DNA from: Leucoraja erinacea
Lineage: Eukaryota
Assembly: GCF_028641065.1 (NCBI RefSeq)
Contig: NC_073396.1
Coordinates: 13,144,001 to 13,208,000, forward strand
Direction: 5' to 3'
DNA: 64,000 nucleotides
In this document: positions 1 through 64,000 of the stretch, piece by piece
How positions within the stretch are numbered: position 1 is the stretch's first letter
Layout of the letters: every line of letters begins with the position of its first letter
The notes under the pieces: model-generated
Told to the model about the DNA's origin: nothing
The model's database searches: none
Seen by the model: the letters and a program-made list of their open reading frames with translations, nothing else
Position numbers and translations under genes: made by a program

Positions 1-3000
1 CAGTAAATGCAATGCTGAGTGTACAGCAGTGAATGCAAACTGTGCACCATAGCTGAGAGTTAGCATACTACCTGCAGACTTACTGTAATATCGATGGCAA
101 GTAAGTTTAAATTTCATGTGTTGCTGCACCATTACAATAAATCATCTGTAAGCTTTCACTTGTTTTAACAAACCTGTTAAACTACAAATTACAAATACAG
201 TTGAAAACAAGTGTAATTTCAAAAGTAGGGACAGAGAGGTGGAAAAATTCAAGGTAAAGGTATAGTGTAGTGCAATCAAGTCACATTCAAATCATGTATG
301 TTATAAAATATATTCAAGTTATGGTACAGTTGAATATCGCCCAAAGTATGTGATTAAGCCAAAAGTGCCCTGTGAGTAGAATTCCTAATTGCAGCCTCCC
401 AATTTTTCTCAATGCACATCAGTCACAGGAGCCCTAAAACCACCAAGTACCAGAGATCCCAGGTTCATGAAATGTGTCCCACACGATAGATCTACTCAAA
501 AACAGTTGGATCCATGTGTAGGTGTCCATGTTAGTGGTATCACTGAGCCTCAACTTTCTCTATGCCATTGCATATTACTAACCTCTTCTAGGGAATTAAA
601 GTTTGATTGTTTTTTGTGAGAGGAACTTTATTGTGTACAAATGGCTATGTGAGTGAAGGACATATTCTATTTGGAAATGACAGGGTGGAGGTTCAGGCCA
701 TGTTCTCTTAGCAGTGGGAATGTCTTATTTTATTTTTTCAGGCCTGACTGAATTTCCAGTCTTTCTGCAGAACATGATTTAAAGAAAGCATGGGGTAGGA
801 TGACAATTTAAGACACCAGCAGAAATAAACAAGTTAATATATTCTGATATTTTTCTACTGACTGCAATATAGATGCACAGTTGCAATTACTTACAAAATA
901 ATTGACATTTTAGTGCCCAAGTATTAGTGTTGGCTTAAAAACTTTAACAACCAAAAACTGGAAAGCTCAACTAAGTTACAATTTTCTGGCTGAGGTGGAG
1001 GTCATTTGTAAGCAAGCAGGTATCACTACATAAACCTTTCTGCTGCTTGTGCCAAGTCAAGTTACATTACCAACAGAAAATGAGCCAACAAGTGTACCAT
1101 TACTTTCCATGGAGATATTTTCAATGCAACTAATTAGAGGATGCCAAAGATGTTCACATTATTCTCTGCTGCTATATTAAATAACTGTTTCCTGTCATGG
1201 TGAAGGTTTATGAAAGTAGTTTTTGTAAAGTCCACAAATGAATTTGTCAGATTTAAAGGGAGACATATCAAAAATTATTTCAACTGCTACGTTTGTGGTG
1301 TCGTCAGCAGGAACTGGGCCCTTCAAAGGCATGAAAAAAATACAAACACAAACGTAAAGAGTTTTAAAATGATTGGATTTAGTTGTAATACTCATAACAT
1401 TCATAACTGTAACTAAACTGGAATTCCTGCGAAGTCTAGTAACATTCTAATTTTTTTTTGTATTTTTTGGTTTTCATGTGTAAACAGCAAAAAGTTTGAG
1501 AGTATCTGGATACGAATACCTGGGCATCATGGTGTTAGTTTGCTGTATATGAATCCAACATAAAAGCCACAACCCAATAGAAGAAATGTGCCTATTTAAT
1601 CTTCCATAGTTTTCAGTTGATTTTTGGCTTGTTTTTATTCATCCCAAATGCAACACATGCAATACAAAATGCAACACATTGTCATACAGCATGGAAACTG
1701 GCCATTCAGCTCAATTAGTTCATCCGACCCAGATGCCTATCTAAGCTAGTCCCTTTTGCCAAGGTTTGACCCATATGCCTCTAAACTTTTCCCATCCATG
1801 TTGTTTAGTTGAGATACAGCGAGTCCGCACCGACCAGCGATCGCCGCACATTAACGCTACCCTACACACGCTAGGGACACGTTAAAATGATACCAAGCCA
1901 ATTAACCTACAACTATGTTTTTGGAGTGTGGGAGGAAACCGACTTGTTCAAATGTCTTTCAAATGTTGTTAGTGTACCTGCCTCAACCACATCCTCCAGT
2001 GATTCCTTCCATATATGTACCATCGTGTGCGTGGAAAAGGTTGCTCTCAGGTTCCTATTAAATGTTGCCCCGCTGAGCTTAAATCAATGGCCTCTGATTC
2101 TTCATTCCCAAATTGCATTATTTGTATTAGAACTTGTATTAACTAGAAAGTCGTGTATATTGATGTTACATGCTGCATCAATTAGACAGCCAGCATCATT
2201 TTTAAATTCTTATTTAGAACACTTTAAATCTTATTTGATATAGACAAAATTACTGCCCGACAGTAGAGATTACATGTGTTATACTTGGTAAAAGTGAGTG
2301 TTAATGTAGGCATTAATAAATGTATGATATATCATTTGGATAATAACGTGAAGAAAATTTGCCTGGAAAGGCCACATGGACAGTGAATACAAAAATAAAA
2401 CGACATTGCTGAACGGTGTATTATTTATAAACTTGTCTGAATGCATTTCAGTTATAGCATGTCAATTCCATGGAGGTTATGGTAGACATGTTCTGCATTA
2501 GTTGCATGTATGTACAGAGGCAACCTGCAACCCCAGTTACTCATCCGGGATCATCGTGGTTCTCAGGTGATATTTATGATCAGTCAGTCAAAAATTGTGC
2601 AAAGGTTGATAACACTTTACACAAACAGTAAAGAAAGGTCAGCGTCATTCTTTTGAGAAATAACACAACTGCTTACCTAATGGGGACAGGATTAATGCAA
2701 CAAACCGAGTTAGGATACACAGGTAGCCTAATGATTTAACATCTCAGTCCCAAAATAATTTCATAAATAATTACAGCATATATCAAGCTCAATTTGTTTT
2801 TCTGGCACTGAGCAGAGCCAATAAAAATATTAAATTATGAAGTGAAGATCGCACACCATCGTCTTAAGTGTAGCTGTGGAGGAGCAGCTGGTCTTCACTG
2901 GGCCTAAAGAAACAGAACCATTTACGACACCAAGGTTTCCCTTTGCCAGAGTCACTTCATGACCTGGGAGTGCCCAGGCAGTGTTCAAACTTTGTCCAGC

Positions 3001-5663
3001 TATTCAATTCCAGGTCCCCAGTAAAGTAGATACTGCAACAAGAAAAAAGAGAATGGTAGATGAGAGAGTAGGCGTTAAAGAGTTTAAACTCTTAAGCATG
3101 GAGTGGCAGACACTCGGGGGCAGAATTAGAATTACCCAAAGCCTTCAGCCCATCATGAGAAGGTAACTGTATATACATTATCCTTTTTAAACAAGATTGT
3201 CGTAGTATGGATTTAATGCAAATTAACAGCTGATGCTTAATAATGACATAGAAAACATTTGGGTTATACCTTTGCACAAGATCCTATGGCAAACATAAAA
3301 ATTGATTATGTGCAGGAATACAAGAGGAAGAAACCATTATTAGATTTCAGCAGATGTGTTCCTCAAATGCATTCACCCACCTTTGCCACAGTCAGGCTCA
3401 GTGAAATATGTAATTGATCATTGACAACGTTTTGTAAAAGCAGATGTTAAATATCTTGGATGATTTCTCTTAGATGAATGACAAATCAAATCCCTAATAT
3501 GTTATTCTCTTCCCTACCACATAGAAAACAAGACTGCTTCAAATATCCCTGTACTGTGTTACTTGGACCTATTTTGTGCTTTGAAATTACCAATAAGGTG
3601 TAATGACTGCTGAAGAGGGGAGATGGGCTAGGCTTCTATGAAGCATCAACAGCAGCAAGAACCAGACGGCTCAAATTACTTGTTTGTACAGAAACCTCTT
3701 TTATATGTTCCATCAAAAAAATCAGGAAATTAGTATGGGCAAGATTGCGAATTTAAAAAAATAATTGTGCACATCAGAGCATGTACAGGAAATCTTTCTA
3801 GAGCAAAGATGTACAATATGAAATTTTAGTCAATACTTCAATATTACCAGTTACACAATGAATTATTATGCACCCATCAATACAAGAACTAAGTGCTATA
3901 ACCATTTTGAATAATGCAAGGTCAAAAATCAGTTAATGGTGTGTTGCGCTTCCTAGTTACGGGAAGAACATTAGTCAGGGCATCGCATCAAGGCAATTGG
4001 AACATTCCCAATTTAATCTACAACCACTATCTCAGGATTAAATCTGGTTTTCAGCACTGCTAATATGTACCAATCCTGGAACCTTCCTGAGTAAATCAGG
4101 ACAATGCTGGCAAACACCAACCTGATATGTGCTAACCTCTGGAATGGTGTGTTTGTCCCATCTTTAAATTAGACTGACCCATTGTTATCTCAACTGTTTA
4201 TCCATGTTGGTTTTGCATTCTTCAAGACATACATGTATTAACTCCAAAACAAAATCTTTGAGGTTATCTTGCAGAAATCAGAATTAGCAGACTTGTTGGA
4301 AATGCCACAGCATAGGCCCAGTGTAAATATGGCCTCAATGCTCAGAAAATTGGTCAGGGAGAAACTGCAAGTTTGTTGATACTGGTAGTGAGTTTGATGG
4401 ATTTTGCAAAGACACTGCTGGTAGTCTCTTTCTAGTGCCTATGTGAATCTCCATATAGGCCTCATATTGATGGGGGGGGGGAAAGGAGAGGAGAGAGCAG
4501 GAACCACTACAGTTGTTCCACAGATAATCAAAGGCTGTGCTGGCACAATAAATGTGATGATAAATTTCATCACTGAAAAGTGTCTTCACTGAGAGAAGTC
4601 TCCTGGGACATTGGAAGTTGCCACATTTTTCTGGATGTCAAAGTAGACTTCTATTATTAGATGGTGGTGTTCTACACTACGGTGGTGAGGGAATGTTTTG
4701 CAGATATTGACACAAGACTCATCCCCTTGTATGCTTCACTAGGAGTCAATGATAACTTGAACTTCAGCTCTGAGTGCACACAAATAAAATTGTCTGCTTA
4801 CTGTAGGAAAGAACTGCAGATACTGGTTTAAATCAAAGATAAACACAAAATGTTGGAGAAACTCAGCCAGATAGGCTGCATCTCTGGAGAGAAGGAATGG
4901 GTGATGTTTCGTGTTGAGACCCTTCTTTCCTACTGTAGTTTGCTTGCAGTTGCGAACAGTTTCACTGCACTGGGACTTTGTGAATTCTGTTGCAGGAAGA
5001 GATTTTCAGGTGAATGAAGGAAAAGATTTAAAGAACCCCCTTGGGGGGAAAAAACCGTAACATTCCCACCAACCCCTGAGAATCTCTGGCCCATGGCAAA
5101 CAATAAAGGAACAGCACTGGATGGCAATGAGAACCCAGAGTCCATGTGTTGAGTGCACATAGAAGCCTTCTGTAAATGATGGAACAGACTTACAAATCAA
5201 CCAAATACAGTTCTACAGGAACGGGTGAAAGGTCACCATAGGTAAACAGAAATGCAGTGTTGAGTTTACAGTCAGATTAGCCGTGATCGTATTAAACGGC
5301 AAAGCAGGCTTAGGGACCCTGTGGCTTAGGCCCATTCTGAACTTGTTTATTTGTACGAGGTGGAATCAAGACAAGCATGTTAAGGCAAATGAAGGAAGAT
5401 AGATTTACCAGATACTTAATTGAGAATTTGAAAGTGAAAATCAGTTACACCTTAAATGTATTCCAGTCATAAAGGAGGATGGAGAGAAACAAGAAGGGTC
5501 TACTAAACCCTGGCATTATATATTAAGCATTTATGGGCTTGCTGACACCCACCAGAGTTCTTGTTGAATGAATGCAGAGAGTTCCTCCCCCCCCCAACAC
5601 ATACCCTAATTCACCCTGCCTTAACATACCTGTCTTCATGGTGCTGTAGAGAAAAGGCCCATC

Positions 5664-5798
<135 letters not shown>

Positions 5799-6004
5799 TC
5801 ACCTCCTCCATAAGGGATTACATTCCTTTCAGAGATAAGATGAAATAAAAAGTTAACCACCTCAGAAAATCCCAATACGAGTACAGATAGTTACAACATC
5901 GGAAACGGCTGTCAATTCACAATAAGCAATGTAATCAGGACCAGATAATTAAGCTGGGATGATGAATGATGCAGATCAGGTAGTCTGAAGGTGGATAAGT
6001 GAAA

Positions 6005-6348
6005 GGCCTGCATAGTGGATTTGGAGACGATGTTTCCACTAGTGGGAGAGTCTAGGACCAGTGGCCATAGCCTCAAAATAAAAGGATGTACCATTAGAAA
6101 AATGAGGAGGAATTTCTTTAGTCAAAGGGTGGTGAAACTGTGGAATTCATTGCCACACAAGGCTGTGCAGACCAAGACAATGGATATTTTTAAGGCGGTG
6201 ATTGACAGATTCTTGATTAGTACAGATGTCAGCAGTTATGGGGAGAAGGCAGGAGAATGGGTGACGAGCAAAAGATAGACCAGCCATGATTGAGTAGCGG
6301 AGTACACTTGATGGGCCAAATGACCCAATTCTGCTCCTATAATTTATC
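6005..6348 (+). mobile_element. CR1-type LINE 3' fragment
   Basis: ORF2 C-terminus MFPLVGESRTSGHSLKIKG...FFSQRVVKLWNSLP plus the conserved 3'UTR. Confidence 0.88.
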
Positions 6349-6854
6349 AACTTTTGAGCACTCCATATAATCTATAATGTTCACATGGCTGCGTTTTGGC
6401 ACCATATCTAAAAGACCATCAGTCCAGCGCTCCCTCTGAACCACATTGTCAACACCAATCTAGATATTTTGCTCAAATACCCAACACATCGCCCCTGCCA
6501 TGACTTTTAATGCAGAGCTGCAAAGGCCCAGTATAAAACCTTGAAAGGAAGAGACTGAAGTTAACCAGGGGAACTACATATTGTTTATACTCTTCAGTAA
6601 CAAGAGAAGAAAAACCCAAGACCAAATGGAACCAGCGAGGTTTAGGTGACAGGCAACATGTAAATCACCACATCAACACAAAAGGTCTCCTGGCTCAGGG
6701 TGAATGCAGCAGCTTAAAGCTTTCACTCTCTTTCCTCATCACTCTTCTTTGTTAACTTATTCGAAAATCAAGGATTGCATGTTGGACATCAGAAACAGAA
6801 TGGACAGAGGCAATCCACCAATGGTATGCCCCAATATATACAGATCTCTTACAC

Positions 6855-7071
6855 CGAGGGTTCCCAACCAGGGAGGTAAATTTTGCCTACCCAAGGGGTA
6901 AATTTGTTGATTCTGGGTTTGTACATATTTTTTCTCATTCATTGACTGTGTTTGGTTCTGGTATACCAGTATCTGTTCATCATTAGTTGTTCATAAATAA
7001 GTGAAATAACATTGTTATGTGCTATTAAAGTTGCCAGGGGAGAACGGGGTGAAAAAGGTTGGGAACCCCTG
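6855..7071. mobile_element. hAT (Charlie-like) MITE
   Basis: TIR cgagggttcccaacc / ggttgggaacccctg; 8-bp TSD TCTTACAC at 6847-6854 and 7072-7079. Confidence 0.9.
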
Positions 7072-7361
7072 TCTTACACAGTCAAACAAAAGCACAAAGA
7101 TTATGAATTTTTTTGAAGATTCTGAAAACGGCTGATTCAGCTGTGAAAATCAGAACTTGCACAATCCAATGACTGTTGGGAGTTAGGAACTTCCTGCAAC
7201 AGTACTTGCTTCTGTACCTGCCGCTCTCTTCAATGGAACAGTGGGAATGCAACATGATTAAAACGGTGCAATCACACAACTTAGCTATAACTGTAGGAGC
7301 ATGGTCGTCACCCTTCTCCCCTTTAACAAATTATAACATTGGCCTCTGGTGACTATGCTCA

Positions 7362-7478
<117 letters not shown>

Positions 7479-7931
7479 CTATAAAGAGATAAACAGCAGA
7501 AAAATACACACCCGTTTTTCTACATGATGGCTAAAGTCACCTATGGTTATTGTGTAGCTTTCTTATGAATCCCGATTATTTCTGAATTTGTACTGCAATG
7601 TAAGGAATTAAATACAAAAAGATTACATGTGCAACTGCACAAATGGAAGGACTCCAAAAAATCAACCCACACCAAAAAAAACCAGAGTCAGAATGCAATC
7701 TGATGAATCTTAAGACTTTGTATTGGGCCCACTAGTATTCAGTATATATGATAGCAAGTTCATGGAGAAACAGACAGCCTGTCGTATGATTGGATATATT
7801 GCAAATGAACTTTAATGCTGAGAAATGCAATGGTTATTATTTGGTTATTATTATTTGCAAATTTCTAAAAGAGGTACAAGAGAATCTGGGGATGAACGTG
7901 CATAGGTCAATGAAAGGGCAAGTTAAACATA

Positions 7932-8914
7932 CAGGTGCACAACCTTTTATCCGAAAGCCTTGGGACAAGACACTTGTCGGATTTCGGACATTTTCGGATT
8001 TCCGAATGGAAGATTTTTAGCGTAGATTAGGTAGGTAGCGCGGGCGGCTTGAAAAGTCTGGAGCAGCTGCCTCCTCCCCGGAGACCGGGAGAATCATTGC
8101 ATAAATGTTAGTCAGTTAGTTTGGAGGGATTTTATGTGGTGGTGGTGGAGTAGGGGTGAAGGGGGAAACTTTAATTCTTAGTCCCCTACCTGGTCGGCGA
8201 CTCCCAACCTCGCGGAGCTGGGGGCTCCGTCCGGCCACGGGCGGCGCCGGTTGGAGCTCCGACCCCGGCAACTCTACCCCTGGCTGCGCGGCTCCAAATC
8301 CAGCGACGCTCCGCGAACGTTGGGAGTCGGCGGCCACAGCGCTCCGGAGCTTGCCGCACGGCGACCCGGTAAGGCATTGCCCGCTCCCCACTGGTATCCC
8401 AGCGCTGCGACGCCGCCGACTCCCGACATTCGTGGAGCTGGGTCGTCCAGCCGCGGGCCGCGCTCGATTTGGAGCGCCTCGCAGCCAGGGGTAGAGTTGC
8501 CGGGGTCAGAGCTACAACCGGCGCCGCCCGCAGCCCCACCAGCCACAGCGCTGCGGAGCTTACTGCACGTCGACCCGGTAAGGCATTGACCGCTCCCCGC
8601 CTCTCCGACCAGGTAGGGGACTAAGAATTAAAGTTTACCCCTTCACCCCCCCTTCACATAAAAGCCCTCCAAACTAACTGACTAACATTTAAGCAATGAT
8701 TTACAGATGTTTAAGCGTCTCCCGGTCTCCGGGGAGGAGGCAGCCGCTGCAGTAGTACAGACCTGGGTTGACCGTGGGTCGTTTCGGTCACGACCGTTTC
8801 GGGTCAAGTTTGGCGCCAAACGCGAGCTTTGGTGTGCAGACGACATCTGGAAAAAATGGCCGGTTTTCGGAGTTTTTCGGTTTCCGGAACACCGGATAAA
8901 AGATTGTGCACCTG
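7932..8914. mobile_element. Non-autonomous Tc1/mariner (pogo/Tigger-like) element with internal inverted repeat
   Basis: TIR CAGGTGCACAACCTTTTATCCG / CGGATAAAAGATTGTGCACCTG with TA on both sides. Confidence 0.9.
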
Positions 8915-9421
8915 TATTTCAGTTACTTTCACTCCTGGTAAGAGGGCCGATACAGTGCCAAAAGAGGGCTCCAGTCAAGATGAAATAATAAACTGAAGGC
9001 CAATCTGCCCAAGATGCAAACAATCATATGACAATACATAGAACATAGAAATTCTTCCTGCTGTGTTGGTCAATATTTGTTCTTCTAACCACTGCCAACT
9101 GTGCACTGGTGGAGAAGGGAATAAACATGAAGAAGTACCAATCAAGCAGATTATTACGAATCGGGATGAAATTGCCATTTATGGCACAGCTACTGGAACT
9201 GTACACAATACAATTTGCCAATCCCACAAATACCCATAACTTCATTCCCTACAATCCTCTAGAAACAGATAATCCTTGCCTCCAATTGCAACGCTTTCAG
9301 CCATCCCCAACACACTTTGCATTTCCAATTCTCAAAAGGTCACTGGACTCCCCATTGAAAGTTCCTGCCTCCTACTTTAAACTACATACAAAGAGTATGC
9401 CTTGCAATTACACACTGCTCA

Positions 9422-9580
<159 letters not shown>

Positions 9581-10582
9581 TCATTAACGGGTAAGTTAAT
9601 ACAAAATAAAGAAACACTTTCTTATACCTAATACCCTACAAACCATCGGACAATAGCCTGCCTCCTCCATCTTAATTAGCACCATCTTAATTAGCTGCAA
9701 AATATTTCAATCATCAGACCTTCTACCAGCCCTGGGTCATTACAATGCTGAAAACAAGGCCCATTCCACCCACTGATGCTGTGAGGACGGTTATTCGAAT
9801 TTGGCACCGGGGTGAAATCAGAGGAGAGAGAAATGCCAAGTATAGAAGATAAGAGGTTCATGTGAAGGGGTATGCAGGAAACAAAGAGAAAAAGAGAGTT
9901 ATGAATAGTTCAGGGTAATAATCTCCACAATGCATAAAGTAGGGGCACACAATGGAGTGTACCAACAAATAAAAGACAGAAAAGAAAAGGGTCTTCATCT
10001 GTATGTTTGCAGCATTTTTACCAAGATAGATCAATAGCAGCATTAATAGAAATAAATGGGCTTTTCTCTGGAAGCCATTAAGAGATGTGGTTGCATGGTG
10101 ACCAAAGCAGGACAATTAGAAAGGACAGACAAAAAAAAGGGTATAGCAGCTCTCACAAATGATGAGAAGCTCAAGATGTACAATCAATTTGGATGGATAA
10201 GAAAGGCAAGTCACTGATGGAAGCGGTATATAAGCCTAATATAGCTTCACTCTAGGACAGAATAAAAATCCAGAAATAATGAGGAATTGTAAGAAAGATA
10301 TTAATGATGTTCAGAGCTAATATTAGTCATCAGCTAGAATGAATAAATCAAATGGTAAGGATAACCTTGGAAAATCAAAGCAATTCAGAATTATGTCTTG
10401 AAGCAATACATTGCAGAACCAGAGGGCAGGCTATTTTAAATTTGATATTATGCAATGGGAAAGCTTCAGTTAATAGTCTTGTAGAAAGAAAATCCCCATG
10501 GAAAGCATGGTCACAGCTTGGAAGAATTTCAAATTCAATGATGCAGAGAAATGTGGATCTGAAACTAGTGACCGAACCATAA

Positions 10583-11032
10583 CTGTAGGAGGCGAGAGAC
10601 AGCAATCTCATGGGTTGAGTGGGCCGCTGGGGGCCCTGGGAATCTCTTGGATCAGGTGCTGCTGGAGGTTCGATAGCGGTCAGACAAGCACACGGATTAG
10701 ATATGGCCTGCAGCAACACAGATGAGATGGTAGAAGACACCAACAGCATCGCCAGATCAGGTAAACCTCTGCAATTCCGACCATGGCTCGCTGCCAGGAT
10801 AACGGGCCTTTAAGGCCAAGTTAAGACTTCACTTTAATAACTTTGAAACTTGAAGGGTACAAGATGGCACCGGAAATGTGGCTACTCTTGTATACTGCCT
10901 CAGTGTAATCTACTAATGTTTCATTCTTGTACTTGGGTATGATTATGCTTATGTATAGCTAGATTTTACTGAATTGTATGCAAAAAAAGGAATTTCACTA
11001 TATCTAGGAACATGTTAGAATAAAGTGCCATT
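10583..11032 (+). mobile_element. Non-autonomous retroelement with Rex1/Babar-like 3' tail inside a decayed CR1
   Basis: Flanked by GAACCATAA at 10574-10582 and 11033-11041; tail gaatttcact...aataaa resembles the 61850-61885 tail. Confidence 0.5.
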
Positions 11033-11587
11033 GAACCATAAAAAATATTTACAATGATACAAGCTCAAATTTGACAAACGTGGACTGGGAAACGGCATGA
11101 AAAGCTCAAACAGTAGATCATAAGGGTCTAATCTTATTGCTTTGGTCATTTATATGTCTTCCTCGTGCTCATTAATATAATTGCAAGGTAAATAATCACA
11201 ATACATTAAACTGTATAGCACCTGTCTTTCTATAAACTCAGATGCTACACTGTTTTAACTAAATTATTTTGAATTGTACCACAAACCCTGCTCCGTTATT
11301 TGAACTATTAATAGTAAAAACAAAATTACATTAGAGCAGACTACTCAAAATGTATGGAGGAGATTACATCCAATCTTTGCCTGCTGCTAGTTTGCCAAGG
11401 ACCATCATTATAAAAGCATGGGTTCATACTCATAGCTGATCATACCAGAATCTTTGCAAATATAATATACAACAGAAACTTTGAATAATAAAAGGCCATC
11501 TTCTGCAAAATTCGATTCAGAAATTTCTGGACGATGAGGGAAAAGGTGGATAAAGTAAGCTCTGGATTGTACAATGCAACAGCCTCA

Positions 11588-11881
<294 letters not shown>

Positions 11882-12939
11882 CTAGAGGGTCACACATCTG
11901 GTCATTAATAACCAGGGTACTGAATACGTGCGAAAAGCAGCCCGAGTCGCTGATGCACCATAAACCAATACCATCAAACGGAATGGGTGCTTCGGTGGAT
12001 GGGATGGGGTTGTAAGAAGCATAAACAGATGCGCTGAGATGCTGTCCATGTTAGAGAGCACGAAGATGAGGGCATAAAAAATTCAAATGCTTCGAGGGAT
12101 TATACCGCATGACCAAGAGAGGCCTTCAGGACAAAAAGCTAACAAGGAACATGGGTTTTACTTCTAAACGTCTCTGATCCTCACGACTTATTGCCGCTCT
12201 GTTAACACTCAGTGTAACACTGTTCACAAAATTAAACATAAGTATGTCAACCTGTTTTGATTTGTCTGCTTTAGTATAGTAAGATGATGCAAACAAATGC
12301 AACACTGAGCCACACAAACATAAATTAAAGACACAAGCAACTGCAGATGCTGGAATCTTGCGTAGAACACAAAGTGCTGGAGTAACTCAGTGGGTCAGGT
12401 ATCATGTCTGGAGGATGTGAATAGGCAATATTTTGGGTTGGGACCATTCTTCAGACTGATTGTAGTAGTGGGGGGAAAGCTAAAGGCGAGGTGGGGGCAG
12501 GATAGAGCCCGATAAGAGATATGGAGATACAAGTGAGGAGGATTTCGATTTGTAGATGGGTGGACAAAGGTTAGAGATGAAAAAGAGATGGGTGGCAAAA
12601 GAGGACAAAAGTAGACAAGCAGACAAAAGAGTGTCAGGTAACAAGAGGAATGGAAAAGTAAGAGGACAAAAGCAGGAATTAGGATCGGTGACCAAAAGCT
12701 CAATCAAAGACATGCTTAAAGAACATTTACCAGCATGAGAAAAAGAGTTTTGGTCCCAGGCAGCTGATGGTACAACCACCAGTGGTTTCAGAATGAATGT
12801 TCAAGATACCAGAATGGTGGAGAGTGCAGATTAAAATGACAAGGGATCTTTGGCAGTTACAGGAGTGGATCGAATCATGAAATAATTTGATTTAAATATA
12901 AAAGTTTGGATTATAAAATAGTAACCTGGATATTACAGT

Positions 12940-13470
12940 ATTTGCTGGAGTTTAGAAGAATGAGGGGGGGGGACCTCATTGAAATGTACAGAATAGTGAA
13001 AGGCTCGGAGAGAGTGGATGTGAAGAGGATGTTTGCACTAGTGGGAGCGTCTAGGACTAGAGGTCATAGCCTCAGAATTAAAGGACGGTCTTTTAGGAAG
13101 TAGATGGGGAGGAATTTCTTTAGTCAGAGGGTGGTGAATCTGTGGAATTCTTTGCCACAGAAGGCTGTGGAGGCAAGGTCAGTGGATATATTTCTTCTTC
13201 TTCTTCTTGCGTATGGAGTGCACAGCCTAAAGTTGTAGGACAACTTGTTCTATTTGATCTTATTTGCTATCCACGCCAGGTAGATTGCATTAGTCAAAAC
13301 AGGGCAGACCACAGTGGATATATTTAAGGCAGAGATAAATAGATTCTTGATTAAAACGGGTGTCAGAGGTTATGGGGTGAAGGCAAGAGAATGGAGTTAG
13401 ATGGGAGAGATAGATCAGCCATGATTGAATGGCAAAGTAGACTTGATGGGCCTAATTCTACTCCTATCAC
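12940..13470 (+). mobile_element. CR1 LINE 3' fragment interrupted by a 118-bp insert
   Basis: LEFRRMRGDLIE...RTRGHSLRIKG motif and 3'UTR; insert 13194-13311. Confidence 0.88.
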
Positions 13471-13561
13471 ATGGATATAGGTCAGAAAACCGATGTGAAT
13501 TGGACAGAAACGTCAGGACACAGACAACAGAGTTGTGAATGTGGCCCAAATACTGCATTCA

Positions 13562-13729
<168 letters not shown>

Positions 13730-13734
13730 TCAGA

Positions 13735-14170
13735 AATTTTATGACATATGATGAAAAAATGGGTCGACGGGGCTTGTATTCACTGGACTTTAGAAGGATG
13801 AGAGGGAATCTTATAGAAACATATACAATTCTTATCGGATTGGACAGGTTAGATGCTGGGAAAATGTTCCTGATGTTAGGGGAGTCCAGAGCCAGGGGTC
13901 ACAGTTTAAGAATAAAGGGTAGGCCGGTTAGAACTGAGATGAAGAAACATTTTTTCACCCAGAGAGTTGTGAATCTGTGGAATTCTCTGCCACAGAATGC
14001 AGTGGAGGCCGATTCACTGCATGTTTTCAAGAGTTAGATTTAGCTCATAAGGCTAAAGGAAGCAGGGGGAATTGGGGAAAAAGCAGGAATGGGGTACTGA
14101 TTTCAGATGATCAGCCATGATTATATTGAATAGCAATGCTGGGTCGAATGGCCTATGCACCTATGTTTCT
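13735..14170 (+). mobile_element. CR1 LINE 3' fragment
   Basis: GLYSLDFRRMRGNLIETY...FFTQRVVNLWNSLP; ends ctatgtttcta. Confidence 0.9.
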
Positions 14171-14805
14171 AACCCCAATTTGAGAGGAGGGGAAAGCAGC
14201 AGTTACAATCACAACCAATCATGCATCCCCATAATCTTGTCAAAGGAACGCCCACCAATTTCAGGAACCCCGCACAGGATGCAACCCACACAGACCCAAC
14301 CAAAGATCTTATAGAATCTTTGGACCCAATCACCTAAACTCCCCCACCCAAATCACATTGTATGGATGTAGAGCCCTGCACCTACAGCAAAACAATGCCC
14401 CCTCAAGTCACCCCGGACACAACTGTGCCCAATCCACAACCCACTATCCCACCAATGAGACCAGCCCCACCTCCACTCCATCCACATCCCACAGTGATAA
14501 GCCCCCCTCAACACCAACAGGCCTCACCCAATTCCCCACTGACAGGATTCATCATTCCCCACTGATGGGATACATCTCCTCATTGCACAATAATGGGATT
14601 CTTCCCCCGTCCTACAATAATGGGATTCGTCCGCCCATCCTATAATAATAGGATTTCTTCCCAAACCCTACAATAATTGGATTGTCCTTCTCTTCCATCC
14701 TACTCTAACATCGCCCCCACCCTTCTCTGGCGTCCCTTCCCACCTCCTCTCTCTCCCCCACTGACAGGACTCACTCCCATCCCAATCCTTCAATGACGGG
14801 ACATC

Positions 14806-14918
14806 TCCATCCCCATCCCCATCCCCATGACCATGACCATGACCATGACCATGACCATCACCATCACCATGACCATGACCATGACCATCACCATCACCAT
14901 CACCATCACCATCACCAT
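14806..14918. repeat. Compound hexamer microsatellite (CCATCC/CCATGA/CCATCA)n in DCTN5 intron 1
   Basis: Directly visible. Confidence 0.95.
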
Positions 14919-15043
14919 CTTTGATCACCACCCCAAACCCTCCACCGACGGGTCTACCATCCGAGCCCGGAGCCCTGGTTTCCGCTCTCGATCATCCAGC
15001 GTCCGAAGAAGAATAAACACGATTCCCGCACTGACTCGCTCAC

Positions 15044-15091
15044 CGTCTCGATGTACTCCGCCTTGTTGTAGAGGATCTCGCACAGCTCCAT
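15044..15091 (-). CDS. DCTN5: DCTN5 coding exon 1
   Basis: ATG MELCEILYNKAEYIET / gtgagc; matches vertebrate DCTN5 N-terminus. Confidence 0.96.
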
Positions 15092-15574
15092 GACAGCCTC
15101 CTCCCTCCCTCCCTCCCTCCCTCTCGCCGGAAGCAGCCAGCACTTCCGGGGCAAGGAAAACCCACACCAAAATAATTAATCTCTTCAAATTCCTTTCTAG
15201 CATGTTGATGTAAATCAATTAAAGTGACAACGTTGGAATAATTAATTTGATTCCAAGGTGAGGGAGTGTTCATGATTGAAGCGCCAGGGCACCAATGACA
15301 GGGCCGATCTCCCTGTCCCGTCCTCCGATTGGCTGATGGTGGTATGGGCGGGCTCTCCGCTGATTGGTGGGAAATGGCGCGGACCAGTTGTCCGTCACCT
15401 TCCTCTCCCCTCCCCCTTCGCCCAACGTCTCCCATCATTGCTGCTGCTGTTGTTGTTGTTGTTGTTGTTGTTGTTGATGATCACAATATCACCAGCACGT
15501 TACCCTTTCTTTCATTCATCACTTCCCTACACTTCATTGGCACAACTGGCAATCTGAAACCAACTACCATTTTC
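15092..15574. promoter_or_regulatory. Bidirectional promoter and 5'UTRs shared by DCTN5 and PALB2
   Basis: Divergent ATGs at 15091 and 15575; ETS/GABP-type CCGGAAG (~15127) and CTTCCGG (~15143), CCAAT/ATTGG boxes at ~15292, ~15328, ~15363, GGGCGG at ~15346. Confidence 0.8.
15438..15476. repeat. (GCT)n(GTT)n trinucleotide repeat upstream of the PALB2 ATG
   Basis: Directly visible. Confidence 0.93.
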
Positions 15575-15622
15575 ATGGAAAATAGCGTGAAAAACACCCT
15601 CAGCTTGGAAACGAGGGAACAG
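15575..15622 (+). CDS. PALB2: Partner and localizer of BRCA2, coding exon 1
   Basis: MENSVKNTLSLETREQ / gtgaag; 48 nt like human exon 1; all 14 exons sum to 3924 nt = 1307 aa + stop. Confidence 0.88.
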
Positions 15623-15941
15623 GTGAAGTAGTCTCTCCAAACTCTCAAAAGCATACGCTGCAAAATAGAAAGGGCTTCAAGCTAACAATGGACCCTTTCC
15701 TTGATCACCGTTACTTCTTTTGCATATCTTTCATTCATTTGTTCCATATCTCCATCGAGATCTCTCGTTTCCCTTTCCCCTGCCTCTAAGTCTGAAGAAA
15801 GGTCTCGACCCGAAACCTCACCTATTCCTTTTCCCCAGAGATGCTCTCTGATCCTCAGAATGACTCCACCTTTTTGTGTATATCTAGGGCTTCAAATATC
15901 TGTCTAAGGGCTCCGAAATAACAATTCCCTTTCACCCCCAG

Positions 15942-16001
15942 CTCAAAGAAAGATTGGCTTTGCTGAAGAAAGAATATGCAAAGACGGTGTATAAGTTACA
16001 G
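15942..16001 (+). CDS. PALB2: PALB2 exon 2 (BRCA1-binding coiled coil)
   Basis: cccag / LKERLALLKKEYAKTVYKLQ / gtaaat; similar to human [20 protein letters not shown]. Confidence 0.95.
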
Positions 16002-16571
16002 GTAAATGACACTTCTTTTTTCAGTTCTCAGGGTTTTGATGAGTTGAAGTGGGATCCTAGGATAGCAACATGTTTTGCGCCAAGGGTAATTTCTGGTCCA
16101 ACCAAGGAAGGAAGCATTTCTGGATCTACTAGGAAATGAAATAAGTCCAGTGCGCTATTTTTTAGTTGAAGAACATTTAGAAGAAAATGTTCATAAGGTT
16201 TAGGTTGGTTATAATCATAAATCGGAATCCATTGTTCTTTAGGCATGAGCAGAGCCCATTAAGAACAAAAATGGGAACGGATAATAGTACAGCACAGGAA
16301 CAGGCCCTTCAACCCACAATGCCTGTGCTGAATATAATGCCAGGATCAACCCTTATCTGAGAGATCAATAGGCTAAACATTAATTGAACCCCACAATTCC
16401 TCATCTGCTCCTCTCCTGGTACCCCCAAAACGTGTGGGTGAGCTAAAGTGGCTTGCATCTACCTTCCCAGGCACCATAAAACTGGAATCTGTAATGGCAC
16501 ATTTATATCCTTGGATGGATTGATGTAACATCTCTCCTAGGTGATCTAAAATCCGTCTGCCCTTTTGCTTA

Positions 16572-18010
16572 TAGAACAGTACAGCACAGGAACAGGCCCT
16601 TCAGCCCACTATGTCTGTGCTAAACACAATGGCATGCACAACACTCATCTGCCTACACATAATCCATATCCATGTGCTTATCCAAAGATCTCTTAAATGC
16701 CACTATTGTATTGGCCTCAATCACCACTCCTGCCAGCACATTCCAGGCACTCATCACCCTCAGTGTACAAAAAATTGCCCTGCACCTCTCCTCCTTAAAG
16801 CAATGCCCTCCAATATTGATATTTCCATCCTGAGAAATAGGTTTTGACTGTATATATAATTCTATACTGCCTCTCATAATTTTGTATACTTCTATCAGGT
16901 CTCCCACAACCTTCGGCACTCCAGAGAAAGCAATCTAATTCTGCCCAACTACTTCCTGTAGCTAATGCCCTTTAATCCAGGTATCGTTCTGGTAAATCTC
17001 CTCTGCACCATTTCCATTTCCAAGGGCTCCACATTCTTCCTTTATTAGGGCAATCAGAACTGCATACATTCCACCAAATGCGGCCTAACCAAAATCCTAA
17101 TGAGCTGCATCATGACTTCCTGACTCTTATACTCTGTGCCCCGATTAATGTAATAAAGCATACCATATGCCATATTTCACACTCTATCCACTTGTGTTGC
17201 CACTTTCAGGGTGTTATGGACTTGGACCACAATATACCTCTGTACATCAATGCTGCTAAGAATCATGTCACTCATTGTATATTTTCCCCTTGCATTCAAC
17301 CTCACAATGTGCATACCTCACATTTGTTCGGATTAAAATCCATCTGCCATTTCTCCGTCAAATTCTACAGCTGATCTATGTCCCACTTTATGCTTTGACA
17401 GCCTTCCTTACAGTTCGTTACTCCAACAATCTTGGTGTTATCTTGAAACTTACTAACCAACCTGTCTACATTTACTTCCAAGTCATTTATATATATCACA
17501 AACAACAGAGGTCCCAGAACAGATCCTGTGGAACTCCAGTGGTCACAGATCTCCAGCCTGAATATTGCCCTTCCACCACAACCCTCAGTCTTCTATCAGT
17601 TAGCCAATTCTGAATCCATACAACCAAGTCATGTTAATCCCATGCATCTTAATCTTCGGGATCAGCCTACCATGCCTTAAGATAGACACAAAATGCTGGG
17701 GTAACTCAGTGGGACAGGCAGCTGTCCAGCTGAGTTACTTCAGCATGCTGTCTGTCCTGCTGAGTTACATTCTAGCATTTTGTGTCTGTCTTCGGTGTAA
17801 ACCATCATCTGCAGTTCCTTCCTACATTTACTAAAGTCCTATGTGGACAACATCCACCACCTCACCATCTCATTTGTCACGTCCTCACAAACTCGATCAA
17901 GTTGGTAAGACACAATCTGCCGCATACAAAGCTATGCTGACTGTTCTTAATTAATCTATTCTTTTCCAAATCCCCTCCCGAAGACTTTTGTCAATAGCTT
18001 CCCTCGCACT
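16572..18010 (-). mobile_element. Decayed CR1 LINE (RT to 3' end)
   Basis: GDLIEVYKIMRG and FCTLRVMSAWNVL remnants, reverse-strand GVPQGS-like segment near 17520; Penelope-type insert at 17680-17826. Confidence 0.8.
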
Positions 18011-18149
18011 GACACAAGGCTTAACTTGCATATGATGAGCACTGTTAAGTTATTAAATTAGTACTTTGTATCTGGAATATTGAAGCAATATTGAAGGGGG
18101 TGATAGATGATATGCTGGAAAATTGTTCGTATGCTGAAAGATATATGGC

Positions 18150-19420
18150 ATGGGAGAATAGGAAAGTTGACTGCACTTAAAGTAGGTAACTCACCAGGAC
18201 CAGGTTGGATACATTCTCGAATTTTGATTGAACCTCAGGAGAAAATCACGGTGAGAATAACTAATCTTCCAGCGCTCTGGATGCAGAGGAATAGAGGGTA
18301 GCAAATATTATTCCCATGTTTAATAATGAGACCAGTAATCATAGGCCATTTCATCAGTGGTGCTGGGAAACCTTTTGGAAAAATTGATCTGGGATGGGAT
18401 CTATAGGCACCTTAAATAAAATAGATTAAGACAAACTAGCACAGATTTGTTAAGATCAAATTGTGTTCAAACTTTTCAATGAGACTTCATGGTTATGCAG
18501 TTGATTTGGTGTACATGGACTTCAAGAAAATCTTTGATCTTGTGCCACATATCAAGCAAAGCATGACATAAAAAGTGCATTGATCGTGTGAATACAAAGT
18601 TGGCTAACTAATAGGCATCAGGGGGTAATATGATTGGTTTTTCAGTTGAGAATAAGTAAATTATATTTTGCAGGGATCGGTGTTAAAGCCATTGCTTTGA
18701 TCTAGATTAATGATCTAGACTGGGGGGGGTGTGGGTGCATTTTGATTGGAAGATTGAACTGAGATGATATAGAATGAACCATACTGTTCTAAAACGAGTG
18801 CAGAAGCTGCGAAACCCAGGGGTAAATATGCACAAATCATTGAAAGTGTCGACAGTTTGAGAAAGCAGTTATTTCTGGGCTTAATTAATCTAAGCATCAA
18901 GTATGAATTAGGAAAGTTTGTAATGAACCTTTATAAAACACTACTTTTGCCACAAATAGAACATTATGTTCAATTCTGGTAGGGGGTGTGAAGGCAAGAA
19001 GGGACTGCATTCACACAGATAGATGAGAGGGACAATTAATGTTTTCTTTGGAAAAAAGATGTTTGAGGAAAGATCTGGTGGAAATATATAAAAAGGTAGG
19101 AGTCTGGCTAGAGTGGATATTGGGGCGTGGTTTCCAATGGCGGAGGGGACTAACACTAGACCTCGCAGGTATTAAAATTAGAGGGAAAGAGAATACGAGG
19201 ACATGAGGAAAGACTAATGTGGTTGGAATCTGGAATGAATTGGCTGCAAATGTGGTGGAGGCAGATTACATTGAAGCCTTTGGGAGGAAACTGGATAAAT
19301 GAATATTGGAGAAAAATTTGCAAGATGATGTGGAAAGAGTGGTAGCACAGGAGAGTTCTTGTAAAGAGACAGACATGATGCACTGAATACCCTGCATTGG
19401 CACTTTAACTATTCTATGAT
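18150..19420 (+). mobile_element. Old decayed CR1 LINE
   Basis: SPGPGWIHSRILIE, VYMDFKK and QGSVL remnants. Confidence 0.7.
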
Positions 19421-20047
19421 TCTGTGTGATGGTGATACTGGTGGTGGTTCATGAGGTGTTGAGCTCCTTCCACCACTCGTTTTGAGTTTCTTAGTGCCTC
19501 TGAGGGATCAGCTTGAGGTTCTCAATATTATCTCAAATGCTACTTTAAGCAGTCATGGACCATGAATTCCCACATGTTTCTGTAGATTGTACACTTTTTC
19601 AGAGATTGTCAGAACATCCTTGAATCTCTGTCCGCCTGATCATCCTCTGCCATAATTGAAATCAAAGTGGAGGATCTGTTTAGGAGTCTGTTGTTAGGGA
19701 TGGAAGCGATGTGGTCTGTCCATCATAGCCAACGGAGTGTTTTTTAAGCGACAATGCTGGGAATGTTGACCTGGGAAAGGATGTTAATGTTGCTTCACAT
19801 ATCCAGCCAATGAATTTGGAGGAGATTTCTAAGGGAAAAAAAGGAGCTTTGACTTCTCCAAACATTGAGATGTTTGTTTTTATCGGTGCTTCTGAATCAG
19901 ATAATTTCTTCATAACTAATTTGATACTTACTGAGTCTGATTGTTGTGGGTTTAAACCCATGACAGGTCAACAACTCATAACCTCTGCTAATCTTTCACT
20001 AAATTTATGTTGACCATCTGATATTTATCCCATATTTTCTCCACTAG

Positions 20048-20147
20048 CGTGCACAGAAAGCTGAGCGAATACAGAACCATGTTAAAAAACCCATTGCACA
20101 TCATAATCGACTATGGGAAGAGCAGAGCTCAACCCAGCTGACAACAG
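20048..20147 (+). CDS. PALB2: PALB2 exon 3
   Basis: actag / RAQKAERIQNHVKKPIAHHNRLWEEQSSTQLTT / gtaggt; phase 0-1. Confidence 0.92.
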
Positions 20148-20605
20148 GTAGGTTCACAGTAAATTGGTTTGAGCTTTAGACTGGATTATGTCTTTAAGTT
20201 GACATTTCAATCATAATGGGCCTTGGTGAAGAATTGAATTTTCTTGCGTTTCTTAGTTTCCACAAGGAGTGTAAATCCTAAAGGGACATGTAGGTTGTAC
20301 AACTGAAAATTGAGAGTTCATCTGCTCTTCAGATCTCCTATGTTTGGCTTTGTGTTCAGTGCCTGGAGGTGCTTGAGACTGAGTTAAGGGTGGGAAGTCT
20401 TAAGCAAAGGCTCTGAGGAAAACAGAGCCTTCTGTTGCTTTAATTCTGCCATGATGCTGATTAGTTAACTTGCATTTCCCGATCGATGCTTTTACAATTT
20501 TAAGAGCTCCTCAGTATAGTTGTTGTGTCAATATGTTCTATATCCATCTCTTTTTTTTTAAGGTTTGGTAATAGGCCTAATGTGTCTTTCTTGAATCTTT
20601 TTAAG

Positions 20606-22342
20606 AAAATGAGAGCTCCACTACTTTGAGGACAAATTGGTCCAACTCGTCACTTGAGAAGAGTCGGGTCCCAGCAGAAGAAAGTAAGGAAAATAATTCA
20701 ACTGTGGCATTCAACATTGTACCGGAAATCATCGAGTGTCCAAATCAACCTTTAACTAGTAGGTGCAAAAATGTTGACTCTTCAGGCCAACAACATACTA
20801 CTTCAGATGAAGAATTGAATCCAATCACAAAGACAGGGAGTGGAGTTCAAAGTCGTTTAAAACTTAGAAAAGGGAAGCCCTGTGAAGTATTGAAAAGAGT
20901 GTGTGAATTAACTTGTGAGTCAGGTAAGCCTTTGATTGCTAATGGAGTGCCTGGTGTTAAAAAAATGGACGCCCTGGATTCCATCAATAATACAGGCACC
21001 AATGTCTCCGAAACTCTTGATGGATGTGTTAAAGAGAACAGATGTCATGAAGCACTCCCCCAAGCTGAAGACAACACAGCATTGGTAAAGAATGGAACAC
21101 AGGAAGTAGAAGATAATTCTGTGATTTTGCCCATGGGCAGAATTGAAAGTAACTCTCTCCATTACTGTCACGGGGACAACCCTATTGAAGAGTCTGCGTT
21201 CAAAAATGAAGCTCTTCCTTCAAGAGAAATGGTGACTGTAGATGGTCAACTGCAGGAAGGAAAGCCAAGTTGCTCTCAGGACATTAGTGAAGCTTCTGAG
21301 TCCAACCTAAAGAATGAGAGAGTTGCAGTAGGAGCAGGTGAACTGCAATCAGGTACTGCTGTGAGTGAATCTCTAGGAGCTGGCTCACTGAGGTCTTGTA
21401 CACTTGTTGAAGGACTTATCTTTCCGGTTGAGTACTATGTTCGGACAACTCGGCGCATGACCAGCTCTCAGCGACAGATAGATCTGGATGCAGTGATTCA
21501 TAGTCAGTTGGGAAAGTCCAGAAATGGTGGCAAAGGAAGACCCAAGAAGCTCACTTATAATCAAAGTAGTTCCATAGAAGGCTCCCCCAAGAATGAAGCA
21601 GAGATCTGTAATACTTTATTACTTTTTAAAACTCAGGAGGGTGACGGTGGAGAGCCTAATGCAACTTCCTTGCAGCCTGACTTGCAAGACTCGTGGAACA
21701 TTGGTGGCGATTCCCAGGGTATTCAATCAAACCGAAGAAAAGGAGGAAAAAGAGGCAGACGAGAAGGTACAAATGTACAGCTCACTGAAGCTCATCTGAA
21801 GTCTGAGGAAAAAAAATTAAATTACAACAGATTTCCAAATGGTGTCCCAATTGCTCTGTCTTCTGACGTTCAGAGTGAGAATAAGGGCAAGAAGAGTGGA
21901 ATTAATACTTGCCAACCAACACTTAACTCAAACAAACTATATGAAAAATCTATAAATAACACAAATAGTCATAATTTTTCAGGGAATGTTAACTTTAATA
22001 TAAAGAGTTCCAGCCAGTCGCAGAACACAGCCAAACAACAAGTGGAACCAGTGCATAACAATATTCAGACTGACAATGTGTTAAAACATCCTTTGAAAGA
22101 GGACATGAATGATCTGTTGATGGCGCAGGGTGAGTCTGCAGTATGTGTGCCTGAGCCATCCAGTAGTGATATGGATAGTCAGGAAATGATTCCAGAAACT
22201 CAGCAGGATTCCATTAATGGCATCTCATTGAAGAAGAATTTAAATTATACAAGGCAGTCATTTCCATTGGGAATTGACTCGGACAGAGGGAAAACAGAGT
22301 CGCCAGTCTCTCAGCCCAAGAGGAGGGTGAAGCTCTCGAGAG
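20606..22342 (+). CDS. PALB2: PALB2 exon 4 (large exon, ChAM motif)
   Basis: ORF 20626-22353; ChAM motif SCTLVEGLIFPVEYYVRTTRRMTSSQRQIDLDAVIHSQL; tttaag acceptor, G/gtgagc donor. Confidence 0.93.
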
Positions 22343-23648
22343 GTGAGCACTGAATACATCTTTGTTTGTTTGTTAGTCCTGAATAGGTTTGATTGCAGTT
22401 CTCATGAATGATTGACATTTTTGTTGATTGTGTGTGAAGCTCATTTTAGAGTGTTGATTGTCATATGTCCTAAACAGAACAATGAAATCTTTACTTGTCA
22501 CGGCACAACAGAATATGTAAACATGGTGCTCTGTAAACAATATAATAAATCAAAAGAAGCCAAAAAACCCCAATAATGCAAAAAGACAAAATAATGCCCC
22601 CAAGTCTATGTAGTTCAGAGCTTATTCGAAGGTTGTAGTGTTTATTGATTGGTTGTAGGGAAGAAGCTGTTCCTGAACCTGGATGTTACAGTTTTCAGGC
22701 TCCTATATCTTCTTCCCAATGGTAGGAGTGAAATGGATGGCAGGAATGACCAGGGTCGTATGGCTTTACTGGGAACAGTGTTTACTGGGTTCATTGTTTA
22801 TTTATGATTAGAAGTTAAGAAATAACTTGCATGTCTAATCTCTGAAAATCACTTAACATTGGAAACCTTGAAGTATGGTGACAGCTGTTTCTTCAAACTG
22901 TATGTTTAATAGCAGAGAGATTTAAACAGATTTATGGTGTCATCCAAGGGGTTAAACACATATTGTAATTTGGGCAGTATTCCAAATTACGATTGACTGC
23001 TAATTGATCTTTAAATTAAGGTGTGCTTTTTTCTGCAATAAATTTGCAAAATGACATTTCAAAGTAAAAAACAAAAATATTGATCCTTATATAACCATTT
23101 GTCACAGGCATTGAAACCAAATGGTTAGAAGTTGAAGACCTGCACTATTCTTTAAAAGATCTCAGTGCAAGCATTAATACACTCATTCACAACACTGGAT
23201 GGATGCAACATGAACATTCCCAGTGATAGTTTAAATGAAAGGAAAAGACAAAGTGCTGGAGGAACTCAATGATCAGCATCTGTGGAGAGAAATGGACAGA
23301 CAAAGTTTCATATGGGTTCCATAATTAAATAATATCAGTCTGAAGTAGGGTATCTCCCCAAAACGTCACCCATTCCTTCTCTCCAGAGATGCTGCCTGTC
23401 GCGCTGAGTTACTCCAGCATTTTGTGTCTAACTTCGATTTAAACCAGCATCTGCAGTTCTTTCCTACCTATTTTCATCATGTACTATATATTTGCTTTCC
23501 CTATTTAATGAATGTAGGAATCCCATTAAGGATAAATTGTAGTACTGTAAAGGGGAGACTAAATGGATTAAATGGTCTTTTCCTGCCTGCCAGTTTTTTA
23601 ATAACTCTTTGGGTTGCTGAAGTAATGGGAGTTAATTCTTCCCAATAG

Positions 23649-24005
23649 GTAACAATTGTCGTAGAACACGTGAAAGCTCCAGGAAGGTCGTTGAGAGATT
23701 CCAAGAAGGGGCACTCGTGTGCTCTGAACCATTGCTCCGTGTTAAAAAAACTATTTTCACAAGGTTATTTCACAGCCAGGAAGTCCAGGATTTTGACCTT
23801 CCGGAGGAGGAGTATGGTCTACTTAAGGAAAAACTAAGAGCAGAAGCATTAAAGAAATCGCGCCTTCCTTCCCAGCATCAAGAAGTTGGTTGTAATTTGG
23901 AAACTCGGGCAGAAAAGGATAACTGGGATAAAACACACTACACAAATTCACATGCATCAGAAATCAAACAGACTACAGAAAACGTTGAGGAAACCAACCC
24001 ACAAG
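23649..24005 (+). CDS. PALB2: PALB2 exon 5 (MRG15-binding FxLP motif)
   Basis: caatag / ...VQDFDLPEEEYGLLKEKLR... / gtaaga; phase 1-1. Confidence 0.9.
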
Positions 24006-24683
24006 GTAAGATGGCTAACCAGGCAGGTGTTATCACTATTCTAACAAATGTATATCGTTGAAATGCCCGGTATTTGTCTATTTTAGTTTGCCAAGTTAAC
24101 TGTTTCTATAAATTAATGTACTTAGCAGTAATTCAATCAATTCATCATTTTTATTTGGATGAGCTAATTGGGCCGAACAAATTACACTCCACACAGCACA
24201 CTTTCATTGTACACATTAAATGTGATCAATTAATCCATGTATGCCGTAATGATAGAAGGATACAAGCCAATATACAGCTTCTAAGTAACTTGGTAATTAA
24301 TTACATTGAATTACTTAAAGTTGGATTCAATTGACCTCCCATCCTTTGAAGAGTTAAATTTGAGGTTTGCATTTGACTGAGTTAAGCTACATATGGACTT
24401 TTAATTATAGCAAAATAACAAGCAAAGATATAATTTGAATTTATATGTGCAAACTACTTTTGTGGGATCATATGTTCAGTTGCAGCGAAAAATTACCCAA
24501 TCAGATTATTGCTACAGTATTGAAATAATTTGCCCTTTAAAGCTTGCCCAACATTTGTCTATTTGCAAAGGAAATCTGTGAATGTGCGCTCATTAAATAT
24601 TTGTCAATTATTTTAAGGCTTAATTAAAAAGGGAAGTTAGAGCTTTATGGATGTTATTAATATATGCCATATTTTTCACCCAG

Positions 24684-25228
24684 TGTCTTCGTGCTGCAAG
24701 GGACTGAGCAGAACCCCAGAAAAACCACTGGATGATATTTGTCCTGTTCAGCAAATTCCAAAAACTACCTCTGGCCATAAACTATCTTCCAACATTTTGC
24801 TTTCGACCCTGTGTTGTACCCCACAGGCAATTAATGATCATCAGCATGACCAAACTGCTGGTAGCCCTACATTCCCTACACTTGGCTTCACTCCTGCCCC
24901 TGGTTCAACTGAGTGTTCTCCGGTATTTTCCCAAAGAAATTACGGAAACCAGAATTCACCTCAAACTGGCACACACGTGTTGGAAGGTGTGGGGGATTGT
25001 GGACAGAGGTTCCAGGCAGCTGCTGAAGAAGTGTCGCAAACAGATTTATGTCAGCTCACTCCAATTATAAAGGAAGGCAGTCAATGTGTTTTCTCTGGAA
25101 AGGAACCTTTGAACAATAAGGATGAGGAGGACCTCAATTACAAATATGAGAAGATATTCAGCCAGCAAGAGATGCCAAATGATTATTGTGTTGAGGAATT
25201 TTCAGAAATTGACACTGCAATTGAAGAG
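24684..25228 (+). CDS. PALB2: PALB2 exon 6
   Basis: acccag / ...SPTFPTLGFTPAPGS... / gtaatg; resembles human SPAFPILGTTPAFG; phase 1-0. Confidence 0.88.
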
Positions 25229-26051
25229 GTAATGTTTTTACAGTTATTGCTCATGTAGTGTTGTAGCATGGTGGTATTTTTTTTTTTACCAAGGGGATCT
25301 ATCCGTCATTGCAAGTCAGCAATTATTGCCCATTTTAATTGCCAGAACATAATGGCTCTTGCTCATCTTAGAGGGCCTTTTAAGATTCAACTTTTTTTTG
25401 TGTGTTTAGAGTCACATTTAGATCAGACAAGGTAAATTTGGTTGATTTCCTTCCCTGAAGAGCATTAATAAACAAGATAGCTTTTACAGCAAAATTGTAC
25501 TTTGTGATTATGATTACAATGACTTTGTTTTTTAACATTTATTTCCACATTCCTTAATTGCGTTGAAATTCCAAAGCTCCATAGAGGAATTTGACCAAGG
25601 ATTTCTAGAATTTTGGTCCTGTAATTTAATCACCCATCACCATCTTATTTCTCTGCCCCCGAGAGCGAAGTTTTTTTTTAGAACTGTTAATGCTTCTTCT
25701 AAAAAGAACATACTTGCTCTTTCACTGATATGTGCCAAATTTACCACTCTGTATTCTAGTGTTGCTCTTCCTGATTTTCGGTGTTACCCTGAATGTGTTA
25801 GGTTGGAAAAAGCATTTACCAGGACCATTGTTGGATCAATAACCTTTTGAGATGCAATTTGGAGAAGAGCATCTTTGTGATTATATTATATGTATCAGCC
25901 TGGTAGATTTTATCTTCAGATCATTTTGAAACTTTTTTGCTTGCATTAATATTCTGTTACTGTAACTGAAAAGAGTTCTACCATTTGTCTGAAGAGAGTA
26001 ATATTTCATGGATTCTAAATCTTTTCACTAAAGGGATTCTTATTTTTGTAG

Positions 26052-26141
26052 CATAAAGATGTCTTGACTCCACCTCTTGCTACTTTGCAATTGGAACAAA
26101 AAGTGGAAAAGCAGTTATTACAATTAATCTCCAAGATACAG
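26052..26141 (+). CDS. PALB2: PALB2 exon 7 (start of WD40)
   Basis: ttgtag / HKDVLTPPLATLQLEQKVEKQLLQLISKIQ / gttagt; LQLISKIQ resembles human LQLVSELK. Confidence 0.87.
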
Positions 26142-26334
26142 GTTAGTGAATACTGATCACCACTGAAGTAAGAATTAAAAGATCCAGATTTTGCTGAGTT
26201 TGGGGCATTGTTCAAGTACCCAGTCATAGCAGGCCTAAGTAGTTCAGACATGCAGGTCTAGGCTTGCTGGTTTAAGACAATGATGTACTATGAGGCTCAG
26301 GTCTTGTGTGATGTATTTGATTGATCTTGTTCCA

Positions 26335-27560
26335 AACAAAAGTAAGGATAAGCCTGGCAACTACAAGCCAATTAGTTTAACCTCGGCAGTGGAAAACTTT
26401 GAAACATTGATCCAGAACAGGATTAATGGTTTCTTGGAGATAAATTAATTAAGCAAGGCAAACCACCATACGAGAGAAAACAAAGTGCTGGAGTAACTCA
26501 ATGGGTCAGGCAGCATCTATGGAGAACATGAAAAAGTGATGTTTTTGGTCGGGACCCTTCTTCATTGTCTTATCCAACTTGATGTAGTTTTTTGATGAGA
26601 TAACAGATAAGAGTTGATGAGGATAATGCAGATGATGTGAAGTGCATAGATAGCCCGAAGGCTTGTGATAAGATGCTACATTGTAGGGTTATCAGCAAAG
26701 ATGAAGCCCATGGCATAAAAGGAGCATTGATGGCACAGATATGAAGTTGGATCAATACAAGAAAAATGTTTTGATTACATCATGGAAAAAAGCCCTTTGG
26801 TCCACTGAGTGCACGCCGACCATCGATTATCCATTCATACTAATTCTATGTTATCCCATTTTCGCATCCACACCCTCCCTTGGGGCAATTCACAGAGGCC
26901 AATTACTCTGCAAACCTGCGCATCTTTGGGATGTGGGAGGAAAGCAGAGCACCTGGCGGAAACCCACACACTCGGAAAGACAAGCAAATTCTAGGGGCAT
27001 TTGTGGTGGGGCCATGCTAATTTAAATGTATAGTAATGATCAAGAGTTGAGTTGTGAACCACAATTTTTAAATTTGTAGATGACACTAACCGTGGCAATA
27101 TTGCGAACTGTAAAGAAGATAGTGACAGATTGCATTAACACGTAAACAGGCACATGGAATGGGCTGATGAAGTTAAATGCAAAAAAGACATGTTATGAAT
27201 TTTAGTAGAAAATGAGGAGAGACAATGTTGAATAATGTTTTTAAATGTTCTAAAATGAATGTCAGAAGGGACCCAGAAGTATGTGTATACTTATCAGTAG
27301 AAGTAGGTTGGGAATGAGGTAATAAGGCAAATAAAATATTTGTTTTGATAATAGAGGCACTGAGTACAAAAGCAGGAATGTTGTACTGAAGCATGATAAA
27401 ACACTGCTCAACCTCAACTAGAGTGCTGTGTTCAATGTTAGTCATCACATTATAGCAAGGATGTGAAGACATGAGAGGGGGGTCGTAAAAAGTGGTTACT
27501 GGGATGAGTGACTGCAATCACAAAGATACATTAAAGTGCAAGAACTGTTTCCCTTGGAGA
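26335..27560 (+). mobile_element. Old CR1 LINE RT remnant with nested Penelope-type and SINE inserts
   Basis: PGNYKPISLTS-like and FVDDT-like remnants; inserts at ~26475-26565 and ~26780-26990. Confidence 0.7.
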
Positions 27561-27894
27561 AAAGATGGTTGAGGAAACTTGGTGTAACCCAAGTCCAAGA
27601 AATGAATGCATCACAATGGCAGTGAAGCAGTTATTTTCTATATTTTCAATAACTTATATTTTAATCACATTAGAGAGGAAATTTATGTTTGATCTGGTCA
27701 AATTTCTGGTTCAAGCACAAGACTGTTATCATATCTTTTGTTATGTCTAGTCTTGATTTTGCAGAAAGCGTGTTTTATGGAAGAGACTGTTGTAACAAAT
27801 GCAATTTATAGACTAACGTTAATTGCTGGCATAATACATAAATTCAATGGTTTGTCAGACAGGAGGATAAGTGATTTTATCGTTTTATTTATAG

Positions 27895-28056
27895 AATCCA
27901 TCCACATCCTGCATTATTGACTTGTGCACAGTATTTTGGATGGTGAAAGAGACCAGAACTTTGTGTATTGCTTGTGCCTGTGAAACAGCAGTGTTGCTAT
28001 GGGCTCCAGAGCAGGTTAACCAATGGACTAATATCTATACTTGGGTCTTTGATAAG
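27895..28056 (+). CDS. PALB2: PALB2 exon 8 (WD40)
   Basis: NPSTSCIIDLCTVFWMVKETRTLCIACACETAVLLWAPEQVNQWTNIYTWVFDK / gtaaag; 162 nt. Confidence 0.94.
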
Positions 28057-28772
28057 GTAAAGATGTCTGTTCTTTCTTTCTTGCTATAAATTTGTTTAAT
28101 TCTGATCATCCAACAGGTATTCGATGCTGAATGATGGAGTTAGATTAGTTTGAAATTAAATTAACCCCAAAGCTTTACATTCTCAGAATTCCAGACAATT
28201 TATTGAGTTTATCTTCTTGGAGTATTATCATCTTCTGGTGATATCTGTGAAAACCTGTGTACTGAACCAGCTAATTAAATTGTTTTGCCAGCATTTGGGT
28301 ATAACAAAAAGTTGGAGGATTGTGATTAATAAACACTAGTGTTCACAACAAGTCTGAAATTTGTGTTAGTTTAGAGATATGGCATGCAAACAGGCCCTTC
28401 AGCCAACTGAGTCCATGCTAACCATCACCTGTTCACACTAGTTCTAGGTTGTCTTACTTTCACATTCACTTCTTACACACTAGGGACAATTTATAGAGGT
28501 CAATTAACTAACAAACCTGCAAGTCTTTCCTTGTGCTTTCCAATCTAATAGATCGTTCTGATTCTATCTTAATTTGATTTTACATCACGTCAATCTGACC
28601 TGATGAGATTATCTTAGCCATTTAGATCTGTTCAGAGACAACTTGGCAGCAGTTTAACTCCTTATGTGTACAGGTTTTACGGTGTTTAAGAATGGGTTGA
28701 TGAAGAGGTGGACTCATTTTTGAAGGTTTTACCATTTCTAACATTGATTTGCTTCTTTCCTCTTTTATTCAG

Positions 28773-28858
28773 GTTCCCATAATTGAACTCATCCCCATTC
28801 CAGATGCTGTTAACATTCTCTGTGTGGCTTTTGGAAGCCTGGAGATAAGGGAAGTAAA
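28773..28858 (+). CDS. PALB2: PALB2 exon 9 (WD40)
   Basis: VPIIELIPIPDAVNILCVAFGSLEIREV(K) / gtaagg; 86 nt. Confidence 0.94.
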
Positions 28859-30067
28859 GTAAGGCTGGAAAAAATGTCAACAAAACCATAAATGTACTGC
28901 ACTGCTGACAGAATTGCACCTGCACAACGCAACAGTTTTTTTAATAACCCACAACGTATCATAACCAGACTGGTGAAATTGACATGCGCCTACAGTTCTC
29001 TTACCATTCACACATTGTGACGTAGCATAATCATAATTGGTTACAAGCCACTGAGCTAAGATTTGAGCAGAGAGCAGAAATTAATTGCTTCTTGAGGATG
29101 CGGTTGTAGAAAGTAGCAGGGAAAATGTCCTGTGCCCATTTAAATTCCTCTTGGCAACTGTTTTTAACGTCTCAATATAAAATCTGTGTATGGCTGTCAA
29201 TGGGAAATTTATTTTCTCGTAATGTCTCTATCACAGTTCAAAATAGGGCATACTGAAGTAAAATACGTCAGTAGACGTAGTAGTGAGTTAAGAGCAGTTT
29301 TGTTTCTAGTTCAAGAAGTTATGGAGCATAAGTGCAGAAGATGTTTGGAACCATTGTCTTTCAGACGATGCTATAAAACCCAAATCATCGTGGCTGGACA
29401 TTAAAAAAATCAATATTGCAAGGAAAACTTGGGGAACTCTTCCAGGTGACATGGGCAATGTTTATACCTCAATCAATATCATTTAAAAAAAAAACAACAT
29501 TATCTACTAATTATTATATTGCTGTTTTGTGCAGGCTTGCTGTAAACAAATTGGCTTTTGCATTTCTTATGTCACAACAGTGACCATGTTTCAAAAGTAC
29601 TTAAATGGCAAAAAGTCCTTTCAGGCTTTCCAAAGTTGTAAAATTCACCAAGAAATGTAATGACAATTTTTTAATTGTTTAGTCTTTTGCTGTGTGTAGT
29701 ATTTAGCTTATTCCCAGTCTGTCTCAACTATGTTATTAAAAATTAAACTAATATAAATTAATCATTGGCTGACTTTGGTTGGTCTCTCAGACCTCAACAG
29801 TTGTTACAAAACAGAACTGCAGAAGCTTGTTAACTATTGTATGTGAACGAGGCTGCATGGATTTTGGCTGTTGCTATTCAGGTCTGCTCTGCCACTCAAT
29901 AAAACCGGGTGATCTAATTTTTGGTTTCAATTACAGTTTTTATGTCCACAGCCTCTGTTTTTCCAGTAGTCCAACAATATATCTATCTCAGCCTTAGTAA
30001 CAACATCCACACCCCTTGCACATCGAGAATTATAAGGATTTACAACAAGGAATTTCATATTCACTCG

Positions 30068-30890
30068 AACAAGGAGTAGGAATAGGCTATTCATACGTCC
30101 TCCATTTATTAAGATAATGGCTGTTATCTGAATGTAACCTCAGCTCAGCAGGTCGATTTCATTATAATCTCGGGTCATTATTCCCATCTATCTGCAGTAA
30201 CTTTTTACCTCCTTTCTTATAAAGAATCCATCTACTGCTGTCTTGAAAATATTAAAAGTTCTGCTTCCACCTGTGTCTTAAATGGGCGTTCCCTGGTTCT
30301 AACCACCCATAATAGGAAATGTACTCCCTGGATTCGCCCGTCAAAATTTAATGTTTCGCTTAAATCTCCTCTCTTACCCACTCCAGTAGGTACAAATTTA
30401 GCCTGTCCAATCTTTCAACATCAGACAATCCACCCAATCCAGGAATTAATTTAATCATGTGTAGGAAGGAACTGTGGATGCTGGTTTAAACCGAAGATAG
30501 GCACAAAAGGCTGGAGTAACTCAGTGGGTCATCTCTGGAGAAAAGGAATAGGTGACGTCACCAATTAATTTAGTCAGTTCCAACAGCACCCAACATATTA
30601 ACATTCTTACTTGAACACAAAGATCAACATAGGGCACTCCAAATGTTTTTCATCAGTTCCTTATATAACCGGAGCATAATCTCCCTACTTTTATATCTGA
30701 TTATCCTAGTAATAAACAATAATATTCTGTCAGTTTTTCCAATTATTTGCTATCCTTTTGTGAAATGTGCACTGGGCCATTCAGATACCTCTGCATCTCA
30801 GGGCTCTGCAAACTCTTGATATATTGATAAAATATCTTCTTATTATTCCTGCAAAATTAATAGATTTGCATTTTCCCATATTTGCCAGAT
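30068..30890 (-). mobile_element. Decayed CR1 LINE 3' part
   Basis: ggagtaggaataggc 3' end and reverse ORF2 remnants. Confidence 0.6.
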
Positions 30891-31231
30891 CTGTTCCCCA
30901 AGAATACAATTTTGTCTAATAAAGTCCAGAACCCTTTTCCAAGGACATTTGACTTGAAATAACTAAAATGCTGGAATAACTCAAAAGATCAGGCAGCAAA
31001 TCTGGGGACATGGATAAGTGAAGTGCTGAGTTACTTCAGCCCATACTGTATTTGTCAGTAGTGTTTTAGCTTAGAGGGAGCTCTACCTCATGCAGGGAGA
31101 AAACTATTACTTTTAAAGAATGCCACTCTAATTCTAATAATGGATACAAGGGAATTGTACAATAATCATTCAGATGAAAGCAGGTTCCTCTCCTTTGTGA
31201 TAAAGATGTTTACCCCCCTGCTTCTTATCAG

Positions 31232-31390
31232 GGTATTACGCTCTACAGAGCAAGGCTGCTTGGAACATACTCTGCTGCAGACAGGAGATATAAATGCCGT
31301 GTTGGGGCTGCCTGGATGGAAACTAGTCTGCTCTTGTGGCACGCTCCAGACTCAAAGCATAGAAATGAACACCCTCTCCAAAGAAGGAAG
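31232..31390 (+). CDS. PALB2: PALB2 exon 10 (WD40)
   Basis: VLRSTEQGCLEHTLLQTGDINAVLGLPGWKLVCSCGTLQTQSIEMNTLSKEG(R); phase 2-2. Confidence 0.93.
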
Positions 31391-32005
31391 GTCAGAATTT
31401 TATATGTATTATTTGCTTTCTCTTTATTGTTTTACTTTGGTCAGCAGTTTCTCAGTTAGCAGACCACGCGAGATTCTATATGGACTGAGTATTAAAATGG
31501 CGTTGGAGTTTGGAGGATTCAAGAGAGATAGATGAAACACCAATGAAGAGAAACTATTATAAGCTTTCAGCTCAGATTTAGACAGCAAGGAGGCATGGAA
31601 GGCCAGTCAAATAAAATGCCTATAAACATGATTTTGCTCTGTAATTCCAAGCAGTTTAGATATAACCAACAAAATATTGTGTTTTTTATCCTACTCTTTG
31701 TGTTAAAGATGTCACAAGATAATGCTGACTTCTTGATTATGATAACGTTGACGTATAATGATGGACTTGCAAGTAGTGTCACAAATGCATAAAATAGGCT
31801 ACGAAAAGCCATTGTCATGACTCGCGGCTTAAATGGGGTTTCCAGTTCCCAAATCTGGCATGCCCACAAAAATCTCTCCTGAGCCATAACACAAAAAAAT
31901 ATTGAGTTCACGGAGAGCTGGATGAAGCTTCAGAATAAGAGAAGTGAAAATATTTTGTACTAATTTGGATGTTGGGTAGATTTACTGACTGAATTTTTTG
32001 GTTAG

Positions 32006-32122
32006 GAGTGAGCAATCTATGCAACTTGTCCCTCCCAATGAGATCGTTTTGGCTTTCAGCGAAGTTGAAGGGCAAATAGAAGCTTTGATCGGATCGACTA
32101 TAATGAGCAACATCGTCATTTG
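32006..32122 (+). CDS. PALB2: PALB2 exon 11 (WD40)
   Basis: SEQSMQLVPPNEIVLAFSEVEGQIEALIGSTIMSNIVI(W) / gtgaga; 117 nt. Confidence 0.94.
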
Positions 32123-32463
32123 GTGAGAACTTTATTTCCATTTGTTTCTTTATTATCAATATCACAATTTCTCTGTAGCTGTAACAATATATTCTGTCGG
32201 TCCGTTTCCTTCCTCTCTTTGCACAACCTGCTTTACTTGTGCATGGTTAGATTGTACTCGTGGCTGATATTATTTGCTTGGTTAGCACGCAAAACAAATT
32301 TTTCATTGCATCTTGGTCCACAAGGCAATAATATGCCAATACCATAGTTCAACTGGTAGCAAGCTGGCCTACGAGTCAGACAGCTGAAATCCATTTTAGC
32401 CACCTGAGAAAGCAAACCTGAGTTAATATTGCAGTTCAATGCTGGGAGTTTTCTGCAATGTAA

Positions 32464-32691
32464 ATGCTCCTGTCCCACTTAGGAAACCAGAACGGAAACC
32501 TCTGGAGACTTTGCGCCCCACCCAAGGTTTCCATGCGGTTCCCGGAGGTTGCAGGTGGTTGCCGGAGGTTGCAGGTAGTGGAAGCAGGTAGGGAGACTGA
32601 CAATAACCTCCGGGAACCGCACGGAAACCTTGGGTGGGGCGTAAAGTCTCCAGAGGTTTCCGTTCAGGTTTCCTAAGTGGGACAGGGGCAT
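32464..32691. mobile_element. Palindromic MITE (PIF/Harbinger-like)
   Basis: ATGCTCCTGTCCCACTTAGGAAACC... / ...GGTTTCCTAAGTGGGACAGGGGCAT, ~87-bp arms; flanks TAA / ATA. Confidence 0.85.
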
Positions 32692-33067
32692 ATATTTCTC
32701 TTTCAAACCAAAGCCTTGTCTCACTTCCGTGTACTTATAAGATCCTATGGAAGAGGAGTGGGTGAGTTGTAATTAGTGGCCAGAGACGAATACTTATCCC
32801 TCAATCAGCATCATTGAAACATCACTTTAAAAAACACTTTATCTGATTATTAGATTATTATTTGTAAAACCTTACTGTGTGATAATTGGCTGTCATATTT
32901 CCCACACTACATCAGGGATTGTGCTTCTAAGGGTTTTTCAATGGCTTCTGAGCTCCTTAGGGCATCATAGAAGTACAGGTCTTTCATCTTTTGACTGTTT
33001 ACCTGTACATGGCCTATGGTGCTCACTTGACCATTTGATCTAATTTAATTTCTTGTTTATCTCCTAG

Positions 33068-33155
33068 GAACATGAAGACTGGGCACCTCCTCAAGAGGAT
33101 CCATTTAAGTGAAAGCTACCCTGGCACTGTCTGCCAGAAAGCCTATTCCCAGTCG
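33068..33155 (+). CDS. PALB2: PALB2 exon 12 (WD40)
   Basis: NMKTGHLLKRIHLSESYPGTVCQKAYSQS / gtaaga; 88 nt. Confidence 0.94.
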
Positions 33156-34149
33156 GTAAGACGCAGTGAGAAATTATTGTTTTATGGTGGTGGAGACTAA
33201 GAACTAGAAAATCCTGTATATAATCCAGAACTCTGTTTTCTGTGAGCCTTTTGTCAGGGAGTGACCCATTTTAAACTGAAAGAAGAAAATTAGTAATAGT
33301 TGAAAGGATCTTAACTAAAATAGATTTAATGATTCCTTGTTAATGTGGCATTTGGACTGTATTTATAGTGTATGGCGTATTAATATGAGCTTCAGACTAT
33401 ATGCAGAATTGCTATCGTTAAGTACAGTAAATAGAAGTGCTATGTGGAAAGGAAATGGCTATGTATTGGAGGCAAACTTTCCTCTCATTTAATTAACTCA
33501 GGGCTGACTGAGAGCAGGAAGTAGAGACCATTTTCATTCAAGACCCTGATGATTTGAGAGTAAAAGATTGCCACTAAAAAGTTAATATTCCAAAATAAAA
33601 ATGAAATATTTGCTTCTGATAATTCATTTCAAAACCCAGTGGTACAATTTAACTGTGGACCAGTGACATTTAAATTGATTCGCCTTGTTTGATGCTGTAC
33701 TGTCTCTGGACCTACTGCCTGCTTGGCCTCTTGATTAAATAACTTGCAATTGAAACTACAAGTTCTGGGATTTTAGAGCAGGATTAGCATCGTCAGTTAG
33801 GTTAGAAATAATGGCAAATAGTATTTTGACCAAGAATTGATAGGTAGAATATGCAGGTCTTTCTTTCTCCAAACCATCACTCCCCAAAGTAAAGACTTTT
33901 AACACTTGCAGTTTCATTTTATCCCTGCCATTATATATCTGTCATGATTATGTCCAATATCACCAGTTTATATATTTCACACGGTCTGTATATATTGTAT
34001 ACTGGAGAGTTGCTTGCTAGTAAATAGAAAAGCTGCTGAAAAAATAAATTAAATCTTGAATGCAGCACCTAAATTATCAGTAAAATCTACAAAGTTAAAA
34101 TGGACTGGAATAAATATTTAGTAATAATTGTTTTATTTCTGGCATGTAG

Positions 34150-34298
34150 GGAATATTGTTCATTCTTCTAAGTCGTCGGTACATTGGCACCTGTGAAGGA
34201 GAGCAGGTCTGTGTTTTGAGAATGGTGGCTGTTAATCCCATGAATGGGAAAAGTAGACCAATCATGTCGTATACAATCCCTGTGGAATGCAGTGGGAG
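34150..34298 (+). CDS. PALB2: PALB2 exon 13 (WD40)
   Basis: GILFILLSRRYIGTCEGEQVCVLRMVAVNPMNGKSRPIMSYTIPVECSG(R) / gtaagg; 149 nt. Confidence 0.94.
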
Positions 34299-35928
34299 GT
34301 AAGGTCACTTGTATTACCTGATCAGTACCTTCATGTATAAAAATGCCCTTTGATACTCAGTATGTTACTGGGCTATGTTTAGATTGGCCACTCTCAGACA
34401 TAATATCTAATTGGGCTTTCCCTGCTAAATCTGTACATTCATGTTTTTTCTGAGAAAGTTTCCCTGTAAGTTATATTCTCCTATTAATTGCATCGATTTG
34501 TAGTATGGTAAGAGATTAGCTTTCCTGTCAGTGAAAATGGAAAATTGAGTCATAATTTTCTTCAGTGTTGGCTGGCTCATGGAGAGGTTTATGTATCCTA
34601 AAAAACAAGGTTCTAACATGAATGAAATGTTGCATTTACATTAATAAAAGGTGCATGAGCATCACTTTAATTGGACCCACCCAGCAGGAAATTGATGGTA
34701 TGAATTCAACCACCCCAATTTGTTTTCATGTGAAAGGCGTGCCTGCACTTTTGTGCAGCCTCTGTGCCCTTGCCCAAGTACATAAGAAACAGAACTAAAC
34801 CATTTAGCAGATATGTAATTCAGTCACATAATGGCTGATCTTTTACCACAGTGACATTTGCCTGTACTAACCCCTTAACCCATTGATTCACAAAACATCT
34901 ATCCATAAATATTCACAGAGACTGAGCCTTCATGGTCCTCTTAAGTACGCTCTACAGGAAGACATTTCTCTCTCTGTCTTGAATGGCCAATCCCTTATGA
35001 GATTGTGACTTCTTGTTCTTGACATTCTAGCTAGAGGAAACTTCAACCACATTTACTCAGTCAAGCTCTGTAAGAATCTTGTGTGTTCAACCCATTCATC
35101 TGCACTCAAGAAAGTATCAGCCCAAATCTCACCTCCTACTGGAAAAACCTACTATCCCAGGAGTCAGGTTGTGAATTTTGCAATGCTCCCTCAATTGCAA
35201 GTATGCTCTGCCTTTGGTAGGGAGATCTAGATCTGTAGGTGTTTTCTTACCAAAGTCCTATATTAGTAGAGCAATGTGAAGTGTCACATTTTGTCCTGTA
35301 ATCCTCCTGCAATAAAGGTCAATATACCATTTGCTTTTCTAATTCGCAATATACCATTCGCTTTTCCACATCCACTGATTGTGGATGATCAGCCATGATC
35401 ACATTGAATGACAGTGCTGGCTCGAAGGGCCGAATGGCCTACTCCTGCACCTATTGCCTATTGTCTAATTGTTTGTTGTACCAAAGATTTATTTATAAGA
35501 ATGCCTAGCTTCCTCTGGATTTCAATACTTTCAAAGCTTTCACATTGTATTCCATATACCATGTTCTTGTCAAGAGTTAGGCTAAAGAAGAACATAGAAA
35601 TAAGGTGATTGACAGAACCATAATTGACCCGAGGAAAAACGTATGCAACAAATGGTTTGGGGGTGGAATATATTACGGTGTTAATAGTGGAGGCAGATTC
35701 AATAGTCAAAAGGAGCCTGGATTACTATGTGAAATAAAAGAAAGCAGGGAGGTGGAACACCTGGATTGTTTTTATACAGAATTGTTTGGGGCACAAAGTC
35801 CTCCTTCCACACTAATCATTCTGTGAATCAGGTTAGTTGGATGTGCTCTTCCTTTTAATTAGGTTAATAACACATTTGTAGGAGTATTGTTTTTCTCATT
35901 TTAACATTGACTGTATTTCTTTAATCAG

Positions 35929-36154
35929 GTACATTGATGGAGGTGTGAAGGGGCAGTCCATTGCAGCAATTGTAACTCCCGGAACCATGGTACTTTGGAA
36001 TCTACTGTCTGGCCAAATCTCAACCATGCTCCAGCATGACTCTAGTGGGGACTGGTCACTATTTTACTGGGCTGAGGAGGACTCGTGTCTTCTAGCCAGA
36101 AAGAACGATAGCACTGTGTATATATACAAATGCTTAGGAGCCAGAACAGTATGA
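35929..36154 (+). CDS. PALB2: PALB2 exon 14 (last coding)
   Basis: aatcag / YIDGGVKGQSIAAIVTPGTMVLWNLLSGQ...STVYIYKCLGARTV-TGA. Confidence 0.94.
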
Positions 36155-36919
36155 ATATACTATTGCTGTGTCAAGATTATGCAGGATAAACTTGCAGTAC
36201 TTTGGTTCGTGAAACCTGTTCACCTCTTTTTTGGATGAAAACCACCAAAGATTTCAATGTGAGCAAAGTGTACAATTCTTTACAAAGCACAATGATTTAC
36301 TGAGCTACTGCACAGTGCTTTTTTTTAATTGTGGGGATATATTATAAGTTACTATGGACTATTTCGGTAAAATATTCAGTGCATAATTATTTAATATATT
36401 CAAATAATTGCAGATTTATTTTGCTTTTAACTGTGGTGATAGGACATTACAGTTCCTTTCCTAATGTACTTGAAGGGCATTCCTGGATCACTGTATATCA
36501 TGATAACCGAGCAGATTATATTTTCCTCTGTACACTGTCGGTTGAAATAACCACTAATGTAACGTTGGAAAATCTGAGTTGTATTCACATCCACTAACTA
36601 GAGCCAGCTTCAAATTTAGACGCAAAATGCTGGAGTAACTCAGTGGGACAGGCAGCATCTCTGGAGAGAAAGAATGGGAGATTGAAGAAGGGTCTCAGCC
36701 TGAAACGTCACCCATTCCTCCAGCATTTTGTGTCTACCTTCGATTTAAACCAGCATCTGCAGTCCTTTCCTATACAGCTTCAAATTTACTTCCATTTGGT
36801 AGTTGGGTTGTTGACTTTCCCTATTAAGGGGGAACTTCGAAAAGTTTCCAAAAAAGGAATGATTGTACTTGTTTAAAAAGACAAATGAAAGAGGATTATA
36901 ATGTCACAAATCTGTCTTC

Positions 36920-36929
36920 AATAAATAAA
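36920..36929 (+). terminator. Candidate PALB2 polyadenylation signal
   Basis: Overlapping AATAAATAAA about 770 nt after the stop codon. Confidence 0.5.
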
Positions 36930-37269
36930 ATCAATTAATCAATCTCTCCTATTCAATGTATATATACATAAAATGCGTAAGAAGCATCATGCCAAATTGA
37001 GTCTATTGTCATATACACAAGTACGTTGAGGTTAAAATCATTTGTGCAGCAGCATCACAAGCCCATGGACTCAGACAACACACAAAATATTTTATACAAC
37101 ACATAAAACATTATTTACAAGACATTGTGAGGAAAAAGATAGCAAAAACAAGACAAAATGAGAAATGCAATTCATGGTTGCATAAGGGGTGCTCCATTAC
37201 GTTCTGTTGTTGAGGTAGGATTAGGGTTGTGCAGATCTGTTGAAGAACCTGATCAATACCCTAATCGAG

Positions 37270-37500
37270 TGCAGCACAGTGACGGAGTTGTTGCTTTGCA
37301 GCGCCAGAGACCCAAGTTCGATCCTGGGGTTTCTCCGTGTCCTACAACACTTCAAAGATGTACAGGTTTGTAGGTTAATTGGTTTTGTTTAAATTGTGAA
37401 TTGTCCCGTGTGTGTAGGAGTACAGGGATTGCTGATCATCATGGACATGGTAGGTCAAAGGGCCTGTTTCTGTGCTGTATCTCTAAAGTCTAAAGTAAAA
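37270..37500 (+). mobile_element. tRNA-derived V-SINE (HE1-like)
   Basis: Box A/B-like head (gcacagtg...gttcgatcc), V-domain-like core, (CTAAAGT)n tail. Confidence 0.75.
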
Positions 37501-37687
37501 AACTGACCAATCGAATGCAGCAAAACCATGCAGCAGAACTCTCACCATGGCACAATGTGCCATTGTCCAGAACCACTCTTCCAGCACTAATCAGTACATT
37601 TTGACCTAATCTTCTGGCTAACCTCTCTCTATCCTCTGGGTTTTCTGTGATACAGTTGTCAAAGTCACCCTCACATTTTCAGGTATA

Positions 37688-38090
37688 CAGAGCCCACCAT
37701 AATGTTTGGGACAAAGACCCATTATTTATTTATTTGCCTCTGTACTCCACAATTTGAGATTTATAATAGAAACAATCATATGTGGTTAAAGAGCGCATTG
37801 TCAGATTTTAATAAAAGCCATTTCACCATGTAGAAATTACAGTGGTTTGCATCTTGCAGTGTAGCTTCTAATTTCTGTTCATGACGTCTTCTGCAGACAG
37901 TGGTCATTGACAAATCCACACCCGACTCCTGAAGAGTGTTTCTGATCTGTCTGACAGGTGTTTGGGGATTTTTCTTTGTTATAGAGAGAATTCTTCTGTC
38001 ATCGGCTGTGGAGGTCTTCCTTGGCCTGCCAGTCCCTTTGCGATTAATAAGCTCACCAGTGCTCTCTTTCTTCTTAATGATGTTCCAAAC
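37688..38090 (-). mobile_element. Truncated Tc1 transposon
   Basis: TA+CAG TIR shared with the 41530 and 47350 copies; transposase paired/HTH fragment STGELINRKGTGRPRKTSTADDRRI. Confidence 0.88.
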
Positions 38091-38720
38091 AATAGACGCA
38101 GGAGTAGGCCATTCGGCCCTTTGAGCCAGCACCGCCATTCAAATGTGATCATGGCTGATCATCCCCAATCAGTACGTCGTTCCTGCCTTCTCCCCTAAAC
38201 CTCTGACACCCGTACTAATCAAGAATCTATCTATCTCTGCCTTAAATATATCCACTGACTTTGCCTCCACAGCCTTCTGTGGCAAAGAATTCAACATTCA
38301 CCACCCTCTGACTAAAGAAATTCGTCATCCCTTCCTAAAGTCCTTTCATTCTTTGGCTATTACCTCAAGTCCTAGACTCTCCCACTGGTGGAAACATCTT
38401 CTCCACATCCGCTCTATCTAAGTCTTTCTCACTGAGTAGAAATTCCGAAGACTAGAAGGCAGCTTCCAGATGAGGGGGAAAATTTCAAGGAGGTATGCGT
38501 GAACATATTTTTGCACAGAGGGTGATGGGAGCCAAGAACATGCTGCCAGGAGTGGTGGTGGAGGCAAATGCCATAGTGTCATTGAGGAGGCTTTTGAATA
38601 GGCACATGGACACGCAGGGATGGAGGAATATGTATCACATACAGGCAGAGGAGATTCATTTAAATTGGCATCGGACATTGTGGGCTGAAGGATCTGTTCC
38701 TGTGCCTATCCATGTTCATG
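38091..38720. mobile_element. Two back-to-back CR1 3' fragments
   Basis: Minus-strand 3' end 38091-38430; plus-strand FAQRVMG..LP fragment 38450-38720. Confidence 0.78.
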
Positions 38721-39289
38721 GGCGAACTGTTCGATGTACAGACAGAGCCAGCAAATGATGCTGAGGTAGAGGATTAGGCGTGAACGTTGAATGGCGTAAT
38801 TGCGATGTCTAATGTGTGCTCCTGCTTTAGTTTATTCAGTCTGAAGAAGGGTTTCGGCCCGAAACGTTGCCTATTTCCTTCGATCCATAGATGCTGCTGC
38901 ACCCGCTGAGTTTCTCCAGCATCTTTGTGTACCTTTAGTTTATTCCTACTCCATGGACTCACTTGTAGGTCCATGAGACAACCTGCGGCTATGGGTAGGT
39001 TCGAGGGATCCAATGTGTGCTCCTGCTCCAGTTTATTCTCCTCCATGGTCTCACCTGCAGGTCGATGGACAATCTGTGGCTGCGGGTAGGTTCGAGTAGT
39101 CTAATGCAAAGCAAAGATCCTACAGCGGATCCTCTGCTATAGGATCTTTGATGCAAAGTGCTCCTGGTGCAAGGACTCACCCACAGGAGGTCCGTGGACA
39201 GACAACCTGTGGCTGCGGGGTTGCGCTGATCGGCTGAGCTCACTCCCTGCTGCGCCGCCAGTGGCGGGCCACCGAAACGCAGCCTGGTT

Positions 39290-39341
39290 TGCGCATGCAC
39301 GCCGCGGTGCACGCTGGAATTCCCAGGAAGATGGCGGCGCG
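39290..39341 (+). promoter_or_regulatory. NDUFAB1 core promoter motifs (NRF1-like, ETS, YY1)
   Basis: TGCGCATGCACG at 39290, CAGGAAG and AAGATGGCGGC overlapping the ATG, in a CpG-rich island. Confidence 0.65.
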
Positions 39342-39516
39342 TGTGCTCTCTCGGTGCCTGCGCCGGTGGCCGCAACCTTGGAGCGGGCCAAGGACAGGCG
39401 TGGGTCTCCGGGCCCAGCTCCAGCTCCCGCTCCCGCTCCCGCTCCCGGCCGTAGCCAGCGCAAACTGCTTCCATGCTATTAGCAGGCAGCCACCCGGTGC
39501 ATCGCACCCGGCTCAG
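39331..39516 (+). CDS. NDUFAB1: Mitochondrial acyl carrier protein, exon 1 (transit peptide)
   Basis: MAARVLSRCLRRWPQ...HPAQ / gtaata; Arg-rich presequence with no acidic residues. Confidence 0.9.
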
Positions 39517-41162
39517 GTAATAAGGCAGCGTCTGACCTGGGCAGACTTCAGATGCTGTTGGCTGGTGGGCGGGAGCAGTCACCCCGGGGCCGTACTTCTG
39601 TTTAAAATACTTAAATCCAGCCAGAAAATCTCATTTATTTTCTGCAATCCATTCCTTAAAGACAGGATTTAAACTTGGGGAATTAGGCTTTAGACTTGGA
39701 GAAGTAGATATCAGCCCCCACTGATATCTACGTCTGTCATTTGCAAAGGTCAGGACATCATGTTACAAAATCTTCAATGTAGGCAAGAAATTAAACTTGC
39801 ATTTATATAGTGCTTGGTCGTGAATTCAAAACAGAGTATAACAGTAGCTTCCAGAATGGATGGGTAGTGAAGTAAATTGTGAAGAGGATATAAAGTAGCT
39901 GCAATGGCATTAGGATAATTGAACAGGTAAAGATCTGCCAAGTGGAATATAATGTATAAAAACTGTGAAGTTATCCACTTTGGTGGGAAATGTAAATTGT
40001 AAGAGATTGCAGAGATTTGTTTTCTCACAGTGATTTGCAGAAATAAGGTATGTAGTAGGTATGTAGAGTGATGGGGCAAGCTAGCATTATTGTTGCCCAT
40101 TGGTGCTTCACAAATTTATCACAGGTGAATTTTATGCAAAGGTGCTTCATTTCTTTGGAGAATTGGCAAGACAATGCCAGCAATGTTGCATGTTCCTTAT
40201 TTACCAAATTATGTTGATGCGTTTGAAGTTTAATGTTCATAGAAGATTTAGTTGGCATGCCTGGAATAGGAGGGTTGTCATGAGCAGAAAGGTTGGTCAG
40301 GGGTCCATATTTCGCCCTTTGAGCGCTACATTGCCATTCAACAAGTTCGGTAGGATGAGTTTTCTAGGATGAAAGGTGAAGAGTGACTGAATGATCAACA
40401 GAGTAGATTTGAGGAGATTCTTTCTACATGTGGAAAAATCTAGTTTGGAGTTAATTTTCAATAGTTCAATTGTGTTTTATTGTCAAGTGCAAAACAGTGA
40501 AATTCTTTTAATTCATATAATTCAGTTGAGGTGATTTTTTTTTCCTGTGGTTGTGGCGGTTGGAAATGTGTTTCGTCAAAGCTGAATGCAGCCTCCAAAT
40601 GTTTCTAAGGCGGTAGAAGAATACTTGATAAGTGAGGAAGTGAAAGATTATCATGATTAGGCAGAAATTAGATCAGCATGGTTAAGCCCAGTGTAGGAGA
40701 CACTAGATTGGGGCAATCCCATGACAAACACCTCATTTGGCCCTTCACTGGATGCTAGGGGAGCCGCAAAGGAAGCATTGTAGGCTCTGTTAAGTAAGAA
40801 TCAGCACTGAGCTGGTAGCAGGAGAGTTGATAGGTGGAAGAGTAAGTTAGGTTTGGCTCCCGATTTGTAGGGCAGAGTGGTACCCTGTGCAGCATACAAA
40901 ATGTATGATAAATTTATCACAGCAAATATTGAGAAAGTAGTCAAACTTTCAGCAGTCAAGTTAGTGTGCAGATCTGTTTCTTAGTATTTTTGGTAGAGGG
41001 ATAACTACAGATTCCGTTTGCAGATAGGTTGGACGTTTACCTCCTGTTCTGGCTCATTTTTATCCGGCAGTCAATGTCGGCCGCCCATTCTTTTTAAATT
41101 AAAGATTTTTTTTAGATAATAACACATTACTGTTGTGCTCCTTCCCTTGTTCCTGGCTCTCT

Positions 41163-41191
41163 CCCCCCCCCCCCCCCCCCCCCCCCCCCCC
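41163..41191. repeat. Poly(C) tract (~29 nt)
   Basis: Directly visible. Confidence 0.9.
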
Positions 41192-41529
41192 ATCAGAGAA
41201 GAAGCTGGTGCAAGTGTGCATGTATTTTAAGAACCAAGGGTAGTGGTTCAACTACCAAAAGGTTATAATATAAACCCTAAAGCCTGAACCTCATATTATC
41301 AGACAGTGCCGTCAGAGAGAACAATTTAATATTTTGGATCAGGAATTAAGGGATATGCTCCAACTTTCTTTTGTTACTCCAGTTTGCATCTCTTCCAAAT
41401 AACTATTAAGAGGATTGGCTGTATTTTTGTGTGGCTGTAAATTTATTGATTGTAATTGTGCATTTCATAACATTAAAGTGTTTCATCTTTGGAATATTTC
41501 AGAGCAATGCTGCAATGTAATTTTGCATA

Positions 41530-42357
41530 CATTGCCCTCCATAATGTTTGGGACAAAGGCCCATCATTTATTTATTTGGCTCTGTATTCCACAATTTGAG
41601 ATTTGTAATCAAAACAATCACATATGGTAAAAGTGCACATTGTCAGATTTTAATAAAGGCCATTTTTATACATTTTAGTTTCATCTTGTAGAAATTACAG
41701 CTGTGTCTATACATAGTCCCCCCCCATTTCAGAGAACCATAATGTTTGGGACACAGCAATGTCATGTAAATGAAAGTAGTCATGTTTAGTATTTAGTGGC
41801 ATATCCTTTGCATGCAATGACTGCTTGAAGTCTGCGATTCATGGACATCACCAATTGCTGGGTGTCTTCTCTGGTGATGCTCTGCCAGGCCTGTATTACA
41901 GCCATCTTTAGCTTATGCTTGTTTTGGGGGCGAGTCCCCTTCAGTTTTCTCTTCAGAATATAAAAGTCATGTTCAATTGGGTTCACATCGGGTGATTGAC
42001 TTGGCCACTCAAGAATTTATCAATTTTTAGCTTTGAAAAAGTGGTTTGCATCTTGCAGTATAGCCTCTGTATTACTATTCATGAAGTCTTCTGCGGACAG
42101 TGGTCATTTGCAAACCCACACCTGACTCCAGAAGAGTTTTTCTGATCTGTCGGACAGGTGTTTGGGGACTGTGTATAAACACAACTGTAATTTCTATATG
42201 GTGAAACCAAGATGTATAAAAATGGCCTTTATTAAAATCAGACAATGTGCACTTTAACCACATGTGATTTTTTTTCTGTAACAAATCTCAAATTGTGGAG
42301 TACAGAGGCAAATAAATAAATGATGGGTCTTTGTCCCTAACATTATGGAGGGCACTG
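41530..42357 (-). mobile_element. Internally deleted Tc1 transposon
   Basis: Long TIRs CA(T/G)TGCCCTCCATAATGTT, TA TSD; DDE C-terminal NPIEH...AWQSI...LVMSMNRRLQAVIACKGYATKY. Confidence 0.93.
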
Positions 42358-42376
42358 TATATGTATATATTCATAG

Positions 42377-42589
<213 letters not shown>

Positions 42590-42623
42590 TAGATTATGAT
42601 GGCAAATATTTTTGTTTTAAAAT

Positions 42624-43035
42624 ACATAGAAACATAGAAATTAGGTGCAGGAATAGGCCATTCGGCCCTTCAAGCCTGCACCGCCATTCAATATGATCAT
42701 GGCTGATCATCCAACTCAGTATCCCGTACCTGCCTTCTCTCCATACCCCCTGATCCCCTTAGCCACAAGGGCCACAGCTAACTCCCTCTTAAATATAGCC
42801 AATGAACTGGCCTCAACTACCCTCTGTGGCAGAGAGTTCCAGAGATTCACCACTCTCTGTGTGAAAAAAGTTCTTCTCATCTTGGTTTTAAAGGATTTCC
42901 CCCTTATCCTTAAGCTGTGACCCCTTGTCCTGGACTTCCCTAACATCGGGAACAATCTTCCTGCATCTAGCCTGTCCAACCCCTTAAGAATTTTGTAAGT
43001 TTCTATAAAATCCCCTCTCAATCTCCTAAATTCTA
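42624..43035 (-). mobile_element. Young CR1 LINE 3' fragment
   Basis: RGDFIETYKILKGLDRLDAGRLFPMLGKSRTRGHSL; (CATAGAAA)n tail; near-identical to the 46069 and 59715 copies. Confidence 0.93.
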
Positions 43036-43699
43036 CAAAGGTTAACAGGAAAAAATTTAACTTTTAAACTTGACAAACCCTGATAAATAATACACCACAT
43101 CAGGGGGTGGGGGAGTAACAGCATGAACCTCAGTTAGCTAACTAATGGCTACAAAAGGTCGTATCACCTTGATCATTAACTCTCCATAGATGCTGCCTGA
43201 TCTGATCCATTGAACATTTCTGACATTATACATTTTCAGCACCAGCTGTTTTTGCTTTGGTCACGTAATGTCATTAAATGATTCTGCAAAAGATCATTTT
43301 ATGCTTTTTAATGTTCAGCCATGGGCTGGCATTGTTTTGAGTTTGGAGGTAAAGCATGGAAACGGGCCTTTTGTCCACAAGCCATCAATCACCTGTTCAT
43401 ACTATTGTTTAAGAAGGAACTGCAGATGCTGGAAAATCGAAGGTACACAAAAATGCTGGAGAAACTCAGCGGGTGCAGCGGCATCTATGGAGCGAAGGAG
43501 ATGGGCAACGTTTCGGGCCGAGATCCTTCTTCAGACTGAAGAAGGGTTTCGGCCCGAAACGTTGCTCCTTGCTTTTAAAAAAAATTGGTTTGTGACTTAC
43601 ACTCTGTGATCAGTGTGTGCCAGTGAGGGTGAATGAGTTCTAGCCCTCCGCCCAGAAGCTAACCATGAGTAAGGCAAATTATATTAGGAGGAAAGAGCA

Positions 43700-43985
43700 A
43701 AGTGGTCTAATGGGTAGAACTACTGTCTCTCAGCTAACTGACTTGGGTTCATTCCTAACCTCTAGTGCTATCTGCGTGGAGCTTGATTGTTCTCCCGGGG
43801 CGTTTTCCCCTGCATACTCTGGCTTCCTCCCACATCACAAACATATGCTGGTTGATGGATTCATTGGTTACTGTAATTTACCCCTAGTATTGGTGATGGG
43901 TAAATTGGTGGTCATATGGGAGGGAATATTTTAGAAGGAATTAATTGCTCTGAGAGCTGGCACAGATTCAACAGGCTGGTGAAAT
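43700..43985 (+). mobile_element. Degenerate V-SINE
   Basis: ggttcattcc box B, gttttcccctg...ctggcttcctcccacatcacaaa core. Confidence 0.65.
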
Positions 43986-44046
43986 ATGGGGGAAATGTTT
44001 TTTTTGTTTGATGATTCTTGGAGTGATCTTTGGTCAATTAGACTAG

Positions 44047-44244
<198 letters not shown>

Positions 44245-45125
44245 TGATTGTAAGCTTCAATCATTGCTGTTTTTGTGTCCTATAAATTCTGTTCCCTTTC
44301 CCTGAATAAGGTGATTTACATTATGGTGCATGAACTCTAACAAGGAGCCTTCCAATACCACGTTCAAATGGTTGGTTGTCATGTGTCATACTAGACCTAG
44401 TCATTGACTCTAACCCTAACGCACACGCACATGCTTTTGGGGACCAGGGCTTTCTGCTTACCAGAGCTCCGTCCCATAAATGACCGAGTAGTTAGTGTCC
44501 TCTTGCAGCAAGACTTGGGAGCGACTGAGTAGCATATAACATTGTTCTATACCTCCCAGCAATGACTGCCTCTCCCTAACATTCATTTAATATCAGTGCT
44601 AAGACTGAATCTCCCTCACTTACCTTATCCAGCAGCACACAACATAAACCTTCTGACAAGCCACATCAATGCTTACAACAATGGCAATTAAAGATTATAT
44701 TTGGTGGTTTGGTATTCTGAGGGCTTGGAGCTCACCTCTTGACTCCCCCAAAGACTTTCCTCCATTTTCAAGAGGCAAATTAGGAGTGGAATGGGTCAGC
44801 ATCCATGAACCTGGTTGGCTGCAGCCGAGAAACTTGTGCAAAGGAATCTGCTTGATAGCAGTCGATCTACTACTTGAATGTTCACTCCCTCCACCATGCA
44901 AAGTGGGTGTAGCGTACAGTATCTGTGCAGGTGCAGCATTTCCCCAATGTTCTTTTGGCAGCAGCTCACAACCACAGGTGTTACCACATGTATTACCACT
45001 TAGATTGGCATGGCCAGCTGTTGACTCCAGGGTACTTGATGGATATCTGGCAAAACGTAACGCTGTACAGTGTTGGTATGTTGGTGATAAATAACGCTGA
45101 TAAAACCAGTCTCCAGGGCCACTAA

Positions 45126-45239
<114 letters not shown>

Positions 45240-46068
45240 ATGTGTTTCTTTGTTCCTGGAGAATCATTGCAGGGTAAGAGATTTCATTTGTCTAATTAAA
45301 GGGGAGGGGCAATGTGCACAAAGTCACATTAATCTGTCTTCAGTCACATGAGCTGTGAGGGGCAAGGGAAATATTAATTTGTTCTCTCAGATCCCTTGGT
45401 CAGAAATAATGCAATGACATTTGTAGAGTTTTATTACAGAAGATATCTATTTGTTATTGCTGTGGGATGGATGGGAGTGGTGAGGGGTTTGGTCAGAAGA
45501 ATTGCTATGTTTGGAGCTAGTCTTCAGATTGAGAGGAGGTTGGGATTTGACAGCTCCCAATACTAGAAAAAGTCCTTTGTAGGAATTGTTCAATATGACT
45601 CTGCATGAAGTCATGGCCATGATATGACAATGTACAAGAAGCCAGTGGAACAATAGCATTGTGAGTTAATAATCTGCAAACACAAGTTCAAATCTAAATG
45701 TAGTAGTTAAGGAATGTAAATTCAGTTCAATAAATAAATCTGGAATAAATAGTACCTGAAATAGAAAGCACAAAACACCAGAGCTACTATGAAAGCATGA
45801 TTCAGTGATTTTCCTTGGAGAAGGAAATTGCCGTCTTTGAAAAATCTGACTGGTACATCTCTGCAAAGTTTATGAATGTTAATTGCCATCAGAAATGTTA
45901 CAAAGATTGTTACTACAAGCCACCACTTTCTAACGTGAGATAAATACAAGTACTGGTGATGACCATGAATGATTTTGTTTTAAAGAGGATCAAGTAAAAT
46001 ATCTCTTCTGGAGCCTATTATATTGAGTTAGACACCAATACTTGCGCAGTGTGTAGGTCAGCTATAGT

Positions 46069-46506
46069 ACATAGAAACATAGAAATTAGGTGCAGGAGTA
46101 GGCCATTCGGCCCTTCGAGCCTGCACCGCCATTTAATATGATCATGGCTGATCATCCAACTCGGTAAACCTGCCTTCTCTCCATACCCCCTGATCCCCTT
46201 AGCCACAAGGGCCACATCTAACTCCCTCTTAAATATAGCCAATGAACTGGCCTCAACTACCCTCTGTGGCAGAGAGTTCCAGAGATTCACCACTCTCTGC
46301 GTGAAAAAGTTCTTCTCATCTCGGTTTTAAAGGATTTCCCCTTTATCCTTAAGCTGTGACCCCTTGTCCTGGACTTCCCTAACATCGGGAACAATCTTCC
46401 TGCATCTAGCCTGTCCAACCCCTTAAGAATTTTGTAAGTTTCTATAAGATCCCCTCTCAATCTCCTAAATTCTAGAGAGTATAAACCAAGTCTATCCAGT
46501 CTTTCT
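46069..46506 (-). mobile_element. Young CR1 LINE 3' fragment
   Basis: Near-identical to 42624-43035. Confidence 0.93.
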
Positions 46507-46667
46507 ATCGTACGCTAACAGACCCTCCCCATCCATGCTCAGCTAACTTAACACAGACAAAGGAAAAGCCTGTGTGAATCAATACTCTGTAAACTGATCA
46601 GTGACATCTTTGGAAAAATTACAGACAATAACATAAAGATTCTGAAACCAGTGTTTTGCTTTTGCAG

Positions 46668-46825
46668 GTACTAGCTGTCGGAAGTATGTGACACACCCAA
46701 GATGTCGGTAGTGCTTGAAGTACAACGTGCTACTGCGGCTTTTGTTGTTTGTTGAGATGGTGATTTTTCACATTCTTCAACCTTTATTTGATTTCAGAAA
46801 ATAAATTACTATTGACGACTTGAGC
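46668..46825 (+). other. NDUFAB1: NDUFAB1 non-coding terminal exon (3'UTR)
   Basis: Strong acceptor gtgttttgcttttgcag ending 46667, AATAAA at 46800-46805; pairs with donor gg/gtaaga at 45274. Confidence 0.65.
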
Positions 46826-47349
46826 ATGTATTGCTGTTTATTAATCTGATCAATCTGACACAATGAATCCTAGATCAATGAGCAACAGTGGTTATGATTT
46901 ATTAGAAATGGGAGGAGGGAAGGAATTAACTACCTTAAATTCTGCCATTCATTGAGGGTTTTAATCTGTATCCCATCCTATATTTACTATACCTTGGGTT
47001 TTTGTGTAAAACTTTCAAATTTATACCACTCTCAGTGTGTTTCCTATTTTATTTCCTGGATGTGCCGGCTCTTGCTCTCTCAGCAGGAATAACCCTCCCT
47101 CTGCTTAGTTCCTCTGTTCTATTCAAAATTCAAACTTTTAATGGTTCAATGGATCTGTATTTGTCACATGTACTGAGATACAGTGAAATTCATTTTAGTA
47201 TACAGTTCAGGACAGGTATCACTATACTTTAATTTAACTTTAATTAAGTTGCCTTCAGTCTATATTCCTGGGGAGTGCAAGTCCATTATTGGGCAAAGCT
47301 ACGTAGAGTAACAAAGTTAAATTGGTATTGGTATTTTGTTTCTGTGCTA

Positions 47350-47719
47350 CAGTGCCCTCCATAATATTTGGGACAAAGACCCATGATTTATTTATTTGCC
47401 TCTGTACGCCACAATTTGAGATTTGTAATAGAAAAAAATCACACGTGGTTAAAGGGCACATTATCGGATTTTATTAAAGGGTATTTTTATACATTTTGGA
47501 TTCACCATGTAGAAATTACAGCTGTGTTTATACATAGTCCCACTATGTATAAATGCTGCTGTAATTTCCACATGGTGAAACCAAAATGTATAAAAATGGC
47601 CTTTATTAATGTGCACTTTAACTGCACTGTGATATTTTCTATTACAAATCTCAAATTGTGGAGCACAGAGGGAAACAAATAAATGATGGGTCTTTGTCTC
47701 AACATTATGGAAGGCACTG
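47350..47719. mobile_element. Tc1-derived MITE made only of two TIRs
   Basis: TA-CAGTGCCCTCCATAAT...ATTATGGAAGGCACTG-TA; whole element is an imperfect palindrome. Confidence 0.92.
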
Positions 47720-49373
47720 TATCTTATTAAATCAGATATTCAATTGCTGAAAGGACAGCTTCAAATAATATTCTTTGCATTCTTCACTTCCCACTGGTCG
47801 CTAACCAGCTGATGAGAAGAGAAACAAATTAGATAATCATAAACATTTATGGCATGAGGTATTTGGCTCATTTGTACATGTGCTGTTATTGGGATAAATC
47901 TCCTGTTCCAGCAGTCACTCTAGCCTCAAACATTAAAAATACGCAAAGTATTTGTCTATGAGATCAGGGTTGTCTCACCTTTTCAAGCCCTGCTACTCTG
48001 CGAAATAAACTTTTCTCCCATCAAATTGATCTCAATGTTTCCTCCCAACGACTGGCAAAATCGGGGTAAATCCCTTCAAACTCCTCCAATGTTAGCTGAT
48101 GTGCTGGAACCAGAACTGTATGCAGAATTGTATCTGTGGCCTAACTAGTGTTATATGTGGGTCGAGTGTGCTCTCTTACATTCAGAAATAAAAGGGAAAT
48201 GGCTTAAAGCTGCCCTCCTAATTTCCCTTACACATTTCTCAAGTTCTGCCTGAATTGTCACTGCGAAAATGAACTTTGCATTGTAACACATCTAAATTAA
48301 GTATATACTGAATTCTCTCTTGGAATTATTATTTATTGGTAATATATGTCGTCTGGGTTGCGTTAGAGGAGTTCATGATCGTCTTCAAGCAGAACTCTCT
48401 GAGAAGCAATTGACGACCCAAGTCATTGAAATTCTGGTCCATTGGCGCCGGGATGCGAGGAGGGGAGAATCTTCCCAGTATTCGCCAGTATACATTTTTC
48501 CCACTAGGTGGCAGGGTGAGACGGGTTTGTGCCTTCACATGGAATCAGACGAGGCTGCAGATGCAGGAATCGTGAGCAAATTGCAACACAAAGATACTAG
48601 AGGAGCTCTATAATCTTTGATGCAAACTGAGGAACTCAGCGGCTCCGGCTGCATCTGTGGAGAGAAATGAAGATGAGTCCCGACTCGTCACATTTTGTCT
48701 CTGTGCCTCCGCAGATGCTGCCTGACTCGTCGAGTTACTCCGAGGTTTATACATTATGCTTTTAAATATACCGCACTTTAAAATCCACAATTTACCTCGA
48801 CTGTTACTGTACGCAACACGAGATTATTGGTAACCCGATGTTTTCCAATGCATGTTTTATATGTGGTTATCTACCTCGAGTGGAAATAGGATTACAAAAA
48901 GCCAGCACGTGCACAGCAGAGTCTGATGAAGGGTTCCGACCCAAAACTTCACCTATACTTTTCTCCAGAGTTACTCCAGCACTTTGTGTCTACGGTGTAA
49001 ACCAGCATCTGCTGTTCCTTCCTGCACAAGCCGCGGCCACGTGTACCCTGCACTCGCCCGGTGCTCCTGTTTGCTGTATCAACCTCCCCCCCCGGTTTCC
49101 CCATTCATTCGTCCCCCCTCCTCTCCTCTCCTCAGGTCTCTCTCGGTCTCTCCCACTTCTCCCTCAGTCCTAGTTCTCCCAGACACGCTTCCATTTCCCT
49201 GACAGGGTTTGGGTCGGATATCCTCTCCGGCTGCCGGCCAACCACAAGCGCTGGGATATCAGGATCTACGAGCCACCCTCCGGGCTCCTTGCATTTCGCT
49301 CCGATCAATGCAGCTCCCGGGTCGGCAGCCGCTCTCTTCCCGCTGGGCTCCTCGGCCTCCTCTCGGATGGACC

Positions 49374-49416
49374 ATGTGGGCCAGAGCAAGTTGGCTTCTG
49401 CTTCTCGCCAACGCAG
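49374..49416 (+). CDS. Uncharacterised CUB-mucin-SEA protein, exon 1 (signal peptide)
   Basis: ACCATG context, MWARASWLLLLANA(G) / gtaacc, phase 1 matches next exon; GC-rich promoter-like upstream. Confidence 0.72.
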
Positions 49417-50280
49417 GTAACCCAAGTTTACAGTCCTGAATAGAGGGGCGAAAGGGCTCCGGGAGATGACGTTTAACTGCAATTCTCTCGCGTTTAATTC
49501 AAATCCTGTCGCACATTTTTCAAAATGCAACGTACTTTTTTTGAACGAGCCTGTGGCGCTCTGATAACTGTTACAAATACGTATTTTTCGTGGGTGTAAC
49601 CAGAGCGCACGGCGTATGTACAATAGCACCGCGTGTCTCAGTACTCAGTATCGTGTGCGCAGCAGCATTCACGTGTACCGAGAATAGTACGCAAAAACAC
49701 TTTATTTTGCGTACTATTCAGGCTAGCCACAGCATCAGGTAGTTAAAAAAGAGAAAAGAAATTGATTGTAAAATTACAGAGAAAGTGCAGGATTAAAAAC
49801 GGTGTAAAGTCCACAATGAGATAGATTGAGAGATCAGGATCCAATCTTTAGCAAAAAAAGAAGTCCATTCGAGAATCTGAATTCAGTGGTGAAGAAACTA
49901 TTCTTGCATTTAGTGGTACATTTTATCATGCTTTAGTATCTTCTGCCCAAGAAAGAGGAAATAAGAGAATGACTGAGGTGTGAGTTGTCATTGATTATGT
50001 TGCCTGCTTTCCCAGGATCCCAGGAATTAGTACGTTATATGATGAGCGTTGATGGCACTGGGTCTGTACTCGCTGGAGTTTATAAGGATGAGGGAGCTCC
50101 TCATTGAAATTTACCGAATAGTTGGAGGCTTGGATAGAATGGATGTGGAGAGGATGTTTCCAATAGTGGGAGAGTCTGGGACTAGAGGTCATAGCCTCAG
50201 AATTAAAGGATGTTCGTTTAGGAAAGAGATGAGGAAGACTTTATTTGGCCAGACGGTGGTGAATCTGTGGAATTCTTAAA

Positions 50281-51687
50281 GACCAGTTAGCCTGACATCG
50301 GTCGTGGGGAAGATGCTGGAGTCAATTATTAAAGAAGCAATAACGGCACATTTGGATAGCTGTAAAAGGATTGGTCCAAGTCAGCATGGATTAATGAAGG
50401 GGAAATCCTGCTTGACTAATCTTCTGGAATTTTTTGAGGGTGTGACAAGTGAAATGGATGAAGGAGTGCCAGTGGATGTAGTGTATCTGGACTTTCAGAA
50501 AGCCTTTGACAAGGTCCCACACAGGAGATTAGTTGGCAAAATTAGAGCACATGGTATTGGGGGTAGGGTATTGACATGGATAGAAAATTGGTTGGCAGAC
50601 AGGAAACAAAGAGTAGGAATAAACAGGTCCCTGTCAGAATGGCAGGCCACTGAGTGGTGAGTGGCGTGCCGCAAGGCTCGGTGCTGGGGCCACAACTATT
50701 TACTATATATATTAATGATTTAGATGATGGAATTAAAAGTAACACTGGCAAATTTGCAGATGACACAAAGCTGGGTGGCAGTGTGAACTGTGAAGAGGAT
50801 GCTAGGAGGTTGCAGGGTGACTTGGACAGGTTGAGTGAGTGGGCAGATGCATGGCAGATGCAGTATAATGTAGATACATGTGAGTTTATCCACTTTGGCG
50901 GCAAGAACAAGAAGGCAGATTATTATTTCAATGCTGTCAGATTATGGAAAAAGGGAAGTGCAACGAGACCTGGGTGTCCTTGTACACCAGTCACTGAATG
51001 TAAACATACAGGTATGGCAGGCAGTGAAGAAAGCTAATGGCATGTAGGACTTCATAACGAGAGGATTAGAGTATAGGAGTAAAGAGGTCCTTCTGCAGTT
51101 GTACTGAGCCCTGGTGAGACCACATCCGTAGTATTGTGTGCAGTTTTGGTCTCCTAATTTGAGGAAGGACATTCATGCTATTGAGGCAGTGCAGCATAGG
51201 TTCACAAGGTTAATCCCCAGGATAGCAGGACTGTCATATGGGGAAAGATTGAGAAGACTGGACTTATATTCACTGGAATTTAGAAGGATGAGAGGGGATC
51301 TTATAGAAACGTATAAAATTATAAAAGAACTGGACAAGCTAGATGCAGGAAAAATATTCCAAATGTTGGGGGAGTCCAGAACCAGGGGCCAAAGACTAAG
51401 AATAAAGGAGAGGCCATTTAAAACTGAGATGAGAAAAAAAAAACTTTTTCACCCAGAGAGTTGTGAATTTGTGGAAATCTCTCCCACACAAAGCAATAGA
51501 GGCCAATTCACTGGATGAATTTAAAAGAGAGTTAGATAGAGCTCTAGGGGCTAACGAAATCAAGGGATATGGGGAGAAGGCATGCACGGGTTACTGATTG
51601 TGGATGAACAGCCATGATGACAATGAATGGTGGTGCTGGCTCGAAGGGCCAAATGGCCTCCTCCTGCACCTATTTTCTATGTTTCTA
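50281..51687 (+). mobile_element. CR1 LINE, 5'-truncated, RT domain to 3' end, inactivated
   Basis: KSCLTNLLEFF, VVYLDFQKAFDKVPH, GVPQGSVLGP, FADDTKL motifs with frameshifts and stops; nested in another CR1 (50035-50276 / 51690-51800). Confidence 0.95.
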
Positions 51688-52177
51688 ATGCTGAAGAATG
51701 GGGTTAGGAGGGAGAGATAGATCAGCCATGATTGAATGATGGAGTAGACTTGATGGGCCAAATGGCCTAATTCTGCTCCTATTACTTATGACCTTATGAC
51801 TTGACCTTCCCAAGGCAGTGTGAAATGTAGATGGAGTCAATGGGGAGAGAGGATGCTTTGTGCGATTTACTGGATTGCACCTACAACTCTCACCAATTGC
51901 TTGCTGTCATCATCCTAATATAGACACAAAAAGCTGGAGTAACTCAGCAGGTCCGGCAGCATCTCTGTGAAACGGTGGCGCAGCGGTAGAGTTGCTGCCT
52001 TACAATGCCAGAGATTGTAATCCGAGGCACTGACTGTGTGTACAACAGCACTGTGTCCCAACATTGTGTATGACAGGGAGTAATCCCAGCTCTGACTGTG
52101 TGAATAACAGCACTGTGTCCCACCTCTGACTATGTGTGTGCGCAGTTGTTTTTTTAATCACAATCTGTGTTCTTCAG

Positions 52178-52561
52178 GGTTTCTCCTCGGCCCATCCCAG
52201 GAGGAGTGTGGCGGTGTTCTGCTTCCCAATGTCACCCAGGGAATCTCGCAGTATTCCCTGCCTGCGACCGACTCCGTCAATGGGATCAGGTGTTACTGGA
52301 TTCTGCCAGCACCCAGAGCGGCGGCCGTCGAGTTGGAGGTTGTGTCAAATCAGACAGCGCCCCGGACCGGTGCCGGCTGTACTTCTGCCCACTTGACAAT
52401 CACACTGCAAGCAACAGAAAAGGAAAGTGAATTCTGTGGCCTCTTCTGGAGTATCCACGAGGCTGGAAATAAGCTTGTGATCCGAGCACGAGGGCCGCTT
52501 GCTATCACTCTTAAAGTTGTGACTTCTGGCTTTAAGCATGGATTTACCCTGCAGTACTTGG
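52178..52561 (+). CDS. CUB-mucin-SEA protein, exon 2 (CUB-like domain)
   Basis: tcttcag / FLLGPSQEECGGVL...RCYWILPAP...VELEV...C...LTI...FCG...SGFKHGFTLQYL / gtaagt; CUB-like pattern; phase 1-1. Confidence 0.82.
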
Positions 52562-52599
52562 GTAAGTTTGGCGGACTGAGGCACAGCGAGACTTCTGCC

Positions 52600-52650
52600 T
52601 GAGTGAGTGAGTGAGTGAGTGAGTGAGTGAGTGAGTGAGTGAGTGAGTGA
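52600..52650. repeat. (TGAG)n microsatellite
   Basis: Directly visible. Confidence 0.95.
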
Positions 52651-53226
52651 GATCTCTATAGAGATAGAGATAAATAATTAATAAAGAGGGAGATTGTGTC
52701 TTTGTTTCTGTGCATGGATACATAAGGAATCACAAATAATGGAATCGAACAAAAAACAAAGCGCTTGAGTAACTCTGTGAGTCAGGCAGCATCTGTGGAG
52801 GGAATGAATAGACAACATTTCGGGTCAGGTCGGGTTCGAGTCTGAAGAAAGGTCCTGACCCGGAATGCCGCCTATCTATTCCCTCCACAGATGCAGCCTG
52901 ATATGCGGAGTTACTCCAGTACTCTGTGTATGGTTTGGTACTGTATATGTTTGACTGCCTTTGTGAAATCGCCGCACCTGCACCTTTCTTTGCCTCTAAT
53001 TCCAAGCTGCCGGGTTCTCTACTTCCAATCTGTTGCTGATCCTCACGTTTTCAGTCGCCTAACTCCATAGTCGGTGATTCCATCCTAATCTCTCGGTCTG
53101 TTTTCTCCTTTGAAGACGTTGGTTAAAACCCACACCAGATCACCTCTGCTGGTGCATTCGATCTCATCTTCTGTCTGGCTCCACTGTGGAGCAGCGCCTC
53201 AGGAGGTGTGAGTACACGCGTTGTAC

Positions 53227-53272
53227 ACATACATACATACATACATACATACATACATACATACATACATAC
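53227..53272. repeat. (CATA)n microsatellite
   Basis: Directly visible. Confidence 0.95.
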
Positions 53273-53315
53273 GCGCGTAGCTTCGCGCCTGTGTATACGC
53301 GCTTGTGTGGTTATA

Positions 53316-53510
53316 TAGGAAGGAACTGCAGATGCTGGTTTAAACACAAAAAACTGCAGTAACTCAGCTGGACGGGCAGCATCTCTGGAGGGAAGTAGTG
53401 GGTGACGTTTCGGGTCTGAAGAAGGGTCTCGACCCGAAACGTCACCCATTCCTTCTCCACAGAGATGCTGCCTGTCCCGCTGAGCTACTCCAGCTTTTTG
53501 TGTCTGTCTT
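53316..53510. mobile_element. Penelope-derived inverted-repeat element with a hammerhead-like core
   Basis: aggaaggaactgcagatgctgg...gcagcatctct...ggtgacgtttcgggtc arm and its inverse; same family at ~4803, 12330, 15710, 17680, 23245, 26475, 30458, 30960, 36619, 38838, 43410, 48550, 48920, 51920, 52745. Confidence 0.8.
53412..53447 (+). ncRNA. Putative minimal type I hammerhead ribozyme
   Basis: GGGT-CTGAAGA-A-GGGTCTCGACCC-GAAA-CG-TC-ACCC: complete catalytic core, stem II, 4-bp stem I, ACGT palindrome as stem III. Confidence 0.55.
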
Positions 53511-53676
53511 CTGTGTGTTTATATATTTCCCCCTCTGATTCTGCCGCTGGTGTTGGACCCTATAAAACGTGATGTAAACGGCGAGGGGACGATCATTACT
53601 AAAACTGCAAACTGAATGCCAGCCAGGGTTGTACCTGAATAATCTCACTCGTGCTTTGTTCTCATGTTTGGGACAG

Positions 53677-56600
53677 GATTTCCCAGCAGAGGAATGGACC
53701 CAAATGGCCCGGAGCCACTGATGTCGATTCCAACCCCTTCTCCAGCCCGGGGAAAGGAAGCTGGCTTCTTCAAACACAAAGACATCTTCATGTCCCCCAC
53801 GTGGTCCGATCAAGACTCGAAACCCAGTGGGAAGGAGTTGGCGAGCAGACGACCTGCCGGCGTCCACCACCGCCCCCAGGCTCCCAATCTTGCAGTCCGT
53901 CCCAAGCGGGGAACCCGAGCCCACCCGGAGCCAGGAAACATCCCGACAACAAGGCATCACCAGGCGGGCCCCCGTGTCTCATCACATCCCAACTCGACAA
54001 GACTGGAGTCTCCAGGAGAATCTGCTCCTACGCCTGACTCCATCTCCACCACCCACACCAAACCCAACCCAGCCCCACAACACGGCAGCGCCACAGCCCC
54101 AGGACCGGGCCCAGCCTCCAGCTCTCGCCCAGGTCGCTACTCCATCCCTGGACCATTTGCCAACAACATCTCGGGCCCCATTGGAAGGTCCCAGTCGAAC
54201 TTCATCAGCGGTCAGAAGACATTGCCCGCTCCAACACTCACCTCCAGAGCGAACATTAACTCCAGCCTAGTGCTGAGACCCAGCCTTGGGTCCTTTCTAT
54301 TCACCCCTGAGAACATCACGCTGGTGGATGGAGCCCAGTCACTATCCCGGGCGGTACCTCGGCTAGAGGACTTGGATGATGTGATGAGCCACCAGGAAGA
54401 CAAGACGGGCAGGCGCCGTGTCCCGGGCTCAGGGTTGGGGCAGGAGCCAAGGCTGACCATGGGTGACGATGGGACGGGCAGCAGCAGCAGCAGCGATGCC
54501 GAAGGGGTTGCAACCGAGTCCCACCCCAACACCCCGCGGCCTCTGGCTCCGGGCCGGTCACTCAAAGCCGGTCCGGCGACACGCAGCCAGTCTGCCGGCA
54601 ACATTGCCCTGTTTACAAGACCCGGGGGCAGCCGGGGATCAGTCGGAGGGTCCCAGGGCGTTGACTACTTGCACGGGAGAGGAACGGCCCGGGACCCGGC
54701 ACCCACCCAGAAACGGGACCTCGGCTCCACTGCTGATCTCCGCGCCGCTCACTCCCCCACACGCCACTGGGAATCTGCATTGGGCTCCGGGAAACGCGGT
54801 GCTGTCTCCCCTCACACGAGCCCCACCTCACTCCACGTTCGCAATTCAAACGCAGGTAATCTCCGAAACCACCATCTGCTGACCTCAGCAGAAGTGAGTC
54901 AGCTCGGCGGCATGCAAAGGAAATTCCAGTTCAAAGACATTTCCTCCGCCGCGGCGATTAAACGTGTGTCAGAAAGTCCTGAACTGACTACACATTCTTC
55001 CAAGCTCCCAGTGGTGGGACCTTCCATCGACCAGGAAACAGATGCAGAGAGTTTGATCTGCGAGTCAGGAGCCAGCGGCTGTGCCCAAGTCCCTGGAATC
55101 CCTTCAGCTGTTCCTTCTGTGAATAATGTGGACACCACACAGACTGCACCATCACACTCACTGGGAATGGATGGAAGGTACTTGACAACGGCGCCCATCA
55201 ACACCTCTCCCAGTTCCGGGCGTTTCACCGGCCTCATCACGAGGCTTTCCACCACCGATGTCATCATATCCCGGCCTCTGACAAACAGCAGCCCACCATC
55301 CACTGAAGTTGACTATAGTGATACTCCACCCAGGGAGATGGGTCTCCAAACAGCCTTGCCATTCACATGGTTTCCCTGGAGATCACCAACGTTGTCTAAC
55401 ACCAGGCCGTCACGTCAAATCACCTTGCCCAGTGCATGGTCTTCAGGAAGAGTGGTCGTTTTACCGGGCAAGACCTCGGCACAAGTCCAGAACCAGGAAG
55501 TGGAAGTGACCACTTTGGGAAGGTTGGTTGCTCCAACCACCCCTCACTCGACTATTGATTTCTCAGACCCAACCCATTCTGGGGCACAATTCCCACCATC
55601 CTCGCCACTGCCTGTTTCGGTGACTAACTTGGACAAGTCCCAGCCATCGGAGCTTGGTCTTCTGACCAGATCACAGCCTCCTGTTGACCAGTGGGCTGTG
55701 GTAAGTTGGCAAAGGCCTGGCAGCTCCTCTCCAGCCTCGAGTGGGGCATCAGCCCTACCAACCAGCATCAGCTTGAAGATTAACTCTCATCCACCACCTT
55801 CATCTTCGGCAGAGGGTTCTTTAGTCAGTGAGGAATCTTTCACGTCATGGACGCTGAGTTCAGTGCCCAAAGGTTCTTCAAAGCTTCCTATCACACATGT
55901 TGGCACAGAAGATCTTGGCAACCTAGCAATGCTGTCAGCACAGTCTTGGTTAACTGAACAACGGCAATGGAAAATGTTGACGACGTTAGCCAATGTTGCT
56001 GAGCCTGATTCCATGGTGGAAACAAGCAGCCATGGATGGTCACCTACACCAGGCTCTTCAGCTCATCCCAAAATCACTCCTCAACTCTCGTCAACTTTAG
56101 TACCAACTGAGTTATTTATAACACATAGCACTCCTAGCGCCTCAACACTCAGCATGGATACCAGACAGACATGGAGCCCAGACGTCAGTCGGACACTGAG
56201 CCCAGACGTCAGTCAGACACTAAACACAGACGTCAGTCAGACACTGGGCCCAGAAGTCAGTCGGACACTGAGTGCAGGCAGCAGCCAGACACTGCTAACG
56301 GATATCACTCAGACACAGAGCACACACATCAAAAGGACACAGAGTACAGACATAGATTGGACACAGAGCAGAGATGTCAGTCCGATCGAGAACACGGGCA
56401 TTACTGGGCACAGATAGTCAGACCAAGAGATGCATCAGTCAGACCCAGAGCACAGACATCAACTGGACAGAAAGCATCGACATGAGCCAGACGGAGAGCA
56501 CGGTTGTGAGTGAGACAGAGAGTGCAGGCAGCAGACGGACATTCAGCACAGATGACAGTCAGACAGAGGGTTCAGATATCAGTCAGACAGAGAGGACAGA

Positions 56601-58941
56601 CATCAGCTGGACATTGGGCCCGAATATCAGTCAGACACTGACCATGGATATTAGTGAGACACAAAGCCAGGACATCATTAATACACTGACCTCACACATC
56701 AGACCTACACTGAGTACAGATGTCAGTCAGACACAGAACACAGACATTAGTCAGACACTGGGTATGGGCAGCAGTCTGACACAGAACATGGGTGTCAGTT
56801 GGACACAGAGCACAGACATAAGGCGGACATCAGGCCCAGATGTCAGTCAGACACTGAAGCCAGACATCAGTCAGACACTGGGCCCAGACATCAGTCAGAC
56901 GCTAAGCACAAACATCAGTCGGACATTGAACACAGACGTCAGTCGGACACTGGGCCCAGACGTCAGTCAGACACTGAGTGCAGGCAGCATCCGGACACTG
57001 CTAACGGATATCACTCGGACACAGAGCACACACATCAGGACACAGAGTACAGACATAGATTGGACACAGAACAGAGATATCAGTCTGATCGAGAGCACGG
57101 GCATCATTGGGACAGATAGCACGAACATCAGTCAGACAGAGAGCGCAGACATCACTCAGACAGAGAGCGCAGACATCAGTCAGACACAGAGCGCAGACAT
57201 CAGTCAGACAAAGAGCGCAGACATCACTCAGACAGAGGACAAAGACATCAGTCAGACACAGGGCACAGACATCAGTCAGACAGAGAGCGCAGACATCAGT
57301 CAGACACAGAGCACAGACATCAGTCAGACAGAGGACACAGACATCAGTCAGACAGAGGACACATACATCAGTCAGACACTGAGCAGGGACAGTCGGTCAC
57401 TGAGCGCAGACATTACTCAGTCACTGGGCACGGATGCCAGTCAGACCCAGAGCACAGACATCAACTGGACAGAAAGCATCGACGTGAGCCAGACGGAGAG
57501 CACGGTTGTGAGTGAGACAGAGAGGTCAGACATCAGCTGGACATTGGGCACAAATATCAGTCCGACACTGGACCCAGACGTCAGTCGGACACTGAGTGCA
57601 GGCAGCAGCCGGACACTGCTAATGGATATCACTGAGACACAGAGCACACACATCAGGACACAGAGTACAGACATAGATTGGACACAGAGCAGAGATGTCA
57701 GTCCGATCGAGAGCACGGGCATTATTGGAACAGATAGCACAGATGCCAGTCAGACCCAGAGCACAGACATCAGTCAGACACTGAGCGCAGACATCAACTG
57801 GACAGAAAGCATCGACATGAGCCAGACGGAGAGCATGGTTGTGAGTGAGACAGAGAGTACAGGCAGCAGACGGACATTCAGCACAGATGACAGTCAGACA
57901 GAGGGTTCAGATATCAGTCAGACAGAGAGGACAGACATCAGCTGGACATTGGGCCCGAATATCAGTCAGACACTGACCATGGATATTAGTGAGACACAAA
58001 GCCAGGACATCATTAATACACTGACCTCACACATCAGACCTACACTGAGTACAGATGTCAGTCAGACACAGAACACAGACATTAGTCAGACACTGGGCAC
58101 AGACATCAGTCGGACACTGATTGCAGGCAGCAGCCGGACACTGCTAACGGATATCACTCAGACACAGAGCACACACATAAGAAGGACACAGAGTACAGAC
58201 ATAGATTGGACACAGAGCAGAGATGTCAGTCTGATCAAGAACATCATTGGGACAGATAGCACGAACATCAGTCAGACAGAGAGCCCAGACATCAGTCAGA
58301 CACAGGGCACAGACATCAGTCAGACACAGGACACAGGCATCAGTCAGACACAGGACACAGACATCAGTCAGACACAGGACACAGACATCAGTCAGACACA
58401 GGACACAGACATCAGTCAGACACAGGACTCGGGCATCAGTCAGACACAGGAGGCATCAGTCAGAACGAGAGCACAGACATCAGTCAGACACTGACCAGGG
58501 ATATTATCCAGACCCAGAGCCAGGACACCATTAATACACTGACCTCATACGCCAGACCTACACTGAGTACAGATGCCAGTAAGACACAGACCACAGGTGT
58601 CGGTCGGACACAGAGCACAGGTGTAATTGGGACAAGGGATACATGCATCAATCAGACACGGGGCAGGGTTGGCTCTGCTCTAACTTTGCCCACACCAAAC
58701 ACCGGGTCATTTGCACTCCTGCACCCTACGTCCCAGCCAAGCATCAATACACCAGTCAGGCCAACATCGTCAGCTGGGAATACAGAGAGAGTGGGAGTTG
58801 TGCAGAGCACCGGGCAGCAGCAGCAGCAGCAGCACACACCAGCCACCTCCGGAGCTGCAAAGTACACAGTCCCACTGTCCACTCCTCCAGAGAGACACAA
58901 GCAGATTTTTATCGTGGAGGACCGGCCACCACAGGTCAGAG
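53677..58941 (+). CDS. CUB-mucin-SEA protein, exon 3 (giant Ser/Thr-rich exon; two frameshifts as assembled)
   Basis: ORFs 53664-56417, 56374-58494 and 58686-58991 tile the region; gacag acceptor and AGAG/gtacgc donor are both phase 1; 5265 nt. Confidence 0.7.
56170..58660 (+). repeat. Coding 24-nt (8 aa, ~DISQTQST) tandem repeat with higher-order duplications
   Basis: GACATCAGTCAGACACAGAGCACA-type units; block 56453-56762 recurs almost exactly at 57788-58097. Confidence 0.93.
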
Positions 58942-59089
58942 GTACGCCTGAACTGAACCACTTAGTGTGGCTGGGCTGGTTAAGTTTTTAGCAACCGATG
59001 ACGTCCAAAATGTTGACGCTGGGCAACTGAACAATAATAATGGATGGGAGGAGGGAGGAGGGAGACGAAGAAATGATCGCGGTGGGACA

Positions 59090-59530
59090 AGACTTTGATT
59101 ATGTTCGCATAAGGCAGCGTGAAGTGTAGATGGAGTCAATGGTAGGAAGTCTTATCTTTTTAATGCACTGGGCTACATCTACAACGAGTTTGATGGGATT
59201 ATGGTGTAGAAGGCAGAACTAGTTGATAAAGAGGAATCTAAATGTTGGTGTCGAGGTGTGGAACCAGAGATGGGCTGAGCAACTTGTGGCCAGGGACATG
59301 GTGTCAGGTGTGGACCTGTTGTGACAGTAAGCATACCACAGTGGACTAAAGCTGGCTGGGAAGCTGGAGTGAATGTGCTCCATCACCAGTCCCTCAAAGC
59401 ACTTCATGATGGTGGATGTCTTAGCCGTTTAATGGTAGTCATTAAGGCACGATACCTAACTTTTCTTGAGCACCAGTATAAAAGTGGTCTTTTTGAAGCA
59501 GGTGGCGACCTCAGAATGAGGTAGTGAGAG
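59090..59530 (-). mobile_element. Rex1/Babar LINE RT remnant
   Basis: MKCFEGLVMEHIHSSFPASFSPLWYAYCHNRSTPDTMSLA resembles the Rex1 MKCFERLV...DPLQFAYR..RST.DAI motif. Confidence 0.8.
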
Positions 59531-59714
59531 TTAGTTAATCTGTAGTGCACAGTTCTGCTGTGGACATTTTCGGTTTAGATTTAATTATTGTCGGATGTAC
59601 CAAGATACAGTGAGGAACTGAACTATTGGATTTAAAGTACTTCAGGATTAATAATAATAAAACATTAATGATGTTTAATGTTTTCTGAGTCATTCGTAAC
59701 TGTCACAGTATAGA

Positions 59715-60586
59715 AACATAGAACCATAGAAAATAGGTGCAGGAGTAGGCCATTCGGCCCTTCGAGCCTGCACCGCCATTCGATATGATCATGGCTGATC
59801 ATCCAACTCAGTATCCCATCCCTGCCTTCTCTACATACCCCATGATCCCTTTAGCCACAAGGGCCACATCTAACTCTCTCTTAAATATAGCCAATGAACT
59901 GGCCTCAACTACCTTCTGTGGCAGAGAATTCCACAGATTCACCACTCTCTGTGTAAAAAATGATTTTCTCATCTCGGTCCTAAAAGACTTCCCTCTTATC
60001 CTTAAACTGTGACCCCTAGTTCTGGACTTCCCCAACATCGGGAATAATCTTCCTGCATCTAGCCTGTCCAACCCCTTAAGAATTTTGTAAGTTTCTATAG
60101 GATTCCCCCTGAATCTTCTGAGTTCCAGCGTGTACAAGCCGAGTCTATCCAGTCTTTCTTCATATGGAAGTCCTGCCATTCCAGGAATCAGTCTGGTAAA
60201 CCTTCTCTGTACTCCCTCTATGGCAAGAATGTTGTTCCTCAGATTAGGAGACTAAAACTGTACGCAATACTCCAGGTGTGGTCTCACCAAGACCCTGTAC
60301 AACTGCAGTAGAACCTCCCTGCTCTTATACTCAAATCCTTTTGCTATGAATGCTAACATACCATTTGCTTTCTTCACTGCCTGCTGCACCTGCATTCCTA
60401 CTTTCAATGACTGGTGTACCATGACACCCAGGTCTCGTTGCATCTCCCCATTTCCTAATCGGTCACCATTCAGATAATAGTCTACTTTCCTGTTTTTGCC
60501 ACCAAAGTGAATAACCTCAGATCCACATTATACTACTCTTCCTGCATTTTGCCCACTCACCCAACCTATCCAAGTCACCTTGCCTC
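59715..60586 (-). mobile_element. Young CR1 LINE 3' part
   Basis: QRDLGV...LVRPHLEYCVQF, YEERLDRLGLYTLE...RVVNLWNSLP. Confidence 0.94.
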
Positions 60587-60734
60587 CTAATAACTAAAGC
60601 TTCGTGTCCAAATGCTGACAATTTGTCCAGATGATTAATATATATGTACAAGCTTCCCAGCCTGAGCCTTTCCAAATGTGCCATTCTGAAAAGAACCCTA
60701 TGCCCCATCTTTCCAATATACTGAACCTCCATAA

Positions 60735-60840
60735 TACAAGAACTCCTTATGTGGGTTGTTACTTGTGGGCGGAGCACTAAGGCAAATTCCTTGTATGTGA
60801 ATACTTGGTCACTAAACTTACTTACTTACTTACTTACTTA
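60735..60840 (+). mobile_element. Rex1/Babar-like 3' end with (ACTT)n tail
   Basis: aaattccttgtatgtgaatacttggtcactaaa followed by (ACTT)n. Confidence 0.6.
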
Positions 60841-61544
60841 AGACTAGGGGAAGGTGCCGTAAAAGTCAGATTTATTTTATTGCAACCGACAAGAAGAGCA
60901 ATTCCATTCAGATTCCCTCAGATGCCGACCACATTGAACAATAAGAAATGACTCAGAGATCCAGTATTTTCAGCCAGAAAATTCTAGCAGTTCTGAGCAG
61001 GGTCGGTCAGCATTCCTGGAGAGAGGAACAGGATAAATGTTTCAGCATGATAACCTTGCACTTTACTCAGGCCCGAGGAATGTTCGCTACACAATAAAAC
61101 GCTCACTCTTTACTCCACTTCGCTCCTGAATACATCCAGGATTTTCTGACTCATTTCCGATGTCCGGCATCTGCAGTATTTCAGCATCTTTGTGCTTTTT
61201 CTGAAATCGTATAAATGCCCTTCCGATTGGTGTGGAGAGGAGATTTTTATTTGTAAAGACCAATCAGAAGTGTCTAGTGTCAGAACTGGGATCCACTAAA
61301 GCTCCTGAGGCAGGGGGTAATTCAGGGGTTGAGTTTCAATGCAGAAGGTATATACCTTATATAAGGTATATAAAGGCTGTGTGTTTTTAAAGTTCACACA
61401 TTTAGCTTCATGGACAGACATTTTTCCCATTCAGGAAGTGGCTCATTTCCTCCCTGAATACTTTGCATTGTCAACTTTATCTGCAACGTATTGAAGATGA
61501 CGAACTACAGTCACTCCACTCTTTCATATCTCCACCCCAACGGC

Positions 61545-61905
61545 AGCATTTCTTCACCCTGGCCACTCCTTATCCTCCCCTCTCCCATCAAGCAAGAGGT
61601 ATAGAAGTGTGAAAATGCACAACTCCAGATTCGGGGACAGTTTCTTCCCAGCTGTTTCAGGCAACTGAACCATCCTCCAAACCGCTAAACAGCAGCCCTG
61701 TGCTACTATCTACCTCATTGGGCTTTAATCAGATGTTACTGGACTTTATCTTGTACTAAACGTTATTCCCTTTATCACGTATCTGCACACTGTGATGGCA
61801 CAATTGTAATCATGTATTGTCTTTCTGCTGACTGGTTAGCACGCAACAAAAGCTTTTCACTGTACCTCGGTACACGTGACAATAAACAAAACTAAACTAA
61901 AACAA
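61545..61905 (+). mobile_element. Rex1/Babar LINE 3' fragment
   Basis: LPSSKRYRSVKMHNSRFGDSFFPAV C-terminus; tail ttcactgtacctcggtacacgtgacaataaa(ctaaa)n. Confidence 0.82.
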
Positions 61906-61949
61906 ACCAAGTGCCTATCAGCATTGCATGCTCAGTGACTTCCTGCATT

Positions 61950-62210
61950 CACCAGTACTCTTTTCCAGTGTTACATATTTACTGACCTATGCCCAGCAGT
62001 GCTCTGCTCCAGTGTTAGACCTGTGATAGACCTGTCCCCACCTGTACTGTACCCAGTTATTCAGCGATAGACCTGTCCCCACCAGTACTGTTGTATCCCA
62101 GTGTTATACAGTTACAGATTTGATTCGACTGATACTGTACCCCAGTGTTATACAGCGACAGACCTGTCCCCACCAGTACAGTACCCCAGTTGTACAACGA
62201 TAGATCTGAT
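61950..62210. repeat. Degenerate ~40-45 bp minisatellite
   Basis: Recurring gacctgtccccaccagtactgtaccccagtgttatacagc units. Confidence 0.8.
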
Positions 62211-62554
62211 CAAAAACAATAGTGCATTTCTACAGCATCTTCAATGTCAAATGATCTTATTCCTGTGAAGCATTCTTATGCGGCACGTCAGAATGTAATT
62301 TATCTGGAGACAAATAGCTTGGTCACTGTTGTTGGTTATAATGGTGCAATGTTTATGGGAAGGATATTCTAGTGCTTGGTTCATGGTTAGTAAAGGCACA
62401 GTTGCAATGGTGGAGTGATTACATTCATGGCAGGAATTGGAGACCAGAATTGGAGGAATGGCAATATCTCCGTGTAAGGTGGTGATGTTCGGGAGATGTG
62501 GGATAATGGAGGAACTTGGATCAGTAATGATAACCTCAACGCTCTCTCTTGCAG

Positions 62555-62670
62555 AGGGCATCACTGTAAAGTTTCCAACAAAGCTTATTCTGGACATGAG
62601 CTTTGATTATCGCCTGAAAGACTCAAAGTCCGACGAATACCAGAACCTGGCCGAGGATTTCACACTCAAA
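62555..62670 (+). CDS. CUB-mucin-SEA protein, exon 4 (SEA domain, first part)
   Basis: cttgcag / (E)GITVKFPTKLILDMSFDYRLKDSKSDEYQNLAEDFTLK / gtaaga; F...L.D..S.EY..L SEA pattern. Confidence 0.85.
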
Positions 62671-62917
62671 GTAAGACTTTAAAGTCATGATCTGATCAGC
62701 AGCTCTCATCTGGGTTGGCTTGTTCTACCGCTGAGGGGGATTGTAGGTTGAGCAAGTGTACAGTACTCTCCACAATGTGCCAAAGCTCCTGGGTGTCACC
62801 ATCACCTCAGCCCTAGCGAGGCACCGTGTGATGAGCTCAAGGCTCCGTTACAACTTGCCACCCGGGTTCACCAGATACCTCTTGACATTTTCCTTGGACA
62901 GTCCCAATCCACCCAGT

Positions 62918-63180
62918 ATTACTTTACTTTAGAGATACAGTGTGGATACACCGAGTCTGCGCCGACCCATGTATACTAGCACTATCCTACACACTAGGGA
63001 CAATTGCCAATTTATCTACAAACCTGTACATCTTTGGAGTGCGGGGAGAAACCGGGGCATCCGGAAAAAACCCCACGCAGCCACAGGTAGAACATATCAA
63101 CTCTGTGCAGACTGCACCCATAGTCGGGATCGAACCAGTGCTGTAAGGCAGCAACTCTATTGCTGTGCCACTGTGCCACC
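62918..63180 (-). mobile_element. Near full-length V-SINE (HE1-like)
   Basis: Minus strand GGTGGCACAGTGG box A, GGTTCGATCCC box B, V-domain-like core, (TAAAG)n tail. Confidence 0.82.
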
Positions 63181-63460
63181 CAAATGTGTTCAGCTGTTAC
63201 AGTCATTGCAACTCATTTCACACTGTTGCTGTTGATGGGCTCCAGCAATGGCAGGTAGAGTCATTGGGTTTCCACTAACGTTGTTGCCACACAGCTCACA
63301 CTGACACATAGTTGGTGTCATTGAGTGTAGCTTCCTGTTGTTACAGAGTGTGTTCACTCACTCACATTCACCGTGCCTTGCCCGGCTCTCGCTTGCTGGG
63401 TTTTGCTGCCTCTTTGGGAAGCAGGAATACTGTAACCCCTCTCCTCCTCTTGTCCTGCAG

Positions 63461-63519
63461 ATCGTTCCATTTTATCACAAGGTTCCTGGGTTTCAGCAGC
63501 TGCAGATTAAACGCTTCAG
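63461..63519 (+). CDS. CUB-mucin-SEA protein, exon 5 (SEA domain)
   Basis: cctgcag / IVPFYHKVPGFQQLQIKRF(R/S) / gtgatg; Y...PGF..V.I..FR pattern before the GSVVV site; gene continues beyond the window. Confidence 0.82.
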
Positions 63520-64000
63520 GTGATGACGATTTCACAAACCGTTTCAGTCAGCATGTTGAATATCAATTTATTTGTCCAATGTAACATTTAAATCTCCCAT
63601 TTCTTCCATCCTAAAAAATGCTCTGGAAATGGCTCTGTGATCCATGGGTGGACGATGTGTTGTGGAAATCTCTGGTTTAGGAATCGTGTGAATACTGTGA
63701 TACTGCATGTGTCTCTCACCTGCAGATGCCTCCTCCCCCTATCTCTTGTTAATTTTGGTTAAGGCTCCACGAATGTCTGTGTCATTTCTGTGCATGCTCT
63801 GTGTGTGAGTCTGCACGTTTTGTGTGTGTCTGACCCGTGTCTGCAGATGTCTTGTGATAATCAGATGGGTGTCTGTGGAAGCTCTGTGTGTACGTATATG
63901 TCCAAGTCACTTCCTTGTTTACGATGTGCACCTCACTGATTCATTACCCATCCCCAAATGCCCTCACGAAGGTGTTGGTGAGCTGGCCTTCTTGAGCTGC

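Follow-up and report, generated by a model that had tools for sequence, protein, structure and literature searches.

Locus and exon map

The window, a 64,000-nucleotide stretch of DNA from the skate Leucoraja erinacea, carries five coding exons downstream of PALB2 and NDUFAB1 exons, all on the same strand (Table 1). The name NDUFAB1 was inferred from the PP-binding domain together with human gene order. A sequence-only reading had placed an unnamed CUB-mucin-SEA gene beside NDUFAB1, and the acyl-carrier exon indeed lies upstream. In the human gene order given in PMC6693662, PALB2 is followed by NDUFAB1 and UBFD1 and no coding gene is listed among them, in agreement with its further claim that the gene is apparently absent from the human locus. 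All five exons have AG/GT ends, and their phases (1, 1, 1, 0, 2) are as first read. The signal peptide call for exon 1 rests on a hydrophobic run, and the CpG-rich stretch around this exon likely marks the promoter or 5' end of the gene.

Table 1. Features of the window, with positions counted from its first base.
Feature	Position	Strand	Evidence
PALB2 WD40 exons	27895..36151	+	7/135 scanned frames match PF16756, in profile order
NDUFAB1 (mitochondrial acyl carrier), last coding exons	44047..45239	+	Pfam PP-binding E 1.5e-05 at 44047-44244; final exon translation
CpG-rich stretch around exon 1	49000..49700	.	CpG obs/exp 0.68-1.31 in 200-nt windows 49000-49799, vs 0.32 at 49800
Exon 1 (coding), N terminus resembling a signal peptide, donor in phase 1	49374..49416	+	14/14 residues identical to Amblyraja P0020 97-110
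Exon 2, CUB-fold domain, phase 1-1	52178..52561	+	121/127 identical to Amblyraja P0020
Exon 3 (5265 nt), Ser/Thr(/Pro)-rich stalk, phase 1-1	53677..58941	+	88-93% identity to P0020 per segment
Degenerate tandem array of 24-nt (8-codon) units within exon 3, itself containing larger duplications	56162..58634	+	
Frameshift 1, small-indel cluster vs internal duplicate copies	56395..56440	+	first stop 56415-56417
Frameshift 2, opposite sign, restores original frame	58445..58460	+	
Exon 4, first part of SEA domain, phase 1-0	62555..62670	+	Pfam SEA E 0.081; 32/38 identical to P0020
Exon 5, SEA continued, phase 0-2	63461..63519	+	19/19 identical to P0020 2111-2129

Exon 5 ends a few codons 5' of the SEA cleavage-loop position. 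Cleavage-site, EGF and TM exons had been anticipated downstream: the final 480 nt of the window did not reveal the exon that should carry the cleavage site, whilst orthologs do run on into EGF-EGF-TM. The skate TM and tail exons lie beyond base 64000 and both are known from orthologs only. Bony vertebrates have an additional N-terminal EGF, and a profile of it returned nothing in six frames of 48400-64000 (best E 0.25). A search of sequencing runs listed no RNA run that contains the locus. In two same-species RNA runs of unspecified tissue (5% and 3% of reads), exon 2 and nearly the whole unique part of exon 3 had zero depth and 52100-56520 showed no splice junction, which speaks neither for nor against expression. 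Separately, the read-mapping tables were dominated by a repeat in the intron, at about 53280-53580.

Identity and range of the vap family

These five exons probably form the 5' portion of a skate vap ortholog, an intact gene with a single-pass mucin-like architecture. Window segments were each 84-100% identical to the Amblyraja ortholog P0020. A query with the C-terminal module of Heterodontus recovered both P0020 and Danio si:ch211-14k19.8 (E 5.5e-89), and the cluster of the latter includes BAM66237.1, 'vascular associated protein'. The sequence chain from the window through P0020 to zebrafish Vap is continuous, and a CUB profile seeded with exon 2 also reached Danio Vap. The name vap already stands on NCBI records of the sharks Mustelus and Cetorhinus. 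The gene is thus already named, with a known ortholog, and is not a new system. The label 'unnamed' fails, as the name and a zebrafish study both exist. The sequence-only reading had counted orthology to a well-described gene against itself; a named ortholog was found, but vap is only thinly described and the protein is, as that reading had it, poorly characterised. In the open-access literature (subscription journals lay outside coverage) nothing was found on Vap domain structure or loss, and the zebrafish 'vascular associated protein' appeared in reference-list mentions only.

A gene tree of 23 selected rows, built on C-terminal modules (385 aa) with no outgroup and with Amblyraja in place of the window, branched as the vertebrate species tree, with 14 of 20 inner branches starred. 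A crane record named IMPG2 fell within it, beside ostrich. IMPG2 is the automatic name on most bird records of the family, which is masked by dozens of wrong automatic names, among them mucin-2, mucin-17, IMPG2 and collagen-like. The family extends from sharks to monotremes, a pan-vertebrate range that the sequence-only reading had missed. No marsupial or placental names occurred among the 240 family matches listed (92 further matches lie beyond these), and vap may be absent from therian mammals. If this loss is true, vap would be a candidate gene behind some way in which the vessels or red cells of therians differ from those of other vertebrates.

Orthologs continue as SEA-EGF-EGF-TM followed by a 160-aa tail; in P0020 the EGF-EGF-TM module leads into a tail ending in WTA. 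Between Amblyraja and Danio the EGF pair was 61% identical and the tail 51% over 157 aa (E 2e-42), whilst blastp gave no match for CUB, stalk or SEA. Of 249 records, 235-247 had the tail motifs. Conservation across the family is highest in the tail and the EGF pair, the tail being far better conserved than SEA and strongly conserved from sharks to platypus.

Extracellular domains and the stalk reading frame

Exon 2 encodes a diverged, CUB-like domain, as first proposed. Its Pfam CUB match (E 0.013, 16.3 bits) lies under the 21.4 gathering cut-off, as does that of the Heterodontus ortholog (18.9 bits), to which exon 2 is 56% identical (E 1.9e-34). Exon 2 contains four Cys, and its predicted structure is a beta-sandwich of eight strands (pLDDT 68.5). 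The best VIA matches to this model had Z 8.9-8.0 and rmsd 2.9-4.5 over 97-111 aligned residues, with SID1 tied; eight of the ten best rows are what we take to be CUB-bearing proteins. Foldseek gave mixed matches, the best to PliG (E 9.8e-04), and PDB sequence searches gave weak PCPE-1 CUB matches plus one compositional match. In a 518-aa ortholog model the CUB part had pLDDT under 50. The exon 2 profile located the domain immediately behind the signal peptide in 100 of 255 records, among them zebrafish Vap. No such domain turned up in the amphibian, lizard, crocodilian, bird and monotreme records examined, many of these models being partial, suggesting that the CUB head is not needed family-wide.

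The SEA domain had been recognised from its start in exon 4, and this stands: the Pfam match is weak in the window exon and the Heterodontus ortholog, at 28.7 bits, passes the 26.4 cut-off. An ortholog model found its best fold matches in MUC16 SEA domains (E 4.8e-04), and the full-length ortholog P0002 has a single SEA stretch. The site type of self-cleaving SEA domains is G-S-V-V-V (PMC6491460). This was the motif anticipated for the skate, but the closest ortholog, Amblyraja, has GGVQI in its place. A GSVVV-type site is also missing in 77/77 teleost/gar records, whilst a G-S-hydrophobic motif occupies the SEA loop in 9/10 chondrichthyan, 114/119 bird and 2/2 monotreme records. The skate's own cleavage-site position lies outside the window and its state was read from orthologs. 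As the closest ortholog is without the nucleophilic serine, the skate SEA domain probably does not self-cleave.

Exon 3 is PTS-rich: Ser+Thr makes up 24.8% of its unique part and rises to 37.2% within the array (~1,670 codons, frameshifted segments). It reads as three stop-free segments of 910, 681 and 162 codons. Near 56405 the Ser/Thr frame is lost, to be regained near 58453, and the spliced frame consequently contains 18 stops, starting at codon 1056. Of the ~1750 Ser/Thr-rich codons claimed earlier, the length is therefore right but the open frame is not. A cryptic intron removing 56405-58455, weighed by eye, was set aside, the segment being 88% identical to Amblyraja coding sequence.

The frameshifts are present in the sequence as given, and both frame breaks fall inside the array. 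We think it likely that both arose as errors in assembling the tandem array and that the living gene is open, since the Amblyraja ortholog is open. In three chondrichthyan orthologs the frame stays open along the stalk, and in seven shark species the gene models begin just after their own array. Were the frameshifts real, the long isoform would stop at codon 1056 and be degraded or secreted as a CUB-plus-stalk fragment, with membrane function lost or left to a short stalk-skipping form. The 18 stops fit this reading, as does the fact that exon 3 can be skipped in frame: Chiloscyllium models X3 and X4 (P0006, P0135) join CUB to SEA, and Caretta model P0145 is without most of the stalk. These forms are, however, database models and not reads, and the 681- and 162-codon segments past frameshift 1 contain no stop of their own. 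Also in favour of real frameshifts, same-species DNA run X1 had depth in the frameshift 1 bin with no indel listed, but the listed X1 and X3 read pieces stop at 56285-56322, short of frameshift 1, array copies inflate depth there and some read differences went uncounted. Read mapping (52100-56520, frameshift 1 only) thus neither showed nor excluded frameshift 1. With a close ortholog open, we regard real frameshifts as unlikely.

Function and comparison with known systems

Kawahara's zebrafish vap study of 2012 reportedly used morpholino knockdown. Its title ties vap to erythropoiesis and angiogenesis (Kawahara 2012), and functional evidence for vap rests on this one paper. Zebrafish vap belongs to a blood-vasculature gene set (PMC11968557). 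Expression is not only vascular, given its enrichment in iridophores in another zebrafish data set (5.80 RPKM vs 0.06, 0.09 and 0.00; PMC3706446).

The domain order agrees with the CUB-PTS-SEA cell-surface mucin proposed at the outset, and by sequence the protein is likely a long cell-surface mucin-like receptor whose stalk is presumably O-glycosylated. Such a stalk would hold the CUB head away from the membrane and set membrane spacing, and the head may bind a putative ligand on the matrix or a neighbouring cell. The conserved cytoplasmic tail, with its NPxF, Ser/Tyr motifs and terminal WTA, may recruit PTB/FERM or PDZ adaptors and so pass adhesion signals into the cell.

We also considered that the protein is an IMPG2-like matrix proteoglycan scaffold, mainly carrying glycosaminoglycan chains in the extracellular space. 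IMPG2 shares the membrane-proximal SEA-EGF-EGF-TM module, the origin of the bird automatic names, its cluster was among the Atlas feature matches (rank 10, score 0.85, a lead only), and the stalk has Ser-Gly pairs (11 in segment A). But IMPG2 has two SEA domains against one in the full vap ortholog, vap adds an N-terminal CUB and a distinct conserved tail, and the IMPG2-named crane record nests in the vap tree, making this reading highly improbable. That vap is instead a barrier mucin of epithelia, of MUC1/3/12/13/17 type, with a self-cleaving SEA, a stalk shed as decoy and a secondary tail, is quite unlikely. PTS plus SEA passes the first mucin screen of PMC1552070, and both the G-S-hydrophobic loops and the MUC16 fold matches speak for it. 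Against it are the missing cleavage motif in the closest ortholog and in teleost/gar records, tail conservation far above that of SEA, and zebrafish data that place the gene in a vascular gene set and in iridophores.

The conservation of tail and EGF pair points instead to a HEG1-like signalling mucin. By this analogy, it is plausible, if slightly short of probable, that vap works like HEG1 in vascular cells through CUB-ligand binding, stalk spacing and tail adaptor recruitment. HEG1 itself has a vascular role, and its tail binds KRIT1. A broader version is very doubtful: vap would be an overlooked signalling mucin of endothelium throughout vertebrates, the counterpart of HEG1, which marsupials and placentals would have lost from their vap complement, with a near-invariant tail and an ectodomain remodelled by lineage (retention or loss of the CUB and of an additional EGF, no SEA self-cleavage in skates and teleosts), and skate and shark stalk arrays would truly break frame, phase 1-1 exon skipping yielding a compact CUB-SEA-EGF form.

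Among known systems, zebrafish Vap is the ortholog and shares the signal peptide, CUB-like head, Ser/Thr stalk, SEA-position domain, two EGF, TM and WTA-ending tail. The skate stalk is about twice as long, with an 8-residue repeat, and its exon is frameshifted in the window; the skate CUB keeps four Cys whereas zebrafish keeps the first pair, and the teleost SEA is more diverged. MUC1/3/12/13/16/17 resemble vap in having one large PTS exon followed by SEA, EGF and TM, but vap differs in its N-terminal CUB, its long conserved tail and, in the closest ortholog and in teleosts, the absent cleavage serine, so that the resemblance drawn here is one of layout. ADGRG6/GPR126 likewise combines a distal CUB with a SEA of lineage-variable cleavage (PMC6954182); it is, however, a 7TM GAIN receptor, whilst vap is single-pass with a mucin stalk. 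HEG1, whose clusters were among the Atlas leads (score 0.79-0.80, all Atlas leads being <0.9), shares PTS, EGF and TM domains with vap but is without an identifiable SEA and has no CUB mentioned (PMC1552070). HEG1 is kept in mammals, and the likeness proposed here is in how the two proteins would work, not by a sequence match of their tails.

Identity and structure of the gene

The exons tabulated below belong to vap, the vascular associated protein gene, which is real, already named and thinly studied; the sequence-only reading had taken it as unnamed. Exon 2 matches a Heterodontus protein at 56% identity, and the full Heterodontus isoform comprises a signal peptide, CUB, stalk, SEA, EGF pair, transmembrane (TM) segment and tail. 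Its C-terminal 394 residues, used as query, gave 142 protein matches, and among the 120 matches listed were sharks, skate, sturgeons, gar, teleosts, coelacanth, lungfish, amphibians, turtles, lizards, a bird, platypus and echidna. The zebrafish member, si:ch211-14k19.8, lies in a cluster that includes BAM66237.1 'vascular associated protein', Mustelus and Cetorhinus records bear the name vap, and a tree of the C-terminal modules (23 hand-picked records, no outgroup) agrees with the species tree, thus identifying the gene as vap. Against P0020, the Amblyraja radiata (skate) record, the window is 100, 95, 93, 88, 91, 84 and 100% identical over the seven segments compared, which suggests that it comes from a near relative among the skates. 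Bird vap records (P0143-P0262) are mostly auto-named IMPG2, MUC17, MEP1B or collagen-like, and a crane record called 'IMPG2' falls inside the vap tree.

The positions and phases proposed for the five exons were borne out, and the proposed architecture was correct. PALB2 WD40 exons (7 of 135 scanned frames match) and an acyl-carrier exon precede the gene on the same strand. In human, according to the available text of PMC6693662, the genes run PALB2, NDUFAB1, UBFD1, EARS2.

Exons of vap in the window
Exon	Position	Phase	Ends	Content
1	49374-49416	1	AG/GT	
2	52178-52561	1	AG/GT	CUB-like
3	53677-58941	1	AG/GT	stalk, 5265 nt
4	62555-62670	0	AG/GT	weakly SEA
5	63461-63519	2	AG/GT	

An ATG 7 nt 5' of the start lies out of frame and begins a short reading frame overlapping the main one (49367-49420); its -3 context is weaker than that of the main ATG. 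The Amblyraja model begins 96 residues earlier, drawing on the equivalents of 48494-48571 and 49206-49373. The former lies upstream in a different frame, so both stretches are likely 5' untranslated exon sequence. Introns and intergenic DNA carry reverse-transcriptase-like LINE fragments (50000-51800, 59700-60600, 46050-46500 and 42650-43060), which we take to be of CR1 type. A short repeat of very high copy lies at about 53280-53580, and intron 3 holds a 44-nt tandem repeat of 4.7 copies (61984-62190).

Frameshifts in the stalk exon

The length of exon 3 is a multiple of three, yet the exon is not open: the spliced frame is interrupted by 18 stop codons, beginning at codon 1056. The Ser/Thr frame runs for 910 codons, shifts near 56405 (break 1), continues for 681 codons, shifts back near 58453 (break 2) and ends with 162. 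A net return to frame after two shifts is roughly a coin toss, so compatible phases are uninformative on whether the stalk is intact. The phases of the sequence-only reading stand, but it missed the frameshifts.

An assembly error is the likely cause. The stalk is open in the Amblyraja, Heterodontus and Heptranchias orthologs, every exon 3 segment of the window is stop-free, and the vap models of seven other sharks start just past their own tandem array, all of which count in its favour. Both breaks lie inside an array of degenerate 24-nt repeats that also contains internal duplications, and break 1, compared with its internal duplicate, consists of several small indels packed into about 40 nt between near-perfect flanks. 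Four of the seven sharks have a separate CUB-bearing model ending within the array. The downstream halves of the shark models are 59-72% identical to Heterodontus, which reads as coding constraint with an assembly or annotation problem at the arrays. In the split shark pairs P0004/P0015, P0134/P0265, P0007/P0018 and P0008/P0017 the two models part at a Ser/Pro/Gly array near the stalk start, elsewhere in the stalk than the skate array. X1, a same-species DNA read run, and X3, a read run of a relative, both depart from the window at full depth at 53679, 54763, 56030, 56037 and 56049, as expected either from errors in single bases or from sampling a different animal.

Real frameshifts are unlikely, and two observations speak for them. 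No indel is listed at break 1 despite depth in that bin from X1, where the pieces listed stop short of the break and some differences went uncounted; and Chiloscyllium has exon-skipping models. A broken or skip-only skate allele is a rival reading of the same gene.

Head, cleavage sites and phylogenetic range

Exon 2 matches CUB weakly (E 0.013, below the Pfam cut-off), as exon 4 does SEA (Pfam E 0.081). Modelled by AlphaFold from a 44-row alignment, exon 2 takes the form of an eight-strand sandwich (pLDDT 68.5). Its top VIA matches (Z 8.9-8.0) include TMPRSS6, neuropilin-1, MASP-1, Gpr126 and TSG-6, with SID1 tied, and Foldseek returned a similar mix with PliG first. Together, the model and its matches are moderate evidence for a diverged CUB fold. 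An iterated profile grown from exon 2 located the head in 100 of 255 records, directly behind the signal peptide, from sharks, skate, sturgeons, teleosts including zebrafish Vap, coelacanth, lungfish and turtles; it found no head among the records of amphibians, gar, lizards, crocodilians, birds or monotremes, many of them partial. Several CUB-less records pass from signal peptide straight to stalk. Of 291 records, 37 carry an additional EGF ahead of the stalk (sturgeons, coelacanth, lungfish, turtles, alligators and a few birds), and a six-frame profile search of 48400-64000 found no exon for it in the window. At 52468-52502 and 53694-53937 X1 carries two markedly different haplotypes (8 of 175 sites, one contig pair); the non-window letters at the listed positions are those of X3, and some alter CUB residues.

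The G-S-hydrophobic SEA motif is the autoproteolysis site of MUC1 in the available text of PMC6491460 and PMC6954182. It is kept in 9/10 chondrichthyan, 5/5 sturgeon, 1/2 coelacanth/lungfish, 3/9 amphibian, 8/11 turtle, 3/3 lizard, 0/1 crocodilian, 114/119 bird, 2/2 monotreme, 0/77 teleost/gar and 0/10 unnamed records. Amblyraja (GGVQI) is the sole chondrichthyan exception, so self-cleavage at SEA is improbable in the skate protein; the exon concerned lies outside the window. The window and Amblyraja share a furin-type site, RPKR (53898-53909), in the first part of the stalk, which is absent from Heterodontus, Heptranchias and zebrafish. Cleavage there could free the CUB head in skates, where the cleavage serine of SEA is likely missing.

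In six test species, identity to Amblyraja is 59-75% for the EGF pair and 42-77% for the tail; by blastp the stalk was matched by Heterodontus only and CUB by Heterodontus and paddlefish only. Four tail motifs are present in 235-247 of 249 records (isoforms included). An echidna query against proteins of 30-1053 residues gave 190 matches (8000 candidates scored), and the 120 listed came from birds, turtles and one alligator, apart from two without a name. Neither marsupials nor placentals are named among the 240 matches listed for the Heterodontus and echidna queries (ten rows without species name, 92 further matches beyond the listings), a search of protein records rather than genomes with proteins of 1054-1144 residues left out. 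Therians have probably lost vap.

Possible function

Kawahara, Endo and Dawid (2012), who named vap, reportedly found that the gene is expressed in endothelium and that morpholinos disturb vessels and haemoglobin. In the available text, vap falls within a blood-vasculature gene set (PMC11968557) and is enriched in iridophores (PMC3706446). With most subscription journals outside our coverage, we found no literature on the CUB head of Vap, on variation at its cleavage site or on its loss in therians.

The variable head, freely evolving stalk, optional cleavage and fixed EGF pair and tail fit a membrane receptor or an adhesion scaffold that would do its essential work at and beneath the membrane. 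We propose tentatively, and by analogy, that CUB may bind ligand at the tip of a putatively O-glycosylated stalk while, in vascular cells, adaptors of the PTB/FERM or PDZ type would be recruited by the tail. A sheddable barrier mucin and an IMPG2-like proteoglycan are rivals to such a receptor or scaffold. HEG1, which has a vascular role, is the closest working analogy, sharing PTS, EGF and TM. Unlike the vap protein, HEG1 has no SEA: the available text of PMC1552070 gives it PTS, EGF and TM domains and no SEA.

Follow-up and report, generated by a model that had tools for sequence, protein, structure and literature searches.

Hammerhead-bearing inserts in a batoid gene region as probable truncated 3' ends of Penelope-like elements

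Minimal hammerhead ribozymes are an established feature of the pseudo-LTRs (pLTRs) of metazoan Penelope-like elements (PLEs), for which the relevant sections of PMC4209133 (Cervera and de la Pena 2014) give a consensus that covers type I motifs from the Xena, Poseidon and Neptune elements of fishes, coelacanth and Xenopus. The same sections record thousands of single truncated copies, already report pairs on opposite strands, and describe a PLE hammerhead that did not cleave as a monomer and cleaved at a low level as a dimer; the 56 Fig. S3 motifs consulted in that work include none from a cartilaginous fish. The described layout of PLE insertions includes an inverted 5'-truncated copy, a tail of 30-40 bp on one end and a target duplication (passages in PMC8557442 and PMC3846280), and palindromes at the inverted junctions have been interpreted as self-priming (PMC3846280). 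For Poseidon_Ac of Anolis, the portions of PMC11167929 drawn on here indicate that two internal reverse transcriptase (RT) start sites create the tail, that both target strands are cut and extended, that the hammerhead requires protein in order to cleave although insertion in vitro does not depend on cleavage, and that RNA-seq ends are absent at the cut site. The purpose of the PLE hammerhead is a still-debated point (PMC8557442).

Here we describe a repeat family in the window, by which we mean the whole 64,000-nt stretch of Leucoraja erinacea DNA that was analysed. A blastn comparison of the insert at 53318-53511 with the window recovered one family of 16 loci, 56-351 bp each and 2,428 bp in total, in good agreement with the preliminary description, which had counted about 15 dispersed short related inserts; judged by eye, they fall into about four subfamilies. 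The family shares with the minimal type I hammerheads of PMC4209133 the CUGANGA box, an unpaired base, a G-C-closed stem II (G10.1-C11.1), GAAA, the palindromic CG at 15.2-16.2 and UH, together with pyrimidine-rich upstream DNA and an abundance of single truncated copies; its stem II has 4 bp with a CUCG/UUCG loop, and its native stem I of ~2 bp lies at the low end of the 2-5 bp given in that source. With the insertions of endonuclease-bearing (EN+) PLEs and Poseidon_Ac (PMC8557442, PMC3846280, PMC11167929, as far as the passages on insertion structure go) it has in common head-to-head arms, a tail of ~35 bp at one end, target duplications, junction palindromes, two 3' ends corresponding to two RT start sites, and no RNA ends at the cut. 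Unlike these elements, it is known from pLTR-sized pieces only, and whereas the ORF of the Anolis element starts at stem II, most of the cores described here have no ATG there. The metazoan retrozymes (PMC7229834; bioRxiv 10.64898/2026.07.22.740005, in the parts that define the group) are likewise short, non-coding, hammerhead-bearing and related to PLE pLTRs, but they form head-to-tail tandem repeats with circular RNAs and canonical type I ribozymes (helix III, 6-bp helix I; PMC7229834), whereas the window inserts are solitary or inverted and their cores minimal. We regard the family as a batoid addition to the known PLE hammerheads, and a retrozyme or SINE reading is not supported. The literature searched yielded no description of the batoid family or of a stop at the hammerhead edge; the family may well be annotated in Repbase/Dfam, which lay outside this search.

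Four genes occupy the window: DCTN5 on the minus strand, PALB2 (~15575 to 36151), an acyl-carrier gene (~39300-45250; PF00550 match) that is presumably NDUFAB1, a name taken from synteny, and a fourth gene that combines a large mucin-like exon with a weak match to CUB (E 0.013). Among named proteins, the PALB2 exon at 20605-22350 comes nearest to those of batoids (Pristis 74%, other rays 64-70%, as compared with 50-58% for sharks), which indicates a skate or ray as host. DCTN5 and PALB2 start head-to-head with ~500 bp between them (15090-15620), and a DCTN5 intron contains a GC-rich, internally repeated stretch (8058-8752) with open frames on both strands. In the fourth gene, a very large Ser/Thr-rich mucin-like coding stretch (53643-58991) is built on an 8-residue repeat with a 24-bp period and ~81 copies, and its stop-to-stop frame changes near 56400 and 58300-58500 may be assembly slips or real frameshifts. 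Other mobile DNA includes LINE fragments with repeated 3' ends, which we take to be CR1-like, at 50280-51799 and 59716-60589 (shorter ones at 12938, 13742, 38090, 42623 and 46068), the first of which accounts for RVT_1 matches at 50280-51034 that are unrelated to PLEs, and a minus-strand N-terminal fragment of a Tc1-type transposase at 37779-38138 (PF01498 and PF13565, both just under cut-off). The hammerhead-bearing inserts had been placed in introns and UTRs of all four genes; introns of all four do carry them, while the UTR part was not borne out, the inserts at 4807 and 36619 lying ~0.85 kb and ~0.5 kb, respectively, beyond the last coding exons.

The core at 53416-53443 (plus strand, C3 at 53416) is a complete minimal hammerhead: CTGAAGA, one unpaired A, a stem II of GGGT/ACCC (53424-27/53432-35) around a 4-nt loop, GAAA (53436-39), and then a palindromic ACGT that supplies the CG, followed by TC. 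The cut predicted earlier, after 53443, agrees with this layout. A strict descriptor that demands stem II, the palindromic pair and UH matches the window three times (38841, 43536 and 53416), whereas 100 Markov-resampled windows averaged 0.08 matches and never had more than 2; a loose hammerhead pattern was not above chance (9 matches vs 5.1 expected, with 9 of 100 shuffles as high). These three are complete, as the preliminary description had it, whereas its fourth best core, at 15792, is decayed (position 10.1 is A, position 16.2 is C); the decayed copies that it named (~4905, 12430, 23340, 36682, 48923 and 52842) do exist. Of the hammerhead searches it proposed, the descriptor recovered complete cores, and Rfam had no matching model: there was no hammerhead match at gathering score in the window and none up to E 10 in two copies (53300-53530 and 38800-38950), the first giving generic hairpin and miRNA models below threshold and the second nothing useful.

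In copies in native context, (C)AGT precedes the core and stem I consists of 2 pairs followed by a mismatch, and across copies 59% of stem I cells are paired vs 82% for stem II. The covariation in stem II by which the earlier proposal was to be judged did not exceed that of shuffles, the observed score of 0.049 being reached by 42 of 500 of them (23 arms), and the main change in this stem is one-sided, from U-A to U-G. Counted over hand-set spans in 15 of 23 arms, 7/139 core positions depart from the pooled consensus, as compared with 132/798 downstream non-CpG positions (Fisher p=1.5e-4) and 28/109 CpG sites. Such low divergence implies that the core is common to the subfamilies, and we read it as constraint in the source elements with neutral decay in the scattered copies.

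Several loci retain enough structure to be read as individual insertions. The hairpin at 53318-53511, in an intron of the CUB-like gene, consists of a minus-strand inverted arm with a tail (53318-53416; 5' end at +18, counting C3 as +1) and a forward arm without one (53414-53511), with 3-nt microhomology at their junction, and it is flanked by a 14-bp target duplication with 1 mismatch (left 53304-53317, right 53512-53525), a score reached by 1.5% of 400 random intervals. At 38838-38932 (plus), a single arm with the complete core at 38841, a 2-bp stem I and the short 3' end has a 13-bp duplication, and the hairpin at 43410-43577, in an intron of the acyl-carrier gene, is a perfect fold-back at the core's 5' edge, with a tailed minus arm and a plus arm that carries the complete core at 43536 and no stem I. 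Two arms extend upstream of the core: the plus-strand copy at 15681-15885 in PALB2 intron 1 (111 bp of pyrimidine-rich family DNA, decayed core at 15792, 10-bp duplication) and the minus-strand, tailed copy of another subfamily at 12330-12680 in a DCTN5 intron (~230 bp, also pyrimidine-rich, with a decayed core and an approximate upstream limit); these extensions are 72% and 75% pyrimidine and have little mutual similarity. The first of these inserts lies within a 320-bp intron, ~55 bp from the acceptor.

Further loci vary on the same plan. The hairpin at 36619-36774 joins a short minus arm to a tailed forward arm with an internal deletion, inside an exact 14-bp duplication, and the tailed minus arm at 30458-30562 breaks off at the ACGT palindrome, where a few bases fold back, and has a 14-bp duplication with 1 mismatch. 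At 4807-4930, a tailed minus arm is accompanied by ~11 bp of a forward tail end, its 8-bp duplication being borderline (5.8% of random intervals score equally high). The hairpin at 17678-17827 (a short minus arm and a tailed forward arm) has no core, and the facing arms at 23243-23467, which may be one or two insertions, comprise a diverged minus arm (23243-23309) and a tailed forward arm with a decayed core (23334-23467). The remainder are a single decayed minus arm with the short end (26475-26564), a decayed minus arm without core and with a short forward piece (30958-31045), an old, decayed two-arm hairpin (48624-48748), a forward arm with an internal deletion, a tail and a decayed core at 48923 (48917-49028), a short minus arm without core (51914-51969) and a two-arm hairpin of a diverged subfamily with a decayed core at 52842 (52752-52935).

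The preliminary description had overlooked that 53318-53511 is a 194-bp hairpin, and this bears directly on its reading of the ribozyme. It had GGGT/ACCC also closing stem I at 53412-53447, but the apparent 5' strand of that stem, the plus-strand GGGT at 53412-53415, is really the end of the inverted arm, within which it is the reverse complement of stem II's own ACCC. Minimum-energy folding predicts -36.0 kcal/mol for 53400-53460, as compared with -13.3 if the hammerhead stems are imposed; the corresponding energies of the entire insert are -121.4 and -89.0 kcal/mol, with stem II pair probabilities that round to 0. With the hairpin so much more stable, the prediction is that the inverted arm blocks the ribozyme fold in this copy. 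The 53405-53455 transcript that the preliminary description put forward for cleavage is likewise predicted to form a hairpin, and so suits that purpose poorly. Single arms fold no better than shuffles.

Arm ends were tabulated against the copy at 23334 for 22 arms, which remain of 26 rows once pieces of 19, 20 and 30 bp are removed and two rows belonging to one arm are joined; the short plus arm at 43536 is left out. The 3' ends form two classes ~35 bp apart, equivalent to an optional tail: nine at +119 to +128 and nine at +84 to +102, with four elsewhere. In a family arm such as 23334-23467, a 7-8 nt word found before the short end recurs in the tail, and both copies of this word can pair with one upstream word; alternative hairpins may underlie the two RT start sites. 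The 5' ends are grouped at -5 to +4 (11), at +18 to +27 (5) and at +38 or later (6); many arms stop at the hammerhead's 5' edge, with 9/22 counted as stopping within -5 to +4 and 2 of the 11 core-reaching arms going further. Two facing arms are present at 7/16 loci, with a very short second piece at 3 more, and the two-arm loci have a single tail in 5/7 cases and two tails in 0/7. Their junctions vary among loci. Of 17 hand-set intervals, five are flanked by target duplications of 10-14 bp, and for each of these no more than 1.5% of 400 random intervals score as high; beyond the borderline 8-bp case, 11 intervals have no convincing duplication. As a cause of the 5' stop, splicing at the AG before the core was rejected, the copies at 23334, 38838, 48917 and 52839 retaining this AG. 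For self-cleavage as a source of truncation, three arms begin at +24 to +27, close to the cut (+28/+29), which is too small a number for a call, and genome-wide mapping gave no loose-end peak there among the matches listed.

A Penelope coding sequence was sought inside and outside the window. Neither motif scans nor tblastn with 120 PLE proteins (E 0.01) detected remains of a PLE ORF in the window, and a full-length copy of the family was not encountered either. A peptide search for an ORF that would begin within the arm had no result among longer proteins, and a profile of the arm's open frame gathered 44 proteins, mostly short spurious translations from other assemblies, none with an in-frame PLE domain. 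Among 41 translated relatives, one (P0127) has, after its arm and tail, a stretch that in another reading frame could be the C-terminus of a PLE endonuclease. Against a profile of 120 PLE C-termini it scored 24.8 bits, the top of 246 peptide-frames (next, 20.5), as compared with a mean of 12.6 +/- 1.7 and a maximum of 18.8 bits in 100 shuffles, the stretch having first been chosen by eye; a second endonuclease block was not significant (87/300 shuffles as high). The sequence hints at a partial tandem.

The exact family pattern had no match in viral and metagenome contigs, and a relaxed pattern built from the repeats found 1 viral, 21 metagenome and 12 prokaryote loci, none similar to the window family (blastn, E 1e-3). 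Ten of these loci were inspected by eye: eight, all from the 21 metagenome loci, belong to two unrelated PLE families and two are likely chance bacterial matches. The larger family (seven loci: L002, L006, L007, L012, L016, L017 and L020) has short, tailed and fold-back copies like those of the window, and at L017 a GIY-YIG ORF (PF01541, E 3e-6) lies upstream of the hammerhead. An ORF-linked PLE therefore yields the same forms as the window family. Seven of 11 arms in this metagenome family begin at -2 to -5, where the search pattern forces arms to include +1 and does not force them to stop just upstream; the arms end at ~+84 or at +113 to +121. We observe that it is an unrelated animal PLE with a 4-bp stem I and a self-complementary stem II, and that L017 contains rearranged duplicate endonuclease ends. 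In the other family, represented by L013, a hammerhead motif lies upstream of an RT ORF whose best 120 longer relatives contain PF26215, PF28514 and in part PF01541 or PF00078; Pfam run directly on this RT ORF gave no match. The L013 stretch at 417-3580 has the layout of a two-ORF PLE, in which the hammerhead is followed by a 648-codon open frame without Pfam match and then by an overlapping RT frame.

Taken together, the motif, which fits the published consensus (PMC4209133, in its sections on the minimal motif), and the insert anatomy, which fits PLEs, support the Penelope origin and the minimal dimer-type hammerhead proposed at the outset, and from them we infer a PLE origin for the window family. 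With a probability of about 0.8, we interpret the inserts as dead-on-arrival, 5'-truncated 3' ends (pseudo-LTRs) of several related endonuclease-bearing PLEs, in which the hammerhead is a passenger. By analogy with Poseidon in Anolis (the mechanistic passages of PMC11167929), the element's RT/GIY-YIG protein would bind its own RNA downstream of the hammerhead and nick the target DNA, giving rise to the 10-14 bp duplication. Reverse transcription would begin inside the RNA at ~+90 or ~+127 from C3, hence the optional tail, and would mostly abort within ~130 nt, often at the hammerhead's 5' edge, the template being copied uncut through the cleavage site. The head-to-head hairpins could then arise if another cDNA were started on the opposite strand, or through snap-back at a short palindrome overlapping the core start. 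In source elements the hammerhead is probably constrained and would need a dimer or protein help, while in the scattered copies it would decay or be buried in the hairpin, with ribozyme activity presumably lost.

Mapping of contigs and reads to window 15600-15960 at 80% likeness extends these observations genome-wide. Matching contigs, which are not copy numbers, amount to 33,330 of 26.4 million in run X1, 30,662 of 27.7 million in X3 and 26,162 of 46.2 million in X6; the family is very abundant, with tens of thousands of contigs per run. Majority letters in X1 restore G10.1 (80%) and G16.2 (70%) at the 15792 copy, with A at 16.2 in 26%, as expected from CpG decay. In contigs of three genomes, the upstream extension of the 15681 copy occurs in multiple copies. 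The junctions of the 15681 insert are bridged, with 1-2 differences, by contigs of two other organism labels, which makes this insertion older than their split.

The preliminary description had favoured a separate retrozyme- or SINE-like family mobilised in trans, and of the alternatives to the PLE reading the one that survives best is a non-autonomous SINE-like family whose short (100-130 nt) or hairpin units are themselves the masters, transcribed from host promoters and mobilised by PLE protein in trans. It would account for the strong pile-up of 5' ends at the core start, seen in the window and again genome-wide, where the largest groups of loose ends lie just before 15789-15792 in all four runs, and for an upstream depth (15717-15781) of just ~3-11% of core depth in X1. 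The family is also plentiful in poly(A) RNA, 8,081 of 12.9 million reads (~5% of the run) from an oligo-dT library matching it, about equally in both directions, and a pLTR alone is able to mobilise DNA in trans (PMC3846280, in the passage concerned). A short fixed template would likewise produce the 5' stop near the core seen in 9/22 arms, and this counts against the PLE reading. However, the loose ends agree poorly (0.31-0.38), and their consensus sequences include the other subfamily's upstream DNA and the perfect fold-back form, so that the pile-up combines true truncation with a reference-mapping effect. The GIY-YIG-linked metagenome family has the same stop, which therefore needs no separate master. 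Moreover, the 5' ends are variable, two copies extend further upstream and the hairpins do not share a junction; the inserts have no tRNA head (0 with ARAGORN), no Rfam match at gathering score, no A-run of 8 or more and, as to Pol III boxes, a B-box-like match in just 1 of 16. We consider such a family unlikely.

Much less probable is a non-LTR retrozyme, in which head-to-tail hammerhead repeats would give rise to self-cleaved circular RNAs and the window inserts would be dispersed monomers. Retrozymes are derived from PLE pLTRs and have been counted in one chondrichthyan genome (the survey portion of bioRxiv 10.64898/2026.07.22.740005), and a few contigs and 14 RNA reads contain joints that go back by 33-102 nt. 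Against this, the 64-kb window contains no head-to-tail tandem array of the family, its pairs being head-to-head, and the motif is minimal, whereas retrozymes are recognised by a canonical type I ribozyme with tertiary contacts (PMC7229834, in its account of the motif). Nor do read ends pile up at the predicted cut: in the one oligo-dT run RNA depth does not drop there (3,536/4,066 before, 3,233/3,739 after) and no place has many molecule ends, in a library type that would capture few of the cleaved ends. A hairpin (MITE-like) DNA transposon with an incidental hammerhead likeness would fit the long inverted repeats at seven loci (z -8 to -11 for the two tested), but is highly improbable given that the arms are unequal and variably truncated, that single arms have target duplications of their own, that duplication length ranges from 10 to 14 bp and that the core is better conserved than the remainder.

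Within the PLE reading, the stop at the hammerhead edge is common to two unrelated PLE families, that of the window and the metagenome family with the GIY-YIG ORF. One might speculate, as a doubtful though conceivable extension, that the PLE hammerhead serves mainly as an RT stop and self-priming signal, not as a cutter, with cDNA passing the uncut cleavage site, coming to a halt at the fold's 5' edge and snapping back on a short palindrome there, and that it mass-produces hairpin units of ~100-200 bp, some of which would spread as non-autonomous Penelope parasites. The importance of these observations is modest: they extend PLE hammerheads to batoid fish, where an abundant family places long hairpins in introns. 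The crowding of 5' ends at the edge of the hammerhead offers a cheap genome-wide readout of a possible role for this ribozyme in RT stopping or re-priming.
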